From an uncultured Roseovarius sp. (GTDB lineage: Bacteria; Pseudomonadota; Alphaproteobacteria; Rhodobacterales; Rhodobacteraceae), in contig CANMOU010000003.1 of the NCBI GenBank assembly GCA_947499555.1, positions 258,979 through 322,978 on the forward strand: a stretch of DNA of 64,000 nucleotides. The letters run 5' to 3'. A model generated the notes under the pieces. That model did no database searches, had not been told where the DNA came from, and saw only the letters and a program-made list of their open reading frames with translations. Positions within the stretch are counted from its first letter, which is position 1. Every line of letters starts with the position of its first letter. The position numbers were made by a program, and so were the translations under genes. Positions 1 through 64,000 of this stretch are shown here, piece by piece.

Positions 1-1526
1 TGTGGTTGCCACCCGCCATTCTGGTGGTTCTCGTGGTCGTCATCGGCGTCGCGCCGTTTCTGGCAAAACCAGCAGTTTTCTTCGTCACCGATGCGGTTCT
101 GGGAGGCGCGGCGGAACTGCCAAAATACAAGATCAAGATCTGGCATGGTTTCGTGCCCGCGCTTTACATGTCTATCGTCGCCGTGGTCGGTGGCCTAATC
201 ATGCTGGCGCTCTTCAAGCCCGCCCTTCGGCTTTGGGACGCAGCACCGCGCCCGGAAGCCAAAACGATTTTCGAAGGTCTGGTCGAAGCCATCGTCGCCG
301 GGGCGCAGGCTATTGTTCTCAAGCTGCACAATGGCGCGTTTTCGCGTTACGCGGCCTTTGCCACCGTGACCATTGCGATCACTGGGTATTATGCCTGGCA
401 GACGGGAACAGTCGGTGCTGCAACACGAGAGATGCAGCCGGTTGGTCCCGTGTCGCTCGCAGGATGGGCGATGCTGGTGGCGGCCACACTTGGCCTTGTG
501 ATTTTTCATCGCAATCGACTTTTGTCGCTCGTTCTGATTGGCATTGTCGGACTTATGGTGTCGGTCGGATTTGTGTTCTTCAGCGCGCCGGATCTGGCTA
601 TGACGCAGATCACGGTTGAGGTGGTGACGATCATTCTGCTTCTATTGGCACTCAACTTCCTACCCAACCTGACGCCAGTGGAAAGCTCTGGTCTGCGGCG
701 CATGCGCGATATCGCCATTGCTGCGGCGGGTGGCCTCGCGGCGATGGGTCTTTCCATGCACTACCTGCTGCGCGATGCCGTCACGACGCCGATCTCGGAA
801 TTCCATCTGGCCAACTCTTACAAAGGGGGTGGCGGCACCAACGTGGTCAACGTGATCCTGGTCGATTTCCGTGGCTTCGACACTTATGGCGAGATCATTG
901 TTCTGGGTATTGCGGCCCTCCTGATCTATGCACTTACCGAGACGCTCTTGTTCGGCCCGGTGCGAGGCCGCTTGCTCAACCGCGCGCCGGATCAACCACA
1001 AGCCGGTGACAGGCACCCGATGATGATGGTTGTGCTCACCAGAGTCATGATGCCCGTCGTTCTGTTGGTCGGCTTCTACATCTTCCTGCGTGGTCACAAC
1101 GAGCCGGGCGGCGGTTTCATAGCCGGGCTGATCGTCTCGATTGGTGTTGTCATGCAATATATGGCGAGCGGATTCACCTGGACTGCGGCGCGTATGCGTT
1201 ATCCCTATCACGGCATTATTGGAGCGGGCGTTCTTATTGCCGGACTGACCGGAATCGGCTCGTGGTTTGTGGGCAAACCTTTCCTGACCTCGGATTTCAC
1301 ATATGTCCGCATCCCGCCGTTTCAGGAATTCGAGCTCGCCACAGCCGCGCTATTTGACCTTGGCGTCTTTCTTGCAGTGGTGGGCGCAGTGATGTTGTCA
1401 TTGGAAAGTTTCTCAAGGTTGGCACGGCGCCAGGATGCAAAAGACGACGAACATCCGATGGATATCGATCCATCGCGCGAAGAGCCGTCTGCGGATGCAC
1501 CCGAGCAAGCGACGGAGGCCACCTGA
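1..1526 (+). CDS. mrpA: Multisubunit Na+(K+)/H+ antiporter subunit A (MrpA/PhaA with fused MrpB-like C-terminal domain); 5'-truncated, gene continues upstream of window
   Basis: ORF 6..1526 is a polytopic membrane protein (many hydrophobic helices, C-terminal acidic tail). It is followed in order by mrpC-D-E-F-G homologues, which places it as the A/B subunit. No start codon lies inside the window. Confidence 0.8.
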   Translation, partial: WLPPAILVVLVVVIGVAPFLAKPAVFFVTDAVLGGAAELPKYKIKIWHGFVPALYMSIVAVVGGLIMLALFKPALRLWDAAPRPEAKTIFEGLVEAIVAGAQAIVLKLHNGAFSRYAAFATVTIAITGYYAWQTGTVGAATREMQPVGPVSLAGWAMLVAATLGLVIFHRNRLLSLVLIGIVGLMVSVGFVFFSAPDLAMTQITVEVVTIILLLLALNFLPNLTPVESSGLRRMRDIAIAAAGGLAAMGLSMHYLLRDAVTTPISEFHLANSYKGGGGTNVVNVILVDFRGFDTYGEIIVLGIAALLIYALTETLLFGPVRGRLLNRAPDQPQAGDRHPMMMVVLTRVMMPVVLLVGFYIFLRGHNEPGGGFIAGLIVSIGVVMQYMASGFTWTAARMRYPYHGIIGAGVLIAGLTGIGSWFVGKPFLTSDFTYVRIPPFQEFELATAALFDLGVFLAVVGAVMLSLESFSRLARRQDAKDDEHPMDIDPSREEPSADAPEQATEAT

Positions 1527-1527
1527 T

Positions 1528-1884
1528 ATGGAGTTTCTTGTTGCATCCGCCATCGGGCTGCTGACAGCTGCTGGGATTTATCTGGTTCTGCGCCTGCGCA
1601 CCTTCCCTGTCATTCTGGGCATGTCGCTGCTGACCTATGCCGTAAACGTCTTTCTCTTTGCCTCAGGGCGCCTGACGATCGGCGCCCCGCCCATTCTGGT
1701 CAAAGGTGTCGAGACATACACCGATCCCTTGCCGCAGGCGCTGGTTCTGACGGCCATCGTGATCTCTTTTGGCATGACCGCGGTTGTTGTGATGATTGCA
1801 CTTGGCGCGTTCCTGAGTTCAGAGGACGACGCCGTCAACGACGCTGAAGAGACCGAAACACCGGCGCAGGAGGATGCATCATGA
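1528..1884 (+). CDS. mrpC: Na+/H+ antiporter subunit C (NuoK-like)
   Basis: ATG at 1528 sits immediately after the mrpA stop (TGA 1524-1526). The protein is about 118 aa, MEFLVASAIGLLTAAGIYLVLRL..., with 3 TM helices typical of MrpC/NuoK. Confidence 0.85.
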   Translation: MEFLVASAIGLLTAAGIYLVLRLRTFPVILGMSLLTYAVNVFLFASGRLTIGAPPILVKGVETYTDPLPQALVLTAIVISFGMTAVVVMIALGAFLSSEDDAVNDAEETETPAQEDAS

Positions 1885-3443
1885 TGCACTGGATCCTCAT
1901 GCCCATTATCCTGCCCGCTATCCTGGCTCCCTTCATCGTGCTTGCTGCACGCTACCATATCCAGATCCAACGCGTCTTCTCGATGGCTGGTGTTGTGGCC
2001 CTGATCGCGATTGCCGCTGGTCTGGCTTGGCAGGCCTCGGACGGCACGGTCACGCTTTATCAACTGGGCGACTGGGCGGCCCCCTTTGGCATCGTCGTCG
2101 TGGGCGACCGGTTATCGACCCTGATGGTCTTGCTAACCGCAATCCTGGCATTCTTCGTGCTCCTTTATTCCATCGCCTCGGGCTGGGACGAGCGCGGACG
2201 GCATTTCCACGCGCTCTTCCAGTTTCAGCTGATGGGGATCATGGGCGCGTTCCTGACCGGTGACCTGTTTAACCTCTTTGTGTTCTTCGAGGTTCTGCTG
2301 ATCGCCTCATATGGTTTGATGATTCATGCCGGTGGCCGTGAGCGGCTTCGGGCAGGGGTGCAATATGTGCTCTTTAATCTCTTGGGGTCCACGCTCTTTT
2401 TGTTCGCGCTGGGCGCGATCTATGCAGAGACCGGCACGCTCAACATGGCCGATCTGGCGCAGCGCGTGACCTTGATCGATGCCGACTCCACGGTTGGTAT
2501 TCGCGTGGCGGCGGTTCTCTTGCTTCTTGTCTTCGCCATCAAAGCAGCGCTTGTGCCGCTCCATTTCTGGCTGCCCTCAAGCTATGCCGAAGCCCCGGCG
2601 CCCGTGGCGGCGCTTTTTGCCATCATGACCAAGGTCGGGGCCTATGCTATCATTCGTGTCTATACCATCGTCTTCCCGCCTGACCTTGAGGTGACAGCCG
2701 GGTTGCACAATGATTGGCTCTTGCCTGCGGCGCTCGTGTCACTTGCGCTTGGCATGGGTGGCGTTTTGGCCGCCAAGAAACTGGACCGGCTCGTGACCTT
2801 CGCGGTAATCGGGTCCATGGGTATGGTGATGGTTGCGATCTCTCTCTTCACCGCGGAGAGCATTGCGGCGGCACTCTACTACATCGTTCATTCGACCCTT
2901 GCGGCAGCGGCGCTTTTCCTGATTGTCGATCTGGTCCGCACAAGCCGTCCTCATCTTGATCTGACACTGTTGCCTCCGGTTGCTGGTGCTGCGCTTATTT
3001 CCGGGCTCTTTTTTGTGGCGGCCATCGCCATGGCCGGGCTCCCACCGCTGTCGGGTTTCTTGGGCAAGCTGCTTATTTTGGACGCGTCTTTCGAGACGGC
3101 CAATCCGGTCTGGCCGTGGGCTGTGATCCTCACGGCAAGCCTGATCAGTATCGTCGGCTTCGCGCGCGCGGGAAGTACGGTGTTCTGGAAAGCAAAGAGT
3201 GTCGAGGAAACGCCCGCCGAAGAAGCCGAAGACAAGCTGGAAGACAGACCAGAACCTGCCACGCTGTCCTATGTTGCGGTCGGCGGTTTGCTGGCTTTGC
3301 TGATCAGCTACACCGTGTTTTCGGGTCCGGTGCATGCCTATATGAGCGCGACCTCAGAGCAGCTCTTCGCACCGGAATCCTATTTCTCGACGGTACTAGA
3401 AACACCAGGCAAGCTCAGCACACCAAAAGAGGAGGCGCACTGA
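1881..3443 (+). CDS. mrpD: Na+/H+ antiporter subunit D (NuoN/NuoL-family proton-pumping subunit)
   Basis: 520-aa polytopic protein with NuoL/N-type motifs (FFEVLLIASYGLM, conserved helix pattern). ATGA overlap with mrpC. Confidence 0.9.
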   Translation: MMHWILMPIILPAILAPFIVLAARYHIQIQRVFSMAGVVALIAIAAGLAWQASDGTVTLYQLGDWAAPFGIVVVGDRLSTLMVLLTAILAFFVLLYSIASGWDERGRHFHALFQFQLMGIMGAFLTGDLFNLFVFFEVLLIASYGLMIHAGGRERLRAGVQYVLFNLLGSTLFLFALGAIYAETGTLNMADLAQRVTLIDADSTVGIRVAAVLLLLVFAIKAALVPLHFWLPSSYAEAPAPVAALFAIMTKVGAYAIIRVYTIVFPPDLEVTAGLHNDWLLPAALVSLALGMGGVLAAKKLDRLVTFAVIGSMGMVMVAISLFTAESIAAALYYIVHSTLAAAALFLIVDLVRTSRPHLDLTLLPPVAGAALISGLFFVAAIAMAGLPPLSGFLGKLLILDASFETANPVWPWAVILTASLISIVGFARAGSTVFWKAKSVEETPAEEAEDKLEDRPEPATLSYVAVGGLLALLISYTVFSGPVHAYMSATSEQLFAPESYFSTVLETPGKLSTPKEEAH

Positions 3444-3444
3444 C

Positions 3445-3945
3445 ATGGCAAGGGCTCTTAACTGGCTTTTCCCGCATCCGGTGCTCACGCTTCTTCTAAC
3501 GGTGGTCTGGACGCTTCTGCAAAATAACATCTCGGCAGGGATGGTGGTGTTCGGTTTGATCCTTGGAACGATCATTCCGCGCATGACGGCTGTTTGGTGG
3601 CCGGACCGGCCTCGCGGCATCCGGGCTTTCAAATTTCTCAAATATATGCTCATCGTGCTTTGGGATATTCTTGTCGCAAATGTTCAAGTGGCTTGGATCG
3701 TTTTGACCCGGCCAAACTCGAAGCTGCGCCCGGCATGGGTTGTGGTGCCCCTTGATCTCAAGCAGCCCGAGGCAATCACCGTGTTGGCTGGTACCATTAC
3801 ATTGACGCCCGGCACCGTGTCGGCGGATATTTCCAGCGAAGGCCACAGCCTATTGGTGCATTCGCTTGACACGGATGATCCCGACGCCGTCCGCGATGAG
3901 ATCAAGTCTCGTTACGAGGCCCGTCTGAAGGAGATTTTCCTATGA
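3445..3945 (+). CDS. mrpE: Na+/H+ antiporter subunit E
   Basis: 166 aa; N-terminal TM pair followed by a soluble domain, as in MrpE. Position in the operon supports the call. Confidence 0.8.
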   Translation: MARALNWLFPHPVLTLLLTVVWTLLQNNISAGMVVFGLILGTIIPRMTAVWWPDRPRGIRAFKFLKYMLIVLWDILVANVQVAWIVLTRPNSKLRPAWVVVPLDLKQPEAITVLAGTITLTPGTVSADISSEGHSLLVHSLDTDDPDAVRDEIKSRYEARLKEIFL

Positions 3946-4229
3946 CTGCTGCTTTAGGGTTTCTGAATATCGCCCTTATTATTGCGTTCTGTGCGGTGGT
4001 GGTCTCGCAGCTGCTGTGCATCATCCGGCTATTCATCGGCCCCGATACCGGCGATCGAATCCTGGCGCTTGATACCATGGTGGTAAATGCCATCGGGATC
4101 ATCGTCCTTCTCGGCATCTGGCAAGGCACGCAAATCTATTTTGAAGTCTCCGTCATTATCGCCATGCTGGGGTTTGTCTCGACGGTGGCCTATGCGCGGT
4201 TCCGGCTAAGAGGAGACATCATCGAATGA
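3942..4229 (+). CDS. mrpF: Na+/H+ antiporter subunit F
   Basis: 95 aa, 3 TM helices, ATGA overlap with mrpE. MrpF-like size and order. Confidence 0.8.
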   Translation: MTAALGFLNIALIIAFCAVVVSQLLCIIRLFIGPDTGDRILALDTMVVNAIGIIVLLGIWQGTQIYFEVSVIIAMLGFVSTVAYARFRLRGDIIE

Positions 4230-4612
4230 CCTTCGACGCGATCCTGGTATACATCGCCGGTGTCTGGCTTTTGATCGGCGCAATCTTTGCGCTTGTGGGC
4301 GCAATCGGCCTGCTGCGGTTCACAGACTCGATGACGCGGTTGCATGCGCCCACCAAGGTTGGGACCGTGGGCATTGGCGCTTTGCTTCTTGCCGCCATCA
4401 TTCATGCCAGCGTCAGTGGAGATGGAACAATCCATGAGGTTCTGATCATGGCCTTCCTGTTTGTCACCGCACCGATTTCGGCCAACTTCATTGCCAAGGT
4501 GCATATCCATCGGCGGTCCTGTGAAACACCACCGGTGCCTTTGAAGGATCCAACCTGGTCGACACTGGCAACAACCGACGAGACGCCGGAACAGACCAAG
4601 GTCGAAGTTTAG
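4226..4612 (+). CDS. mrpG: Na+/H+ antiporter subunit G
   Basis: 128 aa, 3 TM helices plus a hydrophilic tail, ATGA overlap with mrpF. Last gene of the operon. Confidence 0.8.
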   Translation: MTFDAILVYIAGVWLLIGAIFALVGAIGLLRFTDSMTRLHAPTKVGTVGIGALLLAAIIHASVSGDGTIHEVLIMAFLFVTAPISANFIAKVHIHRRSCETPPVPLKDPTWSTLATTDETPEQTKVEV

Positions 4613-4642
4613 CCGAACGCAGACAACGGGCCGAAGACTGTC

Positions 4643-6970
4643 CTATGCGCGGGCTCTTTCCCTTTTGGGATCGTAGAACGGTGCATTGCGAACCGTTGCG
4701 CTGAGCCGCTTCATCCGCCCATCCATCTGCCCAACATCCAGCCTGGTCCCGTTCTCTGCGTGCTCCACGGCAAGCCGGGCCATTGCGATGGTTTTGTCCA
4801 TGATGGGAGAGCGCGTCGCGGACGTAATCACGCCAATCGCGCGTTCACCGGCAAAAACATGAGCGCCATGTGCCGGAACGTCGTCTCCGTCAAAGCTGAG
4901 GCCCTTAAGAACCTTGCGGGGATCGCGGGCATTACGCTCAAGCGCTGCACGGCCAACAAAATCGGTTTTCTTCAGATCAACAGCAAAGCCGAGGCCTGCT
5001 TCAAACGCGTCTATGCCGGGGGCAAATTCCGCGCCGGCAGCGGCAAGCCCGGCCTCGATGCGCAGGATTTCAAGCGCCGCGACGCCCATCGCCTCGATGC
5101 CGAATTCCTCTCCTGCCGCCATAACCGCATCCCACAGCGCAGGCGCATCGTCATGAGCGCAAAAAAGCTCGTAGCCCAATTCGCCCGTGTATCCGGACCG
5201 GGTGAGCATGAAAGGCACACCTTCACGGTCCCCAAGGCGCGCAACGGTCGCGCCGAACCATTTGACATGCTCAAGTGCCGGAACATGCGGCTGCGTGAAG
5301 ACAATCTTGCTCAATATGTCGCGGGACCTAGGCCCCTGCAATGCGAGGTTGGGCAGTGCACCACGCATGGCGTGCACTCGCACCTGCAGATCTTCTGATG
5401 TTGCCAGCTCCGAAAGCGCGCGACCGCTTTCTTCCGTACCGCAGCACCAGCGGAAAAGATTTGGTGCCATGCGAAAGAGCGTGCCGTCATCAATGACAGC
5501 CCCGGCCTCATCGCACATCAAGGCGTAGGTGCCGCGCCAAACTGCCAAACGCGAAACATCACGCGTGAGCGCCATTTGCAAAAGCCGTTCCGCGTCGGGC
5601 CCGACGATGTCGTATTTGCGCAGGCCGCTCATGTCTTGCAACGTGGCCTTTTCACGACAGGCCCAATACTCTCCGATTGTCCCAACACTGGGAAAGCTGA
5701 CCGGCGCCCAGAGATCGCGGGCAGGTGCGAAATGAGTTGTCAGCTTGGAGGTGCAGGGGTGAAACGCGCTTTCCTGACTGATCGACATCGGCGCATCTTC
5801 CTTTTCACGATAGGCCACGGCGCGACGGATCGGCGCTTCGGGTGAATAGATGCGCACATGCACATCTGTCGGGTTCCAGCCATTGATCGGATCAATGTCA
5901 TCGGGGCAGGCGGTTGAGACACAGACCAGATGGTCCATTGCCTTCAGCGCCACGTAATCTCCTGGCCGGGAATAACTTTCTTCGGTCATCAAACCGTGAT
6001 GCCTCGGATCAATCCACGTGTTCCAGAAGAAGTTGATTGCTGGCCAGGCAGACCTTCGGGCGACATCAAAAGGCGACAAGGCTTCTGATATGTTGTCAGA
6101 ACAATTCACATGCCCCGGGAATCCCCGCTCTTCATAGCCACGTGCGGTGCAGGCAAGACCAAATGTATCGTGCCGCCCGCAGGTGTCCTGCACGAGGTTC
6201 ATCATCGGGCGCATGTCACGGTCGAAGAATTTGTCGAACAGACCCGGCGTTGGATAAGCTCCGCGCACCATTGACCGCGTGGCGGTACCGTTGATCATCA
6301 ACTCTTCACCACGCTCGAGGCCGCTGCTCCGCAATGCCATGAAATCGGAGCATTGCTGACCTTCGACATCAATGATCTGAACGACCTCGCCGGGCTTCAC
6401 TTCATAGGCACGTGCTGTTCCGCGAGACACGGTAAACTCGTCCCGGACCTCGCCCATAGGTGGGGGCAGCAGCATATTGGAGGTGAGGCTGGCAGGCTTA
6501 TGAGTAAGCAGAATGGTTTCCGGCGCAGCGTCTTCCACAAGGCGATCAGGCGTCACCGCGTTGATGGCCCAGAGATGACAGTCCGCGCTTGTACTTAAGG
6601 CGACGAGGTCATCGGCGGGGACCTCGACAATATCGATCGTCGAGCCAATCGCCTTACCATTCGACGCGCACCATCCAGTCAGGGCGGTGCTGTCAAATGC
6701 GCTCAGGGAAAGACTTGCGTTGCCCTCAAGGCCAAGAAGGTGGGGTGCCGGATGTCCCAGATGATCCAGCACGAAAGCCGCAACCTTCTGCGTACTGCGC
6801 GTAGGTGCGACGGAAAGCAAGTCGCCGGCGGAGAGATCAAAGCGCACCGCTTCACGCGGGCCGATGGATTTTGTCAGGGATGCCGTCTTGTCAGGAAAGC
6901 CTGCAAAGATCCGGCCTTGGCCTGAATAGCCGATATTGCTGAAGTCGTGTTGGACAGACTTATGTTCCAC
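4643..6970 (-). CDS. DUF1989 (urea-carboxylase-associated family) domain fused to aminomethyltransferase (GcvT/T-protein, folate-binding) domain; 775 aa
   Basis: The C-terminal ~370 aa carry GcvT-family motifs (TRSGYTGELGYELF, folate-binding barrel). The N-terminal ~400 aa resemble DUF1989 proteins (VKPGEVVQIIDVEGQQCSDF...). It is divergent from a LacI regulator and upstream of a peptide-type ABC transporter. Confidence 0.75.
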   Translation of the reverse strand: MEHKSVQHDFSNIGYSGQGRIFAGFPDKTASLTKSIGPREAVRFDLSAGDLLSVAPTRSTQKVAAFVLDHLGHPAPHLLGLEGNASLSLSAFDSTALTGWCASNGKAIGSTIDIVEVPADDLVALSTSADCHLWAINAVTPDRLVEDAAPETILLTHKPASLTSNMLLPPPMGEVRDEFTVSRGTARAYEVKPGEVVQIIDVEGQQCSDFMALRSSGLERGEELMINGTATRSMVRGAYPTPGLFDKFFDRDMRPMMNLVQDTCGRHDTFGLACTARGYEERGFPGHVNCSDNISEALSPFDVARRSAWPAINFFWNTWIDPRHHGLMTEESYSRPGDYVALKAMDHLVCVSTACPDDIDPINGWNPTDVHVRIYSPEAPIRRAVAYREKEDAPMSISQESAFHPCTSKLTTHFAPARDLWAPVSFPSVGTIGEYWACREKATLQDMSGLRKYDIVGPDAERLLQMALTRDVSRLAVWRGTYALMCDEAGAVIDDGTLFRMAPNLFRWCCGTEESGRALSELATSEDLQVRVHAMRGALPNLALQGPRSRDILSKIVFTQPHVPALEHVKWFGATVARLGDREGVPFMLTRSGYTGELGYELFCAHDDAPALWDAVMAAGEEFGIEAMGVAALEILRIEAGLAAAGAEFAPGIDAFEAGLGFAVDLKKTDFVGRAALERNARDPRKVLKGLSFDGDDVPAHGAHVFAGERAIGVITSATRSPIMDKTIAMARLAVEHAENGTRLDVGQMDGRMKRLSATVRNAPFYDPKRERARA

Positions 6971-6996
6971 TGCCCCTGCTCCTGTTCGACTCAGGT

Positions 6997-7012
6997 ATGT
7001 AACCGGTTACAT
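6997..7012. promoter_or_regulatory. Perfect 16-bp palindrome ATGTAACCGGTTACAT, a LacI-family-type operator
   Basis: The sequence reads identically on both strands with a central CG. It lies in the 110-bp divergent intergenic region between the GcvT-fusion gene and the LacI-family regulator. Confidence 0.6.
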
Positions 7013-7047
7013 TTTGTGTGCAAATTGCGTCATTGTCAAGAAAATGG

Positions 7048-7061
7048 TGTAACCGGTTACA
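7048..7061. promoter_or_regulatory. Second copy of the operator palindrome TGTAACCGGTTACA
   Basis: Identical 14-bp palindrome about 50 bp from the first copy, 20 bp upstream of the regulator start codon. Confidence 0.6.
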
Positions 7062-7080
7062 TCAATCAGCTAGTCTAAAA

Positions 7081-8088
7081 ATGATGTCCCTTTCTCCCTC
7101 CAAACGCGCCAATCTTCGTGATGTGGCTCGCGCCGCCGACGTGTCTGTGGCGACGGTGTCTCGTGTCCTGAACACACCAGAAAAAGTCCGCAAGGAAACG
7201 CGCAAACGTGTCGAAGAACAAATCAGGCTTCTGCGTTTTGTGCCAAGCGCCGCAGCGCGTGCCTTTAGCACCGGCAGAACACGTGTTGTCGGAGCCCTGG
7301 TGCCGACCTTGGACAATGCCGTTTTCGCCAGGGTGCTGGAAAATCTTGAAAACGGGCTGGCACGGCGGGGCTTGGCGCTTGTCGTTGCAACCACCGATGA
7401 CGATCCAATAGTCGAGGCCGAAAAGGCACAGCAATTGGTGAATATCGGAGCCGAGGGCATGGTTGTCACCGGCATCACGCATAACAAGGCCTTCACAAAG
7501 CTTTTGGACCGGGCTGAGTTACCCGTGGTGGCGATTTCCTACTATGATCCAAGCTATCATATTCCGACAATCGGGTACGATAACCGCGAAAGCGCCAGAT
7601 TGGCGATGGATCATCTTTGCGCCAGCGGACACAGGAAAATAGCGGTTTTACACGGGCCCCTGCATTTCTCGGACAGAACGCGAAGTCGTGTAGACGCAAT
7701 CGGTGCGATGAAAACGGATGCCGAACTGCACTTTTTTCATACCGACGTTTCAATAGAGGGCGGTGTGCGGGCCGTGCAGCAGATGTTGTCTGCGCCTGTC
7801 GAGTTTGACGCATGCCTGTGCGCAACTGATGTCATAGCGACCGGGGTTCTGTTCGAGTTGCAGCGTCAGAACATCAAAGTGCCCGATGATATATCGCTGA
7901 TGGGTCTTGATGACCTGCCGATTTCAAGCTTCACCAACCCAACGCTCACCTCGGTCCGGGCACCGGTTCAGCAGATGGGTCTTCAGGCGGCGGACGCACT
8001 CGCGGATTGGATCGAAACAGGCTCTCGCCCACAAGCGATTTGTCTGCCGGTCACGCTTCAGGCGCGGCAATCCACACACCAAAGGTGA
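7081..8088 (+). CDS. LacI-family transcriptional regulator
   Basis: N-terminal HTH (ANLRDVARAADVSVATVSRVLN) plus a periplasmic-binding-protein-like sugar-binding domain. The likely start is ATG 7081 (MMSLSPSK); the ORF-track start at 7018 is probably an over-extension. Confidence 0.85.
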   Translation: MMSLSPSKRANLRDVARAADVSVATVSRVLNTPEKVRKETRKRVEEQIRLLRFVPSAAARAFSTGRTRVVGALVPTLDNAVFARVLENLENGLARRGLALVVATTDDDPIVEAEKAQQLVNIGAEGMVVTGITHNKAFTKLLDRAELPVVAISYYDPSYHIPTIGYDNRESARLAMDHLCASGHRKIAVLHGPLHFSDRTRSRVDAIGAMKTDAELHFFHTDVSIEGGVRAVQQMLSAPVEFDACLCATDVIATGVLFELQRQNIKVPDDISLMGLDDLPISSFTNPTLTSVRAPVQQMGLQAADALADWIETGSRPQAICLPVTLQARQSTHQR

Positions 8089-9054
8089 TCACTCGGCCAG
8101 ATGGCAGGCCACGCGTGTCTCTCCGATCATGCGCATCTCCGGGCGTTCCTTGCTGCAGCGGTCCACGGCCAAGGGGCAGCGCGGGTGAAATGCACAGCCG
8201 TTGGGCGGATTGATGGCATCGGGGATCTCGCCCTTGGGCGGGTCAACTTCACGGCCAAAGGCATCCATGCGGGGCGCCGCATCGAAAAGCATCTGCGTAT
8301 ACGGATGGCGCGGCTTGGCAAAAAGCGCGTCGCGTGGCGCTTCTTCGACCAGCCGACCCAGATAAAGCACGCCGATCCGGTCGGCCATGTGCTGCACAAC
8401 GGTTAGATCATGGCTGATGAAAAGATATGTGAGGCCAAGATCCTCGCGCAGGTCGGACATCAGGTTCAGCACCTGACTTTGTACTGACACATCCAAAGCC
8501 GATGTTGGCTCGTCACAGACGATGATCTTGGGGCCAGAGGCCAGCGCACGGGCGATACATATCCTTTGCCTTTGGCCGCCTGAAAACTCATGCGGATATT
8601 TCGACGCGTCTGCTGCCGACAGCCCCACCTGTTCCAAGAGCCGCTCGGCCAGACCGTTGGTGTCTCCACCCTTGGCCGCGACTGGTTCTGCGATAATGTC
8701 GCGCACGCGCCAACGAGGGTTGAGCGAAGCGTAGGGGTCTTGAAAGATCATCTGAATATCCGAGCGGACGGTCTCGATCTTACGGTCATCGCGTTCAGTG
8801 GCCAAATCTATACCGCTGATCTCGACAGCCCCATTCGATGGCGGAACAAGCCCCACGACGATCTTGCCAATGGTGGACTTGCCAGATCCACTCTCACCGA
8901 CAAGAGCATAGACGGTCTTTTCCTCAATCTCGAAACTGACATCTGAAACGGCAGTAAGAAGTGCTTTGGGCAGACGTTCAATGACCCGATTCAGCCATGG
9001 CTTTGAGACGTCAAAGACACGTGTCAGATTGCGAACTGAAATCAAGGCGCTCAT
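8089..9054 (-). CDS. Peptide/nickel ABC transporter ATP-binding protein (DppF/OppF-like)
   Basis: Walker A GESGSGKST, signature LSGGQRQR, and the C-terminal oligopeptide ABC extension. Start taken at MSALISVRNL. Confidence 0.85.
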   Translation of the reverse strand: MSALISVRNLTRVFDVSKPWLNRVIERLPKALLTAVSDVSFEIEEKTVYALVGESGSGKSTIGKIVVGLVPPSNGAVEISGIDLATERDDRKIETVRSDIQMIFQDPYASLNPRWRVRDIIAEPVAAKGGDTNGLAERLLEQVGLSAADASKYPHEFSGGQRQRICIARALASGPKIIVCDEPTSALDVSVQSQVLNLMSDLREDLGLTYLFISHDLTVVQHMADRIGVLYLGRLVEEAPRDALFAKPRHPYTQMLFDAAPRMDAFGREVDPPKGEIPDAINPPNGCAFHPRCPLAVDRCSKERPEMRMIGETRVACHLAE

Positions 9055-10040
9055 GCGACCGTGTCCTCTTTGATATTCAGCGGGAACCAGCATGCCGCGC
9101 GACCGTCGCAGGTATCAAGTCTCGGGGACGGATCCTGACGGCATCTGTCCTTCGCAAACTCGCAGCGCGGATTGAAGGCACAGCCTGTGGGCAAAGCACC
9201 CAGACGTGGCATGGCCCCGGGAATCTGACGCAGACGTTTCTGGCCCTGGCTTGCCAGAGGGGTCGAGGCCATAAGACCCGAAGTATAGGGATGCTTCGCT
9301 TCCGTGATCACATCGCGCACCGGCCCAAGCTCGGCCAGACGCCCGGCATACATAACGGCCACGCGGTCGGCGGCCTCGGCAATCACGCCCATGTCGTGGG
9401 TGACCAGCATCACGGCGACGCCGCGCTCGCGGCAGAGGCGTTTGAGCAGGGCCACGATCTGCGCCTGCACGGAGACATCCAAAGCGGTGGTGGGTTCATC
9501 GGCGATGACAAGCTCCGGTTCGGCGCAAAGCGCAAGCGCAATCACCACCCGTTGCCGCATCCCGCCAGAAAACTCGTGCGGATAGCTGTCAATCCGCTGG
9601 GCGGCAGCGGGTATGCCCACCTCTTCCAAAGCCGCGATGGCCCGTTTCTGCGCTTCGGATTGCCCGACATTCAGGTGTTCCTGGATCGTCTCGGTCAGCT
9701 GCTCGCCCACTGTCAGAAGCGGGTTGAGTGACGTCAGCGGATCCTGAAAAACCATCCCCATATGTCGCCCGCGCAACCGCCGCAACTTGTCACGCGAGAT
9801 ATCGTGGATGGGCTCGCCCTTGAGCAAGACCTCACCCGAGGTGATGTGCGCGGGCGGGTCAAGCAGGCCGATCACGGCATTCCCGGTCATGGATTTCCCC
9901 GCCCCGGATTCGCCCACCACACCAAGGATTTCGCCAGCATGAATGTCATAGCTCACCTGATCCACAGGTCGCAGAATGCCGTGCCGCGTGGGGATTTCCA
10001 CGACAAGGTCGCGGACGGAAAGGATGGGGGTGTTGGTCAT
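9051..10040 (-). CDS. Peptide ABC transporter ATP-binding protein (DppD/OppD-like)
   Basis: Walker A GESGAGKSM, signature FSGGMRQR. Start at MTNTPILSV, with ATGA overlap to the upstream permease. Confidence 0.85.
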   Translation of the reverse strand: MTNTPILSVRDLVVEIPTRHGILRPVDQVSYDIHAGEILGVVGESGAGKSMTGNAVIGLLDPPAHITSGEVLLKGEPIHDISRDKLRRLRGRHMGMVFQDPLTSLNPLLTVGEQLTETIQEHLNVGQSEAQKRAIAALEEVGIPAAAQRIDSYPHEFSGGMRQRVVIALALCAEPELVIADEPTTALDVSVQAQIVALLKRLCRERGVAVMLVTHDMGVIAEAADRVAVMYAGRLAELGPVRDVITEAKHPYTSGLMASTPLASQGQKRLRQIPGAMPRLGALPTGCAFNPRCEFAKDRCRQDPSPRLDTCDGRAACWFPLNIKEDTVA

Positions 10041-10996
10041 CTCAACCTCGGGTTCAATGCATCTCTGAGCCAATCGCCCAAGAGGTTGATCGACAGCGCC
10101 AGCGCCAGCAATGTCGCCGCCGGGAACAGCAGGATCCACCATTCCCCAGAGAACATGAATTCCTGCCCAATGCGGATGAGCGTTCCTAGCGAGGGTTTGG
10201 TGGGTGGCGCGCCGACGCCGAGGAAGCTGAGCGTCGCTTCGGCTATGATCGCCAAAGCCAAGGAGATCGTGGCAATCACCAGCACGGGGTTCAGCACATT
10301 GGGCAGGATATGCCGCAGCATGATGGAAAAGCGCGAGCGCCCGATGAGCTTGGCGGCCTGAACATATTCCTTGTTCTTCTCAACCAGTGTTGTGCCCCGA
10401 ACAACCCGCGCAAACTGCACCCAGTCCGAAAGCCCGATGGCGAGGATCAGCACCCAGATCGCCATTTGATCGCGGTATTCCGCAGGCGTGACCCCCTTCG
10501 CAATCCCGAAGATAAGCATCGCTACAAGGATCGAAGGGAAGGTCAGCTGAATATCGGCGATACGCATGATGATGGTTTCGGTCCACCCGCCCAGATACCC
10601 GGCAATCAGACCAAGCGTGACACCGATAAGCATCGCCAGAAGCACTGCCGAGAAGCCGACAAAAAGCGAAATGCGCATCCCGTAAAGGATGGTAGAGAAC
10701 ACATCGCGCCCTTGGTCGTCAGTTCCCAGAAAGAACGTATCGCCTGTGAAGGCATTGGCTTCGCCCGGCGGCGTGAATCCGTTCAAAAGGTTCAGAGTGG
10801 CCGGGTTGAACGGGTCGAAGGGCGCGATCAGCGGCGCGAAGACCGCCGCGAGGACAAGGAAAACAACAATAATAGCCGACACAATCGCCACAGGAGCATG
10901 GCGGAAGGACCACATGAAATCGCTGTCCCACATCCGCTTCATGCGGGACGGGGCAGTTGTGCTGATTTGGGTTTCTGAAAGCGGTGCGTCGGTCAT
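10037..10996 (-). CDS. Peptide ABC transporter permease (DppC/OppC-like)
   Basis: 6-TM binding-protein-dependent permease with the EAA-like loop. Start at MTDAPLSET. Confidence 0.85.
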   Translation of the reverse strand: MTDAPLSETQISTTAPSRMKRMWDSDFMWSFRHAPVAIVSAIIVVFLVLAAVFAPLIAPFDPFNPATLNLLNGFTPPGEANAFTGDTFFLGTDDQGRDVFSTILYGMRISLFVGFSAVLLAMLIGVTLGLIAGYLGGWTETIIMRIADIQLTFPSILVAMLIFGIAKGVTPAEYRDQMAIWVLILAIGLSDWVQFARVVRGTTLVEKNKEYVQAAKLIGRSRFSIMLRHILPNVLNPVLVIATISLALAIIAEATLSFLGVGAPPTKPSLGTLIRIGQEFMFSGEWWILLFPAATLLALALSINLLGDWLRDALNPRLR

Positions 10997-11991
10997 CAGT
11001 GGCCTCCCGCAGTGCGGTCCACGCGCAAGCGTGGATCGATCGCAAAATAAAGCATATCGACGATCAGGTTGATGCCCACGAACATCACCGAAATCATCAT
11101 GAGGTAAGCGGCCATCACGGGGATATCCACGAACTGCACGGCGTTGATGAACAAAAGCCCCACACCCGGCCACTGAAACACCGTTTCAGTGATGATGGCG
11201 AAGGCAATAATGCTGCCCAGTTGCAGGCCCGTGATCGTGATCACGGGCACCAATGTGTTCTTCAGCGCATGGCGGAAGTTGATGGCCCGGTCCTTGATCC
11301 CGCGCGCACGAGCAAAGCGGATATAGTCCATCCGAAGCACTTCCAGCATTTCGGTGCGCACCAGCCGCATAATCAGCGTCATTTGGTAAAGCCCGAGCGT
11401 GATCGCGGGCAGCACCAGAGCCTGCAGGCCACTCTGCGTAAGGAAGCCGGTGGACCAGCCGCCGATCTGAACTGTCTGGCCTCTCCCGAAACTTGGCAGC
11501 CAGCCAAGCTCAACCGAGAAGACGTAAATCAACAGAATCCCAATCAGGAATGTCGGCAATGACACTCCGATAAGCGAGGTAGTCATGATGATATTGGCCG
11601 CCACTCCACGTTTTCGGATAGCCGTGAAAATCCCCAGAGCAATGCCGCCGAGAAGCGCCAAAAGGCCGGAAACAAAGGCCAGTTCCAGCGTGGCTGGCAG
11701 CCGCTCTAACAGGATGTCTGATACTGGCCTTCCTTGCCGGAAACTTAGCCCGAAATTGCCTTGGACCGCGTTTTCCAGAAACCTGTAATATTGCACGAGA
11801 AATGACTGATCCAGACCGAGGTTCTCGCGCAGCCGCTCGACATCTTCGAGCGTCCTTTCCTGGCCCAGCATGTTTTCGATGGGATCACCGACAAATCGGA
11901 ACATGGCAAAGGCAACGAGTCCGACCACGAGAAGCACGAGCGCGGATTGCGCCACACGCCGGATGATATAGGCAAGCATGATCGTCCCCAA
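10996..11991 (-). CDS. Peptide ABC transporter permease (DppB/OppB-like)
   Basis: 331-aa permease with the typical N-terminal helix and conserved loop. The start may be the internal Met at 11979. Confidence 0.85.
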   Translation of the reverse strand: MGTIMLAYIIRRVAQSALVLLVVGLVAFAMFRFVGDPIENMLGQERTLEDVERLRENLGLDQSFLVQYYRFLENAVQGNFGLSFRQGRPVSDILLERLPATLELAFVSGLLALLGGIALGIFTAIRKRGVAANIIMTTSLIGVSLPTFLIGILLIYVFSVELGWLPSFGRGQTVQIGGWSTGFLTQSGLQALVLPAITLGLYQMTLIMRLVRTEMLEVLRMDYIRFARARGIKDRAINFRHALKNTLVPVITITGLQLGSIIAFAIITETVFQWPGVGLLFINAVQFVDIPVMAAYLMMISVMFVGINLIVDMLYFAIDPRLRVDRTAGGH

Positions 11992-12068
11992 TCAAATCTG
12001 CACGGTGTCTTTTGGTTCTTGAGCGTGCAAGAGGGTAGGGCGGCCCCGAAAGGCCGCCCCAAATGGTT

Positions 12069-13646
12069 TTAGTTCATTTTGAAGAACTTGAATTTCGGGT
12101 CGTCTTCCGGGCTCACTTCGGTGCCGACTTTTTCGGTCATGCCCCAGTTGAGCACCTGGTGGTGGATCGGGATGTAAAGCGTTTCTTCCTGTACGACGCT
12201 CCAGATGTCGCCGATGGTCGCGTTGCGCGCGTCGAGATCGGTCTCAGAGGCAAGGCTCTGGATCTTGGTATCAAGATCCGGGTTGGAATAGCCTGTGCCG
12301 TTCCAGCTGCCGCGCTCTTCGCCACGGGTGTGGACAAGGAAATTGAAGATGTATTCCGAGTCGTAGGTTGGAACACCCCAGCCCAGCATGTAGAAATCCG
12401 TCTCTTTGTTCTGGATAAGCGGGAAGTGCTGTGCCTTTGGTTGCGCGTTGAGGTTCACGGTCACACCGATCTGCGCCATCATCCCCACAGCAGCCTGACA
12501 GATGCCTTCATCATTGACATACCGGTCATTCGGACAATCAAGCTGAATGCTGAACCCGTCGCCATACCCGGCATCGGCCATCAAGGCCTTGGCTTTCTCG
12601 ATATCTGTCATGGCGCTGGCGTCCATGTCCGCTGACCAGCCATTGACAAATGGCGGTGCAATCATGCCAGCGGGCTGTGACTGTTCGCGCATGACGACCT
12701 TCTTGATCGCATCACGGTTAACCGCCAAGGACATAGCTTTGCGCACGCGAGCATCCGAAAGTGGGTTTTTGCCTTCAACATTGTCATTTGCGATGTCTTC
12801 GGCGCCCATATTCATGCCAAAGAAGATCACCCGGTTCTGCGGCGCGGTTTTGACGACAAGCCCGTCCGTACTGGCGACACGTTCAAGGTCCTGCACCGGA
12901 ACGTCCTGGATGAAATCAACCTCGCCGGAAAGCAAGGCTGCCACACGTGTCGCCGCGTTCTGGATGGGCGTATAAACGACCTCGGTGACATCGAGCTGGA
13001 ACTCATCTTTGCCCCAATAACTTTCATTGGCTGTCAGAACGGTTTTCACGTCCGGCTCACGGCTTGTCATCACAAAGGGGCCGGTACCGTTGGTATTGGC
13101 TGAGGCAAATGTCGTCTCACCGCCTGCGATATCCTGAACCTTGGTTGCACCGTTGGCCTCGGTCCACGTCTTGTCCATCATGAAGAGGTTGGTGAGGTTC
13201 GCCGGCAAAATAGGGTTCGGACCATTTGTAACGAATTCAACGGTATGATCATCCACCGCGCGGACTTCGGTGATCGAGGTCAAGAGCTCTTTCATCGCCG
13301 AATTCTCAGACTGCGCGCGGTTGATCGAGAAGACGACGTCCTCAGCCGTGAAATCCGATCCATCATGATATGTCACGCCCTGACGCAGGTTGAACACCCA
13401 TACATTCGGATCGCCCTCTTTCGGAGCCCAGTCTGTGGCCAGAGCAGCCTGGAATGCACCGGAATGATCGCGAATGATCAATGGTTCGTAAATTTGGTGC
13501 GCCAATGTGTGAGTTGGTCCCTCGTTCTGCGCATGCGGATCAAGCGTCAGCGAGTCGCCTGCACGCGCCCATCGCAGGGTCTCTGCCGATGCGCCCGCAG
13601 CGACAGTTGACATAAGCAACGCTGCAAGAATGGTTTTGGTTTTCAT
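12069..13646 (-). CDS. ABC transporter substrate-binding protein, family 5 (DppA/OppA-like), secreted
   Basis: Signal peptide MKTKTILAALLMSTVAAGASA; 525 aa with solute-binding family-5 features. First gene of the transporter operon. Confidence 0.9.
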   Translation of the reverse strand: MKTKTILAALLMSTVAAGASAETLRWARAGDSLTLDPHAQNEGPTHTLAHQIYEPLIIRDHSGAFQAALATDWAPKEGDPNVWVFNLRQGVTYHDGSDFTAEDVVFSINRAQSENSAMKELLTSITEVRAVDDHTVEFVTNGPNPILPANLTNLFMMDKTWTEANGATKVQDIAGGETTFASANTNGTGPFVMTSREPDVKTVLTANESYWGKDEFQLDVTEVVYTPIQNAATRVAALLSGEVDFIQDVPVQDLERVASTDGLVVKTAPQNRVIFFGMNMGAEDIANDNVEGKNPLSDARVRKAMSLAVNRDAIKKVVMREQSQPAGMIAPPFVNGWSADMDASAMTDIEKAKALMADAGYGDGFSIQLDCPNDRYVNDEGICQAAVGMMAQIGVTVNLNAQPKAQHFPLIQNKETDFYMLGWGVPTYDSEYIFNFLVHTRGEERGSWNGTGYSNPDLDTKIQSLASETDLDARNATIGDIWSVVQEETLYIPIHHQVLNWGMTEKVGTEVSPEDDPKFKFFKMN

Positions 13647-13783
13647 AATGATCTCCCTGATTGCGCTTGGGCTTCCGTTTGGCCCGAGCTATCCCATGAC
13701 AATATCCAAAGCGTCCGAGGCTGCAAGAACCTTCGACTCTGGGTTGCGTGACGGAAAGCGGTGGAATCGCTTCGAGCACCCAG

Positions 13784-14506
13784 TCAGGAACCGCGCAGGA
13801 ACTCGTCGACGAGAAGATTGAAAAGGGTTGGCCGCTCAAGATGCACAGCGTGCGCACAGTCGGGTAACACCGCAAGCCCAGCATCGGGGATGGTCTTCCA
13901 AAGCCGTTCGATCTGGGGCCACGCATAGGTTCGGTCCTGATCTCCCCAGATCACGAGCGTGTCCGATGCAATGTTGGAAAGATGCGCTTCGCCAGACCAT
14001 TCCCGCATCGCCTCAAGGCCCGCCAGAATCGCAGGCAAGCTGCTTTTTGCGGCAATATCCGCGCAATCCGGATAGGCCTCAGCCGTTTCCTGCTCCAAGA
14101 ACCAAGTGGCGGAAATCCGTCGTGCCGTGGCTTCGGCACCGTCCTGTCGCGCACGCTCCATCGAGGTTTCAATCGGCTCGAACCGACCGGGCAGGATGCC
14201 AACAGGGCCAGTGCCGTAAAGGATCAGTTTGCGAATACGGTCAGGGGCCTGACGGGCCATGTCCTGAACAATCATCCCACCCATTGAGTGGCCAAGAAGA
14301 TCGAAACGCTCAACGCCTTCTTCTTTGGTTTTCGCAAGCACCCAGGCGGCAAAATCTTCAATCCGATCGATAGGGTCAAGATGCGCCAGTTTGCCAAAAC
14401 CCGGCAGGTCAATTGCGATGATCTGCCGTTCCTTCGCAAGCGCCGATTGTGCCGGCCATTGATCGCTGCCGCCCATGAAGCCATGGACGAGAACGAGGGG
14501 TGTCAC
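13784..14506 (-). CDS. Alpha/beta-fold hydrolase
   Basis: Nucleophile elbow GHSMGG and the oxyanion motif HGFMGG. A GTG start at 14506 overlaps the proW stop (GTGA). Last gene of the operon. Confidence 0.75.
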   Translation of the reverse strand: MTPLVLVHGFMGGSDQWPAQSALAKERQIIAIDLPGFGKLAHLDPIDRIEDFAAWVLAKTKEEGVERFDLLGHSMGGMIVQDMARQAPDRIRKLILYGTGPVGILPGRFEPIETSMERARQDGAEATARRISATWFLEQETAEAYPDCADIAAKSSLPAILAGLEAMREWSGEAHLSNIASDTLVIWGDQDRTYAWPQIERLWKTIPDAGLAVLPDCAHAVHLERPTLFNLLVDEFLRGS

Positions 14507-16053
14507 TTGCGTTGTCCTTGTACGATCCGGTCGAGGATCATTGCGCAGAAGAGGATCGAGAAGCCTGCCAGAATACCCTGTCCGACATTGGCATATTGCA
14601 GCGCTTCCAGAACGTCTTCGCCAAGGCCTTTGGCCCCGATCAGTGAGGCCACAACAACCATCGCCAGCGAGAGCATAATCGTCTGGTTGATCCCGGCACG
14701 GATCGAGGGGCTTGCCAGTGGCAAGTCGACCTTGGTCAGAAGATACCATTTATTGGCGCCAAAGCTGATCGCTGCTTCACGCACGCTTTCCGGCACGCCG
14801 CGCAGACCAAGCACAGTCAGGCGCACAACGGGTGTGCCCCCAAAGATCATGGTGACCACAACGGCCGCTGGTTTGCCGACGCCGAAGAAGGCGATGACCG
14901 GAACCATGAACACGAAGGCCGGCATGGTCTGCATAAAGTCCATGATCGGCTGGATGAAGGCATAAAAGCGTGGACGCCGCGCAGCGAACATGCCCAGCGG
15001 AATGCCGATGACAATGGACAAACACGCCGCTGTCCCCAGAAGCGCCAGCGTTGTCATCGCCGCCTCCCAGAAGCCCAGCAGACCCATATAGGCCAGGAAG
15101 GCGCCGGAATAGATCGCCGTGCGCAGTCCAGCCGTCAGCCATGTCAGAAGGATGATCAAGCTGGCGATCACGATCCACGGAGTCTGCACCAGGATCACCT
15201 CCAACGCATCGAGCAACGCGCGAATGCCAAAGGTGAGGGCGTCAAAGAAGGCTTCGCTGTTGCGCACACAGAAGGCGATGAAATCTTCAACCCAGGTGAT
15301 GCCGGTCAGCCGAATATTGGGGTCTGTTGGAAAGGCCGTCAGTAGCGAGAACTTTCCCGGAAAACTGTAGTGCACCATCGCTGTTGCGACGATCAAAATC
15401 ATGAAAATAGCACTGAATACAATTTCCGTTACAGGCAATCCAGAACGGATCGTGCGATCAGACAGCCAGTCGGAGAAACGCGCTTCCAGCGCCCAGTTGG
15501 CCATAAAGGCCTGAACCAATTTGACAACAATCAATATCGCCAAGCCGGTCAGTGCAATCGAAAAGCCCTGAGCGGACATTGCTTCAGCCTCAGCGCGAAA
15601 GCTTGCTATGTTGGCTTCGATTGAATCGACAGCCCTTTGCAGGCCTTCAACACGGTCAGACCCTTCTTCCAAAGCGGCCTCCAGCTGTTTCTTGCGCAGC
15701 TCCAGCGTGCCTTCGATCGAACTGATACGCGCTAAGGCTTCTGCGCCAAGTTCACCAAATAGGCCTCTTGCGATCTGCACAAACCCAAGCGCTTCGAGAA
15801 TGAGAAAAGGAAGCGCCCAGTTCCAAAGGCCCCGCGCCCCAAACCAAATAGGGCCGAAAAGCCCGGCCATGGCGTTGAAGGTCGGAGTAAACTTGGCCGA
15901 AGCACCAATCTTGTCGAACATCCGGATGTAGTAGTCGGGGCTGGTGCGCACGAAGGTGCGAATGTTTTCGCGCCGCTCTTCGGCATAGGCCAGTGCCGCT
16001 TCGCTTTCCGTGTCCTCAAGCGGGTTGACGCCAAGATCGGTCGTGTCGGTCAT
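14503..16053 (-). CDS. proW: Glycine betaine/proline-type ABC transporter permease (ProW/OpuAB-like) with ~250-aa N-terminal extension
   Basis: The C-terminal half is a typical ProW permease. The N-terminal ~250 aa hold extra TM helices and a coiled-coil-like stretch (LELRKKQLEAALEEGSDRVEGLQRAVDSIEANIASFRAEAEAM). Confidence 0.85.
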   Translation of the reverse strand: MTDTTDLGVNPLEDTESEAALAYAEERRENIRTFVRTSPDYYIRMFDKIGASAKFTPTFNAMAGLFGPIWFGARGLWNWALPFLILEALGFVQIARGLFGELGAEALARISSIEGTLELRKKQLEAALEEGSDRVEGLQRAVDSIEANIASFRAEAEAMSAQGFSIALTGLAILIVVKLVQAFMANWALEARFSDWLSDRTIRSGLPVTEIVFSAIFMILIVATAMVHYSFPGKFSLLTAFPTDPNIRLTGITWVEDFIAFCVRNSEAFFDALTFGIRALLDALEVILVQTPWIVIASLIILLTWLTAGLRTAIYSGAFLAYMGLLGFWEAAMTTLALLGTAACLSIVIGIPLGMFAARRPRFYAFIQPIMDFMQTMPAFVFMVPVIAFFGVGKPAAVVVTMIFGGTPVVRLTVLGLRGVPESVREAAISFGANKWYLLTKVDLPLASPSIRAGINQTIMLSLAMVVVASLIGAKGLGEDVLEALQYANVGQGILAGFSILFCAMILDRIVQGQRK

Positions 16054-17105
16054 GATACTTCTGTCCCTTCGATCACGGTGCGCAGCAGATCGGCGCGGGT
16101 GATGACGCCCACGTCTTTGCCGTCTGCCTGCACGATGATGGCGTTGTCGTCGTCAATCGCGAGATTGATCAGATTGCTCAGCGTTTCCGCCTCATCCACA
16201 CGCGGGCCGTCGGCACCAAGTGGCCCTTTGTTAGAGACATGCGCTTCAATCGGCTGCATCACCGCATGTGCATGAACCACTTTGAGGCGGGAAATACCGG
16301 CCACAAAATCGGCCACATAATCGTCGGCCGGGTTCATGACGATATCCTCCGCCGTGCCAATCTGCACCATCTTGCCGTCACGCATAATGGCGATGCGGTC
16401 TCCGATTCTAACCGCTTCATCCAGATCGTGCGTGATGAAGATCGTGGTCTTCTTCAAAATCTTGCTGAGCCGGATGAACTCGTCCTGCAGTTGCCTCCGG
16501 ATAAGCGGGTCCAGTGCTGAAAACGGCTCGTCCATGAGCAGAACATCCGGGTTGGCGGCAAGCGCCCGTGCCAGACCGACGCGTTGTTGCATCCCGCCTG
16601 AAAGCTCATGGGCAAACTTCGACCCCCATGCGCCCAGCTCAACGATGTCGAGGATCGCCGCGGCCTGGCGCATGCGTTCATTCTTGGCGACTTGGCGGAT
16701 TTCCAGCGGCATCGCGACATTGTCGAGAACCGAGCGGTGCGGCATCAGCGCAAAGTTCTGAAAGACCATGCCGATCTTCTGGTTGCGAAAGAGCTGCAAC
16801 TCTTTTGGCCCCAAAGCCATGACATCGGTGCCTTCAATTTCGATCTTTCCAGCCGTGGGTTCCAAAAGACGGTTGAAATGGCGCACCAGTGTGGATTTAC
16901 CACTTCCCGACAGGCCCATTATGCAGAAGATTTCGCCGCGCTTCACATCAAGGCTGACATCGGCCACACCAACCACCGCGTTGAACTCTGACAGCACTTC
17001 AGCCTTGGTCAGGCCCCGGGATCGGATCGCTTCCAACGCCTCTTTGTGCTTGTTACCGAAAATCTTCCAGACGTTGGAAATTTCAATGACGACTTCTTGG
17101 GTCAT
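16050..17105 (-). CDS. proV: Glycine betaine/proline ABC transporter ATP-binding protein with C-terminal tandem CBS domains
   Basis: Walker A GLSGSGKST, signature LSGGMQQRVGLARAL. The C-terminal ~120 aa form a CBS pair. Confidence 0.9.
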   Translation of the reverse strand: MTQEVVIEISNVWKIFGNKHKEALEAIRSRGLTKAEVLSEFNAVVGVADVSLDVKRGEIFCIMGLSGSGKSTLVRHFNRLLEPTAGKIEIEGTDVMALGPKELQLFRNQKIGMVFQNFALMPHRSVLDNVAMPLEIRQVAKNERMRQAAAILDIVELGAWGSKFAHELSGGMQQRVGLARALAANPDVLLMDEPFSALDPLIRRQLQDEFIRLSKILKKTTIFITHDLDEAVRIGDRIAIMRDGKMVQIGTAEDIVMNPADDYVADFVAGISRLKVVHAHAVMQPIEAHVSNKGPLGADGPRVDEAETLSNLINLAIDDDNAIIVQADGKDVGVITRADLLRTVIEGTEVS

Positions 17106-17180
17106 GTGGGTATTGTCCCGCCAGCGCTCAGGTGGGTCAGCAACGGACGGAACCGGTGCTGACTTTTTTTGATGTTGGGC

Positions 17181-18146
17181 TTAGAGGCCCAGCCAACCGT
17201 CCACGCGGTCAGAGTTCTCGTCGATCCACTTCTTGGCAGCATCCGCCGGATCCGTGCCGTTTGCGCTGATGTCGAATGCAAGAGCACTCACATCGTCAGC
17301 GGTCAGCTGGAAGTTCGAGAAGAACTCGGCAATCGCAGGTGAGCGATCAGCCAAAGAGTTCGACCACGCGATTTGCACGTTCTTCAAAGCGTCTTTCGTG
17401 GCGACGTTTGACTTTTCGTACCAGTCGGCATCGTCTGAAGGCTGAACCATCACGTATTTTGCAGGATCAAATGTGGGCTCGGTCAGCATCTGCACGTCAA
17501 ACTGGAACCAGACGGCATGTGGTTTGTAGCAGTAGAACGCATAGCCTTCTCCTTTGGCGATGCTGTCTTTGATGCGCGCTGTTTTCACACTTTCTTCGGC
17601 TCGAACAGGCTCAATGAAGTCGAGCAGACCATAGTCGCGGGTTTTGACTTCATTGACGTTGGCCGAGGCCCAGCCAGGCGCACCGATCCACATCTCACCC
17701 TTGCCGTTGCCGTCGCTGTCCATAAGCGCCGCCACGTCAGGACGACCCAGATCCGCGATATCGGTGATGTTGTTGGCTTCGCCGAAATCTTTGGTCACGC
17801 AGAAACCCTGGTTTCCCTCATAAGGGTTTGACGAAAGCGTCACAGTGCCTGCTTCATCGACGTATTTCTTGGTGAAGCTTTCCTGGTTGGGCAGCCAAAC
17901 GTCAGGATGGACGTCGATATCGCCTTTACCCTGATCCATCGCCTGGAAAATCGTGGCGTTGTTGCCCGGCACGTATTCCACCTTGCCACCGATGCGGGAT
18001 GTGACCACCTCGCCCAGCACATGCGCAATGGCTTGCGCTCCGGTCCAGGATGGAACGCCGATTTTCACCTCTTCCGCGGCAAAGGCCGGCAGCGCCAGCA
18101 CACTTACCACAGCCGCAAGGCCGATGGTTTTCAATTTCGATGTCAT
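17181..18146 (-). CDS. proX: Glycine betaine-type substrate-binding protein (ProX family), secreted
   Basis: Signal peptide MTSKLKTIGLAAVVSVLALPAFA. ProX/OpuAC-like fold, with aromatic residues typical of quaternary-amine cages. Confidence 0.85.
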   Translation of the reverse strand: MTSKLKTIGLAAVVSVLALPAFAAEEVKIGVPSWTGAQAIAHVLGEVVTSRIGGKVEYVPGNNATIFQAMDQGKGDIDVHPDVWLPNQESFTKKYVDEAGTVTLSSNPYEGNQGFCVTKDFGEANNITDIADLGRPDVAALMDSDGNGKGEMWIGAPGWASANVNEVKTRDYGLLDFIEPVRAEESVKTARIKDSIAKGEGYAFYCYKPHAVWFQFDVQMLTEPTFDPAKYVMVQPSDDADWYEKSNVATKDALKNVQIAWSNSLADRSPAIAEFFSNFQLTADDVSALAFDISANGTDPADAAKKWIDENSDRVDGWLGL

Positions 18147-18192
18147 TTCTTTCTCCTCTGTTATTGGATGCGCCGATTCTTACGGCGTCTGG

Positions 18193-19236
18193 TCATGTGA
18201 TTGATGCGGTGAGTTGCTCCTGATACGCGAATAGAGCTGTTGCGCCGCCAGTATGCAGGAAAAGCACGTTGTCGGTTGGCTTCAAGAAACCATTGCGAAC
18301 CATCCCGATCAACCCGGCCATGCCTTTCGCTGAGTACACGGGATCAAGAAGAATGCCTTCCTGCCTCGCTGTCAAATGGATTGCCTCTAAAGTAGACTCC
18401 GCGGGAATTCCGTAGCCCTCGCCAACATAGCCGTCATCCACCAGGATCTTTTCTTTTGCAATGTTCTCGGCGCCGAGTTTCTCAAGCGTTTTCTGCGTCA
18501 GCGCATGGACCGCGTTGATTTGCCTTTCCTTGGGTTGCCGCACGCTTACGCCCATGACGGGCAGGTCGTGACCAAGGGCATGGAAACCGGCAACCAGACC
18601 GGCCTGCGTGCCGGTGCTGCCGGTGCCCATCACGAGCCAATCAAAGATCTGGCCGGTCTCTTTGGTGTGATCCAGGATTTCCTGCGCGCAATTGACATAT
18701 CCTAAGGCGCCAGTCGCGTTTGAGCCACCGCCCGGGATGAAATAGGGCTTGTGGCCTTCGGCGCGCAAACTGTCTGCCACGGCTTCGGCTTCTGCATTCA
18801 TATCAAGTCCGCTGGGGCGGAACTCATGCGTTGCGCCGAAAAGCGTGTCGAGTAACACATTGCCTGTCTGTTCATAGCTTGCATCACGCTCGGGTACGCG
18901 TCGCTCCAGAAGGACGTGACATTTCATGCCGACCTTGGCAGCGGCGGCCGCTGTTTGTCTGACGTGGTTTGACTGCACCGCTCCTTGCGTGACGAGCATG
19001 TCAGCGTTCTCGCGTAGCGCTTCGCCGACCAGAAACTCCAGCTTGCGTGTTTTGTTGCCACCTGTGGCAAGCCCGGTGCAATCATCGCGCTTGATGAACA
19101 ATTTTGGTCCGCCAAGATTCTCCGAAAGGCGTGGCATTGCTTCGATCGGGGTTGGTCGGTGACACAGAGGGAACCGCGGGAAACGGTCAAAGCTGATATG
19201 CATAGCGCTCTCTTTAAGAAGCTCGGTGTCGGCCAT
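18193..19236 (-). CDS. PLP-dependent D-cysteine desulfhydrase/ACC deaminase/L-cysteate sulfo-lyase (CuyA) family enzyme
   Basis: 347 aa. The PLP-lysine motif (TGGNKTRKLEFLV) and the glycine-rich loop (GGGSNATG) are typical of the fold-type II ACC-deaminase family. Confidence 0.85.
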   Translation of the reverse strand: MADTELLKESAMHISFDRFPRFPLCHRPTPIEAMPRLSENLGGPKLFIKRDDCTGLATGGNKTRKLEFLVGEALRENADMLVTQGAVQSNHVRQTAAAAAKVGMKCHVLLERRVPERDASYEQTGNVLLDTLFGATHEFRPSGLDMNAEAEAVADSLRAEGHKPYFIPGGGSNATGALGYVNCAQEILDHTKETGQIFDWLVMGTGSTGTQAGLVAGFHALGHDLPVMGVSVRQPKERQINAVHALTQKTLEKLGAENIAKEKILVDDGYVGEGYGIPAESTLEAIHLTARQEGILLDPVYSAKGMAGLIGMVRNGFLKPTDNVLFLHTGGATALFAYQEQLTASIT

Positions 19237-19317
19237 CTTCCATTCCTTATTTGGATTACCCCGCGATAGCTTGACCGAGTATGTCCAAATGTTCCAATGT
19301 TATGTTTGAATGACATT

Positions 19318-19332
19318 ATGCAAAACTTGCAT
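19318..19332. promoter_or_regulatory. Candidate LysR box ATGCAAAACTTGCAT (T-N11-A inverted repeat)
   Basis: Imperfect palindrome with T-N11-A architecture in the 110-bp divergent region between the lysR-type gene and the PLP-enzyme operon. Confidence 0.4.
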
Positions 19333-19346
19333 GATCGGGTGTTGGC

Positions 19347-20264
19347 ATGGATATTTCCCTTTTTCGAGACCTTGATCGTCTGAAGCAGACGGGGAACTTT
19401 TCGCGCGCGGCGATGCAGGTCAACTTAAGCCAGCCGGCGTTCAGCCGGCGGATTAAGGCCCTTGAGACCTGGGTTGGAACGACCCTCGTAGACCGAAGCC
19501 GACAACCAGTCAGCCTGACGGAATCGGGGGCGCAAATTCTTGAAGCCGGGATGCAAGCTCTGTCACGCATTGAATCAGAGCGAAACCAGATCCGCGAGGC
19601 GCAATTGCTGCCTGACCGATACGTGACGACATTTGCCGCGCAGCATTCGATCAGCTGGCGGTTCTATCCTGCATGGCTTCAGGCCTTTGAAGACGCTTAT
19701 GGCCCGGTCCTATCAAGCCTGCGAGCAGATGACCTGCCCAATTGCCTGCGTGTCTTGAAAAAAGGCGAGGTGGATTTCGTGATCGCCTACCAACACCGCA
19801 GTATCGAATATGATTCAAGCGCCGAGTCCATTCTGATCGGGTCGGATAAACTGATCCCGGTGTGTAAACCCAAAATGGATGGCACGCCGATGTTCGATTT
19901 CGACAATCCCGATGTCGAGACACCCTTTCTGGAATACGGGGACTCAACGCCCATCGGAGCACAGCTCAAACCGATCCTCCTTTCGCAAGGTCTGACGCAC
20001 CGGCTGCGCACTGTCTACGAGAACTCAATGGGTGGCGCCTTGCGGATCCGCGCGCGGTCTGGCGATGGCGTCGCTTGGCTGTCGCAAAGTCTTGTGCAGC
20101 CGGATCTTGAGAACAAGCTGCTGGTGCGCATTGGCGACCCGGACTGGGACGTTGAGCTGGACATCCGTTTGTATCGGAACGCTAACAATTTGAATCAGGT
20201 CACGCGCTCCATATGGTCGTTTCTCAAGGGTCGGCAGGCCGAACCGATGGTCACCATGGATTAA
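19347..20264 (+). CDS. LysR-family transcriptional regulator
   Basis: N-terminal wHTH (LDRLKQTGNFSRAAMQVNLSQPAFSRRIKALE) plus a LysR substrate-binding domain. Divergent from the transporter/lyase operon. Confidence 0.85.
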   Translation: MDISLFRDLDRLKQTGNFSRAAMQVNLSQPAFSRRIKALETWVGTTLVDRSRQPVSLTESGAQILEAGMQALSRIESERNQIREAQLLPDRYVTTFAAQHSISWRFYPAWLQAFEDAYGPVLSSLRADDLPNCLRVLKKGEVDFVIAYQHRSIEYDSSAESILIGSDKLIPVCKPKMDGTPMFDFDNPDVETPFLEYGDSTPIGAQLKPILLSQGLTHRLRTVYENSMGGALRIRARSGDGVAWLSQSLVQPDLENKLLVRIGDPDWDVELDIRLYRNANNLNQVTRSIWSFLKGRQAEPMVTMD

Positions 20265-20344
20265 GACGGCAGATGTCGTCGTAAGAAGAGGCCAAGTCAG
20301 CATGTTGACGCTTTTTGGCACGTAACCTAATGGTAAGCCGCGCG

Positions 20345-20418
20345 GCGGGTATGATGTAATGGTAGCCTGTCAGCTTCCCAAGCTGAACGCGCGGGTTCGA
20401 TTCCCGCTACCCGCTCCA
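20345..20418 (+). tRNA. tRNA-Gly (anticodon CCC)
   Basis: Manual fold: acceptor GCGGGTA/TACCCGC, anticodon stem TCAGC/GCTGA with loop TTCCCAA, T-arm GCGGG-TTCGATT-CCCGC, encoded CCA. U8, A14, G18, G19 and A21 are present; the D-stem has one T-C mismatch. Confidence 0.8.
20375..20418 (+). repeat. attL-like: 44-nt 3' half of tRNA-Gly (direct repeat copy 1)
   Basis: TTCCCAAGCTGAACGCGCGGGTTCGATTCCCGCTACCCGCTCCA is identical to 21992-22035. Confidence 0.85.
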
Positions 20419-20459
20419 AGCTCCTTTCTTTCCGATCTTCAACGCGTTAGCGTTCGTTT

Positions 20460-21425
20460 ATGAGCGATTTCAAAGATACATCAGATTGGAAGATTAAGGA
20501 CGGAACGACGCTCATCTATCCGCGCGAGTACAAAGGCAAAAAAGACGAGGTTGAGTCCGAAAAGAAACCGAACCGTCTCAACATGCAAGTCGAGAGGTTG
20601 TCGGTACTCAATACCATGTCTTGGGAGATCGAACGACACAGAGAGCCTGAGCAAGAAGCTGGGTTTTTAACATATGAGTCTATCACTGGACTTGGCGAGT
20701 TAGACAACTGCCGCCTGCACGCCATCACGCTCGACGAGAATGAGAACGAGACATTTACGAAACTCCATGTGGAAATTCACCCTGTCCCGCTTAAGAACCT
20801 ACAGGAAACGGCAAAGGTCGATACCTTGTCCATTATCGGTGAGGACGACGACAAACCCGACGAAGGCTGGATGAAGGACGAGATCGGCTCGATCCATTGC
20901 CACAGCGCGGGCGAGTACTATCACGAGTCACAGATTTTTGCGTCAGTTTTCCTTTCGCAAGAGAAGTTCGACGAACTTGTGACTGCGATTAAGGAGGGCA
21001 CCATCCGTTCTGCGCGAATGGAGATTCTCGCTGACGTCTACGAGTTCGGTTACGAGAGTCTTGGTGCAGATATCCGCGGTCACAAATACAACTACGCGAT
21101 CCTATGCGCGGACGAAGGCGAAAGTGCTAGGGGCAACCCGAAAGGTGCCAGCGGAAAGACGAGTGCAAGACTGCAGGAGGTCGTACTCGAATGGTCGCCG
21201 ACGCTAGACACTAGGATGGCCGCGCGCCGCGACGAGCCGGACGATGAAGACTATCTCGAACCGGATGACTTGGAGCCCGTCGGACGCGACATGGAAAAAA
21301 CAGTCGCTCGGCTGTCCAAAGACGTGCAAGGCATCCGCGGTCGCGTGGATGCATTCTACCAAGCGGCCATATTCGTTGTGATAATCCTAGTGATCTCGCA
21401 GGTTTCGGACTGGATCGGTTTTTGA
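20460..21425 (+). CDS. Hypothetical acidic protein with C-terminal transmembrane anchor (island cargo)
   Basis: 321 aa, no recognisable catalytic motifs, very acidic (EPDDEDYLEPDDLEPVG). The single C-terminal TM helix AAIFVVIILVISQVSDWIGF suggests a tail-anchored protein. GC is lower than in the flanks. Confidence 0.6.
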   Translation: MSDFKDTSDWKIKDGTTLIYPREYKGKKDEVESEKKPNRLNMQVERLSVLNTMSWEIERHREPEQEAGFLTYESITGLGELDNCRLHAITLDENENETFTKLHVEIHPVPLKNLQETAKVDTLSIIGEDDDKPDEGWMKDEIGSIHCHSAGEYYHESQIFASVFLSQEKFDELVTAIKEGTIRSARMEILADVYEFGYESLGADIRGHKYNYAILCADEGESARGNPKGASGKTSARLQEVVLEWSPTLDTRMAARRDEPDDEDYLEPDDLEPVGRDMEKTVARLSKDVQGIRGRVDAFYQAAIFVVIILVISQVSDWIGF

Positions 21426-21459
21426 AAGTGCTGGCCTAATGCTCCATCTTGGTTCAAAC

Positions 21460-21927
21460 ATGCGCCTTTTCCTCCTCCTCCTCTCTCTCCTGTCTACATC
21501 TCTCGCCACGGGCGCGTCTGCCGCTTGCAACATTGTGAACGGGAGAGCCTATGGGGACTGCGCAGGGGTGACCGTGAATACCGGCAGCACGCCCTTCCAA
21601 GTGATCGGCACTTACCGCTCGCGGTCGGGCATCTCGGAGGGCGCGCAAGTACTCTCGGGTGGGTCGCTCTCGGTATCCGGCATCGCTGACCGAGTGATCG
21701 TGGAACAAGGGGGCACAGCACACATCTCGGGAACCGTGCAGAGGTTGGAGGTGAGCGGTGTAGCTCACGTCTCTGGGACTGTGAACTCGATACTACTGCG
21801 TGATAGCGGATGCGTGATCGTCGAGGGCATCGTGGGGGGAATATCGGGCAACGGGACCGCCTTACTCGAGACGGGATCGGCGGATGCGGGCCGCCCGACC
21901 GGCGCGACGCATGAGGTCACTTACTGA
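21460..21927 (+). CDS. Hypothetical secreted Gly/Ser/Val-repeat protein (island cargo)
   Basis: Signal peptide MRLFLLLLSLLSTSLATGASAA. The mature part is built of short xSGxV-type repeats (VSGIADRV, ISGTVQRLEVSGVAHVSGTV, VGGISGNGT), which suggests a small beta-helix or beta-roll. Confidence 0.55.
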   Translation: MRLFLLLLSLLSTSLATGASAACNIVNGRAYGDCAGVTVNTGSTPFQVIGTYRSRSGISEGAQVLSGGSLSVSGIADRVIVEQGGTAHISGTVQRLEVSGVAHVSGTVNSILLRDSGCVIVEGIVGGISGNGTALLETGSADAGRPTGATHEVTY

Positions 21928-21991
21928 CAAATTACTGACGCGACCTCAATTGCGCCCACAAAATAAGGCGGTTTCAAAGGATCACTTATGG

Positions 21992-22035
21992 TTCCCAAGC
22001 TGAACGCGCGGGTTCGATTCCCGCTACCCGCTCCA
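21992..22035 (+). repeat. attR-like: second copy of the 44-nt tRNA-Gly 3' half (no 5' half, not a gene)
   Basis: Perfect identity to 20375-20418. The preceding sequence (CACTTATGG) cannot form the anticodon stem. Confidence 0.85.
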
Positions 22036-22621
22036 TAACCTCCGAAATTATCGAAGTCAGTTCTGCAGGGGTCAGGTCACGATCATGCCTGCACAACAAA
22101 CCATGGTCAGCGCCAGAAGTACCGCCAGTTCCAGCAAAGGCAAAAAAGATAACAGACGGCTGTCCCACCATCGCGACATAAGACGCATGGCGCGGCAACG
22201 TCGGCTGCCGGGGACGGGCGTGAGGTGAACATCGAATGTCGAATGCGGGTTCGAGCAGATCATGAGAATTGTCACACTGGTTAAAGTTACGGGTTCGTTG
22301 GTACTCGTTTCGGCAAAGACTGAGGCCGAATTAGGGGGAGTTTGCCATCATGCCGTCAAACCCGTTACGAGATCGTTAACAAGCCAGGTGGCCTGATCGC
22401 GACGCTGTTCACGTTTGTTGAACAGTTCAGCCTGAGATTTCGCCATCTTGAGAAAAAATAGGTGCGACTGTTTCCGGCAGCGACCTAATCAAACCCTTTG
22501 AAACTGTGGCAATCTCGCCTTATACGACGGTGCGTTTTCTTGGAAACAATCTGTTTTCACCCGTGTTCGGCTCCTGATAAGACGTCAGACCACACGAAAG
22601 GTCAGGAATAAGGAGCGCCAG

Positions 22622-23233
22622 ATGGCCCTCACCATTGCCATTGACGGACCCGCAGCTTCGGGCAAGGGAACGATTTCCCGGGCGGTCGCTGAGCGTTTTG
22701 GGTTTGCGCATCTAGACACCGGGCTGCTCTACCGCGCGACGGGCCTGCGAACGCTTGACGGGACGGACCCGCTTTCTGCTGCAATGTCCTTGAAGCCCGA
22801 AGACCTGGAAGCCGACAATCTGCGCACGCCGGATGTCGCCCAGGCTGCCAGCCGGGTTGCCGCTATTCCGGAAGTGCGCGCCGCCTTGATCGACTTTCAA
22901 CGCGCCTTTGCGCGCCGGGCAGGTGGCGCGGTGCTTGACGGGCGCGATATCGGAACCGTCATTTGTCCGGAGGCTGATGTGAAGCTCTACGTGATCGCAA
23001 AAGACGAAGTGCGCGCTCGCAGACGGCTGGTCGAGCTTCTGGCGAAGGGGCATGAGACAGATTTCGAAACGGTTTTGCGGGATTTGCAGGCGCGCGATGC
23101 ACAGGACAGCGCTCGCGCGACGGCCCCTTTGAAACCAGCCCAAGATGCCATCTTGATCGATACCACGGATCTAAGCATTGAAGAGGCTGTGGAGGCGGCC
23201 TGCGCTGAGGTTTCAAAAAAGCATCAGATCTGA
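22622..23233 (+). CDS. cmk: Cytidylate kinase
   Basis: P-loop [13 protein letters not shown]; 203 aa with Cmk-family motifs. Conserved neighbour of rpsA. Confidence 0.9.
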
Positions 23234-23525
23234 AGGCGGGGTTGGCAGGACTATGCCAATGAGACAAGGGATTTGCCCTTGATTAACCTGAGCCTGCGGG
23301 CTATAGCGCCCCCGTCGACAAGGCGGAAACCGCCGCGAAGCATATGAGATCGAGCAGGGTCGGGATAGTCCGGCCCTCTTTGTTTTGCGAAGTTTTGCGA
23401 AACGCGGCCCGTCTGACCAATGAAACCGTGCTGCCCTCTGGTACCAAAGAGGCAGGGCACCAACCCAGACCGGCGGATCCAACCGCGCGGCCAGAAACAA
23501 TGAAACGTTAGGATTGAAACGCCAC

Positions 23526-25211
23526 ATGGCACAAAACGCATCAATGGAGGAGTTCGAGGCCCTCCTGAATGAAAGCCTCGAAATGGACACGCCCGAAGAG
23601 GGCACTGTTGTCAAAGGCAAGGTCATCGCGATTGAAGCGGGCCAAGCCATCATCGACGTCGGCTACAAAATGGAAGGCCGCGTTGAACTGAAAGAATTCG
23701 CAAATCCCGGAGAAGCCCCTGAAATCGCCGTTGGCGATGAGGTGGAGGTCTTCCTGCGTGCCGCAGAGAACGCCCGTGGCGAGGCCGTTATCTCGCGCGA
23801 GATGGCCCGCCGCGAAGAAGCCTGGGATCGTCTGGAAAAAGCCTATGCCGATGACGCCCGTGTCGAAGGCGCGATCTTTGGCCGGGTCAAAGGCGGCTTT
23901 ACGGTCGATCTTGGCGGTGCCGTGGCCTTCCTGCCCGGCTCGCAAGTGGATGTGCGCCCCGTGCGCGATGCCGGCCCGCTGATGGGTCTCAAGCAACCGT
24001 TCCAGATTCTGAAAATGGACCGCCGCCGTGGCAACATCGTTGTCTCCCGCCGCGCGATCCTGGAAGAAAGCCGCGCCGAACAGCGCGCCGAAGTCATCGG
24101 CAACCTCACCGAAGGGCAGGCTGTGGAAGGTGTGGTCAAGAACATCACCGAATATGGTGCCTTCGTGGATCTGGGCGGTGTTGACGGCCTTCTGCACGTC
24201 ACCGACATGGCATGGCGTCGGGTCAACCATCCGTCGGAAATCCTTAATATTGGTGAAACCGTCAATGTGCAGGTCATCAAGATCAACAAGGAAACCCACC
24301 GCATTTCACTGGGCATGAAGCAGCTGCAGGAAGATCCATGGGATCTGGTGGCCGCCAAGTATCCGCTGGAAAGCACACATACCGGTCGCGTGACCAACAT
24401 CACCGATTACGGTGCCTTTGTTGAGCTGGAGCCCGGTGTTGAGGGCCTCGTGCACGTCTCTGAAATGTCCTGGACCAAGAAGAACGTGCATCCTGGCAAA
24501 ATCGTCTCGACCTCTCAGGAAGTCGAAGTCATGGTGCTTGAGATCGACGGTGCAAAACGCCGTGTTTCGCTTGGCCTTAAACAGACCATGCGCAACCCAT
24601 GGGAGGTGTTTGCAGAAACCCACCCCGAGGGCACTGAAGTCGAGGGAGAAGTCAAGAACATCACCGAATTCGGTCTCTTCATCGGTCTTGATGGCGATAT
24701 CGACGGGATGGTTCACCTTAGCGACCTAAGCTGGGACGAGCGTGGCGAAGACGCCATCCAGAGCTACAAGAAAGGCGATGTCGTTCAGGCGGTTGTCTCG
24801 GAAGTGGATGTCGAGAAAGAACGCATCTCGCTGTCGATCAAGGCACTGGGAGGCGACAAGTTCGCCGAAGCCGTGGGCGGCGTGAAACGCGGCTCGGTGA
24901 TCACCGTCGAAGTGACAGCCATCGAAGATGGCGGTGTCGAAGTGGAATACGAAGGCATGAAATCCTTCATTCGCCGCTCCGACCTGTCCCGTGATCGTGC
25001 CGAACAGCGGCCGGACCGCTTCTCAGTTGGCGACAAGGTTGACGTTCGTGTCACCAATGTCGACAGCAAGACCCGCCGTCTTGGCCTGTCGATCAAGGCG
25101 CGTGAAATCGCCGAAGAGAAAGAAGCTGTCGAACAGTATGGCAGCTCGGACTCGGGTGCATCGCTCGGTGATATTCTCGGCGCTGCGCTGAAAGGCGACG
25201 AGGACAAATAA
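23526..25211 (+). CDS. rpsA: 30S ribosomal protein S1
   Basis: Six S1-domain repeats (GxV motifs, ...GAFVDLGG..., ...GLLHVSE...). Start taken at MAQNAS; the ORF track begins at an upstream M at 23514. Confidence 0.9.
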   Translation: MAQNASMEEFEALLNESLEMDTPEEGTVVKGKVIAIEAGQAIIDVGYKMEGRVELKEFANPGEAPEIAVGDEVEVFLRAAENARGEAVISREMARREEAWDRLEKAYADDARVEGAIFGRVKGGFTVDLGGAVAFLPGSQVDVRPVRDAGPLMGLKQPFQILKMDRRRGNIVVSRRAILEESRAEQRAEVIGNLTEGQAVEGVVKNITEYGAFVDLGGVDGLLHVTDMAWRRVNHPSEILNIGETVNVQVIKINKETHRISLGMKQLQEDPWDLVAAKYPLESTHTGRVTNITDYGAFVELEPGVEGLVHVSEMSWTKKNVHPGKIVSTSQEVEVMVLEIDGAKRRVSLGLKQTMRNPWEVFAETHPEGTEVEGEVKNITEFGLFIGLDGDIDGMVHLSDLSWDERGEDAIQSYKKGDVVQAVVSEVDVEKERISLSIKALGGDKFAEAVGGVKRGSVITVEVTAIEDGGVEVEYEGMKSFIRRSDLSRDRAEQRPDRFSVGDKVDVRVTNVDSKTRRLGLSIKAREIAEEKEAVEQYGSSDSGASLGDILGAALKGDEDK

Positions 25212-25237
25212 GCCTCTGGGCGAAAAGTTATTGGAAA

Positions 25238-25268
25238 GGCCCTGCCAACTGGTGGGGCCTTTCTTATG
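25238..25268 (+). terminator. Putative rho-independent terminator after rpsA
   Basis: Hairpin AAAGGCCC-12-nt loop-GGGCCTTT followed by CTTAT. Confidence 0.45.
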
Positions 25269-25388
25269 TGGACGACTGTCAAGTGAGATCGTCAATGCTG
25301 CGGATGCTCAATCCGCCCTCAAATGGCCGCTTTGAGCTCAAAGTGCATGATGCTGCGCGGCGAACGAATGGCCGGTCTTCGCTTGCGC

Positions 25389-26201
25389 TCAGTTTCCTCC
25401 AGGCTTCGTCGCAATCTGGCTCACGTAAGACATAAAACCGAAGAAGGTGTTTTCAGAGACCCGGCGTCTTGCTTCTGTCTTCAATGCCTCCGCAGTTTCA
25501 GGAAAAAGCACGCGCTCTTCGACCATACGGTCTGCGCCACGGTCAATGACAGTCAGGAAGTACGTAGCTTCTTCTTCGGCGACGTATCCATGCCCTCTAC
25601 GCGCCCCAAGTTGAAAACCAGCTTCGGCAAGCATGCCGGAAACTTGTCGCATAATCCAAAGGTTGGTGACGTTTTGATTGATCATGAACCGGACAAGTTG
25701 ATCCAGCGGGTCGAAGTCTGCAATCTGCGCGGTGGCGGTATCGTAATCGCCGTCACAGATCGCCAACACGCCGCCCGGCTTCAGGATACGGAACGCTTCT
25801 TGAACCACCTCTTCGGGGCCCGGAACATGGCACAGCAAGGTATGCATCAAAACAAGGTCGAATGAGGCGTCTTCAAAACCAGTGTTCTTTGCATCGCCTA
25901 TTTCGAAGCTGAGCCGCGCATCATCTCCAAAGCACTTTTTTGCCCGTGCCACCATCACAGGCGAAGGTTCGAGCCCGTGCGCAAATTCTGCGCCAGCAAG
26001 GTCCAGTAGGTCTTTGGTTACATGGCCTGTGCCGGACCCCAGTTCCAACGCACGTGCATTGCTCGGAAGCTCTAAGTCATTCAAATAGGCTTTGCGAATG
26101 GCTACTTGCGCAGGCTCAAGACAGCGGGCTTCCATCGCCGCGGCAATCCGTTCCTGCAGCGCGGGCTCTTGCGCTCCAAGATCAGAATAAGGATCAGACA
26201 T
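25389..26201 (-). CDS. Class I SAM-dependent methyltransferase
   Basis: Motif I LELGSGTGHVT and motif post-I/II (LKPGGVLAI). Inserted on the opposite strand between rpsA and ihfB. Confidence 0.8.
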   Translation of the reverse strand: MSDPYSDLGAQEPALQERIAAAMEARCLEPAQVAIRKAYLNDLELPSNARALELGSGTGHVTKDLLDLAGAEFAHGLEPSPVMVARAKKCFGDDARLSFEIGDAKNTGFEDASFDLVLMHTLLCHVPGPEEVVQEAFRILKPGGVLAICDGDYDTATAQIADFDPLDQLVRFMINQNVTNLWIMRQVSGMLAEAGFQLGARRGHGYVAEEEATYFLTVIDRGADRMVEERVLFPETAEALKTEARRRVSENTFFGFMSYVSQIATKPGGN

Positions 26202-26904
26202 GGCTTACCCCATTAGAATAAATGATGGGGCAGAATTCTAAACATATTTCACCACGAGATCAAAAAAGCAGACCTTTGGGAAAGGTGGCCGAACGGCAGC
26301 AAAGTCCGCTTAGCTACCAGACGTCTGCTCTGAGACCGAAGTGCAACCCCTTGCGCAGAATCAAGGCCGCAGGCCGCCGCGCGATCGGTCGTTGATTGAG
26401 GCGCCATTTGTCCGAGCCCAATGGACGACATCGCCCCCCGGGGCTGGCGACGGTTCAATGTGGGTGCGTCGATCAAAGAACTTGCGGATTTGACTGACAT
26501 AAACTGCGACGAAATTCGGTCGATCGCCATCCCGCGGTCTAGCCATCGCGCGGCTCATCGCTGAAAGTCCGGAACGGCTGCTTCGTCCGCGGAGAGCCGG
26601 GCCTTGACGTTTGCCAAAATCTGGACGTTTCACCAGGTTCTGTGGGTAGGGTGCGACGGCGTTCATGCCCGCCATTTCTCATCCGAATCAATGGCTTTGC
26701 TGCGTTGCAAAAGACAGGTGCGACAACCCGCCACGTCTCAATAATTTGGGAAATGGTCGCGCAAACCGGCGGGTTGGGCGGATTTTCCCCCTTATTTCCG
26801 CTAATTGGCTTGGCTTTCCGTTTTCAGCATCGGTGTTTTCCATCTATACTTTTGCCGAGCACATAGATGCTAAGCTGCTGCAATAACAAACTTTGGGGGG
26901 ACCG

Positions 26905-27189
26905 ATGATCCGATCAGAACTTATTCAAAAGATCGCTGACGAAAACCCGCATCTCTATCAGCGCGACGTCGAGCGCATCGTGAACACGTTCTTCAATGAG
27001 ATCACCGGAGCCATGGCCAAGGGGCATCGCGTCGAGTTACGCGGCTTCGGCGCGTTTTCGGTGAAGAAGCGTGATGCGCGCACGGGTCGCAATCCGCGCA
27101 CCGGAGAATCGGTTCCGGTTGAAGAGAAGCATGTGCCGTTTTTTAAAGCGGGCAAGTTGCTGCGCGAACGGCTGAACGGAAAAGCATAA
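26905..27189 (+). CDS. ihfB: Integration host factor subunit beta
   Basis: [11 protein letters not shown]...[26 protein letters not shown] is the HU/IHF fold signature arm. It sits in the conserved position after rpsA. Confidence 0.9.
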
Positions 27190-27539
27190 TGCGTTACATC
27201 CGCTATGCGTCGATCGCTGTGTTCGGTCTGGCGCTGGTTTTGATTGCGCTGGCCAATCGCCAGGTTGTTGAGCTGAAAGTTCTGCCTGCGGAGCTCTCGG
27301 GCCTTGCGGCGCTCAACCCGTCTTACCAGATACCGCTCTTCGTTGTGATCTTCGGAGGCATACTGGCTGGGCTCATTGTTGGGTTCATCTGGGAGTGGAT
27401 CCGCGAGGCAGGCGAGCGGGCTGCCGCGGCCCGCCAGGCGCGGGAGATGGCCAATCTGCGAGCCGAAATCGCAAGGCTGAAGGGCGAGAAGCACGAAGGC
27501 AAAGACGAGGTGCTTGCCCTTCTGGACGAGGCTAGCTAA
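27189..27539 (+). CDS. LapA-family/DUF1049 inner-membrane protein
   Basis: 116 aa. Two TM helices followed by a charged coiled-coil tail ([32 protein letters not shown]). Confidence 0.55.
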
Positions 27540-27549
27540 GCCTCGGATC

Positions 27550-28194
27550 ATGCCTAGGGATGTCAAAGTGAAACTATGCGGGCTGACCCGGCCCGAGGAC
27601 GTCGTTGTGGCCGCAGAGGCCGGCGCGGCCTATGTCGGCTTTGTGTTTTTTCCCAAATCGCCGCGTTACGTGACACTGGAGCACGCGCGGGAGATGGCAT
27701 TGGCGGCGCCCCTTGGACTTGCCAAAGTCGGCCTTGTCGTCGATCCCGATAACGCAACCCTCGACCGTCTGACCGATCAGGTGCCGCTGGATATGATCCA
27801 GCTTCATGGCCATGAAAGCCCCGATCGCGTGATCGAAGTCAAAAAGCGCTACGGATTGCCTGTGATGAAGGCGGTGGGTGTGGCTGATGAAACCGATCTG
27901 GCCGCGATTGACACCTATAGCGAAGTTGCGGACCAAATTCTTCTCGACACAAAACCACCCAAGGATGCAACGCGACCAGGCGGCAACGCGGTTGCGTTTG
28001 ACTGGACCCTGATCGCAGGGCGCCGTTGGAGCGTGCCGTGGATGCTTGCTGGTGGCCTGACCATCGACAACGTCGCCGAGGCCATTCGGCGCACAGGCGC
28101 AAAACAGCTTGATCTGTCTTCGGCTCTGGAAAGCGCGCCGGGCGTCAAGGATCACGCGAAGATGCGCGCCTTCGTCGAGGCGGCCCTCGCGTGA
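27550..28194 (+). CDS. trpF: Phosphoribosylanthranilate isomerase
   Basis: [12 protein letters not shown] and QLHGHE motifs of the TrpF TIM barrel. ATG at 27550. Confidence 0.9.
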
Positions 28195-28640
28195 TCACCT
28201 TTCGCAAGGCCACAGAAGCGGACGTTCCGGCGGTTTTGTCCCTGTTGCAGGACGATATGCTGGGCCAAGCGCGCGAAGGCGCTGACCTGGGTCACTACCA
28301 GGCGGCCTTTGCCGCGATGCAGTCCGAAGGCAACAACCACCTGATTGTCGGGGAGGATGATTTGCACCGCGTGGTTGCCACCTACCAGATCACCTTCATC
28401 AGGGGTCTGTCTCTGCGCGCGGCCCGCCGGGCGCAGATCGAAAGCGTGCGGGTGGCCAGCGCTCTGCGCGGGCAGGGGATCGGCGCAGATATGGTGGAGG
28501 ACATGATCGCGCGTGCTCGCGCGGCCAAGTGCAGTCTGATGCAACTTACCATGAACAACACGCGCACCGACACGCACCGCTTTTACGAACGCATGGGCTT
28601 TGTCGCGTCACATACCGGTTTCAAACTGCCGCTGGATTAG
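28191..28640 (+). CDS. GNAT-family N-acetyltransferase
   Basis: Acetyl-CoA binding motif A ([17 protein letters not shown]) and the RFYERMGF C-terminal motif. ATGA overlap with trpF. Confidence 0.8.
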
Positions 28641-29200
28641 CCCGCCCATTGGGCGCAGGACGCATCGGTCACGCTGGTCTGTTGCATCCAGCCACCGCTT
28701 TTGAATGAAGCCCAGTTGCCCGTATGTGTTGTAACATAGCTCCATCCGGCTCGGCCGAGATGCGAATAGAGGATGTAATCGCCCGGCTCGATCCGCCCAA
28801 TCACCGCCGAGCTGTTGTCATGACCTGCATGCAAAGGCATCACAGGCCCCAACCAGCCAAGACACCCCGATTCAAACTCATCGCGGATTGGCAGATCGCG
28901 CAACTGCCTTCGGATGGCCATGTCAATCAACGCCAATCCCGCGCGACTTGTGTCGACCTGACAACCATGCTGTGCCTCAAGGGCGCGGATTTCATCCACG
29001 ATCCTCTTTTGATCCGGTGCGATCGTCACAGATGTCCCGATACAATCGGCATTGTTGAACAACGCCTGTCCCAGTTTCGATCCAAAGCAATAGCCCGCCC
29101 GATCAAAGATCAGGTTGCGGGTGAACCAGATATCCTCGCACCCGTCGCTGGCGAAAGCACCGCCCGCGAGAAGACCAAAGAGAAGGGCCAGACCACGCAT
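28637..29200 (-). CDS. Secreted protein with YARHG-like and bacterial SH3-like domains
   Basis: Signal peptide MRGLALLFGLLAGGAFA. RNLIFDRAGYCFGS resembles the YARHG motif, and the C-terminal GRIEPGDYILYS...GWSYV resembles SH3b. It is the real 3' part of a long ORF-track entry (28637..30199) that otherwise runs antisense through trpB. Confidence 0.6.
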   Translation of the reverse strand: MRGLALLFGLLAGGAFASDGCEDIWFTRNLIFDRAGYCFGSKLGQALFNNADCIGTSVTIAPDQKRIVDEIRALEAQHGCQVDTSRAGLALIDMAIRRQLRDLPIRDEFESGCLGWLGPVMPLHAGHDNSSAVIGRIEPGDYILYSHLGRAGWSYVTTHTGNWASFKSGGWMQQTSVTDASCAQWAG

Positions 29201-29326
29201 TGTTTCAGCTTGCGGACCTCGTGGCCATTTGCCAAGCCTTATCTGCGAAATGCCGCACGCCTTTTGACTGGAAAATCCCCAAACCCTCCCATATTCAGTG
29301 GCGGGTGAGATAAAGGGACATGCGCG

Positions 29327-30556
29327 ATGAATGATCTGTTCAACTCTTTCATGACGGGACCTGACGAAAAAGGCCGCTTCGGTCAGTTCGGCGGGCGGTT
29401 CGTGTCGGAAACGCTGATGCCGCTGATCCTCGAGTTGGAAAAGCAGTATGAGTTTGCCAAGACTGATCAGTCCTTCTGGGATGAGATGGATCATCTTTGG
29501 AAGCATTACGTGGGCCGACCCAGCCCGCTCTACTTTGCCGAAGGCATGACAGAGCGCCTGGGCGGTGCCAAGATTTACCTCAAGCGTGACGAACTCAATC
29601 ACACCGGTGCGCATAAGATCAACAACGTGCTGGGTCAGATCCTTCTGGCCCGCCGTATGGGCAAGACCCGGATTATCGCCGAAACTGGCGCGGGCCAGCA
29701 CGGTGTGGCCACGGCCACGGTTTGCGCCAAGTTCGGGCTGAAATGCGTGGTCTATATGGGCGCGCATGATGTGGAGCGCCAAAAGCCCAATGTCTTCCGC
29801 ATGCGCCTTCTGGGGGCTGAGGTGATCCCTGTGACCTCTGGCCGAGGCACGCTGAAGGATGCCATGAACGATGCGCTGCGCGACTGGGTGACCAATGTGC
29901 GCGACACATTTTACTGCATCGGCACGGTCGCGGGCCCGCACCCATACCCGGCGATGGTGCGTGATTTTCAGCAGATCATCGGCAAAGAGGCCAAGGCCCA
30001 GATGCAGGAGGCCGAGGGCCGTCTGCCCGACACGATCATTGCGGCCATCGGCGGCGGCTCGAACGCCATGGGCCTTTTCTATCCGTTCCTTGATGACAAA
30101 GAGGTCAAGATCATTGGCGTTGAGGCAGGTGGAAAAGGCGTGAACCAGAAGATGGAGCATTGCGCCTCTCTCACCGGCGGTCGCCCCGGCGTGCTGCATG
30201 GCAACCGCACCTATCTATTGCAGGATGACGATGGACAGATCCTCGAAGGCTATTCCATCTCCGCCGGTCTCGATTATCCGGGCATCGGGCCAGAGCATTC
30301 CTGGCTTCACGATATTGGCCGGGCCGATTACGTGTCGATCACCGACAAGGAAGCGCTTGAGGCGTTCAAGTTCTCCTGCGAGACCGAGGGCATCATCCCC
30401 GCGCTTGAGCCGTGCCATGCACTGGCCCATGTGATGAAAATCGCACCGGACCTGCCCGCCGATCACATCATCTGCATGAACATGTGCGGCCGAGGCGACA
30501 AGGACATCTTCACTGTCGCGCGCCACTTGGGCTTTGAAATGGACGAACGGGAGTAG
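29327..30556 (+). CDS. trpB: Tryptophan synthase beta chain
   Basis: PLP-lysine motif HTGAHKINN and GGGSNAMG; 409 aa, full length. Confidence 0.95.
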
Positions 30557-30566
30557 GAAAGGCGCA

Positions 30567-30648
30567 GTCCCGGACGTGATCCGGGACCTCCTCGTCTGAA
30601 TGTGCTCAGAGGTCCCGGCTGGGACGCCGGGACTTCGGCAAAAAATGT
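30567..30648 (+). terminator. Two tandem GC-rich hairpins downstream of trpB (possible terminator or REP-like element)
   Basis: GTCCCGGA-CGTGA-TCCGGGAC and GTCCCGGC-TGGGAC-GCCGGGAC, each an 8-bp stem, followed by TTCGGCAAAAAATGTTT. Confidence 0.35.
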
Positions 30649-30935
30649 TTCGTGGCGAGCCGCGAGAATGTGCGCAGCGCGAAAAGCTCGCTCTTTTGCC
30701 TTTCCAAATATTACCTAACCTCGAAATATTGTTGCGCAAAGATCACGACTGTTTTGGGCGGGTATAAAACCTCGTAGGACGACTCACCCTGCTCGGCCTA
30801 TCACCTGCCTCCCGATCACACGGATCGGACCCTAGCGGGCTGAGGTTATCATTCTCACCCGGTGCGGGCGGCCTTGCCGAACCCCGTATGCCAGGGCCGC
30901 GAAGAACGATCAGGGGTTGGCTTTCCATGCCAATT

Positions 30936-31009
30936 TCAAATGTAGCTCATTTGGTTAGAGCACTTGACTGTTAATCAAGGTGTAGCAGGTTCGAGTCCTG
31001 CCATTTGCA
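30936..31009 (+). tRNA. tRNA-Asn(GTT)-like gene with atypical features
   Basis: D-arm TAGCTCATTTGGTTAGAGCA, anticodon stem CTTGA/TCAAG with loop CTGTTAA, T-arm GCAGG-TTCGAGT-CCTGC. The acceptor is AT-rich (TCAAATG/CATTTGC), with a U1-C72 mismatch and no encoded CCA. Confidence 0.6.
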
Positions 31010-31426
31010 CTCGGGAAAAAGATCGAGAGATCTCGGGGTTCGACTCCCCTCACGCCGTAGAAAAACGGCTCTAATTTGGGTCCGGGGTTGCCTCAGCAGG
31101 GGGATCCGGAGGGGTCTCTTTGTCTTCGGACAAGGGGATCACGAAGGATCGCCGCTGCTCTGGTTTCACGCCGGAGCGGAGATGATGGTGGCATCGTGCA
31201 CCTTCCCGTAAGCCGGGGTTAACCCCGGCCTACGCGCTGGTCGCACCATGCGCCCGCTCTCTCACCTCCCGCGTGGGATCATGGCGCGGGGCGGCCTCGG
31301 GCCTTTCATTCCGCTTGCTGAGATGCAGGCATTCACACCTGTGACCATTCCGGTCCAACACATTGAAAACCAAAAGGAGTTATCGCTTTGCGACGACGAT
31401 AGGACAAGACGAAAAGGAGACGAAAG

Positions 31427-32575
31427 ATGACTCATATACTGACCCGAACACTGGACCGGCTGACCGGTCATGACCGTGTCACGCTAATGGAAACCGAGCG
31501 GATGCTCGTGCTGACCAAAGGCCGGATCACCGATATCCTCGGACCGGGCGAGCATCGCCTGAAGGCGCGCGACACCGTGCGCGAGGTTCACAATATCGAG
31601 CGTCTCCGTTTCACCTCGCCCTATGCGCGTGTGCTGTTTCGGGAGCGTCCCGATCTGGCCGAGGCGCACCTGACCGAGGTCCGTGCCGAGGCCGATGAAG
31701 TGGCCGTGATCCTGCGCGAAGGCGTGCCTTACGAGGTGCTCCTGCCGGACACCCGGCTGGTTCTGTGGACGGTTGCTGGTCCCTGGACGGTCGAGCGTCA
31801 TGCGCTGACCGACACGCTGGAACTGCCGACGGCACTCGCACGGCGTCTGACGCGCACGGGTCTGACCACGAACTTCAACGCCACGGAAGTGGCCGAGGGG
31901 CACGTGGGTATGCTCACTGTGGATGGTGTGCTGATGGGCCGGCTTGAGCCGGGCACGCACGCCTTCTGGAAAGTGGGCCGACACGTCGCGGTCAAGCAGG
32001 TCGATCTGCGCTCGCGAACCCATGAGGTCACCGGTCAGGAAATCCTAACCAAAGACCGGGTGACGATCCGGGTGAACCTGACCGCGGATTACCGGGTCAT
32101 CGACCCCGAACGTGCTGTTGGTGCGGTCAAGGATTTTGAGGAAGCCCTGCACCGTGCGCTGCAACTGGCGTTTCGGAAAACCCTTGGTGCGCTGACACTT
32201 GACCGGCTTCTGGCCGAAAAAGTGACAGTTGATGCCGAGGCCGCGAAAACCGTGCGTGCCGAGATGGCACGGATCGGTCTCGAGGTGGGTGAGATCGCGC
32301 TCAAGGACGTGATCCTGCCCGGTGAGATGCGCGAGATCCTGACAGCCGTGGTTGCGGCTGAAAAGGAAGCTGAGGCCAACGTCATCCGGCGTCGGGAAGA
32401 AACGAACGCAACGCGCTCGCTTCTGAACACCGCCAAGGTGATGGCCGAGAACCCAGTGATGCTGCGGCTCAAAGAACTTGAGGCGCTGGAAAGCATCGCC
32501 GGTAAGGTCGAACGGCTGACGGTCCACAACGGTACCGAAGGTCTGATGACCGATCTCGTGCGTCTGCGCGACTGA
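31427..32575 (+). CDS. SPFH/band-7 (stomatin/prohibitin/flotillin-like) domain protein without membrane anchor
   Basis: The C-terminal ~210 aa show an SPFH fold signature (ILTKDRVTIRVNLTADYRVIDPERAV...) followed by a coiled coil (EKEAEANVIRRREETNATRSL). The N-terminal ~170 aa have no recognisable domain or TM helix. Confidence 0.8.
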   Translation: MTHILTRTLDRLTGHDRVTLMETERMLVLTKGRITDILGPGEHRLKARDTVREVHNIERLRFTSPYARVLFRERPDLAEAHLTEVRAEADEVAVILREGVPYEVLLPDTRLVLWTVAGPWTVERHALTDTLELPTALARRLTRTGLTTNFNATEVAEGHVGMLTVDGVLMGRLEPGTHAFWKVGRHVAVKQVDLRSRTHEVTGQEILTKDRVTIRVNLTADYRVIDPERAVGAVKDFEEALHRALQLAFRKTLGALTLDRLLAEKVTVDAEAAKTVRAEMARIGLEVGEIALKDVILPGEMREILTAVVAAEKEAEANVIRRREETNATRSLLNTAKVMAENPVMLRLKELEALESIAGKVERLTVHNGTEGLMTDLVRLRD

Positions 32576-32581
32576 AACTGG

Positions 32582-32616
32582 CCCGGCCCGGGGGAAACCT
32601 CGGGCCGGGTTTCTCA
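32582..32616 (+). terminator. Rho-independent terminator after the SPFH gene
   Basis: 9-bp stem CCCGGCCCG/CGGGCCGGG with a 10-nt loop, followed by TTTCT. Confidence 0.5.
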
Positions 32617-32803
32617 TGAAGAAAATTGGTCACCTGAGGCTCTGCGGCCCTGCTTTGTTTCAATACGTGAAACAAATTGTTCCCAGAAGGAAAACTCACG
32701 ATATTTTGAAATGTGGCGAAAATGTGGTAGCGTGAAAATTAGTATCGAGTGACCTTGATTAAATTAAATGAAAACAATGTGTTGATCTAAATAAGAGGGA
32801 ACG

Positions 32804-33364
32804 GTGATGGTGTTTATGTTGCGCAGAGTCTCTGCGATTCTATTGGCCGCCGTAGTCGCTATGGGTGTGATCAGTGGCTCAGCCTCTGCGACGACCTGTG
32901 GCGATGTTCAGTATTTTGCTACTCAAGATGGTATGATCTTGTCGCCCACGGGATGCGGATCAGGCAATGACGAAGGTTCAATGGGCTATGGGGCCCAGAA
33001 TGGCTGGACGTTAGGAGACTCCGTCGGGGGTGGCCCCGGCGACGGTCAGATCGATTTGACGCTGATGGGTAATAGTTGGTCGATTACCAACACAGGTGGT
33101 TTCACCCATTTGGCATTGGCCCTGAAGCAGGCACAGTCATTTGCCTTCTACGTGCTTGATCTTTCCAAGTCGTTATCTGGGACCTGGAATACGCTTGGCC
33201 CAGCGTCCGCGACATCGGACTTCTCGCACATCAATGCGTGGTACAAGGGCGACGGCACGCCACCGCCGCCTCCGCCACCTTCAGGCGTACCGCTTCCTGC
33301 GGCTGCTTGGATGTTGCTTGCAGCGCTTGGAAGCCTCGTGGTCTTTCGTAAGAAGCGCGTCTGA
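32804..33364 (+). CDS. Secreted VPLPA-CTERM (PEP-CTERM variant) sorting-domain protein with poly-proline linker
   Basis: Signal peptide, then a Gly/Ser-rich body, PPPPPPP, and the C-terminal VPLPAAAWMLLAALGSLVVFRKKR (VPLPA motif, TM helix, basic tail). It is preceded by a strongly AT-rich ~180-bp promoter region. Confidence 0.7.
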   Translation: MMVFMLRRVSAILLAAVVAMGVISGSASATTCGDVQYFATQDGMILSPTGCGSGNDEGSMGYGAQNGWTLGDSVGGGPGDGQIDLTLMGNSWSITNTGGFTHLALALKQAQSFAFYVLDLSKSLSGTWNTLGPASATSDFSHINAWYKGDGTPPPPPPPSGVPLPAAAWMLLAALGSLVVFRKKRV

Positions 33365-33391
33365 CAAAATAGACGGCATTAAAATCAAAAA

Positions 33392-33420
33392 GGTCGCCGA
33401 GCTCCGGCGGCCTTTTTTTG
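33392..33420. terminator. Bidirectional rho-independent terminator
   Basis: 8-bp stem GGTCGCCG/CGGCGGCC with loop AGCTC, flanked by AAAATCAAAAA upstream and TTTTTTTGTTT downstream. It lies between convergent genes. Confidence 0.65.
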
Positions 33421-33421
33421 T

Positions 33422-33820
33422 TTAAGCCTTGAACGCCTCATCCACTGGCACCTGAAGCGCTGTGGCAAGCGCATTGGTTTGGCTGGCCATTCCGATCACG
33501 CTCAGAAGCTCACCATGCTGTGCCGCTGTCATGCCTTTGGCTTTGGCCGCCGCTGTGTGAGAGTGCGCGCAATATTCGCATGCATTTGCAACCGACACGG
33601 CAATGTAGATCATTTCCTTGGTCAGCGGGTCAATCTCACCCGGCCCCATGACCACCTTCAGTCGGTCCCATGTCACCTTGAGCAACGCCGGATCATGTGC
33701 CAGCGCCCGCCAGAAATTGTTGATGAAATCGCCGCCGCGCGTGGCGCGGATGTCGTCGAAAACAGCGCGCACTTCAGGTCCCGCATCGTCATCGGAGATC
33801 AGTGAAACAGTTGCCATCAT
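33422..33820 (-). CDS. Carboxymuconolactone decarboxylase family protein (AhpD-like)
   Basis: 132 aa with the CEYCAHSH core motif of the CMD/AhpD fold. Confidence 0.8.
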   Translation of the reverse strand: MMATVSLISDDDAGPEVRAVFDDIRATRGGDFINNFWRALAHDPALLKVTWDRLKVVMGPGEIDPLTKEMIYIAVSVANACEYCAHSHTAAAKAKGMTAAQHGELLSVIGMASQTNALATALQVPVDEAFKA

Positions 33821-34206
33821 TATCCCTCGGCGTCGGCTGCGTGTTGTTTCAAAACGTCTATTGGCACGATATCCAGAGCCCGCGCATGCGTTGCCTCAAG
33901 CCGGACCTTCGGCGCACAGCCCTCGTCGTGAGCCTGTAGAAATCGAGCGGCGCAAAGGCACCATCGATCACCGGGGTTAAGCCCCACAAATCCGAATTCC
34001 GGTCTTGGCGTGCTCAGGTCATTGCCGACGTATTTTGAGAAGGCCAAAAACTCTGCGGTCATCTGGGCGCACACGGTATGGCTGCCACGATCCTCAGGGC
34101 ATGTGTTGCAATGGCCATCGCGAAAGAATCCAGTGACAGGATCCATCCCGCAAATTTCAAGCTGGCCGCCAAGGACATTCACCGAGGTTTCCATTTTCAA
34201 GCTCAT
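33820..34206 (-). CDS. Small conserved hypothetical protein (DUF2237-like), Cys/His-rich
   Basis: About 125 aa (METSVNVLGGQLEICG...HCNTCPEDRGSHTVCAQM...WCLCAARF). Start uncertain, between 34194 and 34245. Confidence 0.5.
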   Translation of the reverse strand: MSLKMETSVNVLGGQLEICGMDPVTGFFRDGHCNTCPEDRGSHTVCAQMTAEFLAFSKYVGNDLSTPRPEFGFVGLNPGDRWCLCAARFLQAHDEGCAPKVRLEATHARALDIVPIDVLKQHAADAEG

Positions 34207-34210
34207 CAGA

Positions 34211-34534
34211 TCAAACCTCGTGCAATATCGTTTCAAACCCTTCAAATTGGGGCGGGCCCATCAGCGCATCCTGTGTCTTCGATTTACCCGCATCCTTATG
34301 TGCATCACGAAAGTTCTGCGACTTTGTCCAGGCCTCGAAAGCTTCCCGGCTTGCCCAAACGACATGGCTCGAATAAAGGCAAAACCCGTCGCCGACCGGA
34401 CCCTTGAGCAGTCGAAATTCCTCGAACCCAGGCGTTTCCTTCAGGCGGCTTTCGCGAGAGCGCCACATCTCCTCAAAGGCCTGCTCGGCCCCGATCTTTA
34501 CCTGAAAACGGTTCATGGCGATAAAGCTCATGGT
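34211..34534 (-). CDS. Antibiotic-biosynthesis-monooxygenase (ABM/Dabb) domain protein
   Basis: About 107 aa from MSFIAMNRFQVKIG...; a ferredoxin-like ABM fold pattern. Confidence 0.65.
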   Translation of the reverse strand, partial: TMSFIAMNRFQVKIGAEQAFEEMWRSRESRLKETPGFEEFRLLKGPVGDGFCLYSSHVVWASREAFEAWTKSQNFRDAHKDAGKSKTQDALMGPPQFEGFETILHEV

Positions 34535-34598
34535 GGGTATCTCGCGTGACTCTGACTGCCTGCATCCTGCACAAACGCGGCGCGACGGGCAAGTTGGC

Positions 34599-35762
34599 TC
34601 AGAGCGAGCGGGCAATCTCTTGAAAGAGTTTGATATTCGCCTCGTTCACGCCTGCCTCTTCAAAACTCAGGTCTGCCGCCGTCGAGACGATCACGACATC
34701 CCGATTTTGGTCGACAAAAATGTACTGTCCATAGATCCCGCTGGCGAAGAACTGTCCCGGCTCGGCGTTCTTGGGGACCCACCAGTGGTATCCGTATCCC
34801 ATTTCGCCCGGTTGCGTCGGCGCCTGAGGTTTGGTCGAAACAGTGACCCAGTCTTTGGGAACGATTTGATTGCCGAAATACTGTCCCATCTCTTGGTACA
34901 AAAGCGCGAAACGCGCAAAGTCCCGCGTTGTCTTGTTGAGCCCGCCCATCGTGAAAGCCGTGCCGCTGGCATCAGACAAGACATAAGGTTCCATCTCTAG
35001 CCCCAATGGCCGGATGATCTTGTCAGAAAGCAGATCGGCCATGGTTTTTCCGCTGGCCGAGCGCAGGACCATGGAGAGCACATGTGCATCTATTGAGACA
35101 TACTGCCAATCCTCACCCGGCTCAGAGCGCTTACCCGTCAGGCTTGCGGCGAAACCGTCCAGCTCTCCGCCTAGGGCAAGCTCGCGGCCCATCCGGTTGA
35201 TGTCGGAGTCGTAGTCCAGATATTTTTCGCTGAACGCCACCCCGCTGGTCATCTGCAAAAGGTCGGTAATCCGTGCTCCTTCATATGCGGTGTTCCTCAA
35301 CGACGGGACATATTGGACCGCCAGATCATCAAGTGATCCAATTGTGCCATCCTTGAGTAGCACACCGACCAAGGCCGAGATATACGGTTTCGACAGAGCC
35401 CAGCCGATCCTCAAATCCTCAGGCTTTGTGTCCAGATGGTAACTTTCATGCACAATCTGACCTTTGTGCAGGATAAGAAGCGACGTGACGGTGCGATCTG
35501 CAATCCAGCGCGTGACGTCCTCCGCCAGCTCAAGAGGCTCTCCCTTGGCCAGCTCGGAAACCCCGCCAGTCCCACGCGAAATCTTTTGCGAGTCAAAGGC
35601 TTCATCAAGTGACGAGAAATTTTTGACGATCTTGTCTTTTTCGAAGAGCGTGTTGACGGCGACAAGGCGGTGAATTTCATCCCGCATCAGAACGGCAACG
35701 AGCATCAATGCCAGAACTGAAAAAATCAGAATTCGCTTAGACCAGCTTACCGCGTTTCTCAC
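34599..35762 (-). CDS. Beta-lactamase-family serine hydrolase, membrane-anchored
   Basis: N-terminal TM (ILIFSVLALMLVAVLM), then a class-C beta-lactamase/PBP-like fold (387 aa). Confidence 0.75.
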   Translation of the reverse strand: MRNAVSWSKRILIFSVLALMLVAVLMRDEIHRLVAVNTLFEKDKIVKNFSSLDEAFDSQKISRGTGGVSELAKGEPLELAEDVTRWIADRTVTSLLILHKGQIVHESYHLDTKPEDLRIGWALSKPYISALVGVLLKDGTIGSLDDLAVQYVPSLRNTAYEGARITDLLQMTSGVAFSEKYLDYDSDINRMGRELALGGELDGFAASLTGKRSEPGEDWQYVSIDAHVLSMVLRSASGKTMADLLSDKIIRPLGLEMEPYVLSDASGTAFTMGGLNKTTRDFARFALLYQEMGQYFGNQIVPKDWVTVSTKPQAPTQPGEMGYGYHWWVPKNAEPGQFFASGIYGQYIFVDQNRDVVIVSTAADLSFEEAGVNEANIKLFQEIARSL

Positions 35763-35823
35763 AGTCTACGCCTCTCACCAAATACTAAAATTCACTCAAA
35801 AAGAGCAAAACTCGCCCAGTGTT

Positions 35824-36516
35824 CTATTTGAACTTGTCAAGCAACCTCTGCAAGGGTGATCGATCATCCTCTTTGTAATTTGATGAGTTTGTGTGTTTTT
35901 TAGGTTCCGAAGAGGGTTCCGGTTTTTCCGGCCTTTTGGGGGCGCTTACTGTTGCGATGCTTTCCGCAACGGCGTTGAGAAAACGGTCTTTGCGTCCGCC
36001 GCTTAGCTGGGGCGCACCCTTTGAGATGCCTGAAAAAAGTGCCTCTAGCCAATCCGCATCCGATTTTGCGAAATCCTGCAAGACGTAGCGGGCGACCAAA
36101 TCCTTTTGCCCCGGATGCCCAATCCCCAAGCGCACGCGTTGATAGCTTTCGCCAATATGTTGATGGATCGAGCGCAGGCCATTATGCCCGGCGTGCCCGC
36201 CGCCTTCTTTGACGCGGCATTTGCCGGGTGCCAGATCAAGCTCATCGTGAAAGACCGTCACATCCTCCGGCGTAAGCTTGTAGAATCGCATGGCCTCTCC
36301 GACGGATTGGCCAGATAGGTTCATGAATGTTTCCGGTTTCAGCAACAGAACTTTCTCCGGACCAAGCCGGCCCTCGGCTATTGCCCCCTGAAACTTACCC
36401 TTCCATGGACCAAAGCCGTGATCATTGGCAATCCGGTCAAGCGCCATGAAGCCTATGTTATGTCTGTTCTTGGAGTATTTATCGCCCGGATTTCCCAGAC
36501 CCACGAAAAGCAGCAT
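35824..36516 (-). CDS. pth: Peptidyl-tRNA hydrolase with C-terminal Lys/Pro-rich extension
   Basis: [22 protein letters not shown] and HNGLRS motifs; the conserved pth-rplY neighbourhood. Confidence 0.9.
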
Positions 36517-36603
36517 TGCCGTTGTCCTGAAAGTGTTGAGGATGGTCTACGCGGATGGGTGCCGTGAATCAACAAACGCGACGCGACAGGGCAGGGCGCT
36601 AAA

Positions 36604-37284
36604 ATGGCTAACTATACAGTGGATGGCATCAAGCTTAGTGTGCCGAGGCACCTGCTAAATGATCGGATTGAAGGCAAGCTTGCCTCGGGCAGCTATGAGG
36701 CGCATGAGGCCCGCGCCGTGGCCATGCGCGTGAAGCCCGGGCAGAACATACTCGAACTTGGTGCAGGTCTGGGGTTTGTCAGCGTCGTGGCTGCCCGCGC
36801 TGCGGGCGCGCGTCACGTGATCTCGGTTGAGGCAAATCCGGACTTGCTTCCTGTCATCAAGGAAAACCTCAAGCAAAACGGGTTTGATCAGGTGCGTCTG
36901 CGGCACGGTGCCGTCGTCGGTGCCGATATCGACGACCCAGATCTGGCATTTGACCCCAAAAAGACCTTCTGGGCCGGTCGGATTGCCGACCACACCAGTG
37001 ATCTGGATACGGTGGTGCAGGTCCCGGCACTTCCGTTGGCTGCTTTGCTCAATGAAGTCCAGCCGAAGGTCGTGATCATGGATATTGAAGGGGCAGAGCG
37101 GTTCCTCTTTGAAACGCCGTGGCCTGATTATGTTCTCAGCGTCATTATGGAACTTCACCCCAAGCAATACCCCGATAGCACGATCAAAACGATCGTGGAT
37201 TGTATGTCGGTCTCAGGTCTGACCTATGACCCCGGGCCATCGCGTGGCCGCATCCTTTGCTTTCGGAGGGTCCGGAAGAACTAA
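36604..37284 (+). CDS. FkbM-family methyltransferase
   Basis: NILELGAGLGFVS (SAM motif I) and the MDIEGAE motif typical of FkbM methyltransferases. Confidence 0.75.
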   Translation: MANYTVDGIKLSVPRHLLNDRIEGKLASGSYEAHEARAVAMRVKPGQNILELGAGLGFVSVVAARAAGARHVISVEANPDLLPVIKENLKQNGFDQVRLRHGAVVGADIDDPDLAFDPKKTFWAGRIADHTSDLDTVVQVPALPLAALLNEVQPKVVIMDIEGAERFLFETPWPDYVLSVIMELHPKQYPDSTIKTIVDCMSVSGLTYDPGPSRGRILCFRRVRKN

Positions 37285-37353
37285 AAAACGCGGAGGCCGA
37301 AGCACCCCGCGTTCTTCAAAAAGCTTTCTGCGGCAGAGGGCCGATGGGAAGGA

Positions 37354-38022
37354 TTATTCTTCTGTATCGGCTTCTTCTGCCGGAGCTTCGTCTGCAGCGG
37401 TTTCCGCGCCCGTGTCGCCCGCGTCATCCTCAGCGGCATCATCCGATTTCAGAGCCGATGGCGCAGAAATATTGCAGATCACGAAATCACGGTCGATTGT
37501 CGGCTTCGCACCTTCCGGAAGTGTGACTTGCGAAATCGTGACGTTGTCGCCCACATCCAGGCCCTGAAGGCTTACGGTGACACTTTCAGGAATATCGCCG
37601 GCCGTTACCAGCAACTCAACCTCGTTGCGCACAACCGTCAGCACACCGCCTCTGCGAATGCCCGGGCAATCATCCTCGTCCACGAACTCAACTGGGATAA
37701 AGAGGTTGATCTTCGTGGTGCGGCGCAGGCGCATCAGGTCAAGATGGGTCGGCAGGTCTTTGACCACGTCGCGCTGCACATCGCGGCAGATCACGCGCAC
37801 ATCATCATGACCATCCACTTTCAGGTTAAAGAGCGTGGACTTGAACCGCCCAGCCTTCAGCTTCTTGAAAAGCTCGTTGAAAGGAACGGTAATCGGCAAC
37901 GGATCAACGTCGCCTCCAAAAACGATCCCCGGAACCATGCCCTCGCGGCGTGCTGCACGAGCGGCGCCCTTGCCCGTCCCCGTGCGTTCCTGGGCGTGAA
38001 GATCAGGAATTTCTCCAGCCAT
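37354..38022 (-). CDS. rplY: 50S ribosomal protein L25/general stress protein Ctc
   Basis: N-terminal L25 domain ([24 protein letters not shown]) plus a Ctc-type C-terminal domain and acidic tail. Confidence 0.9.
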
Positions 38023-38223
38023 ATGTAGTCTCCATATCTGAGGCGGGGCTCCTCCAAGGCTGTAGCCCCACGTGAAGCCGCGCGTATAGACCGGATTTGC
38101 CGGGTTGGGAAGCGGATTCTGTACACGCAGACGCGGTGCCGAAGTCTGGCTTCGGTATTTGAGTATTTGAGGAACAATGAAAGTCAGGCAAATGGTGTAT
38201 TCACTGTTCTCAAAATACTCAGA

Positions 38224-39390
38224 TCATGCCATCCAGTTTCCCGTGAAATCCTTTGGAATCATCAGGATATCCCGATTCACCTTGGTGATGTCGGTATGCC
38301 CGCAAAACGCCATTGAGATGTCGAGTTCTTTGTGGATCACCTCAAGCGCTTTGGTCACGCCAGCCTCGCCCATGGCCCCCAAACCATAAACATAAGCGCG
38401 CCCGATATAAGTGCCTTTTGCCCCAAGGGCGATGGCCTTGAGAACGTCCTGGCCTGAGCGAATGCCGCTGTCGAGATGCACCTCGATCTTGTCGCCTACC
38501 GCATCCATGATCTCGGGCAGGGCCCGTATGGCCGAAAGCGCACCGTCAAGCTGGCGCCCGCCATGGTTGGAGACGATGATCGCATCTGCGCCCACGTTAA
38601 GCGCCTCTTTTGCATCGCGCGCATCAATGATGCCTTTGATGATGAGCGGCCCGTCCCACATTTTGCGAAACTGGCGAATGCGGTCCCAGTTGAGCGCCTC
38701 GTCAAAGGCCTCTGCTGTCCACGAACTCAGCGAAGAGGGATCGGTCACACCGCTGGCATGGCCGACGATGTTGCCGAAGAACCGCCGTTTCGTGCCAAGC
38801 ATGCCCAAGCCCCACTGCACCTTGGTCATCATATTGGCCACGGATTTGACGGTCAGTTTTGGCGGGGCGCTGAGCCCGTTTTTGAGATCATTGTGGCGTT
38901 GCCCCAGAACCTGCAGGTCAACGGTAATCACAGCCGCCGAACATTTCGCATCCCTTGCGCGGTCAAAGAGCCGCTGCATGAAATCATCGTCCTTGAGCGT
39001 GTAGACCTGCATCCAGAAGGGTTTGGTGGTGTGCTCGGCCACATCCTCGATCGAACAGATCGACATGGTCGAAAGCGTATAGGGCACGCCAAAGGCTTCT
39101 GCCGCGCGGGCCGCTTTGATCTCACCATCGGCATGCTGCATGCCTGTGAGGCCAACCGGCGCCAGCGCCACCGGCATCGACACATCCTGTCCGATCATCT
39201 GTGTCGCTGTGGAGCGTCCCGACATGTCCACGGCAATCCGCTGACGCAGGTAGATATCCTGAAAATCCGAGGTGTTCTCGCGAAAGGTTTGCTCTGTCCA
39301 GCTGCCGCTTTCGGCGTAGTCATAAAACATCTTCGGCACACGGCGGCGGTAGATGCGTTTGAGATCGTCAATATTGGTGATGACGGGCAT
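38224..39390 (-). CDS. lldD: FMN-dependent L-lactate/alpha-hydroxy-acid dehydrogenase
   Basis: 388 aa; FMN-binding barrel motifs (SNHGGRQLD, catalytic His region) of the glycolate oxidase/LldD family. Confidence 0.9.
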   Translation of the reverse strand: MPVITNIDDLKRIYRRRVPKMFYDYAESGSWTEQTFRENTSDFQDIYLRQRIAVDMSGRSTATQMIGQDVSMPVALAPVGLTGMQHADGEIKAARAAEAFGVPYTLSTMSICSIEDVAEHTTKPFWMQVYTLKDDDFMQRLFDRARDAKCSAAVITVDLQVLGQRHNDLKNGLSAPPKLTVKSVANMMTKVQWGLGMLGTKRRFFGNIVGHASGVTDPSSLSSWTAEAFDEALNWDRIRQFRKMWDGPLIIKGIIDARDAKEALNVGADAIIVSNHGGRQLDGALSAIRALPEIMDAVGDKIEVHLDSGIRSGQDVLKAIALGAKGTYIGRAYVYGLGAMGEAGVTKALEVIHKELDISMAFCGHTDITKVNRDILMIPKDFTGNWMA

Positions 39391-39500
39391 GGTATGTTGG
39401 ACTCAGTTATATTTGGTAAAGATTGTTTACCAATTTTTGCCGCGCTGTTCAATATCAATAATCTTTCTTAACATGAGATGGAACCTGGGAAGGGGGCGAC

Positions 39501-39941
39501 ATGTTTTTTGACGATCTGACTGAGGGCTATTCCTTCGAAACAAAGTCCCGGACATTGACCGAAGACGCCATAATCGGTTTCGCCAAACTTTGGGATCCAC
39601 AACCGTTTCACCTAGATCATGAAGCCGCCGCCCAATCGGCCTTTGGTAAGCTCATCGCCAGCGGATACCACACCCTTCTGACCAGTTTCGTTCTCACGCT
39701 TGAAACGGAGATATGGAATGAAGCGTCCATGGGGTCTCCTGGTATGGATGAGCTGCGCTGGATCGCGCCGGTCAATCCGGGTGACTCATTGCGGGCGAGA
39801 GGCACGGTTCGGTCAAGCACACCTTCGCGCTCTCGAACAGATCGCGGAAGAACCGTGGTTTACTATGAAGTGCTTAACCAGAATGATCAGGTTGTGATGA
39901 GTTATCTTACCACGCACATTCTGCGCCGACGTAACGCTTGA
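39501..39941 (+). CDS. MaoC-family (R)-hydratase/dehydratase
   Basis: 146 aa hot-dog fold, FHLDHEAA motif. Its stop abuts the trpA stop with no intergenic bases. Confidence 0.8.
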   Translation: MFFDDLTEGYSFETKSRTLTEDAIIGFAKLWDPQPFHLDHEAAAQSAFGKLIASGYHTLLTSFVLTLETEIWNEASMGSPGMDELRWIAPVNPGDSLRARGTVRSSTPSRSRTDRGRTVVYYEVLNQNDQVVMSYLTTHILRRRNA

Positions 39942-40733
39942 TCAGGCCGAATGCGCACCGCCCGCCAGACCGCGCACAAATTCGAGCACATCCGCAGGGC
40001 TTTTGCCCTCGCCCAGCTTGGCGACGATGGCCGAGCCCACGACGCAGCCATCGGCCACACTAGCGATATCGCGTGAGGTTTCCGGCGTGCGAATGCCGAA
40101 GCCCACAACGATGGGCAGGTCGGTGGCCGCCTTGATACGCGCCACTTCGGGCCCAACATCGGCTGCCTGAGCCGCAGCCGCCCCGGTGATGCCGGTGATC
40201 GACACGTAATAGACAAAGCCGGACGTGTTCTGCAGCACCTTGGGCAGGCGCTTGTCATCCGTGGTGGGGGTCGCCAGTCGGATGAAGTTGAGCCCCGCCG
40301 CCTGCGCCGGAATGCACAGCTCGTCATCTTCTTCGGGCGGCAGGTCCACCACGATCAGTCCGTCAATACCAGCCGCCTTGGCGTCGGCCAGGAATTGATC
40401 AACGCCGTGATTAAAGATCGGGTTGTAATAGCCCATCAGCACAATGGGCGTTGTATCGTCGCCCTTGCGAAATTCCGCAGCCATCTGAAGCGTGCGATCA
40501 AGCGTCATGCCGGCCTCAAGCGCCCGTTGACCTGCCAGTTGAATGGTCGGTCCATCGGCCATCGGATCGGTAAAGGGCAAGCCCAGCTCAATTACATCGA
40601 CGCCTGCTCCGGGCAAGCCTTTGACCACCTCCAGCGAGGTCTCATAATCCGGATCGCCCGCCATAATATACGCCACGAAGGCTTTCTTTCCGGCGGCCTG
40701 AAGCTCTGCGAATTTGGCGTCGATACGGGTCAT
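39942..40733 (-). CDS. trpA: Tryptophan synthase alpha chain
   Basis: [15 protein letters not shown] and GFGI motifs; 263 aa. Confidence 0.95.
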
Positions 40734-40879
40734 GGATGTCCTCGGTTCACTGCACCCCCCGTTTGGCGAAACATTTCACGGAAATCAATGGGTGTAGGTG
40801 TGGAATTGTGGAGCAGCCCGTTGCGGAGCCACCCCGATCCGCATAGAAGGCGCGGCAGATCAGCCAAGCGAGGTAGGCC

Positions 40880-41977
40880 ATGGGCTTCAAAATGGGAATC
40901 GTGGGACTGCCGAATGTGGGCAAGTCGACGCTTTTTAACGCGCTGACCAAGACGGCGGCGGCGCAGGCGGCGAATTTCCCGTTCTGCACGATCGAGCCCA
41001 ATGTGGGTGAGGTTGCTGTGCCCGACGCGCGGCTTGATAAGCTGGCGGAAATTGCACAATCCAAGCAGGTGATCCCGACGCGCATGACCTTTGTTGATAT
41101 TGCGGGCCTTGTGAAAGGGGCGAGCAAGGGCGAGGGGCTGGGCAACCAGTTTCTGGCCAATATCCGTGAGGTGGATGCCATTGCCCATGTGCTGCGGTGT
41201 TTTGAGGATGGTGATGTCACCCATGTCGAGGGCCGCGTCGATCCCGTCGAAGACGCCGATGTGATCGAAACTGAATTGATGCTGGCCGATCTGGAAAGCA
41301 TCGAGAAACGTCGTGCGGGTCTGGTGCGCAAGCTCAAAGGCAATGACAAGGAAGCGGTGCAGCAGGATCGGCTTCTGGCTGCGGCGCAAGTGATGCTGGA
41401 AGATGGCAAACCGGCGCGTCTGGTTGAGGTGGATGCCGAGGACGCACGCGTCTGGAAAAACCTGCAGCTCTTGACCACCAAACCCATTCTTTACGTCTGC
41501 AACGTGGATGAGGGGAATGCTGCCTCGGGCAATGATCATTCCGCCGCCGTCGCCAAGATGGCAGCAGAGCAGGGCGCGGCCCATGTGGTAATCTCAGCTC
41601 AGATCGAGGAAGAGATCAGTCAGCTTGAGGAAGACGAAGCCGCGATGTTCCTGGAGGAAATGGGGCTGACAGAGGCGGGTCTCGACCGGCTCATCCGTGC
41701 AGGCTACGACCTATTGCAGTTGGAAACCTATTTCACCGCAGGCCCCAAAGAGGCCCGCGCCTGGACCATCAAGGCCGGCACCGCCGCACCACAGGCGGCC
41801 AGTGTGATTCACGGGGATTTCGAGAAAGGCTTTATCCGTGCCGAAACCATTGCCTATGACGATTATGTTGCGCTGGGCGGGGAACAGGCGGCTAAGGAAG
41901 CAGGCAAGATGCGCGCCGAAGGGAAGGGGTACATCGTCAAGGACGGCGATGTGCTGCATTTCTTGTTTAATACGTGA
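40880..41977 (+). CDS. ychF: Ribosome-binding ATPase YchF
   Basis: G1 [13 protein letters not shown]-terminal domain; 365 aa. Confidence 0.95.
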
Positions 41978-42057
41978 TTTGGCAAGCGACGGCGGAAACT
42001 TTGAAAGCAATCGCACCGTGGCTATATCGTGGCCATGGATGAAATGACTGGCGTGAC

Positions 42058-42873
42058 ATGTCCCATCTTTTGATCGTCGGCCTGATCTGCATTGGGCTGG
42101 GTTTTTGGCTCTACCGGCGGCGCAAGGCCAAGGAAGCACGGCAGGCGCTTTTGCAATCTCCGCTCTCTGAGGTCGAACGCCAGGTCACGCTCGAGCAGGT
42201 GCCTTTGTTGCACAATATGCCGTCCGATCTGCGCGCGAAACTCGAAGGCAAGATGAACCTGTTTCTCGATCAGGTTGAGTTCATCGGCTGCAACGGGCTG
42301 GAAATCACGGAAGAGATGGAGCTGTCAATCGCCGCGCAGGCCTGTTTGCTCGTGGTCAACACCGATGCGTGGTATGTCCACCTGCGCACCGTTCTGGTCT
42401 ATCCCGGTGCTTTCAAATCCAAAACAACAGAGCATGATGGCTATGTCGTGCGCGAGGCAGAGGTCATTCGTTCTGGCGAAAGCTGGCAGTACGGGCCGGT
42501 AATCTTGTCCTGGGCCCATACGCAGCAGGGGGCGATCAATACCGAGGATGGCCACAACGTGGTGCTGCACGAGTTTGCCCATCAACTGGACAGCCTCTCA
42601 GGCCACACCGATGGCGCGCCGCTCTTGCCGAATGGTCAAAGCTTTGCCGAGTGGGATCGCGTGTTTGCAAAATCCTATAAACGCCACATCAAAAAGGTGG
42701 AGGCGGGCCACAAGACCCTGCTTGATGCCTATGGTGCGACATTACCAGAAGAGTTCTTTGCAGTGGCTGTCGAGGCTTTTTTCGAGAAACCCGCCGCCTT
42801 GCAAAAGGAAGAGCCGGAAGTTTATGCGCAGATCAAGGATTTGCTTCAGCTTGATCCCGTGGTTTGGCGTTAG
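42058..42873 (+). CDS. MtfA-like (M90) zinc peptidase, N-terminal membrane anchor
   Basis: HEFAHQLD zinc motif and an N-terminal TM helix; YeeI/MtfA family pattern. Confidence 0.7.
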   Translation: MSHLLIVGLICIGLGFWLYRRRKAKEARQALLQSPLSEVERQVTLEQVPLLHNMPSDLRAKLEGKMNLFLDQVEFIGCNGLEITEEMELSIAAQACLLVVNTDAWYVHLRTVLVYPGAFKSKTTEHDGYVVREAEVIRSGESWQYGPVILSWAHTQQGAINTEDGHNVVLHEFAHQLDSLSGHTDGAPLLPNGQSFAEWDRVFAKSYKRHIKKVEAGHKTLLDAYGATLPEEFFAVAVEAFFEKPAALQKEEPEVYAQIKDLLQLDPVVWR

Positions 42874-43017
42874 TCTTGGGGCGTATGCCAGGCTTTGACG
42901 AATTTTCGGCGCAGTCTTAACGCGCCATAGGTCAACACGGAGTCTATTGATGTGATGGCCATGGTAGGCTGGCCAACGAAGACATTCCATGGTGATCGCG
43001 GCTGGTGCTGTTCGAAC

Positions 43018-43914
43018 CTACCCGTTCCAACGCACGTCGCCGAAGCAACTTACATCATAACCCGCCTCGGACTGGGCGCGCGCCTGAAACGCTTTGCTTT
43101 GACAGAAAGCCGCGAAATCCTGCAATCCGTCATTGAACCAGGATTTGCAATCAATCAACAGATCAAACCGTTCCTCAATCACAGGCAGGAACCCCAGACC
43201 AAACTGCCTGGCCAGCGGTTCAAGCCCAAAGGTCGCGTCTGCCTCGCCTAGTAAGACGGCCTGCACGGCCTCCAGTTCGGTGCGCACACTGATCGCGGGC
43301 ACATATGCATCTGACGTTAAGCCAGCGATGTCCAAGAGATCACTTACCAATCGCGCGGTGCCGGACTCGGGCTGGCGTTCGGCAACACGTTTTCCGGCAA
43401 GGTCACGCACGTCTTTGATATTCTCTGATAAATTTGGAGAAACCACCAAGCCGCGCTGTCGCTTCGCAAAGGCAATCAGAACGAAGTTCTTATCCGCGCA
43501 GGTCTCTTCTACCAAGGGTATGTTCCAACTGTCCGAACCCGCGTCATAGACATGCAACCCGGCAGCAACGCCTTCTCCCCCGCGCAGACGGGCCAGCCCA
43601 TCCAGACTGCCGTCAAAAAAGGTCGCCAAACCACAGCGGGAGTGCCGCAGCGCCCATTCCAGCAGCGGATCGTGACTGCCCAGAAACACCGCCGGACGCG
43701 GCCCGGTCTGTGTGCCGCCTGATTGACCACGTCCGATCCAGGACTGAATTTCCTTGCGCGGGAAAAGCAGCTTGCCCGTCACCCGAGAGCAGGGGACTTC
43801 GCCAGAGGCGGCCAGATCGTAAACCTTGCGTTCTTTCAATCGCAAGAGGTCTGCCAACTCTTTCACGGTCAGGTAATCCGGTTCGGTTTTCATTCCGATA
43901 TCAGACATTGTCAC
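43018..43914 (-). CDS. Transcriptional regulator: excisionase/MerR-type HTH fused to periplasmic-binding-protein-like domain (tungstate/molybdate-type)
   Basis: N-terminal LTVKELADLLRLKERKVYDLAASGEVP HTH; the C-terminal ~230 aa are PBP-like. It is co-linear with the tupABC-like genes. Confidence 0.7.
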   Translation of the reverse strand: MTMSDIGMKTEPDYLTVKELADLLRLKERKVYDLAASGEVPCSRVTGKLLFPRKEIQSWIGRGQSGGTQTGPRPAVFLGSHDPLLEWALRHSRCGLATFFDGSLDGLARLRGGEGVAAGLHVYDAGSDSWNIPLVEETCADKNFVLIAFAKRQRGLVVSPNLSENIKDVRDLAGKRVAERQPESGTARLVSDLLDIAGLTSDAYVPAISVRTELEAVQAVLLGEADATFGLEPLARQFGLGFLPVIEERFDLLIDCKSWFNDGLQDFAAFCQSKAFQARAQSEAGYDVSCFGDVRWNG

Positions 43915-44723
43915 TCCGCCGCATTAGGAAAGAAAAGCTGCTCGCCCGCGCGTTCAAACTCGCCAATTGCCGATTGTCCGTCCTTGGACAAAAGCCAATC
44001 CGCAAAGGCCTTCGCCTCATCCAGGGCAACATTCGCGCAATGTGCCGGGTTCACGACGATGATGCCATATTGGTTGAAAAGGGCAGGATCACCGTCAAAA
44101 AGGATTTCGAAATCGGCTTTGTTGCCAAAGCTGAGCCATGTGGCGCGGTCCGTCATCACATAGGCCGCCATGCCAATGCCGGTGTTCAGCGTGGCCCCCA
44201 TGCCGGATCCTGTTTCACGATACCACGTTCCCGAATCCGCCGATGGATTGAGACCAGCCATTTCCCAAAGCTGCCGCTCTTTCTTATGCGTTCCGCTGTC
44301 ATCTCCACGCGAGGCGAAAAGCGCGCCGCTTTCGGCAATTTGGGTCAGCGCCGTGCCGATATCCCGAAGCCCCCTAATGCCGCCCGGGTCGTCTGCAGGA
44401 CCGACAATGACAAAGTCATTATACATCAGATCCGAACGCGGCAGGCCGTACCCCTCGGCGACAAACGCCTCTTCCGCCGCTTTGGCATGCACCAAAAGAA
44501 CGTCCCCGTCACAATTGGCAGCATTCTTGATGGCCTGTCCGGTGCCGACAGCCACCACATTGACCGCAATGCCCGCTTTTTTCTCGAAAATAGGCAACAG
44601 ATGATCATACAGGCCGGAATTGGCCGTCGATGTCGTGGATTGTACGATGATTGATGACTGGGCAGAGGCCGCACTTGCCAGCAATGCGCCGAAGATCAGG
44701 GGTGTCAGTTGCTTTAGAACCAA
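43911..44723 (-). CDS. tupA: Tungstate ABC transporter substrate-binding protein
   Basis: Signal peptide plus the TTTS-type anion-binding motif (QSTTSTANSGLYDHL). Confidence 0.75.
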   Translation of the reverse strand: MVLKQLTPLIFGALLASAASAQSSIIVQSTTSTANSGLYDHLLPIFEKKAGIAVNVVAVGTGQAIKNAANCDGDVLLVHAKAAEEAFVAEGYGLPRSDLMYNDFVIVGPADDPGGIRGLRDIGTALTQIAESGALFASRGDDSGTHKKERQLWEMAGLNPSADSGTWYRETGSGMGATLNTGIGMAAYVMTDRATWLSFGNKADFEILFDGDPALFNQYGIIVVNPAHCANVALDEAKAFADWLLSKDGQSAIGEFERAGEQLFFPNAAE

Positions 44724-44745
44724 GAAAATACCTCCATCCGGGCCG

Positions 44746-45495
44746 TCATGTCAGGATCTCGCCTGCGAGATAGGCCCGCGCCGCAGAGCTTTGCGGCGCA
44801 TCGAAAAACGCACTGGCTGCGGAATGTTCAAGAAGCCGCCCGCGATGCAAGAAGACCACGTCTTCAGCAAGGCGCCGAGCCTGTCCAATATCGTGGGTGA
44901 CAAAGAAAACCTTGGTGCCGCCCGACGCGGCCTCTGTCACGATGTTTTCGATCAATTGAACTGCTGCCGGGTCGAGATTTGCCGTCGGCTCATCAAGCAA
45001 GAGCACATCTGGCTCCGTCGCCAGTGCGCGGGCCAGCGCAAGCCGCTGCTGTTCACCGCCCGAAAGCCGTCGGGCAGGATGCTGCACAAGATGCAGAAGT
45101 CCGACACGCGCCAGAGCAGCGTCCCGACGCCCCGGATCTTGTCGCCCGCGTGTGCGAAGTACAAAATCCACATTTGCCGCAACCGACCGGCGCAGAAGAA
45201 CCGGTTTTTGAAACACAAGCGCCTGCTGGCGCGTGATTTCGGGTGAAAGTGGTTTGCCGTACCAGTGAACTTGCCCGTCGCTGGGCGGCAGAATTCCATG
45301 CAAAAGGCGCAATAGCACGCTCTTGCCGGCCCCGTTTGGCCCCATCAGAACCGTGATGCCTTGGGTGCGGATGTCAAAAGAAACATCTTGCAAAAGCCTG
45401 TGCCCGTCTATGTTGTAGCCAAGGCCGTTGACAGCCAGACTTGCTGCGGTCGATGGGACAGCGGTTTGCGCGCAATTTTGTGTCATGTCACGCAT
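44746..45495 (-). CDS. tupC: Tungstate ABC transporter ATP-binding protein
   Basis: Walker A GPNGAGKS, signature LSGGEQQR. Start ambiguous: the two candidate ATG triplets end at 45486 and 45495. Confidence 0.8.
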   Translation of the reverse strand: MRDMTQNCAQTAVPSTAASLAVNGLGYNIDGHRLLQDVSFDIRTQGITVLMGPNGAGKSVLLRLLHGILPPSDGQVHWYGKPLSPEITRQQALVFQKPVLLRRSVAANVDFVLRTRGRQDPGRRDAALARVGLLHLVQHPARRLSGGEQQRLALARALATEPDVLLLDEPTANLDPAAVQLIENIVTEAASGGTKVFFVTHDIGQARRLAEDVVFLHRGRLLEHSAASAFFDAPQSSAARAYLAGEILT

Positions 45496-46195
45496 AGGCT
45501 TTTCGCTCTGCGCTAAGCCGGACACCCTGTACCGCGGCATTTATGGCCAGGGCGATCACCATCAGGACAAGCCCAAGCGCCAATGCCAACGCCAGCTCGC
45601 CCCGTGACGTTTCAAGCGCAATCGCCGTTGTCATCACACGTGTCAGGTGATCGATATTGCCACCCACGATCATGACCGCGCCCACCTCTGCCACGGCCCG
45701 GCCAAACCCGGCCAGAGCTACGGTCAAAAGCGAATAGCGACCGTCCCAGATCAGAACCTGCATGGCCTGCGCTCGGCTCAGCGCAAAAGACCGAAACTGC
45801 TCGGCATATTCGGTGTTGAGATCTTCAAGCACCTGCCGCGAAAGCGCAGCAACAATCGGCGTTATGAGGATGGTCTGGGCGATGATCATCGCCGTCGGTG
45901 TGTAGAGCAGCCCCAGAAACCCCAAAGGCCCAGCGCGCGACAAATGCAGATAAACGATCAGCCCCACCACTACCGGGGGCAGCCCCATCAGCGCATTGAG
46001 TGCCACGATCACAGTGCCGCGCCCTCTGAACCGCGCAATCGCAAGATACGCCCCAAGCGGCAAGCCGATCAGGCAGGCCAAAAGCACCGCACTTATACTG
46101 ACGCGCAGCGAAAGCCAGACGATCTCAAGCAGATCGCGATCACCTCTCAGGATCAGGTCAAAGGCCAACCCGAATGCGGATTCAAACTCTTGCAT
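45488..46195 (-). CDS. tupB: Tungstate ABC transporter permease
   Basis: 5-6 TM permease with an EAA-like loop. Confidence 0.8.
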   Translation of the reverse strand: MQEFESAFGLAFDLILRGDRDLLEIVWLSLRVSISAVLLACLIGLPLGAYLAIARFRGRGTVIVALNALMGLPPVVVGLIVYLHLSRAGPLGFLGLLYTPTAMIIAQTILITPIVAALSRQVLEDLNTEYAEQFRSFALSRAQAMQVLIWDGRYSLLTVALAGFGRAVAEVGAVMIVGGNIDHLTRVMTTAIALETSRGELALALALGLVLMVIALAINAAVQGVRLSAERKAYA

Positions 46196-46209
46196 TGCCT
46201 CCCCAAAGT

Positions 46210-46251
46210 TGCAAAATTTACCTTAACAAGCATTAATCCGGAAATTTTGCA
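46210..46251. promoter_or_regulatory. Inverted repeat TGCAAAATTT-N22-AAATTTTGCA in the tup promoter region
   Basis: 10-bp perfect arms upstream of the tupB start, in an AT-rich context. Confidence 0.35.
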
Positions 46252-46358
46252 GTTAATCAATCAAAACCTGTGGCGGGCGGACGTTCCAGTCGAGCGCCAG
46301 ACAATCGTCATGGGTTTTTCGCTTGTTTTCCCGAAACCCGGCCCATAGACAGGCCAGC

Positions 46359-46405
46359 GGAGACGTGGCCGAGTGGTCGAAGGCGCTCCCCGTTTGCGGG
46401 AGTAG
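46359..46405 (+). pseudogene. Displaced 5' fragment of tRNA-Ser (acceptor, D-arm, anticodon stem; altered loop) - island boundary
   Basis: GGAGACGTGGCCGAGTGGTCGAAGGCGCTCCCC...GGGAGTAG is identical to 47802-47834 and 47841-47848 of the intact tRNA-Ser. The loop differs (GTTTGC vs TGCTAA) and the 3' half is absent. Confidence 0.75.
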
Positions 46406-46563
46406 ACGTCGGAAAATTACCTTTTTAGATCAATGTGTTGTCGCGCCCAGAATGGTGCGATGTACGGATTTTGCACATTTCTTACCGCATTGAAAATAAA
46501 CAATAATCATCTTAAGATTGCAGAAATCGAAGAAAGAAATGCCCGTCGCAAGACAGGCACTTT

Positions 46564-47046
46564 TTAGTCAGTTGGAACCCCCAGCCGAATGGACATTGCA
46601 CTCGTCGATACTTGAAAAGTATCTGCCAATGTATCAACCGAGGTTTCCCCGCCATCGATGTACAAATTCAAGAGTTCCCAAGGCATGAGAATATCGGCTG
46701 CAAGTCTATTGGCCTGTGCTTCCATCGAGTTGCTGAGCCTGCTTCGGTAAAGCCCATCATCTGCAATACCGTCACCAATCGAGTCTTGATGCAGGATAAA
46801 GTGCGCAATCTCATGTGCAGTGGTGAACCTACGTCGATTTACATGATGATCTTTGTTGACGTAAATTGCATACCCCGAAGCCCCGCCGTGTGCTTCGGAC
46901 CGCATGATTTTCCCGCTCAAGTCAGATGGCCAATTGGGAACATGATATACGTTCACTCCCAAGGAATTTGCGAGTGGAACGGTTTGGATCGGCGCATGGG
47001 TTTGATGCGCGCGTACAATCTCCATTTTTTCAACGTAAGTGAGCAT
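46564..47046 (-). CDS. ImmA/IrrE-family (DUF955, COG2856) metallopeptidase
   Basis: HEIAHFILH zinc motif in a ~160-aa protein. Strongly AT-rich codon usage that is foreign to the flanking genome. Confidence 0.75.
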   Translation of the reverse strand: MLTYVEKMEIVRAHQTHAPIQTVPLANSLGVNVYHVPNWPSDLSGKIMRSEAHGGASGYAIYVNKDHHVNRRRFTTAHEIAHFILHQDSIGDGIADDGLYRSRLSNSMEAQANRLAADILMPWELLNLYIDGGETSVDTLADTFQVSTSAMSIRLGVPTD

Positions 47047-47444
47047 TACTCCTCCTTGCCAGCTGGCACGGCTTCATCAGTAGGGGCATCTCCAACGTTA
47101 AAGTCCCCACTGCTTTCTGTTTGAGTATCTTTCCCTTTTTGATTTTGTTCATTTATCCATTTTAGCATTTGCTGATTGGCGGTTTTTCTAGCTTCATTAG
47201 TTGCTGCAGATTTTATGCCGGCGTACCCAAACAACCCGACCACGGCTATCAAAAAACCAACTAGGGCCAGAACGATCTCCAAAATCGTTATGTTTATAGC
47301 GAGGAGTTCAAGTGAGTAACCGTCGGTACGGTCCGGACCAATCGGTGCCAGCGTTTTTGCATCCCATAGTAGATATAAGAACAAAGCAGCAACACAGCAA
47401 GCAAATGCTATTACAAAAAGCAATATACTTTTGATGATTTCCAT
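47046..47444 (-). CDS. Hypothetical two-TM membrane protein (island cargo), translationally coupled to the ImmA/IrrE gene
   Basis: Two strong TM helices and an acidic C-terminal tail. Its stop overlaps the start of the downstream peptidase. AT-rich. Confidence 0.6.
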   Translation of the reverse strand: MEIIKSILLFVIAFACCVAALFLYLLWDAKTLAPIGPDRTDGYSLELLAINITILEIVLALVGFLIAVVGLFGYAGIKSAATNEARKTANQQMLKWINEQNQKGKDTQTESSGDFNVGDAPTDEAVPAGKEE

Positions 47445-47649
47445 GCTCGGCCCAGCGTTTGTCTGTGGACCTATACCGTGGGTTTTAAATTATTGCTAGC
47501 CGCGTGTGAGGTACATGTGCCGAAGCGCGACATCAGATTTCTGCAAATTCTTCCAGAAAGAAATGCGCCATACGTAGCCAAAACCACAGCCATGAACTGG
47601 GGCTTTTAAAGATCCGAACCGAGAACGTTTCGTGAAGGGTGTGCACGGA

Positions 47650-47705
47650 TTTTGCACGTTTTGCACGTGCACTTTCGTGGAAAACCGTGCACTTTCGTGG
47701 AAAAT
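47650..47705. repeat. Iteron-like short tandem repeats: 2x TTTTGCACG and 2x CGTGCACTTTCGTGGAAAA(C/T)
   Basis: Direct inspection of 47650-47705. A related motif, CGGATTTTGCAC, also occurs at the left island end (46467-46478). Confidence 0.6.
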
Positions 47706-47801
47706 CGTTTAATTTCAAGGGGTCAGCTGAAAACGTACATTTTTTGGATGGACCCAAAAAAAGCCTTGTATTTCCAACCTGTTACGAGATAGACCGAGCG
47801 G

Positions 47802-47891
47802 TGGAGACGTGGCCGAGTGGTCGAAGGCGCTCCCCTGCTAAGGGAGTAGGCGGGAAACCGTCTCGAGGGTTCGAATCCCTTCGTCTCCGCC
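47802..47891 (+). tRNA. tRNA-Ser (anticodon GCT)
   Basis: Acceptor GGAGACG/CGTCTCC, anticodon stem CTCCC/GGGAG with loop CTGCTAA, long variable arm, T-arm GAGGG-TTCGAAT-CCCTT, encoded GCCA 3' end. Confidence 0.9.
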
Positions 47892-48043
47892 ACAAAACCT
47901 CCCGACCTTTTCGACCAAGCCGCCCGTACTACCGCGCGCGACGAAGGCGCAGGCCAAACCTGCCCGAAAGACTTGTGTCGCAAAACTGTGATGTGGTTGA
48001 CTTAAGCAGCGCTATTCAAACTGACTGAGACGGAGCTGAAGAT

Positions 48044-48982
48044 TTGACCAGGTTGCATGCAAAAGATGGGTCTTCTGCCTCTTCCCTTTGTTTTGGATGC
48101 ATGCAGTTTGGCGGCACAGCCGATGCCAGATCCAGCCAGGCCATGTTCGAGGCTTGTCGCAACGCAGGCTTGAACTTTTTTGACACAGCTCACGTCTATA
48201 CAGAAGGGTCGTCCGAGCGGCTTTTGGGCGGCTATGTCAAACAAGACCGCGAAAAGCTGATCATCGCGACCAAAGCTGGCTACACCGGTGGCAGTGGATC
48301 AAACACCATCCTGCAGCAGTTTGACGAAAGCCGGAAAAGGCTGGGCCTCGATATGGTCGACCTTTTGTATCTGCACCGATGGGATCCCGAAACCCCTTTG
48401 CAAGAAACGTTTGAGACCCTGTGTCGGCTACAGGCGGACGGCCATATCCGCTATATCGGCGTGTCCAATTTCGCAGCCTGGCAGGTGATGAAAGCGCAGG
48501 CTGTTGCGGACCAATTGGGAACGCGCATTGACGTGCTTCAACCGATGTATTCGCTTGTGAAGCGTCAAGCCGAGGTAGAGCTTTTCCCGATGGCACTTTC
48601 CGAGGGTTTCTCGGTTGTTCCTTATTCCCCTCTTGGCGGTGGCATGCTGACCGGAAAGTACCTGTCCGGTGGAACCGGGCGTCTGTCCACTGACGCGCGA
48701 TATGCGGCGCGATATGGACAAGCGTGGATGAAAAAAACAACCGAAGACCTGGCTAAACTGGCACGCGAGATGGGTATTGATGCGGCCACCTTGGCCGTTG
48801 CCTGGGCCGCACATCATATTGCCGTAACTGCGCCGATCATTAGCGCGCGCGATGCGCAGCAGCTTCAAACGTCTTTGGATGCCTTGACTTTGTCACTGAG
48901 CGCAGAAGATTACGCCCGCGTAGAAGCTTTGTCTCCGCGACCCGCCCCTGCGACCGACCGGCTGGAGGAAGCGGGCACCTAA
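48044..48982 (+). CDS. Aldo/keto reductase
   Basis: AKR signature (FFDTAHVYTEGSSERLLG, IRYIGVSNF); 312 aa. Confidence 0.85.
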   Translation: MTRLHAKDGSSASSLCFGCMQFGGTADARSSQAMFEACRNAGLNFFDTAHVYTEGSSERLLGGYVKQDREKLIIATKAGYTGGSGSNTILQQFDESRKRLGLDMVDLLYLHRWDPETPLQETFETLCRLQADGHIRYIGVSNFAAWQVMKAQAVADQLGTRIDVLQPMYSLVKRQAEVELFPMALSEGFSVVPYSPLGGGMLTGKYLSGGTGRLSTDARYAARYGQAWMKKTTEDLAKLAREMGIDAATLAVAWAAHHIAVTAPIISARDAQQLQTSLDALTLSLSAEDYARVEALSPRPAPATDRLEEAGT

Positions 48983-49272
48983 GCGGGTCCGGCCTGATGG
49001 TTTTCCCAGTGCTCGCCCATGGCCACGATGCAAGACGTCCCGTTGGCGTAGTTTTGCACAATGACCCAATCGCCGCTTCGTTGCGTGACCCAAACCTCGA
49101 GCATCGTATCGGGGTCGCGCAATCCTGTTCCCTGGCGCTCTGCCCCTAGAACCTCGGTCAATGTTGCGGTCAGACGGGCTGTGTCATCGCAGCTCACATC
49201 CGCGATATTGGCGTGACCCGAATGCGGTAATGCGAAGCAAGCCAAGAGTGAAACGACGCATCGGTTGATCAT
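48979..49272 (-). CDS. Small secreted hypothetical protein
   Basis: Signal peptide MINRCVVSLLACFALPHSGHA; 97 aa with two Cys. Confidence 0.45.
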   Translation of the reverse strand: MINRCVVSLLACFALPHSGHANIADVSCDDTARLTATLTEVLGAERQGTGLRDPDTMLEVWVTQRSGDWVIVQNYANGTSCIVAMGEHWENHQAGPA

Positions 49273-49487
49273 AATTTCAGACTAAATAGCGCGGATGCGA
49301 AATGTAACAGCTATATGACGGCCTGTGGAGAAAGTCTCTTCAGTGATGCAAAGAAAAAGCATCAGCAGTTCTTTTGGCAAAATCCGGCCATTCACAAAAT
49401 TTTTGCACGATTGCCAAGAAACTGATTCAAAACCGTCACCGTCCCGTAGTGTTGGGGCTTTATCGCCTCCACAAACATGGGGGCGAT

Positions 49488-50303
49488 ATGCTGAAGATAA
49501 ACGCGCTGACCAAGCGGTTTGGGGACACGACGGCCGTAGATGCGGCCAACATCTCTGTCGACAAACCAACCATGATCGGAATAATCGGTCGCTCTGGCGC
49601 CGGGAAATCAACACTTCTACGCATGCTCAATCGCCTGAGCGATGCAACGGCGGGCACAATCACATTTGAAGGCGAGGACATCACGGCCTTGCGGGGCGCT
49701 GCAAAGCGCAGCTGGCAAACACGCTGTGCGATGATCTTTCAGCAATTCAATCTTGTGCCCCGCATGGATGTTGTCTCGAACGTGCTGCACGGCACTTTGA
49801 ACAAGCGTTCGACCTTGGCAACGCTGTTTAACCTCTATCCTCAATCGGACATCCACAAAGCGATAGAAATTCTCGATCGCCTGGGCATTGCGGAACAGGC
49901 CCCTAAACGCGCCGAGGCGCTGTCAGGTGGTCAGCAGCAACGCGTCGCCATTGCCCGGGCCCTTATGCAGGATCCCAGGATCATTCTGGCGGATGAACCC
50001 ATTGCCTCTCTCGATCCGATGAATGCGCAGGTTGTGATGCAGTCGTTGCGCGCCATCCATGAAGAGGACGGGCGTACGGTGATTGCCAATCTGCACACGT
50101 TAGATACCGCGAGGCGCTATTGCGGCCGCGTGATCGGCATGCGGGAAGGCCGCATCGTTTTTGACGGGGTTCCCCAGCAGCTTACGACCGGTGTCGCACG
50201 CGACATTTACGGTGCCGGTGGGGATTTCTCGGAAGCCGCCACTTCAACCGAAATCGAAACACTGGACAGACAAGAGGTTCGCGAAGCCGCAGTCATTGCC
50301 TGA
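49488..50303 (+). CDS. phnC: Phosphonate ABC transporter ATP-binding protein
   Basis: Walker [10 protein letters not shown], signature [15 protein letters not shown]. Start at MLKINAL (ATG 49488). Confidence 0.9.
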
Positions 50304-50396
50304 ACCAGCTGCCACCCGCGTGTTTCGCGGGCCACCTTCATCAACCCCGCCCTTGAATAACCGCTCTGCGGCAGGGCTTTAAAACTGGAGAGAAAG

Positions 50397-51308
50397 ATGA
50401 AAAAGACCCTCGTACTGGCGCTCGCCACTACAACTGCCTTGAGCACGGGCGCCATTGCAGAAGAAATCAAGGAATTCCGTATTGGCATTCTCGGCGGTGA
50501 AAACGCCCAAGATCGCCTGAATTCCTACCAGTGCCTTGCCGATTACACGACCGAAGCCCTGGGGGTTGAGACCAAGCTGTTTGCGCCCGCTGACTACAAC
50601 GGCGTGATCCAGGGCCTGCTTGGCGGCACCATCGATATGGCCTGGCTGGGCGCGTCGTCCTATGCTGCGACCTATCTTCAGGATCCGGACGCGGTTGAAC
50701 CTGTCTTGGTCAAGGTCAATGTAGACGGCTCCATCGGGTACCACTCAATTGGCTTTGCGCGCAAAGAAAGTGGGATCAACTCTCTGGATGACATGGAAGG
50801 GAAAGTCTTCGGCTTTGGCGATCCAAACTCGACGTCGGGCTACCTGATCCCGTCCATCGAGATCCCGCAATACAAAGAGGGCATCACGATGGAATCCGGT
50901 GAGTATTTCGGAGAAGTGAAATTTACCGGTGGCCATGAACAAACAATCGTTGCAGTCAATAATGGCGACATCGACGGTGGTGTGACCTGGGCCGATGGTC
51001 AGGGCAACTGGGAAGATGGGTACAACTCTGGTGCCCTGCGCAAGGCGGTTGATGCGGGACTCGTCGATATGAATGACATGGTTCAGATTTGGAAATCTGC
51101 CGTGATCCCGGAAGGCCCAATCGTTCTGCGTTCTGTCTTGCCTGAAGATGTAAAGGCCACAATGACAGAACTGGTCGATGGCCTTTACGACAAAGACCCC
51201 GATTGTGCATATGGCGTCGCGGCGGGTGACACCCTCGGCTTCCAGCCAGTCACGCATGACACGTATCTTTCTGTGATCGAAGCACGCAAAGCCAAGATTG
51301 GCGGCTAG
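50397..51308 (+). CDS. phnD: Phosphonate ABC transporter substrate-binding protein
   Basis: Signal peptide; the PhnD/SsuA-like fold pattern (YHSIGFARKESGI, GFGDPNSTSGYL). Confidence 0.9.
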   Translation: MKKTLVLALATTTALSTGAIAEEIKEFRIGILGGENAQDRLNSYQCLADYTTEALGVETKLFAPADYNGVIQGLLGGTIDMAWLGASSYAATYLQDPDAVEPVLVKVNVDGSIGYHSIGFARKESGINSLDDMEGKVFGFGDPNSTSGYLIPSIEIPQYKEGITMESGEYFGEVKFTGGHEQTIVAVNNGDIDGGVTWADGQGNWEDGYNSGALRKAVDAGLVDMNDMVQIWKSAVIPEGPIVLRSVLPEDVKATMTELVDGLYDKDPDCAYGVAAGDTLGFQPVTHDTYLSVIEARKAKIGG

Positions 51309-51356
51309 GTGATTTTATGACCTGTCCGGTAGCCCATCGGGGCTGCCGGTAATTCT

Positions 51357-52247
51357 TTGTCCGGGGGCAGAATGGCAGACATATCGCTTGGCGGTGCGCC
51401 GCAAAACGTCGGCAGCATTCAGTCACATTACATGGCTCAGGTGCAGCGAAGCAGGCTTTATGGCGGGCTGACACTTTTGGTTTTCATCGTGCTGATGGTG
51501 TCAGGTTTCAACGTCGCAGATGATCGCAACGCCGGTGGGTTCTGGGACGGTTTGCATCAGATTGGCGACTACCCGGCGGACGTTCTGTCTGAAGCCTGGG
51601 AAAAGCGCACCGATCTTCCCGGTTTGCTGGCCAAATATTTCCCTGCCCTGGTGGAAACGATTAATATAGCAGCGGTCTCAACATTGATTGGCGCGATTGG
51701 CGGCTTGTTTCTGTCTCTCTTGGGAACACGCGGCTTGGCGAAATGGCCACGCCTGATCCCGCTTTTCCGTCGCATCTCGGATGTGATGCGCGCAGTCCCC
51801 GAAATTGTGATTGCTCTGGTTCTCATTTTCGTTCTTGGCGGTGGACCGGTGCCCGCCATGATTGCCATCGCGATCCACACAGCTGGCGCGCTTGGCAAGA
51901 TGTTCTCGGAAGTGGCTGAAAATGCCGATCTGAAACCTGTTGAAGGCCTCACGTCAACAGGGGCCACCTGGTCGCAATGCATGCTTCTGGGGGTCTTGCC
52001 GCAGGTGGCGCCGAATTACGTCAGCTACACGCTTCTGCGGTTTGAGATCAACATTCGCGCCTCGGCGATCCTGGGCTTTGTCGGCGCTGGCGGCCTTGGC
52101 TACGAGCTGCGCAATGCCATGGCCTGGGGGCCGGGACGATTTGATGAGGCGGGGGCGATCTTTATCCTGCTCTTCGGCACCATCGTTTTCTTTGATCAGG
52201 TCTCAAGCCGCTATCGCAACAGATTGACCGAGGGACAAGGCCAATGA
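51357..52247 (+). CDS. phnE: Phosphonate ABC transporter permease
   Basis: PhnE-type permease (6 TM, conserved ...GGLGYELRNAM...). Confidence 0.85.
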   Translation: MSGGRMADISLGGAPQNVGSIQSHYMAQVQRSRLYGGLTLLVFIVLMVSGFNVADDRNAGGFWDGLHQIGDYPADVLSEAWEKRTDLPGLLAKYFPALVETINIAAVSTLIGAIGGLFLSLLGTRGLAKWPRLIPLFRRISDVMRAVPEIVIALVLIFVLGGGPVPAMIAIAIHTAGALGKMFSEVAENADLKPVEGLTSTGATWSQCMLLGVLPQVAPNYVSYTLLRFEINIRASAILGFVGAGGLGYELRNAMAWGPGRFDEAGAIFILLFGTIVFFDQVSSRYRNRLTEGQGQ

Positions 52248-53557
52248 CCGCAACCGATCTTAGTCTCGCGAAGCACGACGCGGTAAGGCTCTTTGAACGC
52301 AAACGTCTCATCGGGTTTGGTATCCCCACGGTGATCCTGATCTATCTTACCTATATCTTCTTCGTCTTTGACTTGCCCGGTCTGGCACAGCGCGCCAACA
52401 TCGAAAACGCGGTCACACTCGCCTCTGATAGCTGGTCGCACAAGATCCACGTCACCCGCGACAACCGCTCAGGCGACGTGACCTATGCTGTCGAAGGCGA
52501 ACGCAAGGGCCGTTATCCCGAAGGTCAGCGCCCCGCGTGGGTTACGGGCCAAGATGTCATCACTATTGATCTGGGCGGCGAACACATCGTGCGCTACCTG
52601 CCGGAAAGCCGCACAGAGATCGAAATCCCGGGCTTTCCCCTGATCCAAGTGCAAGCCGAGGGGCGTAATCTGGTAAACAATTTGCCCGACGACCTTCCTG
52701 ATTGGATTTCGGCCTCCAACCGGCGCATCGGTATCACCACGCCCGAAGGCCGTATCACGCTGACCGGCGCACGGACCGAAGTGTTCAACTACTTCCCCGG
52801 CTGGGAGCTTTTTTGGTTCACGCTCGACAGTCCTTATCACGGGCAAGGCCTGGGCAAGATCCTGTTCGGTGAACGCTTGGACCCAAATCAGAGCAACCTT
52901 ACCGGCGCTCTATCAGACTGGTGGAACAATGCCATGTGGCGTCACAAGGACGTGGCCTGGGCCATTGGCGAGACCATCCTCATGGCCTTCCTTGGCACCA
53001 TGGGCGCAGCCCTGATTGCCCTGCCTCTGGCCTTTCTGGCGGCCAAACGTTTCTCGCCCATCTTGCTGTTGCGCGCCGCGACCCGACGTCTGTTTGATTT
53101 TGTGCGAGGTGTGGATGCGCTGATTTGGACAGTGGTCCTGGCTCGTGCCTTTGGCCCCGGACCGCTCACAGGTGCCCTGGCCATCCTCATCACAGACACC
53201 GGCACCTTCGGCAAGACCTTCTCGGAAGCTTTGGAGAATGTTGACGAGAAGCAGATTGAAGGCGTGGCCTCGACCGGGGCTAAGCCCTTGCAGCGCTATC
53301 GCTTTGGCGTGATCCCGCAGGTCGTGCCGGTGCTTCTGGCGCAGGTTCTCTATTTTCTCGAATCCAACACACGCTCCGCCACGATCATCGGGGCAATCAC
53401 CGGCGGGGGAATTGGCTTGATGTTGACACAAGCTATTCAAACCCAAAAAGACTGGGAAGAGGTCGCTTATTACATCGTCCTGATCGTTGTCATGGTCATG
53501 TTCATGGACTGGGTCTCTGGCTGGCTGCGTGGCAAACTGATCGGGCGCAAAGACTGA
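52244..53557 (+). CDS. phnE: Second phosphonate ABC transporter permease with large N-terminal periplasmic domain
   Basis: The C-terminal half parallels the first PhnE (GGGIGLMLTQAIQ). The N-terminal ~200 aa form an extracytoplasmic domain. Confidence 0.85.
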   Translation: MTATDLSLAKHDAVRLFERKRLIGFGIPTVILIYLTYIFFVFDLPGLAQRANIENAVTLASDSWSHKIHVTRDNRSGDVTYAVEGERKGRYPEGQRPAWVTGQDVITIDLGGEHIVRYLPESRTEIEIPGFPLIQVQAEGRNLVNNLPDDLPDWISASNRRIGITTPEGRITLTGARTEVFNYFPGWELFWFTLDSPYHGQGLGKILFGERLDPNQSNLTGALSDWWNNAMWRHKDVAWAIGETILMAFLGTMGAALIALPLAFLAAKRFSPILLLRAATRRLFDFVRGVDALIWTVVLARAFGPGPLTGALAILITDTGTFGKTFSEALENVDEKQIEGVASTGAKPLQRYRFGVIPQVVPVLLAQVLYFLESNTRSATIIGAITGGGIGLMLTQAIQTQKDWEEVAYYIVLIVVMVMFMDWVSGWLRGKLIGRKD

Positions 53558-54210
53558 TGGCCCGGCTGAAGGCAGATACGCCCTTTATTCATCCCGACTG
53601 TGAGATCGCTGACAGCACATTTGGAGCCTTTGTGGAAATCGGCAAAGGCAGCCGCGTGGCCCTTTCGAATTTCGGCGATTACAGCTATTGCGATCGTTTC
53701 GCCGATATCGCGAATGCGGAGATTGGCAAATTCTCCAACATAGCGGCGTTTTCCCGTATTGGCGCAACAGATCACCCGCTTCACACGGCAGTCTGCCATC
53801 ATTTTCTCTATCGGTCCGATGACTATTGGGATGACGCCGCGCGGGACGAGGCGTTTTTCGATCGTCGTCGCTCTCGAACGGCCTATATCGGCCATGATAC
53901 CTGGATCGGTGCAGGTGCGATGATCAAACCCGAGGTCACGCTGGGCCACGGTGCCGTTGTCGCCGCCGGGGCCATTGTGACCAGAGACGTCGACCCGTAC
54001 ACGATCGTTGCCGGCACGCCAGCAACCCCCCTCCGCCTGCGCCAGCCCCGCGAGATCGCTGAGCGATTGATCTCCTTGGCCTGGTGGGATTGGTCGCATG
54101 ACGCGCTGCGCGCGGCTTTGGCGGATTTCAGGTCACTCGGAGCCGAAGCATTTCTTGAGAAATACGACCGGATGGATTGGTCTTCTACGGCTCCTCAAAT
54201 GTCAGTATGA
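53557..54210 (+). CDS. Hexapeptide-repeat acetyltransferase associated with phosphonate metabolism
   Basis: Left-handed beta-helix repeats (IGHDTWIGAGAMIKPEVTLGHGAVVAAGAIV); co-operonic with phnCDE. Confidence 0.8.
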   Translation: MARLKADTPFIHPDCEIADSTFGAFVEIGKGSRVALSNFGDYSYCDRFADIANAEIGKFSNIAAFSRIGATDHPLHTAVCHHFLYRSDDYWDDAARDEAFFDRRRSRTAYIGHDTWIGAGAMIKPEVTLGHGAVVAAGAIVTRDVDPYTIVAGTPATPLRLRQPREIAERLISLAWWDWSHDALRAALADFRSLGAEAFLEKYDRMDWSSTAPQMSV

Positions 54211-54907
54211 CCCGGTCTCCGGCAAACCAGGTCCGTCCGTATTCAATTGGAGTCTTCGCTTCATCGACATTCACGCCCGTTGATCTGAGCAAAGGGTCAC
54301 CCTCGGACACTTGCAAATGCAGCGCCTGTGTAACTGACGCACGCACCGCAGTGAGACGGGTTGTGGCGCGGGTGTAATCGCTGACACCTGCCATGCGCAG
54401 CGCTTCTGTCACGCTGCTCGTTTCACTCAAGGCACCAGTAAATCCCGGCAGGCGGGTCAGCGGAAACAGGCTTTCAAAAATGGCAATCGGCTGACCGTCA
54501 GACAGGGATAGACCATGATAGGCACAGATCGGGTCACCCTCGTCGACAAGCAACGCTTTGGCTTCACCCCCTGTGGCAGAGCGCTCTTCCACTTGCAGCA
54601 CGCGTTTCTCAGGCTTGCGACCCGCCGCAATCAGGTTCTCATGAAAACGCACCCGTTTTCCGATGGGATAATCCGTTGGAGTTGCCGCGACAAAAACCCC
54701 AGCCCCGCGACGCGTTCGAACCAAACCTTCCTTGACCAATGCAGATAGCCCATGTCGCACCGTGTGTCGGTTGACGCCAAAGCGCTCAGCCAGTGCCGCC
54801 TCTGTCGGCAGCTTGTCTCCGGGCACATAGCGTCCTTCCGCGATATCACTTCTCAGGGCATCGGCAATTGCTCTCCAGATTGGTGTTCTGTGTGGACCGT
54901 CACGCAA
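54185..54907 (-). CDS. phnF: GntR-family (HutC subfamily, UTRA domain) phosphonate-operon repressor
   Basis: N-terminal wHTH (LPTEAALAERFGVNRHTVRHGLSALV) plus a UTRA effector domain. Divergent from phnG. Confidence 0.85.
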   Translation of the reverse strand: MRDGPHRTPIWRAIADALRSDIAEGRYVPGDKLPTEAALAERFGVNRHTVRHGLSALVKEGLVRTRRGAGVFVAATPTDYPIGKRVRFHENLIAAGRKPEKRVLQVEERSATGGEAKALLVDEGDPICAYHGLSLSDGQPIAIFESLFPLTRLPGFTGALSETSSVTEALRMAGVSDYTRATTRLTAVRASVTQALHLQVSEGDPLLRSTGVNVDEAKTPIEYGRTWFAGDRVILTFEEP

Positions 54908-54988
54908 GTTTCACAAATCTCCTCTGTCCAAAGCCGGGAAACATGATAATATAAGTATAGTTGTATAGTAATAGGAAAAGTTGTCGAG

Positions 54989-55444
54989 ATGAAAGACACA
55001 TCCGACGAAAACGCGCCCCGGAAAGCCTGGATGAGCTTACTGGCCAAAGCCCCGGAAGGTCGTATTGCTGCTTTGCTCCATGCGGCAATGGACCCGCCCA
55101 AGTTTACTTGGCTAAGACCCCCCGAAATCGGCAGTGCGATGGTTCGTGCTCGCGCAGGCGGAACCGGGGCGCCCTTTAACTTAGGTGAGGTGACAGTAAC
55201 GCGCTGTGCCCTGACTCTCGAGACGGGCGAGATTGGTCACGCCTACATTCAAGGCCGTAGCAAAGCTGATGCCGAAGCCGCCGCTCTTGTGGATGCGTTG
55301 ATGCAAGGACAGTCATCCGAGACGGTGCGCGCCGCCGTGCTGGCCCCGCTGGAAGGAGAGGCGTCCGCAGCCCGAGCCACCCGCGCCGCCAAGGCCGCTG
55401 CCACCAAAGTGGATTTCTTCACGATGACCCGAGGAGAAGATTGA
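54989..55444 (+). CDS. phnG: C-P lyase system protein PhnG
   Basis: 151 aa; PhnG family; operon position. Confidence 0.9.
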   Translation: MKDTSDENAPRKAWMSLLAKAPEGRIAALLHAAMDPPKFTWLRPPEIGSAMVRARAGGTGAPFNLGEVTVTRCALTLETGEIGHAYIQGRSKADAEAAALVDALMQGQSSETVRAAVLAPLEGEASAARATRAAKAAATKVDFFTMTRGED

Positions 55445-56034
55445 TGGAGGCCGAAGTTCTGTCCGGAGGTTTTGCCGACCCCGCCATTCAATCGGCGCAT
55501 GCCTTCCGCAGTGTGATGGAGGCCATGGCCCGACCCGGCACGCTGCAGCATATCAGTGGCGCAGAACCCCCAGCGCCGCTTTCCAAAGCCGCTGGCGCTG
55601 TTTTGCTGACGCTCTGCGACACAGAAACGGGCGTGTACCTGGCCGGGGAGGCCGATTGCGATGCCGTGCGCGCGTGGCTCGCCTTTCATACCGGCGCGCC
55701 TTTGACCGGGCCATCCCATTGCATGTTTGCCGTCGGGACCTGGGACGCATTGAACCCTTTGTCGGCTTATCCAATTGGCACGTCTGAATACCCGGATCGC
55801 TCTGCAACGCTCATTGTGGAATGTGCCGAGCTTGCCCAATCCGGCGCAACACTCACCGGACCCGGTATCAAGACAAATGTGGCCCTATCAGTACCAGGGA
55901 TCGACGCCTTCCAGAAGAACCGTACCCTCTTTCCTCTGGGCCTGGATTTCATTTTCACTTGTGAGGGTCACCTCGCAGCCCTGCCCAGAACAACCCAAGT
56001 CAGCGCGCCAATTGGCGCGACGGAGGTCTGCTGA
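55441..56034 (+). CDS. phnH: C-P lyase system protein PhnH
   Basis: 197 aa; PhnH family; ATGA overlap with phnG. Confidence 0.9.
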   Translation: MMEAEVLSGGFADPAIQSAHAFRSVMEAMARPGTLQHISGAEPPAPLSKAAGAVLLTLCDTETGVYLAGEADCDAVRAWLAFHTGAPLTGPSHCMFAVGTWDALNPLSAYPIGTSEYPDRSATLIVECAELAQSGATLTGPGIKTNVALSVPGIDAFQKNRTLFPLGLDFIFTCEGHLAALPRTTQVSAPIGATEVC

Positions 56035-57122
56035 TGTATGTCGCGGTGAAAGGGGGCGAGCGCGCCATCGAAAACGCTCATGCCTGGCTGGCCGAGGAAC
56101 GCCGGGGCGACACCTCTGTCGCAGAGCTCAGCATCGCGCAGATCAAAGAGCAGCTAAAACTCGCCGTGGATCGCGTGATGGCGGAAGGTTCGCTTTACGA
56201 TCCGGACCTCGCGGCGCTGGCGATCAAGCAGTCGCGCGGTGATCTGATTGAGGCGATCTTCCTGATCCGGGCCTACCGCACCACGCTGCCTCGGTTTGGC
56301 GCGACCGAGCCTGTTGGGACCAGCACCATGGCCTGTGACCGGCGCATATCCGCAACGTTCAAGGATTTGCCCGGTGGGCAGATATTGGGACCGACATTCG
56401 ACTACACGCATCGTTTGCTGGACTTCAAACTGGCTGCGGATGGCGACGTGCCCGAAGCCCCGACGCGCGAGGTAACCCAGCATGAGGTGCCCCATGTCAC
56501 AGAGTTTCTCAACCGTGAAGGTCTCATCGAAGAAGCGCCACGCGACGACACCCCACCGCCTGATCTGACGCGTGAGCCGTTGGAAATGCCAGCGGACCGG
56601 GCCCTGCGGCTGCAGGCACTGACACGGTCAGATGAAGGTTTCACCCTTGGCCTCGCCTATTCCACACAGCGCGGCTACGCGCGCAACCATGCCTTTGTGG
56701 GTGAACTACGCATCGGCGCCGTGGCGGTCGAGATGGACATCCCAGAGCTGGGCTTTGCCGTCGAGATCGGTGAGATAACAGTGACCGAATGCGAAACTGT
56801 CAATCAGTTCAAGGGCTCCAAAACCGAGCCGCCTCAGTTCACACGCGGCTATGGGTTGGTCTTTGGCCAGAGTGAACGCAAGGCCATTTCAATGGCTCTG
56901 GTCGATCGCGCACTTCGCTGGGAAGAGCTGGGTGAAGACAATGTCGGCGCGCCCGCGCAGGACACTGAATTCGTCCTCTACCATGCCGATAATATTCAGG
57001 CGACCGGGTTTCTCGAACATATCAAGCTGCCGCATTACGTGGATTTTCAGTCAGAGTTGGAACTGGTGCGCAAACTGCGTCGCGAAGCAGGCGCAGATCA
57101 GGTGCCGGAGGCTGCGGAATGA
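56034..57122 (+). CDS. phnI: Alpha-D-ribose 1-methylphosphonate 5-triphosphate synthase subunit PhnI
   Basis: 362 aa; PhnI family; overlaps phnH and phnJ. Confidence 0.9.
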   Translation: MYVAVKGGERAIENAHAWLAEERRGDTSVAELSIAQIKEQLKLAVDRVMAEGSLYDPDLAALAIKQSRGDLIEAIFLIRAYRTTLPRFGATEPVGTSTMACDRRISATFKDLPGGQILGPTFDYTHRLLDFKLAADGDVPEAPTREVTQHEVPHVTEFLNREGLIEEAPRDDTPPPDLTREPLEMPADRALRLQALTRSDEGFTLGLAYSTQRGYARNHAFVGELRIGAVAVEMDIPELGFAVEIGEITVTECETVNQFKGSKTEPPQFTRGYGLVFGQSERKAISMALVDRALRWEELGEDNVGAPAQDTEFVLYHADNIQATGFLEHIKLPHYVDFQSELELVRKLRREAGADQVPEAAE

Positions 57123-57988
57123 CCGACTACAACTTTGCATATCTCGACGAACAGACCAAGCGCATGATCCGTCGCGCGATCCTCAAAGGCCTGGCAATCC
57201 CCGGATATCAAGTGCCCTTCGCTTCACGTGAGATGCCAATGCCCTACGGCTGGGGCACGGGTGGCGTGCAGGTTTCAGCTGCGGTTTTGACGCCGCAAGA
57301 TAAGCTCAAAGTCATCGATCAGGGTGCGGATGACACGACAAATGCGGTGTCCATCCGTACCTTCTTTGAGCGCACGGCCGGGGTTGAGACCACAACCACA
57401 ACCCGAGAGGCCACGGTGATCCAGACCCGCCACCGCATCCCCGAAGAGCCGCTGACTGAGGATCAGATCCTGGTTTATCAGGTGCCCATTCCCGAACCCC
57501 TGCGCTTCCTTGAGCCCCGCGAAAGCGAGACGCGGAAGATGCACAGCCTTGAGGAATACGGGCTGATGCATGTCAAACTCTATGAGGACATCAGCCGCCA
57601 TGGCCATATCGCAACCTCTTATGCTTACCCCGTCAAAGTCGAGGGTCGCTATGTGATGGATCCGTCCCCCATCCCCAAATTCGACAACCCGAAGCTGGGC
57701 GATATGGCCGCAATTCAGCTTTTTGGTGCGGGCCGCGAACAGCGCATTTATGCGCTGCCACCCTATACACAGGTGGTCAGCCTTGATTTCGAAGATCACC
57801 CCTTTGAGGCTTCCAAAGCAGATCAAATCTGCGGACTTTGCGGCGCCACAGACAGCTATCTTGATGAGGTCATTGTCGACGATGCGGGCGGGCGGCTCTT
57901 TTGCTGCTCGGACACGGATTATTGCGCAAGCAGGCGTGCGGCTGGTCACCAAGGCACAGTCTTGCCAACAAGCGAGGCCCTAGCATGA
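57119..57988 (+). CDS. phnJ: C-P lyase core subunit PhnJ
   Basis: Four-Cys cluster CGLCGATDSYLDEV...CCSDTDYC, characteristic of the radical-SAM-like PhnJ. Confidence 0.95.
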   Translation: MTDYNFAYLDEQTKRMIRRAILKGLAIPGYQVPFASREMPMPYGWGTGGVQVSAAVLTPQDKLKVIDQGADDTTNAVSIRTFFERTAGVETTTTTREATVIQTRHRIPEEPLTEDQILVYQVPIPEPLRFLEPRESETRKMHSLEEYGLMHVKLYEDISRHGHIATSYAYPVKVEGRYVMDPSPIPKFDNPKLGDMAAIQLFGAGREQRIYALPPYTQVVSLDFEDHPFEASKADQICGLCGATDSYLDEVIVDDAGGRLFCCSDTDYCASRRAAGHQGTVLPTSEALA

Positions 57989-58755
57989 CAGCTTTGTTAT
58001 CCGTGAAGGACCTGAGCAAACGCTACGGCGCGCATATTGGCTGCGCGGATGTGTCTTTTGATCTCTACCCCGGCGAGGTCATGGGTATTGTCGGGGAAAG
58101 CGGGTCTGGCAAATCCACCTTGCTCAACTGCCTGGCGGGGCATCTGGCGCCCGATGCGGGCCAAGTGGTGTTTGACACGCGCACAGACGGGCCAAAGGAT
58201 ACCGTCACCATGTCGGAACCGGAGCGCCGGATGCTGGGCCGTACCGATTCGGCGTTTGTGCATCAACACGCCCGCGATGGTTTGCGCATGGGGATCAGTG
58301 CCGGGGGCAATGTGGGCGAACGGTTGATGGCCGTGGGCGAACGCCACTACGGCGATATCCGGGGCAAGGCGACAGACTGGCTGGAACGCGTCGAGATCGA
58401 CAGCGCCCGCGTGGATGACCGCCCCACGACCTTTTCCGGTGGCATGCAGCAAAGACTGCAAATCGCGCGCAACCTTGTCACAGGGCCGCGGCTTGTCTTC
58501 ATGGATGAACCGACCGGCGGGCTTGATGTCTCTGTGCAGGCCCGTCTTCTCGATCTGCTTCGAGGACTGGTCCGAGACATGGGGTTGTCGGCGATCATCG
58601 TCACCCATGATCTGGCGGTGGTTCGGTTGCTGGCCGATCGGCTGATGGTGATGAAATCCGGCCGGGTGGTCGAGGCAGGCCTCACAGATCAGGTGCTCGA
58701 TGATCCGCAACATGCGTATAGTCAGTTGCTTGTCAGTTCGGTTCTGCAGGTCTGA
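57985..58755 (+). CDS. phnK: C-P lyase ABC-type ATPase PhnK
   Basis: Walker A GESGSGKST, signature FSGGMQQR; ATGA overlap with phnJ. Confidence 0.9.
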   Translation: MTALLSVKDLSKRYGAHIGCADVSFDLYPGEVMGIVGESGSGKSTLLNCLAGHLAPDAGQVVFDTRTDGPKDTVTMSEPERRMLGRTDSAFVHQHARDGLRMGISAGGNVGERLMAVGERHYGDIRGKATDWLERVEIDSARVDDRPTTFSGGMQQRLQIARNLVTGPRLVFMDEPTGGLDVSVQARLLDLLRGLVRDMGLSAIIVTHDLAVVRLLADRLMVMKSGRVVEAGLTDQVLDDPQHAYSQLLVSSVLQV

Positions 58756-58804
58756 GATGTTTCGCGCGCGAAACATTTTTAAATATTAACAAAGGCTTAA
58801 TATC

Positions 58805-59488
58805 ATGATTTGCCTGGAAAACGTTTCAAAAACCTTCACGCTGCACAACCAAGGCAGCGCGATCATCGACGTCATCAGTGATGTTTCTTTCTCGGTCTCT
58901 GGCGGCGAATGTGTTGCGCTGACCGGGGCGTCAGGCGCGGGCAAATCCACGTTGATGCGAATGATCTACGGCAACTATCTGACGCAATCCGGCGCGATCC
59001 GGATTGGAGACGTGGACCTGGTTCAAGCCGAACCCAGAGATGTGATTGCCCTGCGCCGCGAGGTTCTCGGCTATGTCAGCCAGTTCCTGCGGGTTGTGCC
59101 GCGCGTGCCGACCCTAGAGGTTGTCGCAGACCCTCTACGGGCTGTTGGTGTGTCGGCGGAAGATGCCAGCGACCGTGCGCAGGTCTTACTGAGGCAACTC
59201 AACATCCCGGAACGACTTTGGAGTTTGTCGCCCACGACCTTTTCGGGTGGTGAGCAACAGCGGGTGAACATCGCGCGCGGCTTTGCCCACGCCTATCCCG
59301 CAATGCTTTTGGATGAACCGACCGCGAGCCTTGATGCGGTGAACCGGGAAATCGTTCTGTCACTCATCGAAGAGGCCAAGGCGCGGGGGGCTGCAATCAT
59401 TGGCATCTTCCATGATGAGGCCGCCCGGGCACGCGTGTGCGACCGTGAAATTGACGTCAGCCGATTTGCTTCAGGAGTTGCCGCATGA
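58805..59488 (+). CDS. phnL: C-P lyase ABC-type ATPase PhnL
   Basis: Walker A GASGAGKST, signature FSGGEQQR. Confidence 0.9.
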   Translation: MICLENVSKTFTLHNQGSAIIDVISDVSFSVSGGECVALTGASGAGKSTLMRMIYGNYLTQSGAIRIGDVDLVQAEPRDVIALRREVLGYVSQFLRVVPRVPTLEVVADPLRAVGVSAEDASDRAQVLLRQLNIPERLWSLSPTTFSGGEQQRVNIARGFAHAYPAMLLDEPTASLDAVNREIVLSLIEEAKARGAAIIGIFHDEAARARVCDREIDVSRFASGVAA

Positions 59489-60030
59489 GACAGGGCCGTT
59501 TGATAGCTGTTGTCGGCGCATCCGGTGTTGGCAAGGATAGCGTCATTTCCGGCATTCATGAAGCAACTCCTGGATCGTATGTGGTGCGGCGTGTGATCAC
59601 TCGCGATCCCCAACTCGGAGGTGAGATCTTTGACGCCGTGTCTGTGCCTGAGTTTCAGGCCCTCGTTCAAGATGGAGCCTTCGTGGTGCACTGGAAGGCA
59701 CATGGACTGCATTATGGAATCCCAGTTTCGGCGAAATTCCAGTTAAACAAAGGGACTGATTGTCTGGTCAATCTGTCCCGTGACGTCTTGGCCGAAGCCA
59801 GCAAAATCTTTCCAAATCTTTTGGTTCTGAACATTACTGCAGAGCCAGAAGCTCTTGCGAAACGCCTTGCCGCACGGGGGCGCGAAACCGAAGAAGAGAT
59901 TGCAAGACGGCTCGTGCGGGCCACGAAGCCGTTGCCGCCTGGGCTTGAAGTGGTTCACCTGTCAAACGACGGTCCATTGGCTCAGACGGTCGCCCGCGCA
60001 ACGGCGCTTCTCCAGTTGTTGGAGGTATGA
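59485..60030 (+). CDS. phnN: Ribose 1,5-bisphosphate phosphokinase PhnN
   Basis: P-loop VVGASGVGKDS; guanylate-kinase-like fold, 181 aa. Confidence 0.85.
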   Translation: MRQGRLIAVVGASGVGKDSVISGIHEATPGSYVVRRVITRDPQLGGEIFDAVSVPEFQALVQDGAFVVHWKAHGLHYGIPVSAKFQLNKGTDCLVNLSRDVLAEASKIFPNLLVLNITAEPEALAKRLAARGRETEEEIARRLVRATKPLPPGLEVVHLSNDGPLAQTVARATALLQLLEV

Positions 60031-60100
60031 CGATGCTCCATGGCCCTCCCCAGCGTTGTCGCTGCAAGAGACATGATTTATCACAAGGTGGATATTAACC

Positions 60101-61294
60101 ATGAACTCACCTTTTCCCGCGTCTATTGTGACCAGACCTTCTGACAATGACACGCCTCATGATTTATGCCTTGCAAATGCGCAATTGGTTTTGCCGGATC
60201 AGGTGGTTACCGGCATCTTAACCATCGAAAATGGCATCATTTCGGACATTGTCGAAGGTGGCCGGGTTCCGGACGGTGCCGTGGATTGCGCAGGTGATTT
60301 TGTTCTGCCCGGTCTTGTGGAGCTGCATACCGACAATGTTGAACGCCACATCGAACCGCGGCCTGCGGTCGACTGGCCACATCTGCCTGCTCTGATTGCG
60401 CATGATGCCGAACTGGCGTCAACCGGCATCACGACCGTGTTCGATGCCATGCGGGTTGGGTCCATTCACAGCGGCAAGGGACGCTACATTGACTACGCAC
60501 GTGGGTTGGCGGACGAATTGCTGGCGGCCCGCGCGCAAGGAATGTTCAAGATCAGCCATTTTCTGCACCTCAGGGCAGAGATTTGCTCTGAAACGTTGCT
60601 TGACGAACTGGCTCGCTTTGGCCCGGAAGACCGCGTTGGCATCGTCAGCCTGATGGATCACACACCTGGACAACGCCAGTTCCGCGACCTGAGCGCCCTG
60701 AAAACATATATCGCCAAGAAGCGCGGCATGAATGATGCGGAGTTTGCGGAACATGTGAAGAACCTGCACATCTTGCGAGAGCGCTTCGGTGCAAAGCACG
60801 AAGCCGGTGCCGTGGCCGAGGCGGCCCGTCTGGGCGCGGTTCTGGCAAGCCATGATGACACCACGGCAGAGCATGTTGCCACATCCGCGCATAATGGCGT
60901 GGGCTTTGCCGAGTTCCCAACGACGATTGAAGCCGCCAAGGCCTGCCGCGATCATGACATCGCTGTCATGATGGGGGCCCCGAACCTGATCCGGGGCGGC
61001 TCGCATTCAGGCAATGTCGCAGCCGATGATCTTGCGACGTCGGATCTTCTGGATATTGTTTCATCCGACTATGTGCCGTCAGCGCTCTTGTTATCGGCCT
61101 TTCATTTGGCGCACATCTGGAACGACTTGCCCCGCGCTGTTGCTACCGTGACAGGCAATCCGGCAAGGGCAGCGCAATTGGAGGATCGCGGTGCGTTGCA
61201 AAAGTGTCTGAGGGGAGATGTCTTGCGCGTGCGCACAGTGAGCCAGACACCTTTTCTGCGGGGTGTCTGGAGCCAAGGCAGGCAAGTCGGCTAG
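60101..61294 (+). CDS. phnM: Alpha-D-ribose 1-methylphosphonate 5-triphosphate diphosphatase PhnM (amidohydrolase family)
   Basis: The metal-binding HTD motif (ELHTDNVERH) and amidohydrolase fold; 397 aa. Confidence 0.85.
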   Translation: MNSPFPASIVTRPSDNDTPHDLCLANAQLVLPDQVVTGILTIENGIISDIVEGGRVPDGAVDCAGDFVLPGLVELHTDNVERHIEPRPAVDWPHLPALIAHDAELASTGITTVFDAMRVGSIHSGKGRYIDYARGLADELLAARAQGMFKISHFLHLRAEICSETLLDELARFGPEDRVGIVSLMDHTPGQRQFRDLSALKTYIAKKRGMNDAEFAEHVKNLHILRERFGAKHEAGAVAEAARLGAVLASHDDTTAEHVATSAHNGVGFAEFPTTIEAAKACRDHDIAVMMGAPNLIRGGSHSGNVAADDLATSDLLDIVSSDYVPSALLLSAFHLAHIWNDLPRAVATVTGNPARAAQLEDRGALQKCLRGDVLRVRTVSQTPFLRGVWSQGRQVG

Positions 61295-61586
61295 CTAACG
61301 GGAATTTGTCGGCGAGACAGTCTGAGCGGCATCTTCCTGATGTCGAATGAGTTTGCCTCGATTGCCTGCGGCAAAGACTTTCACTGGGAATGTTTTCGTC
61401 ACAACGGATCCTGCCCCGACTGTTTCAAAAACATCAAAAATTAGGGCTGAGTGATCCTCTTTCGACAGTGTTGCACATGTCAACGCTGGTTGCATGCTTT
61501 CCTAGACGCGTCGTTCGCATTCGCTGCATTGCGGCCAAGGGAACCCAATCGACAAGCCCTTGGACTCGCGACGTTCGTGGCTGTGC

Positions 61587-62822
61587 TTAGTCTAGTGTAA
61601 AGAGCTCCTGACGATCCCTGACACCGCGAAGGCGATATTGGCCAAGCGAAACAAGTTCGGGCACGCTTTCTAAAAGCGGATTGGCCACCTTGGCCGAGAT
61701 CACAATGGTCTGATCGAGGGGACTGCACATGCCCAGGATGCGTGAGGTTGTGTTGACCGCAGGGCCTATCACCGTGAAATCAAGCCGGGTCTTACCGCCA
61801 ATATTTCCATAGAGAACGTCACCCGCGTGCAGAGCCAACGTAAAGCCTGTGGTTACCCAGCCATCCGACGCCCGTTGCTCATTCAGCGACGCAAAGGCAC
61901 CGCGCAGTTCCAGACCGGCCCCAATTGCAACGCGCCGCGCATCGGGGATCTGGTCCATGTCGAAAATTGCCAGCAAACCATCACCCATGAACTTCAATAC
62001 GTTCCCGCCATGGCTTTCAACGACATCTACGACCACCGCAAAATAGTCATTCAGCATGTCGATAATCGCGGTGCCGGGCAAGGTTTCCGACAGCTTGGTG
62101 AAACCCTCCAGATCGAAATACCAGATCACCGCCGAAATCGTCTGCGAGGACCCCCGGATGATATCCCCGGATAGCACGCGCTTGCTTGCATCTCGGCCCA
62201 TATATGCGGCCGTGATATCTTCGGCCATCTGCCGGTTTGCTGCGGATTTGAGGGTCAGGCAAAGAGGCGGCAGCAATTGGCGCAATCCATCAAGATGGGC
62301 GTCGGAAAACCCATCCGGCGCATCGGTGGTCAACGAGATCACAACGCCTTCTTCGGCCTGGTTTGGATCCACGGAGGCCGCATTGTCCTCTCGAAGAAAC
62401 AGTCTCTTGGCGGCAAAGTAGTCCGTGGCACCAAGTTCGCGGAAATCGTCGAAGATCGGGAAATTCAACGCTGGGTTCTGCACGTTCAGTTTTTGCCTGA
62501 TCTCATCTGTTTTATGACTCAGCAGATAATAAATTGGACTGAGAAGGTATTCTTCTGTGGTTTCTGACGAGCGCTGAAAATCTTCTCTTTCGTTTTCGCC
62601 ATCGCGGTTCCAACGGAAGGCCACCGCTCCAATCTCGGGATGATGTGCTTGCATGGCAACGCTCACGCGCTGCAAAGGTATTCCAGCGGCGGCGAGCCGG
62701 TTGCAAAAGCCATCAAGCCAGTTTTCGACGGGTGTGTTTTCAAGCCCCTGCTGGATCAACCAATCCGTCAGATCGCTGAGCGCTGCGGTTATCTCCCAGT
62801 CTTCGAGTATTGGGGCTGCCAT
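61587..62822 (-). CDS. Class III adenylate/guanylate cyclase with N-terminal sensor domain
   Basis: The C-terminal CYCc domain (VIWYFDLEGFTKL...KFMGDGLLAIF...TVIGPAVNTTSR); the N-terminal ~230 aa are unassigned. Start at MAAPILEDW. Confidence 0.8.
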   Translation of the reverse strand: MAAPILEDWEITAALSDLTDWLIQQGLENTPVENWLDGFCNRLAAAGIPLQRVSVAMQAHHPEIGAVAFRWNRDGENEREDFQRSSETTEEYLLSPIYYLLSHKTDEIRQKLNVQNPALNFPIFDDFRELGATDYFAAKRLFLREDNAASVDPNQAEEGVVISLTTDAPDGFSDAHLDGLRQLLPPLCLTLKSAANRQMAEDITAAYMGRDASKRVLSGDIIRGSSQTISAVIWYFDLEGFTKLSETLPGTAIIDMLNDYFAVVVDVVESHGGNVLKFMGDGLLAIFDMDQIPDARRVAIGAGLELRGAFASLNEQRASDGWVTTGFTLALHAGDVLYGNIGGKTRLDFTVIGPAVNTTSRILGMCSPLDQTIVISAKVANPLLESVPELVSLGQYRLRGVRDRQELFTLD

Positions 62823-63254
62823 GCTGTCCTCTTCTCGTGATCGAGTCGGCAAAACAATGACGATCGCCTTCACCAATGTGAAGTTCAATCAGGATACGTA
62901 TTGTGTTGCGTCTGCATCAAAGTTGTTTCGCCCTCTACCGCCAATACGTGAAACTCGATAACGCCCCGCCATCAGGCGGTAAGTGTAATTCTTCTTATGC
63001 CTCCGACCATTGCCCGCGTGAAGACTGATGCCGGATGTCACGAAGGCGCCAGCGATGGCTTTTTCCGCAATCGCGGAGTCGAACCATGTATAGGCCTCGC
63101 CCATGCAGCGAAGTTAAGAAAAGAAGAGCTGCAACGCAGAATCGCGAAGTGGTGTCCGCTCCAAACTCAAAACAGCCTTTATGGGTTCACCGTTTGCGCA
63201 ATTCGGCATAATGATGTTGCACCTTCTTTAGCGGGACATACCACGCGGCCGCAG

Positions 63255-63788
63255 ATGAAAATTACCAGAACCGATCTTGTGTTTATTGGCCTGGCCGTTG
63301 GCTTGGGAGCGCTCTGCCACGCAATCGCTGGACCGCATGCTTTTCGCGAGGCTTTGTTGCAGGCGGGTGCTCTTTTGTTGACCATCCTGCCACAGCTGGT
63401 GGGCGGCCTGCTGATCGCCGGACTGATGAAGCAATTGATCGGCAAAGACAGGATCCGCGCGTCGCTTGGTGAAAATTCTGGTCTGCGTGGCTTGGGTATT
63501 GCGACGGTTGCGGGAACATTGACACCGGGCGGACCGTTCATGTCATTCCCCATCGTTTATGCGTTGTGGACCGCCGGTGCCGAAGCCGGAGCGTTGGTAA
63601 CTTACATAACGGCTTGGGCGCTCTTGGGTTTTGTCAAAATGATTGTCTGGGAGCTGCCACTTATGGGGGTTGAGTTCACATGGGTTCGCTTTCTTGTATG
63701 CCTCCCTCTTCCCATCTTGGCCGGTCTTCTGGCGCGGCGCTTGGCGCGGACCGGTTCGTTTCAGCTCAATAGTCCGGTCGATCCATGA
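63255..63788 (+). CDS. Predicted permease (DUF318/two-component permease family) membrane protein
   Basis: Start at MKITRT (ATG 63255); 177 aa with 5-6 TM helices. The ORF-track start at 62997 is over-extended. Confidence 0.55.
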   Translation: MKITRTDLVFIGLAVGLGALCHAIAGPHAFREALLQAGALLLTILPQLVGGLLIAGLMKQLIGKDRIRASLGENSGLRGLGIATVAGTLTPGGPFMSFPIVYALWTAGAEAGALVTYITAWALLGFVKMIVWELPLMGVEFTWVRFLVCLPLPILAGLLARRLARTGSFQLNSPVDP

Positions 63789-64000
63789 TCATGGCACTCG
63801 GATTGATATGGTTTTGTGCGTTTGTCTTGACATCGCTTGTCTTTCGACGGTCAGGCAAACCGGGGCTTGGTGCTGCCGGGAAAGAGGCTTTCGATACTTT
63901 CAAGCCTTTGGTCATCCGATTGCCTTGTGCTCTGCTGGCAGCCGCGTTTCTTATTCAGATCATGCCTGTCGAATGGGTCTCCAATTTGATTGGCCGGGAG
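63785..64000 (+). CDS. Second permease-family membrane protein, 3'-truncated by window end
   Basis: ATG 63785 overlaps the previous stop (ATGA). It encodes MIMALGLIWFCAFVLTSLVF... and runs to the window end without a stop codon. Confidence 0.45.
   Translation, partial: MIMALGLIWFCAFVLTSLVFRRSGKPGLGAAGKEAFDTFKPLVIRLPCALLAAAFLIQIMPVEWVSNLIGRE

Follow-up and report, generated by a model that had tools for sequence, protein, structure and literature searches.

The 64-kb stretch of DNA analysed here (the window) carries on its minus strand a gene for a three-domain enzyme, which we call the tdm-like gene, together with a divergent LacI-type gene and, between the two, a pair of identical palindromes (Table 1). 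The tdm-like gene begins with a GTG codon that has AGGAG 8 nt upstream, and the resulting N-terminus, MEHKSVQH, is common to its relatives. An earlier reading of this DNA, made from the sequence alone (hereafter the sequence-only reading), had proposed a 775-aa fusion of DUF1989 and GcvT domains here; the ORF is real, and Pfam bears out the fusion with matches to DUF1989 at aa 180-346 (1.4e-40), GCV_T at aa 409-663 (3.7e-58) and GCV_T_C at aa 688-767 (4.9e-17), while the end given for the whole finding, 7080, takes in 110 bp of noncoding intergenic DNA. The beta-rich N-terminal domain has no Pfam match; in Tdm this domain is variable yet always present, and is required for solubility and assembly (Cappa 2025, PMC12560246; eLife 2026).

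Table 1. Features of the locus, in window coordinates.
Feature	Coordinates	Strand	Basis or position
tdm-like gene, three-domain Tdm-family enzyme of the paralogous Q205/W316 clade, 775 aa	4643-6970	-	ORF and translation
GcvT folate-binding domain and C-terminal barrel, aa 409-767	4670-5746	-	Pfam; alignment to Paracoccus TDM
DUF1989 catalytic core, aa 180-346	5933-6433	-	Pfam; residue mapping onto Paracoccus TDM
N-terminal beta-rich domain, about aa 31-170, degenerate DUF1989-like module without Zn cysteines	6461-6880	-	AF2 fold, pLDDT about 75-90
Putative operator O1, TGTAACCGGTTACA; 16-bp palindrome 6997-7012	6998-7011		27 bp 5' of tdm-like start codon; abuts predicted -10
Predicted sigma-70-like promoter of tdm-like gene: -35 TTGACA (7039-7034), 17-nt spacer, -10 CAAAAT (7016-7011)	7011-7039	-	Consensus scan, 10/12 matches
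Putative operator O2, TGTAACCGGTTACA	7048-7061		19 bp 5' of lacI ATG; just 5' of predicted -35 of tdm-like promoter
lacI, putative LacI-family repressor, 335 aa, divergent from tdm-like gene	7081-8088	+	Pfam LacI HTH and Peripla_BP_1/3
OpuAC-type ABC importer: SBP 17181-18146, ATPase 16050-17105, permease 14503-16053	14503-18146	-	Pfam and NCBIfam

DUF1989 fused to GcvT is the published architecture of TMAO demethylase, in which the catalytic Zn core is formed by DUF1989, and channelled formaldehyde is trapped as methylene-THF by the GcvT domain (PMC13619132). This enzyme, Tdm or trimethylamine N-oxide demethylase, also goes by the name TMAO aldolase and converts TMAO, an osmolyte common in the sea, to dimethylamine and formaldehyde. 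The earlier view that substrate and DUF1989 function could not be discerned is therefore not supported. The three-domain Tdm architecture (DUF1989-like N-domain, DUF1989 core, GcvT and GcvT_C) is recovered by Pfam, by full-length alignment and by AF2 modelling with Foldseek: the protein matches the TMAO demethylase structure 9q59 with E=1.9e-182 across aa 44-774, shares 41.6% identity with Paracoccus TDM over 748 aligned aa, and has NF053776 as by far its top NCBIfam match, at 1046.2 bits and below the cut-off of 1100. Foldseek placed the GcvT part of the AF2 model next to the T-proteins 1yx2/1wos (TM 0.92, normalised by target) and the core next to the DUF1989 structure 3oru (TM 0.74). This PDB fold search, which used a structural library older than 9Q59, matched the GcvT and DUF1989 parts only, and the AF2 model has low quality in three loops of the active site (236-244, 318-332 and 358-366). 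The association of DUF1989 with urea carboxylase, also raised from the sequence alone, finds no backing: the protein scores 83.9 bits on TIGR03424 (cut-off 284.7) and 49.3 bits on TIGR03425 (cut-off 206), and the Pfam-scanned neighbours in the window include neither a urea nor a guanidine carboxylase.

Mapping onto Paracoccus TDM indicates that the catalytic apparatus is retained. The Cys3-Zn ligands C285, C301 and C365 correspond to C274, C290 and C355, in columns that are invariant in an alignment of 40 sequences; the active-site aspartates D220 and D367 are kept as D209 and D357, and H298 as H287. The invariance of the Zn site and of both aspartates speaks for a DUF1989 core that has remained catalytic. 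In the THF site, R480, F582 and F672 are matched by R470, F572 and F662, and K782 is replaced conservatively by R770. The folate-binding residues are thus in place, and the THF-linked removal of a C1 unit, foreseen by the sequence-only reading, is well supported. Two changes set the protein apart. The first is at F327, a substrate contact in Paracoccus TDM where the F327A mutant loses most activity; here it is replaced by W316. This position is Trp in 100% of the clade to which the window protein belongs, Phe in 99% of the canonical (Rhodobacterales) sequences sampled, and Tyr in more distant homologues that pass the NF053776 cut-off. The second is at R216, four residues ahead of the catalytic Asp, which is replaced by Gln (Q205).

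The fusion enzyme is not an orphan; it is a member of an uncharacterised clade paralogous to Tdm. In a neighbour-joining tree the window clade is monophyletic and lies apart from the clade of the characterised enzymes. All clade members tested score 1046-1093 bits on NF053776, under the equivalog cut-off of 1100 bits set for the whole protein, and homologues above it include a truncated Paracoccus TDM (1150.6 bits), a gammaproteobacterial (1209) and an actinobacterial (1119) protein, and P0248 (1214). Q216 and W327 (Paracoccus numbering) are both present in every clade member sampled, and all homologues sampled from outside the clade lack them. These two clade-defining substitutions are invariant and lie at or beside substrate-contacting positions. 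Six further differences from the canonical enzymes (S219, A223, G289, R293, T363 and I372) are not clade-specific, because they are common to sister clades that keep F327. A 763-aa protein (P0244, 954 bits) was considered as the Methylocella enzyme and set aside, since the published residue numbers do not fit it.

Genomic context separates the two groups as well. Tropicimonas sediminicola encodes both a clade member (P0034, with 68% identity to the protein of the window) and a canonical enzyme (P0174, 71% identical to Paracoccus TDM), which share 41.5% identity with each other, and P0174 is located within an mgs-gmaS-tmoR-tmm-tdm-amtB-dmmDABC island. Co-occurrence within one genome was seen in this one strain; in Paracoccus and Shimia the two groups overlap at the genus level only. 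None of tmm, dmmABC, gmaS and mgs, which would serve dimethylamine processing, is found in the 64-kb window, and tmm, dmmDABC, gmaS and mgs/mgd are missing from the conserved neighbours of the clade and present around the canonical copies. Ruegeria pomeroyi SPO1562 would fall in the canonical clade, judging from its island context and its regulation by TmaR/TmoR. In the literature searched we found no biochemical characterisation of any Q216/W327 clade member, and no report of a Tdm paralogue or of a LacI regulator of tdm.

The divergent LacI-type gene and the twin perfect palindromes about 50 bp apart, both noticed in the sequence-only reading, are equally real. The LacI protein matches PF00356 (2.9e-18), PF00532 and PF13377, has GntR, CcpA and PurR as PDB matches, and is without a C-terminal extension relative to PurR/CcpA; its top NCBIfam match reaches 209 bits where the cut-off is 400, and no named regulator is orthologous to it. 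In 53 of 80 related loci, an orthologue (43-57% identity) is oriented divergently from the enzyme gene. O1 and O2 are perfect copies of TGTAACCGGTTACA, 50 bp apart from start to start, and flank the predicted -35 and -10 elements. They are the sole sites in the window with two mismatches allowed; dinucleotide-preserving shuffles gave an expectation of 0.02 sites, and none of 100 shuffles contained at least two. Relatives have the proximal site at a conserved position, in most cases at a distance of 20-25 bp from the start codon, and 34 of the 53 related loci possess a second site, at a spacing of 21-24 or 42-51 bp. Exact copies of TGWAACNNGTTWCA are anything but randomly scattered and unlinked to LacI genes: 88 of the 89 matches in 1.54 Mb lie upstream of the enzyme gene, no more than 250 bp away. 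Where lacI is divergent, 52 of 53 loci have a site; among the loci without a divergent lacI, 1 of 29 has one and the other 28 lack it. This contrast supports the view that the palindromes are LacI operators. The position of these putative operators suggests repression rather than activation. A LacI-type repressor, probably dimeric at each site, would abut the -10 element at O1 and sit beside the -35 element and before lacI at O2, and it would silence both the enzyme gene and lacI until an inducer is present, which may be the amine oxide after import or the product formed from it. Published regulators of tdm are TmaR and TmoR, not LacI (PMC13390433).

All-against-all clustering of 1276 ORFs from 83 loci identified lacI and the OpuAC SBP, ATPase and permease genes as the sole conserved neighbours of the enzyme gene, and an OpuAC (betaine-type) ABC importer usually follows the enzyme gene of this clade. 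Across the clade, the same repressor/operator pair would then drive the enzyme gene and the importer. In the window, only a convergent Mrp Na+/H+ antiporter operon comes after the enzyme gene, and the putative operators stand before the enzyme gene and lacI only. The OpuAC importer of the window lies 7.5 kb from the tdm-like gene, in a LysR/cuyA operon without a LacI operator. Its genes are 86-87% identical to those directly 3' of the tdm-like gene in locus L037 and 82-89% identical to their counterparts in L052/L053, and a functional link to the tdm-like gene is plausible. The SBPs fall into three subtypes, with A and C about 50% identical and B about 35% identical to the type found in the window. 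The idea that these neighbouring SBPs are TmoX was rejected after three negative phmmer searches against the PDB: relative to TmoX (4XZ6), the window and type-A SBPs gave no match, and type B gave E=1.4e-5 at 27.8 bits. A minority of loci have other neighbours, namely DMGDH-like DAO+GcvT dehydrogenases (8 loci), PurU (4), GMC oxidoreductases (3) and FolD (2). On a Paracoccus seriniphilus plasmid, the module lies beside genes for a TauD-family dioxygenase, a class II aldolase and an aldehyde dehydrogenase.

A five-gene Dpp/Opp-type ABC system does exist in the window (8089-13646, minus strand), as the sequence-only reading had it, but the layout is different: the ABC genes lie upstream of the tdm-like gene rather than downstream, the plus-strand lacI intervenes, and the enzyme gene stands alone on the minus strand instead of leading the operon. 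The stop codon of lacI (8088) abuts that of the last ABC gene (8089), and no operator was found upstream of the Dpp-type SBP gene of the window. Among the 83 loci, the Dpp-type system adjoins the enzyme gene only in the window and in its closest relatives, L001 and L002, where the operon is contiguous with the enzyme gene and comes with a separate GntR/UTRA regulator; the other 78 loci lack this adjacency, one of them showing no more than a 24%-identical SBP5 match. The Dpp-type SBP shows at most weak similarity to any characterised binder. A link between the Dpp/Opp-type system and the enzyme was rejected on strand and order, operators and conservation, save for the synteny with the two closest relatives, and the partner of the clade is the OpuAC importer rather than the peptide-type transporter proposed earlier.

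Overall, the tdm-like gene is probably repressed by LacI and codes for a Zn- and THF-dependent demethylase whose substrate is TMAO or a similar amine oxide. Judging from the homologous Paracoccus TDM, the oxygen of a small tertiary-amine N-oxide would be bound at the Cys3-Zn site in the DUF1989 core, and Asp209 and Asp357 would aid a redox-neutral cleavage to a secondary amine and formaldehyde. The GcvT domain at the C-terminus would then receive the formaldehyde and trap it on tetrahydrofolate, giving 5,10-methylene-THF. With regard to the substrate, a TMAO-like amine oxide or onium compound has close to an even chance, and TMAO itself a chance somewhat below even. Several points tell against this overall reading: the replacement of F327 by Trp, that of R216 by Gln, adjacent SBPs that are not TmoX orthologues, a window that lacks tmm, dmmABC, gmaS and mgs, and co-occurrence with canonical tdm in the same genome in only one strain. 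We tentatively propose, as a possibility with perhaps one chance in three, that enzymes of the Q216/W327 clade have a distinct substrate specificity, for a tertiary-amine N-oxide other than TMAO or for an onium osmolyte taken up via non-TmoX OpuAC transporters.

The enzyme could instead be an ordinary TMAO demethylase with the same function as Tdm of Methylocella, Ruegeria pomeroyi and Paracoccus, its clade differences being neutral drift and the OpuAC systems alternative TMAO importers. All named catalytic and metal residues except F327 are kept, the change from Phe to Trp is a conservative aromatic one, and the score is merely about 5% under the NCBIfam cut-off; moreover, the OpuAC-family SBPs include the TMAO binder TmoX, and a module of importer and enzyme is as expected for the scavenging of external TMAO. 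Nevertheless, this separate clade fails a curated cut-off that far more distant actinobacterial and gammaproteobacterial homologues pass, a clade member coexists with a canonical tdm in one genome, and two substitutions at or beside substrate-contacting positions are invariant. Given also a transporter that is not TmoX and a regulator of another type than the published TmaR/TmoR (PMC13390433), we consider this alternative unlikely. A second alternative, which we regard as very improbable, is that a quaternary ammonium or sulfonium osmolyte such as betaine is demethylated by direct methyl transfer to THF, as in DmdA, with DUF1989 acting mainly in binding or as a scaffold. It would suit partners that are importers of the betaine/choline/proline-betaine type, the nearby dehydrogenase, PurU, FolD and GMC genes, the neighbours on the P. 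seriniphilus plasmid, and a GcvT family that contains a true methyltransferase, DmdA (match 3tfh). The invariant Zn site and aspartates oppose it, however; most loci lack such neighbours, which Rhodobacterales commonly carry, and a Tdm-type core that acts on a non-oxide is without precedent. Least credible is the original model, in which the enzyme heads or belongs to the Dpp/Opp-type operon and demethylates an imported small peptide-like or N-methylated compound. Same-strand adjacency in the window and contiguity in two close relatives favour it; against it stand the intervening opposite-strand lacI, the missing operator, the separate GntR/UTRA regulator, the lack of adjacency elsewhere and an SBP with weak similarity at most to characterised binders. 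The observation behind that model is confirmed in part (ORF, domains, lacI, palindromes and ABC system, though not their layout), and its interpretation is partly supported.

If the clade does have its own specificity, its partner would be a LacI-family repressor that responds to a methylated amine or an amine oxide, the first of that kind to be known. Repressor, importer and enzyme would then make up a self-contained 'sense-import-demethylate' module with a wide distribution among marine Rhodobacterales, Roseibium and SAR116-like bacteria, and the cycling of methylated amines in the sea would gain a branch so far unrecognised. Counts of Tdm genes in ocean metagenomes serve as a marker for the turnover of TMAO and the release of dimethylamine; such counts mix two functions if a large 'Tdm' clade of the Roseobacter group is a paralogue with a different substrate or role. 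The clade also offers an experimental handle in its LacI-type regulator and sharply defined operator TGWAACYRGTTWCA, with which reporter-based inducer screening could reveal the substrate quickly, and the invariant F327W and R216Q pair allows a direct test of what determines selectivity in the Tdm active site, the structure of which was solved only recently. Should the enzyme prove to be a second TMAO demethylase, the finding shrinks to a new regulator for a known enzyme.

Among known systems, the closest is Tdm/TDM itself (Methylocella silvestris Msil_3603, Ruegeria pomeroyi SPO1562 and Paracoccus sp. DMF; PDB 9Q59/9Q5L/9Q5A; NF053776), which shares the three-domain layout, the Cys3-Zn ligands, D220, D367, H298 and the THF-site residues R480/F582/F672 at 42% identity. 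The window protein differs in its separate clade, its score of 1046 bits (below 1100) and its invariant Trp for F327 and Gln for R216, and its gene lies outside a tmm/dmm/gmaS island and has a LacI-type regulator instead of TmaR/TmoR. With DmmD, DmdA, dimethylglycine oxidase/dehydrogenase and sarcosine oxidase alpha, the C-terminal 370 aa have the fold and THF pocket in common (Foldseek TM 0.83-0.92 to T-proteins, normalised by target), and the shared role would be capture of a C1 unit on THF; unlike in those enzymes, the N-terminal partner is a Zn DUF1989 core and not a flavin domain, and a redox cofactor is not predicted. Stand-alone DUF1989 proteins (carboxyguanidine deiminase CgdAB and 'urea-carboxylase-associated proteins'; 3ORU, 3DI4) share the core fold and cysteine Zn site, whereas the window protein is fused to GcvT and scores far under the TIGR03424/TIGR03425 cut-offs. 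The transporters of the clade resemble TmoXWV (TmoX 4XZ6) in combining an OpuAC-family SBP with a ProV-like ATPase and a ProW-like permease, but their SBPs are not TmoX orthologues and the transporter in the window does not adjoin the enzyme gene. Finally, the LacI protein shares with dimeric LacI/GalR repressors of the PurR/CcpA/GntR (Pseudomonas) type an N-terminal LacI HTH, a type-I periplasmic-binding-protein fold, a 14-16 bp palindromic operator with a central CG, a divergent gene and operators that overlap promoters, and it appears to be tied instead to an amine-oxide/methylamine enzyme rather than to a sugar or nucleoside pathway.

The 775-aa protein encoded by the tdm-like gene is a member of the trimethylamine N-oxide (TMAO) demethylase family: residues 44-774 match 9q59, 9q5l, and 9q5a ('trimethylamine N-oxide demethylase'; E=1.9e-182), and its top NCBIfam model is NF053776, TMAO demethylase. 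The sequence-only reading had found neither the substrate nor the role of the DUF1989 domain evident, but DUF1989-GcvT is the known architecture of TMAO demethylases. Cryo-EM of the Paracoccus enzyme (TDM) revealed a Cys3-Zn site (C285, C301, and C365) in the DUF1989 core that takes the TMAO oxygen while D220, F327, and D367 surround the substrate, and an enclosed tunnel that carries formaldehyde to the GcvT domain to give methylene-THF; the THF-site residues are R480, F582, F672, and K782, and solubility and assembly depend on the variable N-terminal domain (PMC13619132, eLife 2026). The N-terminal part of Tdm is a degenerate DUF1989-like fold (Cappa et al. 2025, PMC12560246).

By mapping the window protein through the 9q59 alignment and a 232-sequence alignment, we located its Zn ligands at C274, C290, and C355, the counterparts of D220 and D367 at D209 and D357, and those of R480, F582, and F672 at R470, F572, and F662; R770 occupies the position of K782, and W316 that of F327. 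The earlier question of whether the GcvT domain had lost its folate-binding residues can thus be answered: they are present. In an AF2 model from a 40-sequence alignment (mean pLDDT 81, pTM 0.70; poor in three active-site loops), the GcvT part matched T-proteins with a TM score of 0.92 (normalised by target) and the core matched the DUF1989 structure 3oru at 0.74, using Foldseek and a structure set older than 9Q59.

The family cut-off, phylogeny, co-occurrence, and gene context all separate the window enzyme from canonical Tdm. Against the NF053776 cut-off of 1100 bits, the window protein scores 1046 and four members of its clade 1055-1093, whereas Paracoccus TDM, which is experimentally characterised, reaches 1151 even when its first 44 residues are missing, and far more distant homologues reach 1209 (gammaproteobacterial) and 1119 (actinobacterial). 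Protein P0248 scores 1214. A neighbor-joining tree built on the core plus GcvT region placed the window protein and all of its 60-82% identical relatives in one clade, apart from a Paracoccus/Roseobacter/SAR11-like clade. Gln216 and Trp327 (Paracoccus positions) occur in all sampled members of the window clade and only there; sister clades (proteins P0243, P0244, P0245, and P0247, and locus L063) keep Phe327 and have other differences in common with it. Two copies are encoded by Tropicimonas sediminicola DSM 29339: P0034, a clade member with 68% identity to the window protein, and P0174, a canonical enzyme with 71% identity to Paracoccus TDM; they are 41.5% identical to each other. The canonical tdm of Tropicimonas and Aliishimia sits between tmm and amtB-dmmDABC—with mgsABC-gmaS-purU-GntR in addition in Tropicimonas—and belongs to the R. 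pomeroyi-type methylated-amine island, the regulators of which are TmaR and the GntR-type TmoR (PMC13390433). None of these island genes was found in the 64-kb window. Separately, two Tdm-family genes occur in a Ca. Poriferihabitaceae MAG (L063), at 4076-6097 and 9476-11821, about 4 kb from each other; their products share 44% and 56% identity with the window protein, and genes for an OpuAC ABC system and an alpha/beta hydrolase come after the second.

Features of the tdm-like locus (window coordinates unless marked aa)
Feature	Position	Strand	Remark
tdm-like ORF, 775 aa	6970 to 4643	minus	GTG start; AGGAG 8 nt before start
DUF1989	aa 180-346		Pfam
GCV_T	aa 409-663		Pfam
GCV_T_C	aa 688-767		Pfam
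Predicted promoter of tdm-like gene	-35 TTGACA 7039-7034; -10 CAAAAT 7016-7011	minus	consensus scan
Operator O1	6998-7011		TGTAACCGGTTACA
Operator O2	7048-7061		TGTAACCGGTTACA
LacI-family gene, 335 aa	7081-8088	plus	
Dpp-type operon: SBP, two permeases, two ATPases	13646-8089	minus	
OpuAC-type ABC system (SBP, ATPase, permease)	14503-18146	minus	

Read along the minus strand, a plus-strand LysR gene diverges from a cuyA-like gene, which is followed by genes for an OpuAC SBP, ATPase, permease, and alpha/beta hydrolase, the Dpp-type operon, lacI (plus strand), the tdm-like gene, and a convergent Mrp antiporter operon. The tdm-like gene stands alone behind the Dpp-type operon, with lacI on the opposite strand between them, and therefore does not head a peptide-type ABC operon as had been proposed. 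The stop codons of lacI and the last Dpp-type ATPase gene directly abut (8088/8089), with no spacer or terminator between this convergent pair. The Mrp/Pha-type multisubunit Na+/H+ antiporter operon (1-4612; MnhB/MbhD/E fusion, D, E, F, and G) shows synteny with L001 and L002, two Roseovarius phycicola-group loci. Most flanking genes encode proteins 90-97% identical to those of R. phycicola-group contigs, and the window has a GC content of 56.7%; both point to a Roseovarius-like member of the Rhodobacterales as the probable source. Elsewhere, two neighbouring ORFs (20460-21927; 321 and 162 aa) gave no match in Pfam or NCBIfam, and a 520-aa protein (28637-30199) contains YARHG and DUF4453 domains.

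The two copies of TGTAACCGGTTACA lie in the 110-bp region between the tdm-like gene and lacI, and O1 can be extended to a 16-bp perfect palindrome; no other match occurs in the 64-kb window, even to the degenerate TGWAACNNGTTWCA with one mismatch. The predicted -35 and -10 elements are placed between the operators, which puts O1 directly against the -10 and O2 beside the -35. The fetched loci, 1.54 Mb in total, contain 89 occurrences of TGWAACNNGTTWCA, 88 of which fall in the 250 bp preceding the enzyme gene; one to three sites were found in 52 of the 53 loci with a divergent lacI, and none in 28 of the 29 without (the exception, L005, has one site and a lacI at the far end of its ABC operon). 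The sites are thus tied to lacI loci rather than scattered at random, which would have told against the earlier reading, and operator function is favoured. The proximal site usually ends 20-25 bp ahead of the start codon in relatives (27 bp in the window), and paired sites are spaced by 21-24 bp in 23 loci and 42-51 bp in 10 (50 bp in the window). The regulator (335 aa) can be aligned over its full length with PurR and CcpA, which are dimeric, and has no counterpart of the C-terminal extension found in E. coli LacI, from which we infer that one dimer probably binds each operator.

A divergent lacI orthologue (43-57% identical) was present in 53 of the 80 loci fetched with the enzyme protein, and in most such loci the next genes encode an OpuAC-type SBP with a ProV-like ATPase and a ProW-like permease; when 1276 ORFs were clustered all against all, no further widely conserved neighbour emerged. 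The partner SBPs of the clade are not orthologous to TmoX (4XZ6), which binds TMAO. The OpuAC system of the window, which belongs to the LysR/cuyA operon and has no LacI operator, shares 86-87% identity with the system that lies immediately 3' of the Roseovarius albus enzyme gene and 82-89% with its counterparts in L052 and L053. The window shares its adjacency to Dpp genes only with L001 and L002 (81-82% identical); in these two loci, from its closest relatives, lacI and the two operators have been lost, and the Dpp operon is headed by a GntR/UTRA gene. There, the tdm-like gene directly follows the Dpp-type operon (about 8900-10000), and in L001 the second ABC ATPase was not called, leaving a 1-kb gap.

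Within the LysR/cuyA block of the window (13784-20264), the LysR gene (19347-20264, plus) is divergent from an operon encoding a CuyA-type D-cysteate sulfo-lyase (18193-19236; NF052482, 497 bits vs. a cut-off of 450), the OpuAC SBP, ATPase, and permease, and the alpha/beta hydrolase (13784-14749, start uncertain). In L052 and L053, this block is found beside the tdm-like gene. That a betaine-type importer is paired with a sulfo-lyase hints at a sulfonated onium or amine substrate.

In a minority of loci, neighbouring genes are suggestive, and only that, of a broader context of methylated amines or betaines. DMGDH-like dehydrogenases (DAO, FAO_M, and GcvT domains; approximately 815 aa) occur no more than 10 kb from the tdm-like module in L017, L018 (which has two), L019, L026, L045, L049, L050, and L055; PurU is found nearby in L018, L019, L050, and L057, FolD in L018 and L050, and GMC genes in some loci. 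On Paracoccus seriniphilus plasmid p599725 (L085), a set of genes upstream of lacI (83-8539) encodes a GMC oxidoreductase, an enolase-superfamily protein, an aldehyde dehydrogenase, a TauD/TfdA dioxygenase, a class II aldolase, and an NAD(P) oxidoreductase, resembling trimethyl-lysine, butyrobetaine, and carnitine chemistry. On this plasmid, the annotation splits the tdm-like gene into two overlapping parts, possibly owing to a frameshift.

The enzyme has the Tdm architecture with conserved metal, acid, and THF residues, and lacI co-occurs with its operator. In the mechanism we propose, the LacI protein would keep the two divergent promoters shut off until it binds an inducer, an OpuAC-type importer would bring in the substrate, and a Tdm-type redox-neutral cleavage would convert an amine N-oxide to a secondary amine and formaldehyde, the latter being trapped as methylene-THF. 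We give just short of an even chance to a TMAO-like oxide or onium compound as the substrate; TMAO itself is only slightly less likely. The literature searched yielded no paper on the branch, its signature substitutions, the LacI regulator and operator, or the non-TmoX transporters. The DUF1989-GcvT fusion is already known; the novelty lies in the branch and its signature substitutions, in a LacI-type regulator with a defined operator, and in transporters other than TmoX.

Follow-up and report, generated by a model that had tools for sequence, protein, structure and literature searches.

The Islander catalogue of genomic islands demands a PF00589 integrase inside the interval between a tRNA gene and its displaced fragment, and it places the crossover at one of three subsites, namely, the anticodon loop (subsite 'A'), the T loop, or the T/acceptor junction (PMC4383910). 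Cis-mobilizable elements (CIMEs), together with the concept of accretion, have been described for the ICE/IME systems of Streptococcus (PMC5704250), and arrays of elements parted by partial tRNAs are described for the Tycheposons of Prochlorococcus (bioRxiv 10.1101/2020.12.28.424599).

The locus analyzed here lies in a 64-kb stretch of DNA (the window), where a tRNA-Gly(CCC) gene is followed by two orphan genes and then by a second copy of its own 3' half. We consider it likely that positions 20419 to 22035 form a composite, integrase-less, CIME-like mini-element made of two single-gene cassettes and lodged in the 3' half of the tRNA gene. Like the islands collected by Islander, it pairs a regenerated tRNA gene with a displaced 3' fragment in direct orientation, and the repeated block begins at the anticodon loop. 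Unlike them, it has no PF00589 integrase and would therefore be filtered out of catalogues of this type.

The tRNA-Gly(CCC) site and its 44-nt repeat

The islet and its attachment site comprise the following features.

20345-20418, + strand: intact tRNA-Gly(CCC), attL side (ARAGORN; Rfam RF00005, 62.6 bits)
20375-20418, + strand: direct repeat copy 1 (family D1), the putative att core inside the tRNA, from the anticodon loop to the CCA end
20419-20459, + strand: left arm and ORF1 leader, 41 nt, AGCTCCTTTCTTTCCGATCTTCAA..., conserved in all ORF1 units
20460-21425, + strand: ORF1, 321 aa, orphan family, proposed cargo of cassette 1
21421-21455, + strand: degenerate remnant of a putative internal att core, spanning the ORF1 stop and the annotated 5' end of ORF2 (alignment A4)
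21439-21927, + strand: ORF2, proposed cargo of cassette 2, 162 aa as annotated, about 155 aa from the probable start at 21460
21928-21991, + strand: right arm (P-arm), from the ORF2 stop to repeat copy 2, with CAATTG, TTACTGAC, and GGATCACTTATGG motifs (alignment A3)
21992-22035, + strand: direct repeat copy 2, the putative attR core, a displaced or duplicated tRNA 3' half without the 5' half

The repeat, TTCCCAAGCTGAACGCGCGGGTTCGATTCCCGCTACCCGCTCCA, is 44 nt long, and its copies at 20375-20418 and 21992-22035 lie in direct orientation with 100% identity, just as an earlier note on this DNA had said of the 3' half of the tRNA. By our own arithmetic, the chance expectation for such a 44-nt pair in 64 kb is about 1e-17. 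The first letters of the repeat, TTCCCAA, are the anticodon loop both in the window and in four other loci that carry ORF1 (L001, L010, L013, and L020), and an exact repeat (44/44) starting at this point agrees with the proposal that it is the attL/attR signature of site-specific integration into a tRNA. The tRNA itself is full length and of the widespread canonical form, its 5' half being found unchanged in 100 of 120 metagenome stretches that bear the exact 44-mer. These 120 matches include 109 full-length canonical copies of the tRNA, all of them lacking both the ORF1 left arm and a second repeat.

Other elements also use tRNA-Gly(CCC) as an integration site. On one metagenome contig (L063), a PF00589 integrase gene is followed, 17 nt past its end, by a partial copy of the tRNA. 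On another (L037), a HipA-carrying element has repeated GCCATTGA arm motifs ahead of the partial copy; it shares the CATTG arm motifs, and HipA is all that the contig shows. Integrase-bearing or toxin-bearing elements at the same tRNA are thus present in other metagenome contigs. An almost fully deleted element is also on record (L143), reduced to the tRNA, 96 bp, and a partial copy.

At the window's own site, where the order is LysR-tRNA-cmk, the flanking LysR gene has no ortholog closer than 70% identity, and in the relatives concerned the OpuAC-PALP-LysR block upstream is syntenic and no tRNA comes after LysR. Close relatives of the genome are absent from the collections searched. The exact junction between attR and the right flank had no matches in metagenomes, and neither an empty site nor an excised circle was seen. 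An empty attB would be expected to read ...GGTAGCCTGTCAGC-TTCCCAAGC...CCGCTCCA-TAACCTCCGAAATTATCG..., and the attP of an excised circle would be recognized by the junction ...GGATCACTTATGG-TTCCCAAGCTGAACGCGCGGGTTCGATTCCCGCTACCCGCTCCA-AGCTCCTTTCTTTCCGATC....

Between the two repeats lie ORF1 and ORF2 only, neither of which resembles a recombinase, a relaxase, or any other known family. Searches of the whole window by tblastn with four integrases and one resolvase found neither kind of enzyme, and an integrase profile compared with all six-frame segments of the window gave a best E-value of 1.8, although an unseen control integrase scored E=1e-23 with that profile. An integrase in cis or nearby is thereby ruled out within 64 kb, and the original observation that the insert contains no integrase or excisionase extends to the entire window for integrases. 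The ORFs that follow the tRNA-Asn and tRNA-Ser genes of the window encode a Band_7 protein and an aldo-keto reductase.

No integrase-bearing parent with the same arms was recovered among the loci examined. At one locus (L026), an AlpA/PolA element lies upstream of an ORF2 unit on a contig without an integrase. Scans of the islet for promoters and terminators yielded nothing above shuffled expectation. A phage or plasmid origin was considered and set aside, as IMG/VR, INPHARED, and PLSDB contain no relatives of the islet at the level of either DNA or protein.

ORF1, ORF2, and their stand-alone units

ORF1 is a tail-anchored cytoplasmic protein. Its acidity (pI 4.67, with 65 D+E versus 38 K+R among 321 aa) and its sole hydrophobic segment, at about residues 298 to 321, match the first description of it, and it is predicted to be rich in beta structure, with an acidic linker that is disordered and a transmembrane helix at the C terminus. 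The gene begins 41 nt past the tRNA with no terminator detected between them, and it is therefore probably transcribed by read-through from the tRNA promoter.

ORF2 likewise fits its description as a secreted Gly/Ser/Val-rich protein of 162 aa, with a signal-like hydrophobic segment at the N terminus, a Gly+Ser+Val content of 39 to 42%, and two invariant cysteines. As homologues begin at Met8 of ORF2, its true start is probably at 21460. The AlphaFold2 model is a small beta-helix (pLDDT 88). Its best Foldseek match in the PDB, the bactofilin BacA (2n3d), is not significant (E=0.15; TM, 0.29 to 0.43), and identification as a bactofilin was rejected on this ground together with the lack of a Pfam match at E<=1 and the presence of a signal peptide and conserved cysteines. 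The last two features imply export, and with the model they point to a secreted or lipid-anchored beta-helix protein.

Both genes remain orphans without recognizable domains, with no match in Pfam, NCBIfam, PHROGs, or PADLOC (for PADLOC-DB 2.0, no families at E<=1) and none of the housekeeping homology that would argue against an island. Neither matched PDB sequence profiles, ORF1 had no match by Foldseek against BFVD, and the structure prediction proposed as a check gave no recognizable fold match for either protein. Both are nonetheless under purifying selection, with a dN/dS of 0.11 to 0.17 for ORF2 versus its more distant homologues. The claim that the two genes are lower in GC than their flanks holds weakly for ORF1, whose GC of 0.525 is the lowest among 29 long ORFs (window, 0.567) but whose GC3 of 0.634 is ordinary; it fails for ORF2, which at 0.618 (GC3, 0.712) lies above the window mean.

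ORF1 occurs without ORF2 in four other Rhodobacteraceae assemblies, and in all four a copy of the tRNA 3' half closes the unit. Three of these loci (L001, which is the same as L009; L010; and L020) have the order tRNA-Gly(CCC), 41 nt, a homologue of ORF1 with 73 to 78% amino acid identity, 45 to 110 nt, and the tRNA 3'-half copy, and the fourth (L013) contributes the 3' end of ORF1, the right arm, and the canonical 44-mer. The ends of the units are conserved. L001, L010, and L020 have similar 41-nt spacers (about 80% identity between the window and L001 by our own count, in spite of a dS of >1 in the adjoining gene), the left arm and tRNA end match at 87 to 94% over 49 to 64 nt in the ORF1 units compared, and the sequence (A/C)TCA(C/T)T...TATGG of the window right arm is common to ORF1 units. 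The same 44-mer ends the units of L013 and L020, so that repeat copy 2 is identical at 44/44 positions in the window and these two loci. While the ends are conserved, the flanking genes are unlike in every locus, and when L001 and L010 were compared with the whole window by tblastx, nothing but the tRNA and ORF1 matched. What recurs, then, is a 1.1-kb single-gene unit with the same boundaries.

ORF1 is also found alone in L003 and in L152, a 1.2-kb contig on which a close homologue retains the left arm without the tRNA or a clear repeat. More distant relatives reside on integrase-bearing islands at other tRNAs (L004, L002, and L016). Across 185,579 species genomes the family as a whole has 11 loci, with 51 cluster representatives in a set of 1.84 billion, and the units described here represent five loci for ORF1 and two lineages for ORF2, several of them MAG or metagenome contigs.

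The repeats provide some indication of how these units reached their sites. The dS between ORF1 copies exceeds 1, yet the repeat copies are preserved, and for this reason the units are not a single, old, and neutral relic. The tRNAs of L001 and L010 depart from that of the window at about 9 of 40 positions, and the repeat copy of each lies within two mismatches of the local tRNA, a pattern that would require either donors with matching attP sites or some homogenizing process. In L020, the repeat copy is of the canonical type and has five clustered differences from the tRNA beside it, which, judged from the sequence, argues for the trace expected of recombination between unlike attP and attB and against target duplication or gene conversion there. 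Target-site duplication as the origin of the repeats was rejected, given that the copies in L020 and L143 differ from the local tRNA.

One could also propose that the tRNA, ORF1, and the repeat stood together in a common ancestor, that gene conversion kept the repeats alike, and that the flanks were rearranged later. Identity among tRNA-linked copies of ORF1 (73 to 87%) does fall in the inter-genus range of housekeeping genes, with the LysR ortholog at <=70%, and the repeats of L001 and L010 do follow the local variant of the tRNA. However, such vertical descent sits badly with a family so patchy in its distribution, with the bare canonical tRNAs of the metagenomes, with flanks that are unlike everywhere, with a repeat in L020 that speaks against conversion, and with distant relatives carried by integrase islands at other tRNAs. 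We regard it as highly improbable.

ORF2 has stand-alone units of its own. Its homologues, at 73 to 75% identity, occur alone in two metagenome lineages (L021 to L024 and L025 to L028), where they sit between degenerate repeats of the tRNA-Gly 3' half; ORF2 is also alone in L005 to L008, and a relative lies on an integrase-bearing island at the tRNA-Tyr of Sulfitobacter indolifex. In the repeat-bounded units, which share the CATTG-type arm motifs, an AAAATCATTGAT arm precedes the downstream repeat and AGCC-CTTTCT follows it, as at the ends of ORF1 units, and TTACTGAC of the window right arm is common to the units of L025 to L028. When the ORF2 loci were searched for further cassettes by blastn-short, using att and arm sequences as queries, the two repeats that bracket ORF2 were the only matches. 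The small ORFs beside these units have no detectable bounding repeats and, except for Sel1, no Pfam family.

The separate distribution of the two genes contradicts the suggestion that they act together as a two-gene module, in which a tail-anchored ORF1 and a secreted ORF2 would serve in defense or surface interaction. They are adjacent on the same strand, 13 to 34 nt apart, one product is predicted to be membrane anchored and the other exported, and both families occur on mobile elements. Yet ORF1 stands by itself in L001, L010, L013, L020, L003, and L152, as does ORF2 in L005 to L008 and L021 to L028, and no other recovered locus has the two together. The 324-aa gene after ORF2 in Sulfitobacter, a candidate counterpart of ORF1, has no similarity to it, matches to PADLOC and PHROGs are nil, and the apparent remnant of an att core lies between the genes. 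The search for the pair elsewhere, proposed in the earlier note, thus shows families that never meet in the other loci recovered, each in its own repeat-bounded unit, and the defense role it raised finds nothing in PADLOC. We attach almost no probability to a functional pair and regard ORF1 and ORF2 as independent accessory envelope proteins, not a system.

A model for the origin of the islet

The boundary between ORF1 and ORF2 preserves what appears to be the seam of two units. In L025 and L021, a degenerate tRNA-half repeat precedes the ORF2 homologues by 14 nt, and the stretch ...GGTTTTTGAA (10-nt gap) AGTGCTGGCCTAATGCTCCATCT... of the window can be aligned with it (alignment A4); we infer that this internal remnant is homologous to the upstream repeat of ORF2 units. 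At the other end of the islet, the right arm matches the CATTG-type arms of other units only weakly (alignment A3), and hence the window copy may no longer be competent for recombination.

In the composite origin that we favor, cassette 1 would have consisted of a left arm, ORF1, a right arm, and the core, as in the 1.1-kb unit that recurs elsewhere, and cassette 2 of ORF2, a right arm, and the core, as in its free-standing counterparts, with both belonging to one att family. Each would have entered by tyrosine-integrase recombination of the anticodon-loop class between the attB of the tRNA and a cassette attP, the latter being a tRNA 3' half between arms in which CATTG-type motifs are repeated. 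The two cassettes, once in tandem at one tRNA, could then have been fused by a short deletion (perhaps at a TGAA microhomology) that took away the right arm of ORF1 and most of the internal core. The integrase would either have been lost or act in trans from a related element located elsewhere in the genome.

A rival history, in line with the stump suggested at first, is that the islet is what decay has left of an integrase-bearing island or prophage at tRNA-Gly(CCC). Internal deletions would have left two cargo genes as inert debris, and any likeness to other loci would reflect independent decay. Several observations are consistent with this, including the integrase- and toxin-bearing elements at the same tRNA (L063 and L037), the relatives of ORF1 and ORF2 that are cargo of larger islands elsewhere, the deletion that clearly occurred between the two genes, the weak right arm, and the nearly erased element of L143. 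Independent decay, however, should give unlike remnants, whereas the boundaries of the ORF1 unit are equal in four other assemblies with unrelated flanks, always as a 41-nt leader, ORF1, a short CATTG arm, and the core. A separate pair of repeats belongs to the ORF2 unit, purifying selection acts on both genes, and the repeat copies are far better kept than neutral DNA would be at a dS of >1. The description as a stump therefore fits the recurrent 1.1-kb unit poorly, and we consider this history unlikely.

A bolder extension of the composite origin is that the units, far from being debris, form a separate class of miniature integrative cassettes in marine Rhodobacteraceae. These would be promoter-less, single-gene units of 0.6 to 1.1 kb with a complete attP (the tRNA-Gly(CCC) 3' half and its arms with CATTG-type motifs), integron-like in organization, accepted by a tRNA gene, and dependent on a tyrosine integrase acting in trans. 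An integrase from elsewhere would insert and stack the units and perhaps shuffle them, and the promoter of the tRNA would express them. We advance this as a tentative possibility, and a somewhat doubtful one.

Comparison with known systems

Some classes of element can be set aside. The islet is not an insertion sequence or MITE, since no terminal inverted repeats are reported at its ends and its direct repeat is derived from the tRNA, with no target duplication. Nor is it a known anti-phage defense system, as no profile in PADLOC-DB 2.0 matches.

Tycheposons share with the islet a marine bacterial host, a position beside a tRNA, partial tRNA copies between units, degenerate remnants, and a growth pattern in which successive integrations drive older elements outward. 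They differ in host phylum and target tRNA, and they encode their own tyrosine (or serine) recombinase, replication modules, and multigene cargo, whereas the islet has one gene per unit and no recombinase. With no recombinase, primase, or helicase in or near it, the islet was not assigned to this group.

Integron cassettes provide an analogy of organization only. They too are promoter-less, single-ORF units with their own recombination site, stacked in tandem and served by an integrase encoded elsewhere. However, in the islet a tRNA 3' half with lambda-like arms stands in place of the attC hairpin, and the acceptor is a tRNA gene rather than attI, with no IntI. A cassette array of the integron type was rejected, as the window holds no integrase and no attC and the acceptor is a tRNA.

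The nearest match is to CIMEs. As in those elements, attL and attR from a tRNA 3' end enclose the islet, which has no integrase, excisionase, or transfer genes and whose apparent internal att remnant is a sign of tandem accretion at a single att site. In contrast, its units are far smaller (0.6 to 1.1 kb) and carry single genes, its host group is the marine Rhodobacteraceae rather than the Firmicutes, and the ORF1 unit is found with unchanged boundaries in several genera, unlike a one-off product of the decay of a known ICE or IME. If the units are not mobile, the islet is an ordinary relic of the CIME type. Two families of orphan envelope proteins carried on mobile elements are also defined here. 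Islets of this kind are systematically missed by catalogues with an integrase filter (PMC4383910). The conserved ends, preserved repeats, and selected cargo of the recurring ORF1 unit suggest that some of the smallest 'remnants' could be units of gene flow that depend on an integrase in trans, which, if true, would give single accessory genes a simple route of spread among abundant marine bacteria.

The islet and its chromosomal setting

The segment that follows the tRNA-Gly(CCC) gene was described in the earlier note as flanked by an exact 44-bp direct repeat of the tRNA 3' half and as holding two genes, neither with a recognisable domain, and no integrase; all of this was borne out. The repeat copies at 20375-20418 and 21992-22035 are 100% identical, and a repeat finder returned them as the one family of that length; by an arithmetic estimate, such 44-nt pairs are expected by chance about 1e-17 times per 64 kb. 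The repeat spans the tRNA from the anticodon loop (TTCCCAA) to the CCA end, and two ORFs lie between its copies.

Features of the islet
20345-20418, + strand: tRNA-Gly(CCC) (ARAGORN; Rfam 62.6 bits)
20460-21425: ORF1, 321 aa, pI 4.67, sole hydrophobic stretch at residues 298-321
21439-21927: ORF2, 162 aa, hydrophobic segment at the N-terminus, Gly+Ser+Val 39-42%

Neither protein had a match in Pfam, NCBIfam, PHROGs or PADLOC, and neither family was found in phage, plasmid or viral collections. ORF2 was modelled (pLDDT 88) as a signal peptide followed by a small beta-helix, and two of its cysteines are invariant; the protein may be cleaved by signal peptidase I or lipidated. Bactofilin, its best match in the PDB, was rejected as a structural relative at a nonsignificant E=0.15. 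The absence of an integrase extends to the whole 64-kb window, where none turned up by tblastn, the queries being four integrases and one resolvase, and a profile built from five integrases gave a best E=1.8 against all six-frame segments. The same profile detected the integrase of the related locus L016, left out of its building, at E=1e-23. A low GC content had also been claimed for both genes, which does not hold: ORF2 (0.618; GC3, 0.712) exceeds the window (0.567), and ORF1, at 0.525, has an unremarkable GC3 of 0.634.

The neighbours are ordinary chromosomal genes, with OpuAC and PALP, then LysR, upstream and cmk and rpsA downstream. The OpuAC-PALP-LysR block (17181-20264) is syntenic in relatives (L149-L151; 68-69% identical), where synteny stops directly past LysR and the tRNA is absent from that position, which makes the tRNA-Gly/cmk junction a lineage-specific rearrangement point. 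Between the second repeat copy and cmk, 586 bp (22036-22621) contain no ORF of convincing length; the minus strand has only frames of 63-70 aa, a hydrophobic one among them. This stretch may be intergenic DNA native to the site or what is left of an older insertion.

Two single-gene cassettes

Relatives of ORF1 numbered 34 in a collection of 5.8 billion proteins, those with a named source all being Rhodobacteraceae; an exhaustive search of 1.84 billion yielded 51 cluster representatives, and 185,579 species genomes held 11 loci. Three related loci, L001 (identical to L009), L010 and L020, share one layout: tRNA-Gly(CCC), a gap of exactly 41 nt, an ORF1 homologue (73-78% identity), then a short spacer and a further tRNA 3' half. 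A Mesobacterium hydrothermale contig (L013) begins inside ORF1; its right end matches theirs and includes the canonical 44-mer. When L001 and L010 were compared with the whole window by tblastx, the tRNA and ORF1 alone matched.

Genes flanking the ORF1 unit
Window: LysR / cmk
L001: APH / RidA
L010: ABC permease / RACo
L020: ABC ATPase / rpoZ-spoT

Both ends of the unit are conserved as well: AG(C/T)TCCTTTCTTTCCGATCTTCAA forms the left arm, and the right arm contains the (C/T)CATTG(A/G) motif once or twice, with TATG(C/G) directly abutting the core. These arm motifs resemble, and may be, arm-type integrase binding sites. ORF1 is a recurrent stand-alone unit. More distant relatives (54-60% identity) travel as cargo at other sites, in islands that encode an integrase or in a region resembling a prophage (L004, L002/L011 and L016), and others, at L003/L015 and L152, stand alone without recognisable repeats.

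Two further observations concern ORF1 homologues. In L020 (10001-10918) an in-frame stop (GACTAGATAGG versus GACTGGAT.GG in other homologues) leaves a protein of 305 aa, which may mark a pseudogene or, because the contig is a 7x long-read assembly, a sequencing error. Several close homologues (P0002-P0004, P0006 and P0009, on Logan contigs of 1.1-1.4 kb, and L152) lie on contigs that scarcely exceed the gene in length, which is what breaks in assembly at flanking repeats would produce; L152, the one short contig inspected, keeps the left arm and has no tRNA and no clear repeat.

ORF2 has 24 relatives in all; in the loci recovered, they never adjoin a relative of ORF1, and each gene has its own repeat-bounded unit, so the proposal that the two form a cargo pair is not supported. 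In L021-L024 and L025-L028, an ORF2 homologue (73-75% identity) lies between two degenerate tRNA-Gly 3'-half repeats, the upstream one ending 14 nt ahead of the start codon. Ahead of the downstream repeat stands AAAA(A/C)TCATTGAT...CATCATCC and behind it GAGCCTTTCT, arm signatures that the ORF1 units also carry. ORF2 is a unit in its own right, within the same att family. Upstream of the ORF2 unit in L026 there is an element encoding AlpA and a family-A polymerase, an arrangement consistent with tandem accretion. In Sulfitobacter indolifex the ORF2 homologue comes after a 549-aa integrase at tRNA-Tyr, and the 324-aa gene that follows, considered as a counterpart of ORF1, is unrelated to it. 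This island at tRNA-Tyr(GTA), shared with TARA contigs (L005-L008, about 7991-11555), runs from the unusually long integrase, with a weak PF00589 match, through the ORF2 homologue to an unrelated orphan of 324-343 aa, with an FRG-domain protein and a resolvase further in.

The window itself may preserve the seam between two such cassettes. Homologues of ORF2 start at Met8 of the window protein, and the stretch from the ORF1 stop codon to the Met8 ATG aligns, with a 10-nt gap, to the degenerate repeat that precedes ORF2 in L025 and L021; the terminal GCTCCATC is retained, as is the spacer ahead of ATGCGCC. We read this stretch as a putative remnant internal att core, left when a deletion would have removed the ORF1 right arm and fused the two cassettes. 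TGAA is present at both putative break points, and microhomology may have had a part in the deletion.

tRNA-Gly(CCC) as an integration site

An exact 44-mer search of metagenome contigs returned at least 120 stretches. Among the 120 matches listed, 100 carry the window's exact tRNA 5' half, weak D-stem included, and 109 a full-length tRNA by a looser prefix test; in none does the ORF1 left arm follow the tRNA, nor does the tRNA tail recur in the retrieved flank. The window tRNA is therefore a widespread canonical sequence, the normal host gene, and occupancy of the window kind is uncommon among the matches listed. The D-stem (tRNA at 20345-20418) has only three pairs of four (A-U, U.C, G-C, U.G), yet this very sequence prevails, over its full length, in more than 100 metagenome contigs of soil, rhizosphere and marine origin, which makes the weak stem a conserved peculiarity rather than damage.

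About six of the 120 matches listed are partial attR-like copies from other elements. In L063 (reverse complement, about 3329-4489), a 366-aa PF00589 tyrosine integrase, with a 708-aa ORF upstream, ends 17 nt before an exact partial 44-mer, and the arm is unrelated to those of either cassette. In L037 (3560-3709), a HipA toxin gene is followed by an arm and a partial tRNA-Gly copy, and immediately ahead of that copy stand three GCCATTGA/CAATGGC motifs; the motif, part of the ORF1-unit right arm and common to the arms of both cassettes, may mark a shared integrase family. L143 (13179-13392, minus strand) has a variant tRNA-Gly(CCC), its anticodon stem CTAGC/GCTAG altered on both strands, then 96 bp and a canonical 49-nt partial copy (TCAGC...). 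It is an att pair nearly empty between its copies, and it shows that resident tRNA and displaced copy can differ in origin. Together, these three loci point to tRNA-Gly(CCC) as a recurrent integration site. In L105 (1195-1366), two partial 3'-half copies about 128 bp apart, one exact and the other with a single mismatch in its tail, form a small array of att remnants.

Age, mobility and comparison with known systems

Both genes are under purifying selection, with dN/dS of 0.05-0.12 for ORF1 and 0.11-0.17 for ORF2, the latter against its more distant homologues. The window differs from every relative at dS >1, where a neutral relic of one ancient insertion should show heavy divergence over 44 nt; instead, the second repeat copy is identical at 44/44 positions in the window, L013 and L020, and in L001 and L010 it has at most two mismatches to a local tRNA that itself differs from the window's at about 9/40 positions. 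L020 has a canonical copy beside a resident tRNA that departs from it at five clustered positions; L143 has a mismatch of the same kind, in its case with compensatory anticodon-stem changes. Such hybrids are the expected product of attP x attB recombination between unlike partners, and they make target duplication or gene conversion a less likely origin of the repeat. Preserved copies at dS >1 and hybrid patterns together indicate that the small ORF1 unit was probably integrated in several separate events. They fit poorly with a single inherited scar, and equally with random decay, which had been proposed in the form of a stump left by a larger island. For L001 and L010, the attP of the cassette seems to have agreed with whichever tRNA variant the host carries, which may reflect transfers mostly among close relatives or, alternatively, some homogenising process. 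The copy in the window, whose right arm is less conserved than any other in the set, may no longer be able to move.

The islet is a real, well-delimited, att-bounded segment free of an integrase, best filed with cis-mobilizable elements and tDNA islets. The analysis adds that each of its two genes is a single-gene cassette independent of the other, both belonging to one att family at tRNA-Gly(CCC); trans-mobilisation of such mini-cassettes, if demonstrated, would raise its interest. It has the signature of the islands catalogued in Islander (PMC4383910) without the integrase that Islander requires. It recalls the arrays, separated by partial tRNAs, of the tycheposons of Prochlorococcus (bioRxiv 10.1101/2020.12.28.424599), but those have recombinase and replication modules and the islet has neither, and it resembles integron cassettes solely in the way it is organised. 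The accretion model put forward for the ICE/IME systems of streptococci (PMC5704250) also fits the islet.

Follow-up and report, generated by a model that had tools for sequence, protein, structure and literature searches.

The described systems closest to the locus reported here are built around zinc peptidases of the ImmA/IrrE (M78) type. RosmerTA, a horizontally mobile system associated with defence, has been described as a Zn-peptidase antitoxin with a toxin whose function is unknown; its RmrA models are 360–400 aa long with an N-terminal XRE HTH. One RmrT toxin (from Gordonia phage Kita) is membrane-localized and depolarizing, and in ImmA-type pairs the toxin gene comes first in 58% of cases (PMC10440598). 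In CapP and IrrE, a C-terminal GAF domain forms an ssDNA-binding groove, and the adjacent XRE-type repressor is cleaved (PMC13228613). A third described arrangement is ImmA/ImmR of ICEBs1 and prophages.

The locus lies in a 64,000-nt stretch of DNA, the whole of which is called the window below. It comprises a peptidase gene coupled to a membrane-protein gene, placed between an intact tRNA-Ser(GCT) gene and a displaced piece of another copy of it. The joint best explanation, with a probability of about 0.5, is that these 1.44 kb are a horizontally acquired, solo cassette carrying a RosmerTA-like toxin-antitoxin or abortive-infection pair, inserted through homology in the 5′ half of the tRNA gene. 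The features are as follows.

46322–46415, plus strand: displaced tRNA-Ser(GCT) promoter and 5′ part (direct repeat D1, 33-nt perfect match, gapped alignment)
46322–46327 and 46345–46350, plus strand: promoter-like elements of the fragment, −35 CTTGTT and −10 ATAGAC, with a 17-nt spacer and an 8-nt leader (from the sequence)
46359–46415, plus strand: tRNA positions 1 to ~55 in the fragment
46392–46398, plus strand: CGTTTGC in place of the anticodon loop of the fragment
46409–46536, no strand: non-coding stretch from the tRNA fragment to the operon terminator, containing the 20-mer TGTACGGATTTTGCACATTT at 46461–46480
46537–46562, minus strand: hairpin resembling a terminator, with an 11-bp stem and then a T-rich tail (consensus scan; also in the minimum-free-energy fold)
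46564–47046, minus strand: 160-aa ImmA/IrrE-type (M78) zinc metallopeptidase with HEIAH (Pfam, PADLOC, AlphaFold, Foldseek)
47046–47444, minus strand: 132-aa small two-TM membrane protein (hydrophobicity, AlphaFold, family alignments)
47445–47764, no strand: 320-nt non-coding spacer upstream of the operon (repeats D2, D3 and I17)
47765–47892, plus strand: intact tRNA-Ser(GCT) gene with its promoter-like elements, −35 CTTGTA at 47765–47770, 18-nt spacer, −10 ATAGAC at 47789–47794 and 8-nt leader (sequence, alignment to the fragment)
47803–47892, plus strand: intact tRNA-Ser(GCT) gene proper (ARAGORN; Rfam tRNA 59.8 bits)

The peptidase matched Pfam Peptidase_M78 (PF06114) at 1.3e-17, with 64.1 bits against a cut-off of 22. 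Its HEIAH motif is at residues 78–82 (context TTAHEIAH), H78, E79 and H82 being invariant across 18 relatives, and altogether 47 positions were invariant in 18 peptidase sequences, including an IGDG..DD.LYRS loop outside the catalytic motif. The protein consists of the M78 domain and a short helical C-terminal part, with neither an N-terminal XRE HTH nor a GAF domain. Its AlphaFold model had a pLDDT of 90.4, and the best Foldseek matches were IrrE (3dte) and PprI (8sln), with a probability of 1.00 and a query TM-score of 0.62–0.63; profile matches in the PDB were IrrE, CapP (7t5t) and 9vzy. In PADLOC, capP was matched at 5e-25 over model positions 11–150 of 242, and 13 RmrA models at E-values from 5e-10 to 2e-5, the latter limited to the peptidase part (approximately positions 145–285 of models of 360–400 positions). 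Homologues of the peptidase filled more than 600 clusters, at 57–84% identity. Matches of the N-terminal 60 residues to FaeA/PefI-like winged helices stayed below threshold and were attributed to the sheet and helices at the N-terminus of the zincin fold rather than to a DNA-binding domain. Overall, the protein is a minimal cytoplasmic ImmA/IrrE (M78) zinc peptidase that lacks both a DNA-binding partner and the ssDNA-sensing GAF domain.

The 132-aa partner has a first TM helix at about residues 7–25, a short acidic loop and a second TM helix at about 54–72. A conserved juxtamembrane helix (FGYAGIKSAA) is continuous with the second TM helix and is followed by a lysine-rich helix and an acidic disordered tail; both termini are probably cytoplasmic. 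AlphaFold gave helices at 2–29 and 44–105 and a disordered tail, with a pLDDT of 65. No Pfam, NCBIfam, PHROG or PADLOC family was found for this protein. PADLOC models matched none of 10 members of its family at E ≤ 0.01 nor the window protein at E ≤ 1, and its matches to AmaP, Rz-like spanins and DUF2207_C were all sub-threshold and reflect TM-helix composition. Its family comprises 160 cluster representatives out of 1.84 billion (E ≤ 1e-3).

Both genes lie on the minus strand, the stop codon of the membrane-protein gene overlapping the peptidase start as TAATG with AAGGAGGAG upstream; a translationally coupled minus-strand pair is also what the sequence-only reading had described. That reading had also proposed a check on how often the membrane protein and the DUF955 peptidase co-occur. 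Close relatives of the peptidase were taken as those with at least 140 bits against the family profile, and distant ImmA-like peptidases as those with 60–100 bits. A homologous TM gene ended within a few nucleotides of the peptidase start, usually overlapping it, in 60 of the 70 close copies, which came from several phyla, and in none of the 59 distant ones; the exceptions to pairing were contig ends, extra tandem peptidases and divergent partners. Moreover, a peptidase gene followed downstream of all 73 TM-family genes in the fetched DNA. Solo or tandem extra peptidase genes with no TM partner were present at six loci of relatives (L014, L038, L043, L058, L021 and L036), and no solo TM gene was seen in the fetched DNA, the sampling of which is biased. 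Divergence in one protein is correlated with divergence in the other (Mantel r = 0.56, a value reached by 0 of 999 permutations); mean pairwise identity is 47% for the peptidase vs 20% for the TM protein. The pair occurs in Alphaproteobacteria, Acidobacteriota, Chloroflexota and others; it is a self-contained operon, conserved across phyla and inherited as a unit. The earlier view of a genuine module, as opposed to an ImmR/ImmA remnant, thus stands, given the pairing in 60 of 70 close relatives and the lack of a regular XRE partner.

The surroundings of the pair were surveyed with 91 flanking genes from about 50 loci; to either side, the best-scoring ORF with 55 aa or more, mostly the longest, was taken. 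Neither an HTH/XRE nor an integrase family was among the most frequent Pfam families listed for these 91 genes, a survey in which short XRE-type genes could be missed, and a DUF6471 HTH gene recurred at only 3 module loci. The immediate neighbours were unrelated housekeeping genes, the sole recurrent one being an IS1595 transposase; close relatives of the pair are located, for instance, between rplW and rplB in the ribosomal-protein operon or adjoining ispE. The module adjoins a tRNA gene only in the window, apart from one other locus with a doubtful tRNA call inside a transposon. The sequence-only reading had set vertical conservation at a non-tRNA site against its own interpretation; the genes do indeed occur at non-tRNA sites, but through mobility and not by vertical descent. 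Homology among module copies is confined to the coding regions, and no non-coding ends, promoter or att-like sequences common to them were found.

In PHROG and Pfam, the peptidase falls into a family of phage and ICE anti-repressors, which speaks for a decayed prophage or ICE immunity region, that is, an ImmA-type anti-repressor minus its ImmR/XRE repressor, next to which the membrane ORF would be incidental. It is small, stand-alone, of ImmA type and on mobile DNA, as ImmA of ICEBs1 and prophages is, and similar to ImmA in size. Unlike ImmA/ImmR, it has a membrane-protein partner and no ImmR repressor, and it lies on neither an ICE nor a prophage. Members of its subfamily were absent from 50,697 phage genomes at E ≤ 1e-15, were present in 3 of 72,556 plasmids at E ≤ 1e-20, and relatives with at least 42% identity were found in 9 of 2.9 million viral contigs. 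No repressor gene recurs beside the peptidase, and the TM partner is conserved and subfamily-specific. This explanation is already contradicted by the co-occurrence statistics and is regarded as highly improbable.

Compared with CapH/CapP and IrrE-DdrO, the window peptidase shares the zinc-peptidase core, with HExxH and the following helical segment, and the IrrE/PprI fold, capP being the best single profile match. Unlike these systems, the pair has no GAF domain, no CapH/DdrO-like gene and no defence operon downstream. The closest known kind is RosmerTA, in which an ImmA-domain antitoxin is combined with varied toxins, some of them depolarizing membranes. The likeness to this RosmerTA/NetFlax group of ImmA-protease systems lies in the two-gene operon of an M78-domain protein and a small unrelated partner, with the partner gene often first; both are mobile, and at least one characterized RosmerTA partner depolarizes membranes. 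The differences are that the window peptidase has 160 aa and no HTH, as opposed to the much longer RmrA, and that the TM partner matches no PADLOC model, hence none of the RosmerTA toxin models held there. RosmerTA and CapP, which are toxin-antitoxin or defence systems, are the nearest described relatives of the pair, in keeping with the earlier comparison of the layout with toxin-antitoxin and abortive-infection modules.

By analogy, we infer that the pair acts like a RosmerTA-type toxin-antitoxin or abortive-infection pair. The TM protein would be an effector that depolarizes or permeabilizes the membrane, and the peptidase would restrain it by binding or cutting the conserved cytoplasmic juxtamembrane helix and tail, until a trigger (e.g., phage infection or loss of the cassette) sets the effector free. 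The occurrence of solo and extra peptidases and of no solo TM gene, within a biased sampling, fits a TM protein that is the harmful partner. The peptidase is far more conserved than the TM protein. Toxins and antitoxins usually show the opposite pattern, and the peptidase could therefore be the partner with a conserved cellular target. In that case the roles might be exchanged: the peptidase would be an effector that cleaves a conserved protein of the cell or of a phage, in the way the Lit protease cleaves EF-Tu, and the TM protein would be its inhibitor, anchor or infection sensor. Both the unusual conservation of the peptidase across phyla, with its 47 invariant positions and the IGDG..DD.LYRS loop, and the much faster divergence of the TM protein would agree with such an exchange. 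However, the peptidase genes that occur with no TM partner are hard to square with an unrestrained toxic protease, and wherever RosmerTA has been studied by experiment, the antitoxin is the ImmA-domain protein, which makes exchanged roles quite unlikely. A toxin-antitoxin or abortive-infection role would make the pair a compact addition to the ImmA-protease (Rosmer-type) systems, widespread to judge from the more than 600 peptidase clusters and 160 TM-protein representatives. It would also mean that the protease domain alone, with no DNA-binding domain, can partner a membrane effector.

Apart from its occurrence as an operon, the pair is a passenger of IS1595-family transposons in several lineages. 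At four loci, the module and a DDE_Tnp_IS1595 transposase gene convergent with it lie within inverted repeats and perfect 8-bp target duplications (L003, AAAAGTAA; L007, ACAAAACC; L055, AATTGTTA; L059, AAAAATCC). The element with the duplication AAAAGTAA, in Antarctobacter heliothermus DSM 11445, is intact and 3,013 bp long. The same transposon layout surrounds it at L242/L243, and L018 has the layout without a target duplication. In three distant lineages, IS1595 transposons constantly carry the module beside the transposase, and the shortest of these elements, at 2,020 bp in L007, consists of module and transposase alone. The closest relatives of the window pair are transposon-borne in type: L003 and L242 have 79% identity and L240 has 84%; the L240 contig is 1 kb long, and all that lies downstream there is a convergent P63C-like remnant, matching the layout of L003. 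Unlike the copies within transposons, the window copy has neither a transposase nor inverted repeats. Fragments of transposase or P63C were not found in the window (best tblastn E above 1), and the inverted repeats of six related transposons had no match there, leaving the window copy with no transposon ends.

Reportedly, as Siguier et al. had it in 2009, the IS1595 family includes members with passenger genes. A literature search on IS1595 with ImmA/M78 passengers and on COG2856 with membrane partners returned only the RosmerTA/NetFlax work and no paper naming the pair. We tentatively suggest that IS1595-family transposons have in this pair a dedicated accessory system. It might be a cargo for addiction or defence that repays the cost of keeping the element, or a protease switch, linked to the membrane, that controls transposition; the solo copies would be stranded or domesticated descendants spread by homology-driven insertion next to conserved genes. 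If so, an IS1595 accessory system of a two-TM protein and an HTH-less ImmA-like peptidase would, with equal reserve, be a previously undescribed one. The repeated passenger role, marked by target-site duplications, is a concrete, testable case of an insertion sequence with an accessory two-gene system, and it explains the reach of the cassette into so many phyla.

That the pair is a regulatory module of a mobile element and not a toxin-antitoxin pair appears unlikely. In that reading, a stress-activated ImmA/CapP-like protease, with the TM protein as its sensor, anchor or substrate, would control IS1595 transposition or expression, and the window copy would be a stranded remnant. Stress-triggered cleavage of a partner is how ImmA, IrrE and CapP all act, and the constant position of the pair beside the IS1595 transposase in three distant lineages, with nothing else in the 2,020-bp element, suits such a role. 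On the other hand, about 85% of the module copies have no transposase nearby, yet both ORFs remain intact and co-evolve. Moreover, the pair includes no DNA-binding component for transcriptional control, and the GAF/HTH groove by which CapP and IrrE sense ssDNA is missing from a 160-aa protein that covers positions 11–150 of the 242 in capP.

The composition of the island sets it apart from its surroundings. GC is 0.46 between the tRNA-Ser repeats vs 0.56 for the window, and 0.44–0.50 over 46200–47850 vs about 0.57 in the flanks, the region being the lowest-GC 2-kb block within the 64-kb window. The DNA in between had been called strikingly AT-rich; it is the poorest block in GC, but the difference is moderate only. 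At nearly all other loci, too, the GC of the module is lower than that of its flanks, by 0.05–0.2. The coding content of the island is only the two-TM protein and the M78 peptidase. The terminator-like hairpin directly follows the peptidase stop codon, and the stretch before it (46409–46536) showed no homology to other module-bearing loci, no Pfam match of its small ORFs and nothing notable in its RNA fold besides the terminator. Its 20-mer TGTACGGATTTTGCACATTT is repeated at 47642–47661 (repeat D3), inside the upstream spacer, where the tandem 20-mer CGTGCACTTTCGTGGAAAAY is present twice at 47642–47705. The spacer also holds TTTTGCAC and GTGCAC repeats and presumably includes the operon promoter or operator; it is not conserved at other module loci, and its small ORFs have no Pfam match. 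A hidden HTH gene or RNA element was sought in the 155-nt and 358-nt non-coding parts with no Pfam or Rfam match, and the fold z-scores were unremarkable (−1.5 for the upstream spacer and −1.75). The ORFs of the non-coding parts matched no HTH family, no HTH ORF was found in or beside the island, and an integrase gene was likewise absent there, the DNA between the repeats being too short to hold one. A membrane-protein partner in place of an HTH repressor, and no integrase, were also what the sequence-only reading had noticed.

The displaced piece of tRNA-Ser lies 1.44 kb from the downstream intact gene, and positions 46359–46391 (33 nt) are 100% identical to it in a BLAST search against the whole window (E 1e-13). 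Repeat D1 pairs 46345–46408 with 47789–47852 at 83% over 64 nt, and a gapped alignment extends to 46322–46415 vs 47765–47857. The 47-nt copy of the tRNA 5′ half claimed earlier is thus real, but the piece is longer, since the gapped similarity spans 46322–46415. Similarity continues on both sides of the identical core and into a second, diverged promoter. Both anticodon stem arms are kept intact in the fragment, and its 7-nt loop reads CGTTTGC vs CTGCTAA in the intact gene, differing at 5 of 7 positions, a change that the sequence-only reading had overlooked. Neither ARAGORN nor Rfam called the displaced fragment as a tRNA. The promoters of the two copies are laid out alike, but their spacers and leaders have diverged, as expected for two orthologous genes from different genomes, and the promoter and 5′ half of the intact gene are probably the incoming copy.

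In our proposed course of events, the incoming DNA would have carried, beside the cassette, the promoter and 5′ half of a tRNA-Ser gene from the donor. Recombination would have run through the 33–34 nt of this half that donor and recipient share identically, as a single-crossover insertion of a circle or as a one-sided homologous event with illegitimate joining. The resident promoter and 5′ part would then be left as a dead fragment beside the tup operon. At other loci, the module is also flanked by diverged local duplications (L052, L033, L021 and L038), and one adjoins it in L001. In L006, the final 11 codons of the gene upstream occur twice, once at each end of the module; the two copies differ at 4 positions, each time synonymously, and the one joined to the module has the lower GC. 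Counting against insertion by homology, the replacement of the anticodon loop in the fragment is not predicted by homologous recombination.

The sequence-only reading had found the island to fit integration by an enzyme that crosses over in or near the anticodon/variable region. Spelled out in this analysis, a recombinase-less element, similar to cis-mobilizable ones, would have been put into tRNA-Ser by a tyrosine integrase acting in trans, with the crossover at the anticodon stem-loop and the element supplying the new promoter and 5′ half. As in tRNA-integrated islands and cis-mobilizable elements, foreign DNA is here bounded by a partial-tRNA direct repeat with the tRNA intact. The first base of the anticodon loop is exactly where the identical block stops, and the fragment keeps both stem arms, which resembles a core site with inverted binding arms; an integrase-less mini-island at tRNA-Gly in the same window, with its perfect 44-nt repeat, indicates that tRNA-targeting recombination has occurred in this lineage. 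Unlike those islands, however, this one has no integrase in or next to it, and the repeat is of the 5′ and not the 3′ part, reversed relative to the usual orientation and including a second promoter; the 5′ orientation is rare among tRNA-integrating elements. The loop would be the strand-exchange overlap, yet 5 of its 7 positions are not the same in the two sites, and the variant stem-loop was absent in an exact search of 2.9 million viral contigs. Moreover, the cargo family is not otherwise tRNA-associated: the module sits at many non-tRNA sites, an integrase is never among the recurrent neighbours, and relatives travel as IS1595 cargo. The integrase origin is accordingly rather doubtful. The insertion does not require a tRNA-specific integrase, for which the support is weak; recombination by way of the conserved 5′ half of the tRNA gene is the better fit, and the flanking tRNA repeat is more probably a by-product of that recombination than the mark of a special integrase. 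At the level of the window, the result is more modest than for the family: the 'tRNA island' is a small acquired cassette.

In the window, the island has tup, aldo-keto reductase and phn genes as its neighbours. On the left side, 80 metagenome loci of TupB relatives (at most 79% identity) included none with a tRNA-Ser beside tupB. On the right side, relatives of the aldo-keto reductase (75–87% identity) keep the synteny with phn only from 47971/48057 onward; none has tRNA-Ser or the island upstream, and the upstream content differs in each. No empty site or donor was thus recovered. The four window proteins tested were singleton clusters, the source genome having no close relative in the collections.

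The second integrase-less mini-island of the window lies at a tRNA-Gly gene, where its perfect 44-nt repeat covers the tRNA from the anticodon region to the 3′ end.

The island beside tRNA-Ser carries a minus-strand operon whose two genes overlap as TAATG, with AAGGAGGAG shortly upstream of the start of the second, the peptidase gene. The features concerned are as follows.

47803-47892, plus strand: intact tRNA-Ser(GCT), the only one called by ARAGORN and Rfam
47046-47444, minus strand: ORF of a small 132-aa membrane protein with two hydrophobic helices
46564-47046, minus strand: ORF of a 160-aa M78 (ImmA/IrrE) peptidase (Pfam 1.3e-17, HEIAH motif)
46562-46537, minus strand: terminator-like hairpin after the peptidase, downstream of the operon

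The sequence-only reading had taken the second product for a DUF955/ImmA-IrrE peptidase with a HEIAH motif, an identity borne out by the Pfam match, the motif and the fold: the AlphaFold model (pLDDT 90.4) has IrrE and PprI as its best structural matches, and profile matches in the PDB were IrrE, CapP and the HTH-peptidase protein 9vzy. The top PADLOC model was capP (5e-25), covering only positions 11-150 of 242, and 13 models of RmrA, the RosmerTA antitoxin, matched solely through their peptidase part; therefore, the protein has neither a GAF domain nor the HTH of RmrA. In this it differs from CapP and IrrE, where a C-terminal GAF domain forms the ssDNA groove (PMC13228613), and from RmrA with its N-terminal HTH. 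Translational coupling of the peptidase to a two-TM protein, also proposed earlier, agrees with the overlap and the two helices. No match to the 132-aa protein was found in Pfam, NCBIfam, PHROG or PADLOC; in its model, of low confidence, TM2 and what follows form a single long helix up to about residue 105, beyond which the acidic tail is disordered. Given an acidic inter-helix loop and many lysines and arginines after TM2, both ends of the protein are predicted to be cytoplasmic, where the peptidase could reach them. The non-coding parts of the island contained no HTH-like small ORFs. A cluster of GTGCAC and TTTTGCAC motifs with a tandem 20-mer (CGTGCACTTTCGTGGAAAAY, twice) lies upstream of the operon at 47642-47705. 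A related 20-mer stands downstream at 46461-46480, and the tup promoter region has a partial match in inverted orientation (46205-46217). All of these may be operator sites for some regulator.

The view of the pair as a genuine module is supported by a co-occurrence search across genomes. Within the tight subfamily (140 bits or more against the family profile), profiles for both proteins detected the partner for 60 of 70 genomic peptidases, and it was present for none of 59 more distant ImmA-like peptidases (60-100 bits); the other tight-subfamily copies were at contig ends, were extra tandem peptidases or had divergent partners. All 73 TM-family genes in the fetched DNA have the peptidase next, and the two proteins co-diverge (Mantel r 0.56, with 0 of 999 permutations as high) at a mean identity of 47% for the peptidase against 20% for the TM protein. 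Peptidase homologues number more than 600 at cluster level (57-84% identity), and, for the TM family, 160 representatives were counted among 1.84 billion proteins clustered at 50%. Scanning one genome per species gave more than 535 loci, the best 79 of which belong to Alphaproteobacteria, Acidobacteriota, Chloroflexota, Gammaproteobacteria and others. In most loci, a 115-175-aa ORF with 1-2 TM helices ends -23 to +16 nt from the peptidase start; homology to the window TM protein was detectable in 42 of 52 upstream partners, whose common conserved core is TM2 plus FGY..IK..A.

Extra peptidase paralogues, two or three in tandem, stand behind a single TM gene in a Candidatus Marinacidobacterium MAG (L021 430-2426 and L036 7279-9075), and L021 has a second module between two copies of an AAA-ATPase gene that are 88% identical to each other. 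MAGs of a Nitrosopumilaceae archaeon and of Caldilineaceae (L022 and L023, 7600-8560) are equal in peptidase-locus layout and identity to the query, reflecting either misbinning or a transfer between domains in the very recent past. In a distant branch (37-46% identity; L053, L057, L060, L065, L071), a Beta_protein (PF14350) gene regularly follows the peptidase and, in all five loci except L071, is itself followed by a 269-aa partner gene, which suggests a larger four-gene system.

Of about 80 loci, 13-14 have an IS1595-family transposase (PF12762 plus PF12760) no more than about 3 kb from the module. Four elements are delimited by terminal inverted repeats and flanked by perfect 8-bp target duplications; each encloses the TM gene and the peptidase together with a transposase gene convergent to them, and some enclose an extra gene.

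IS1595-family elements carrying the module
L003, Antarctobacter heliothermus: element of 3,013 bp, target duplication AAAAGTAA
L007, Caulobacterales MAG: element of 2,020 bp, target duplication ACAAAACC
L055, Acidobacteriota MAG: element of 3,668 bp, target duplication AATTGTTA
L059, Acidobacteriaceae MAG: element of 3,135 bp, target duplication AAAAATCC

The L007 element contains the pair and transposase only, and a further locus (L018) has 46-nt inverted repeats and no target duplication. Contigs L242 and L243 show the same transposon layout plus a RhuM-family gene, their inverted repeats being nearly identical to those of L003; thus, the nearest relatives of the window copy with readable context are transposon-borne. 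The closest relative (L240, 84%) is a 1-kb contig where the matching position shows a P63C-like remnant and nothing more. The window itself contained no transposase fragment and no match to the inverted repeats of the related transposons. IS1595 members can bear passenger genes, as reportedly described by Siguier et al. (2009). Literature searches turned up no description of this pair as a passenger, and the association with IS1595 transposons appears unreported. The L242 transposon (4125-8666; likewise in L243) lies in a phage-like region, just past an Amidase_2 gene and a gene with the Acb2/Tad1-hairpin domain, an anti-defence family. In L003 (7595-8236, strain DSM 11445), where the transposon is otherwise intact, the TM gene reads past the expected stop region into another frame (213-228 aa), which is either a tail-disabling frameshift or a sequencing error.

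Module GC is below that of the flanks in nearly all hosts. The neighbours surveyed (one ORF of 55 aa or more per side, the best-scoring and mostly the longest, at about 50 loci; 91 genes) were unrelated housekeeping genes, e.g., recA, thiC and ppc, and the only families to recur were Beta_protein, the domains of the IS1595 transposase and a further transposase. HTH/XRE or integrase families were absent from the most frequent families listed for these 91 genes, a selection that short XRE-type genes could escape. The tRNA linkage of the cassette did not prove general: among close relatives of the window copy, one separates rplW from rplB in the S10 ribosomal-protein operon of Ruegeria atlantica and one adjoins ispE in Antarctobacter heliothermus, and a tRNA stands beside the module in the window only, apart from one doubtful call inside a transposon. 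The latter, an 83-nt tRNA-Ile(tat) called by ARAGORN between the peptidase and the next ORF of the L055 element (8542-8624), is possibly spurious, or else a captured piece resembling a tRNA. Besides the module, the rplW-rplB insert of Ruegeria (L001 3676-6778) includes a fatty-acid desaturase gene, a terminator-like hairpin and a degenerate duplicate of the rplW 3' end. The module was found in none of 50,697 sequenced phages and in 3 of 72,556 plasmids, and close relatives in 9 of 2.9 million viral contigs.

Among described systems, RosmerTA and the ImmA zone of NetFlax come nearest; there, an ImmA-domain protein is the antitoxin to varied toxins, the toxin gene often comes first, and one characterised RosmerTA-type toxin is membrane-bound and depolarising (PMC10440598). 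The pair can be placed as a variant among the ImmA-protease two-gene systems. Two-gene coupling, strict co-inheritance, low GC, transposon carriage, scattered single copies and the occurrence of solo peptidases, with no solo TM genes seen in the fetched DNA, fit a toxin-antitoxin or abortive-infection system (probability roughly 0.5-0.6), in which the membrane protein would be the effector and the peptidase its restraint. The main counter-signal is that the highly conserved partner is the peptidase, not the membrane protein, which leaves room for reversed, Lit-like roles or for a regulatory model of the pair.

At the window site, the proposed displaced tRNA-Ser 5' fragment upstream of the intact gene was confirmed; it repeats 33 nt of the tRNA 5' half without mismatch (46359-46391; E 1e-13 against the whole window) as the core of a 64-nt direct repeat of 83% identity (46345-46408 versus 47789-47852). 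Gapped alignment stretches the similarity to 46322-46415, with no tRNA resemblance beyond 46415. As read from the sequence, the left copy runs -35 CTTGTT, 17-nt spacer, -10 ATAGAC, 8-nt leader and GGAGACG, and the right one -35 CTTGTA, 18-nt spacer, ATAGAC, 8-nt leader and GGAGACG; spacers and leaders have diverged, whereas the hexamers and tRNA body have not. Past the identical block, the fragment retains the anticodon-stem 3' arm and the start of the variable arm (GGAGTAGaCG..GGAAA), and its 7-nt anticodon loop is CGTTTGC versus CTGCTAA in the intact tRNA. The intervening DNA, described earlier as strikingly AT-rich, is indeed low in GC (0.44-0.50 over 46200-47850 versus about 0.57 in both flanks, the lowest 2-kb block of the window), although only moderately so.

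Several solo module copies elsewhere are flanked by diverged duplicates of local sequence. In the clearest case (L006), the 1,026-bp insert is the module alone, bracketed by two copies of the upstream gene's last 11 codons with 4 differences, all synonymous, and the GC-poorer copy is the one fused to the gene. This looks as expected from incoming DNA bringing the orthologous gene end of another genome, and unlike a duplication that arose locally. Local duplications of about 200 nt (L052), 50 nt (L033), 973 nt at 88% (L021) and 622 nt at 96% (L038), and the degenerate rplW 3' copy of L001, which stands on the upstream side alone and does not bracket the module, show related patterns. The window fits this picture: the tRNA-Ser promoter and 5' half are present there as two orthologous copies whose identity is confined to tRNA-invariant parts, which favours recombination through the tRNA 5' half as the route that would have brought the cassette, either as a circle by single crossover or by one-sided homologous plus illegitimate joining. 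For the crossover in or near the anticodon/variable region proposed earlier, a trans-acting integrase is a possible agent, as identity stops exactly at the anticodon loop with both stem arms kept and the same window holds a canonical integrase-type mini-island at tRNA-Gly; however, an integrase would need identity at the loop, where the copies differ at 5 of 7 positions. The tRNA-integrase reading is weak. The clustering of loop differences is non-random (about 6e-5 for one window, about 2.5e-3 after scanning) and is accounted for by no model considered.

Comparison of the tRNA-Ser locus yielded synteny but no empty site: relatives (L244-L249) share the aldo-keto reductase gene and phn operon with the window only right of 47971/48057, and the tRNA-Ser gene is absent at that position in them. 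Upstream of the aldo-keto reductase gene they have, variously, guanylate cyclase, a Fic protein, EamA plus methyltransferase, or, in one relative, a BrxR/SIR2-HerA defence cluster (BrxR-WYL, WGR, SIR2 and HerA-like). With different DNA in each relative, the position to the left of that gene (47893-48057) looks like a variable or defence-island hotspot. At window 20345-22035, a 1.57-kb segment stands directly after tRNA-Gly(CCC); it has no integrase, and neither of its two ORFs, of 321 aa (hydrophobic C-terminal end) and 162 aa (apparently secreted), has a Pfam match. The segment ends in a perfect 44-nt copy (21992-22035) of the anticodon-to-3' part of that tRNA and reads as an integrase-less mini-island in canonical orientation.
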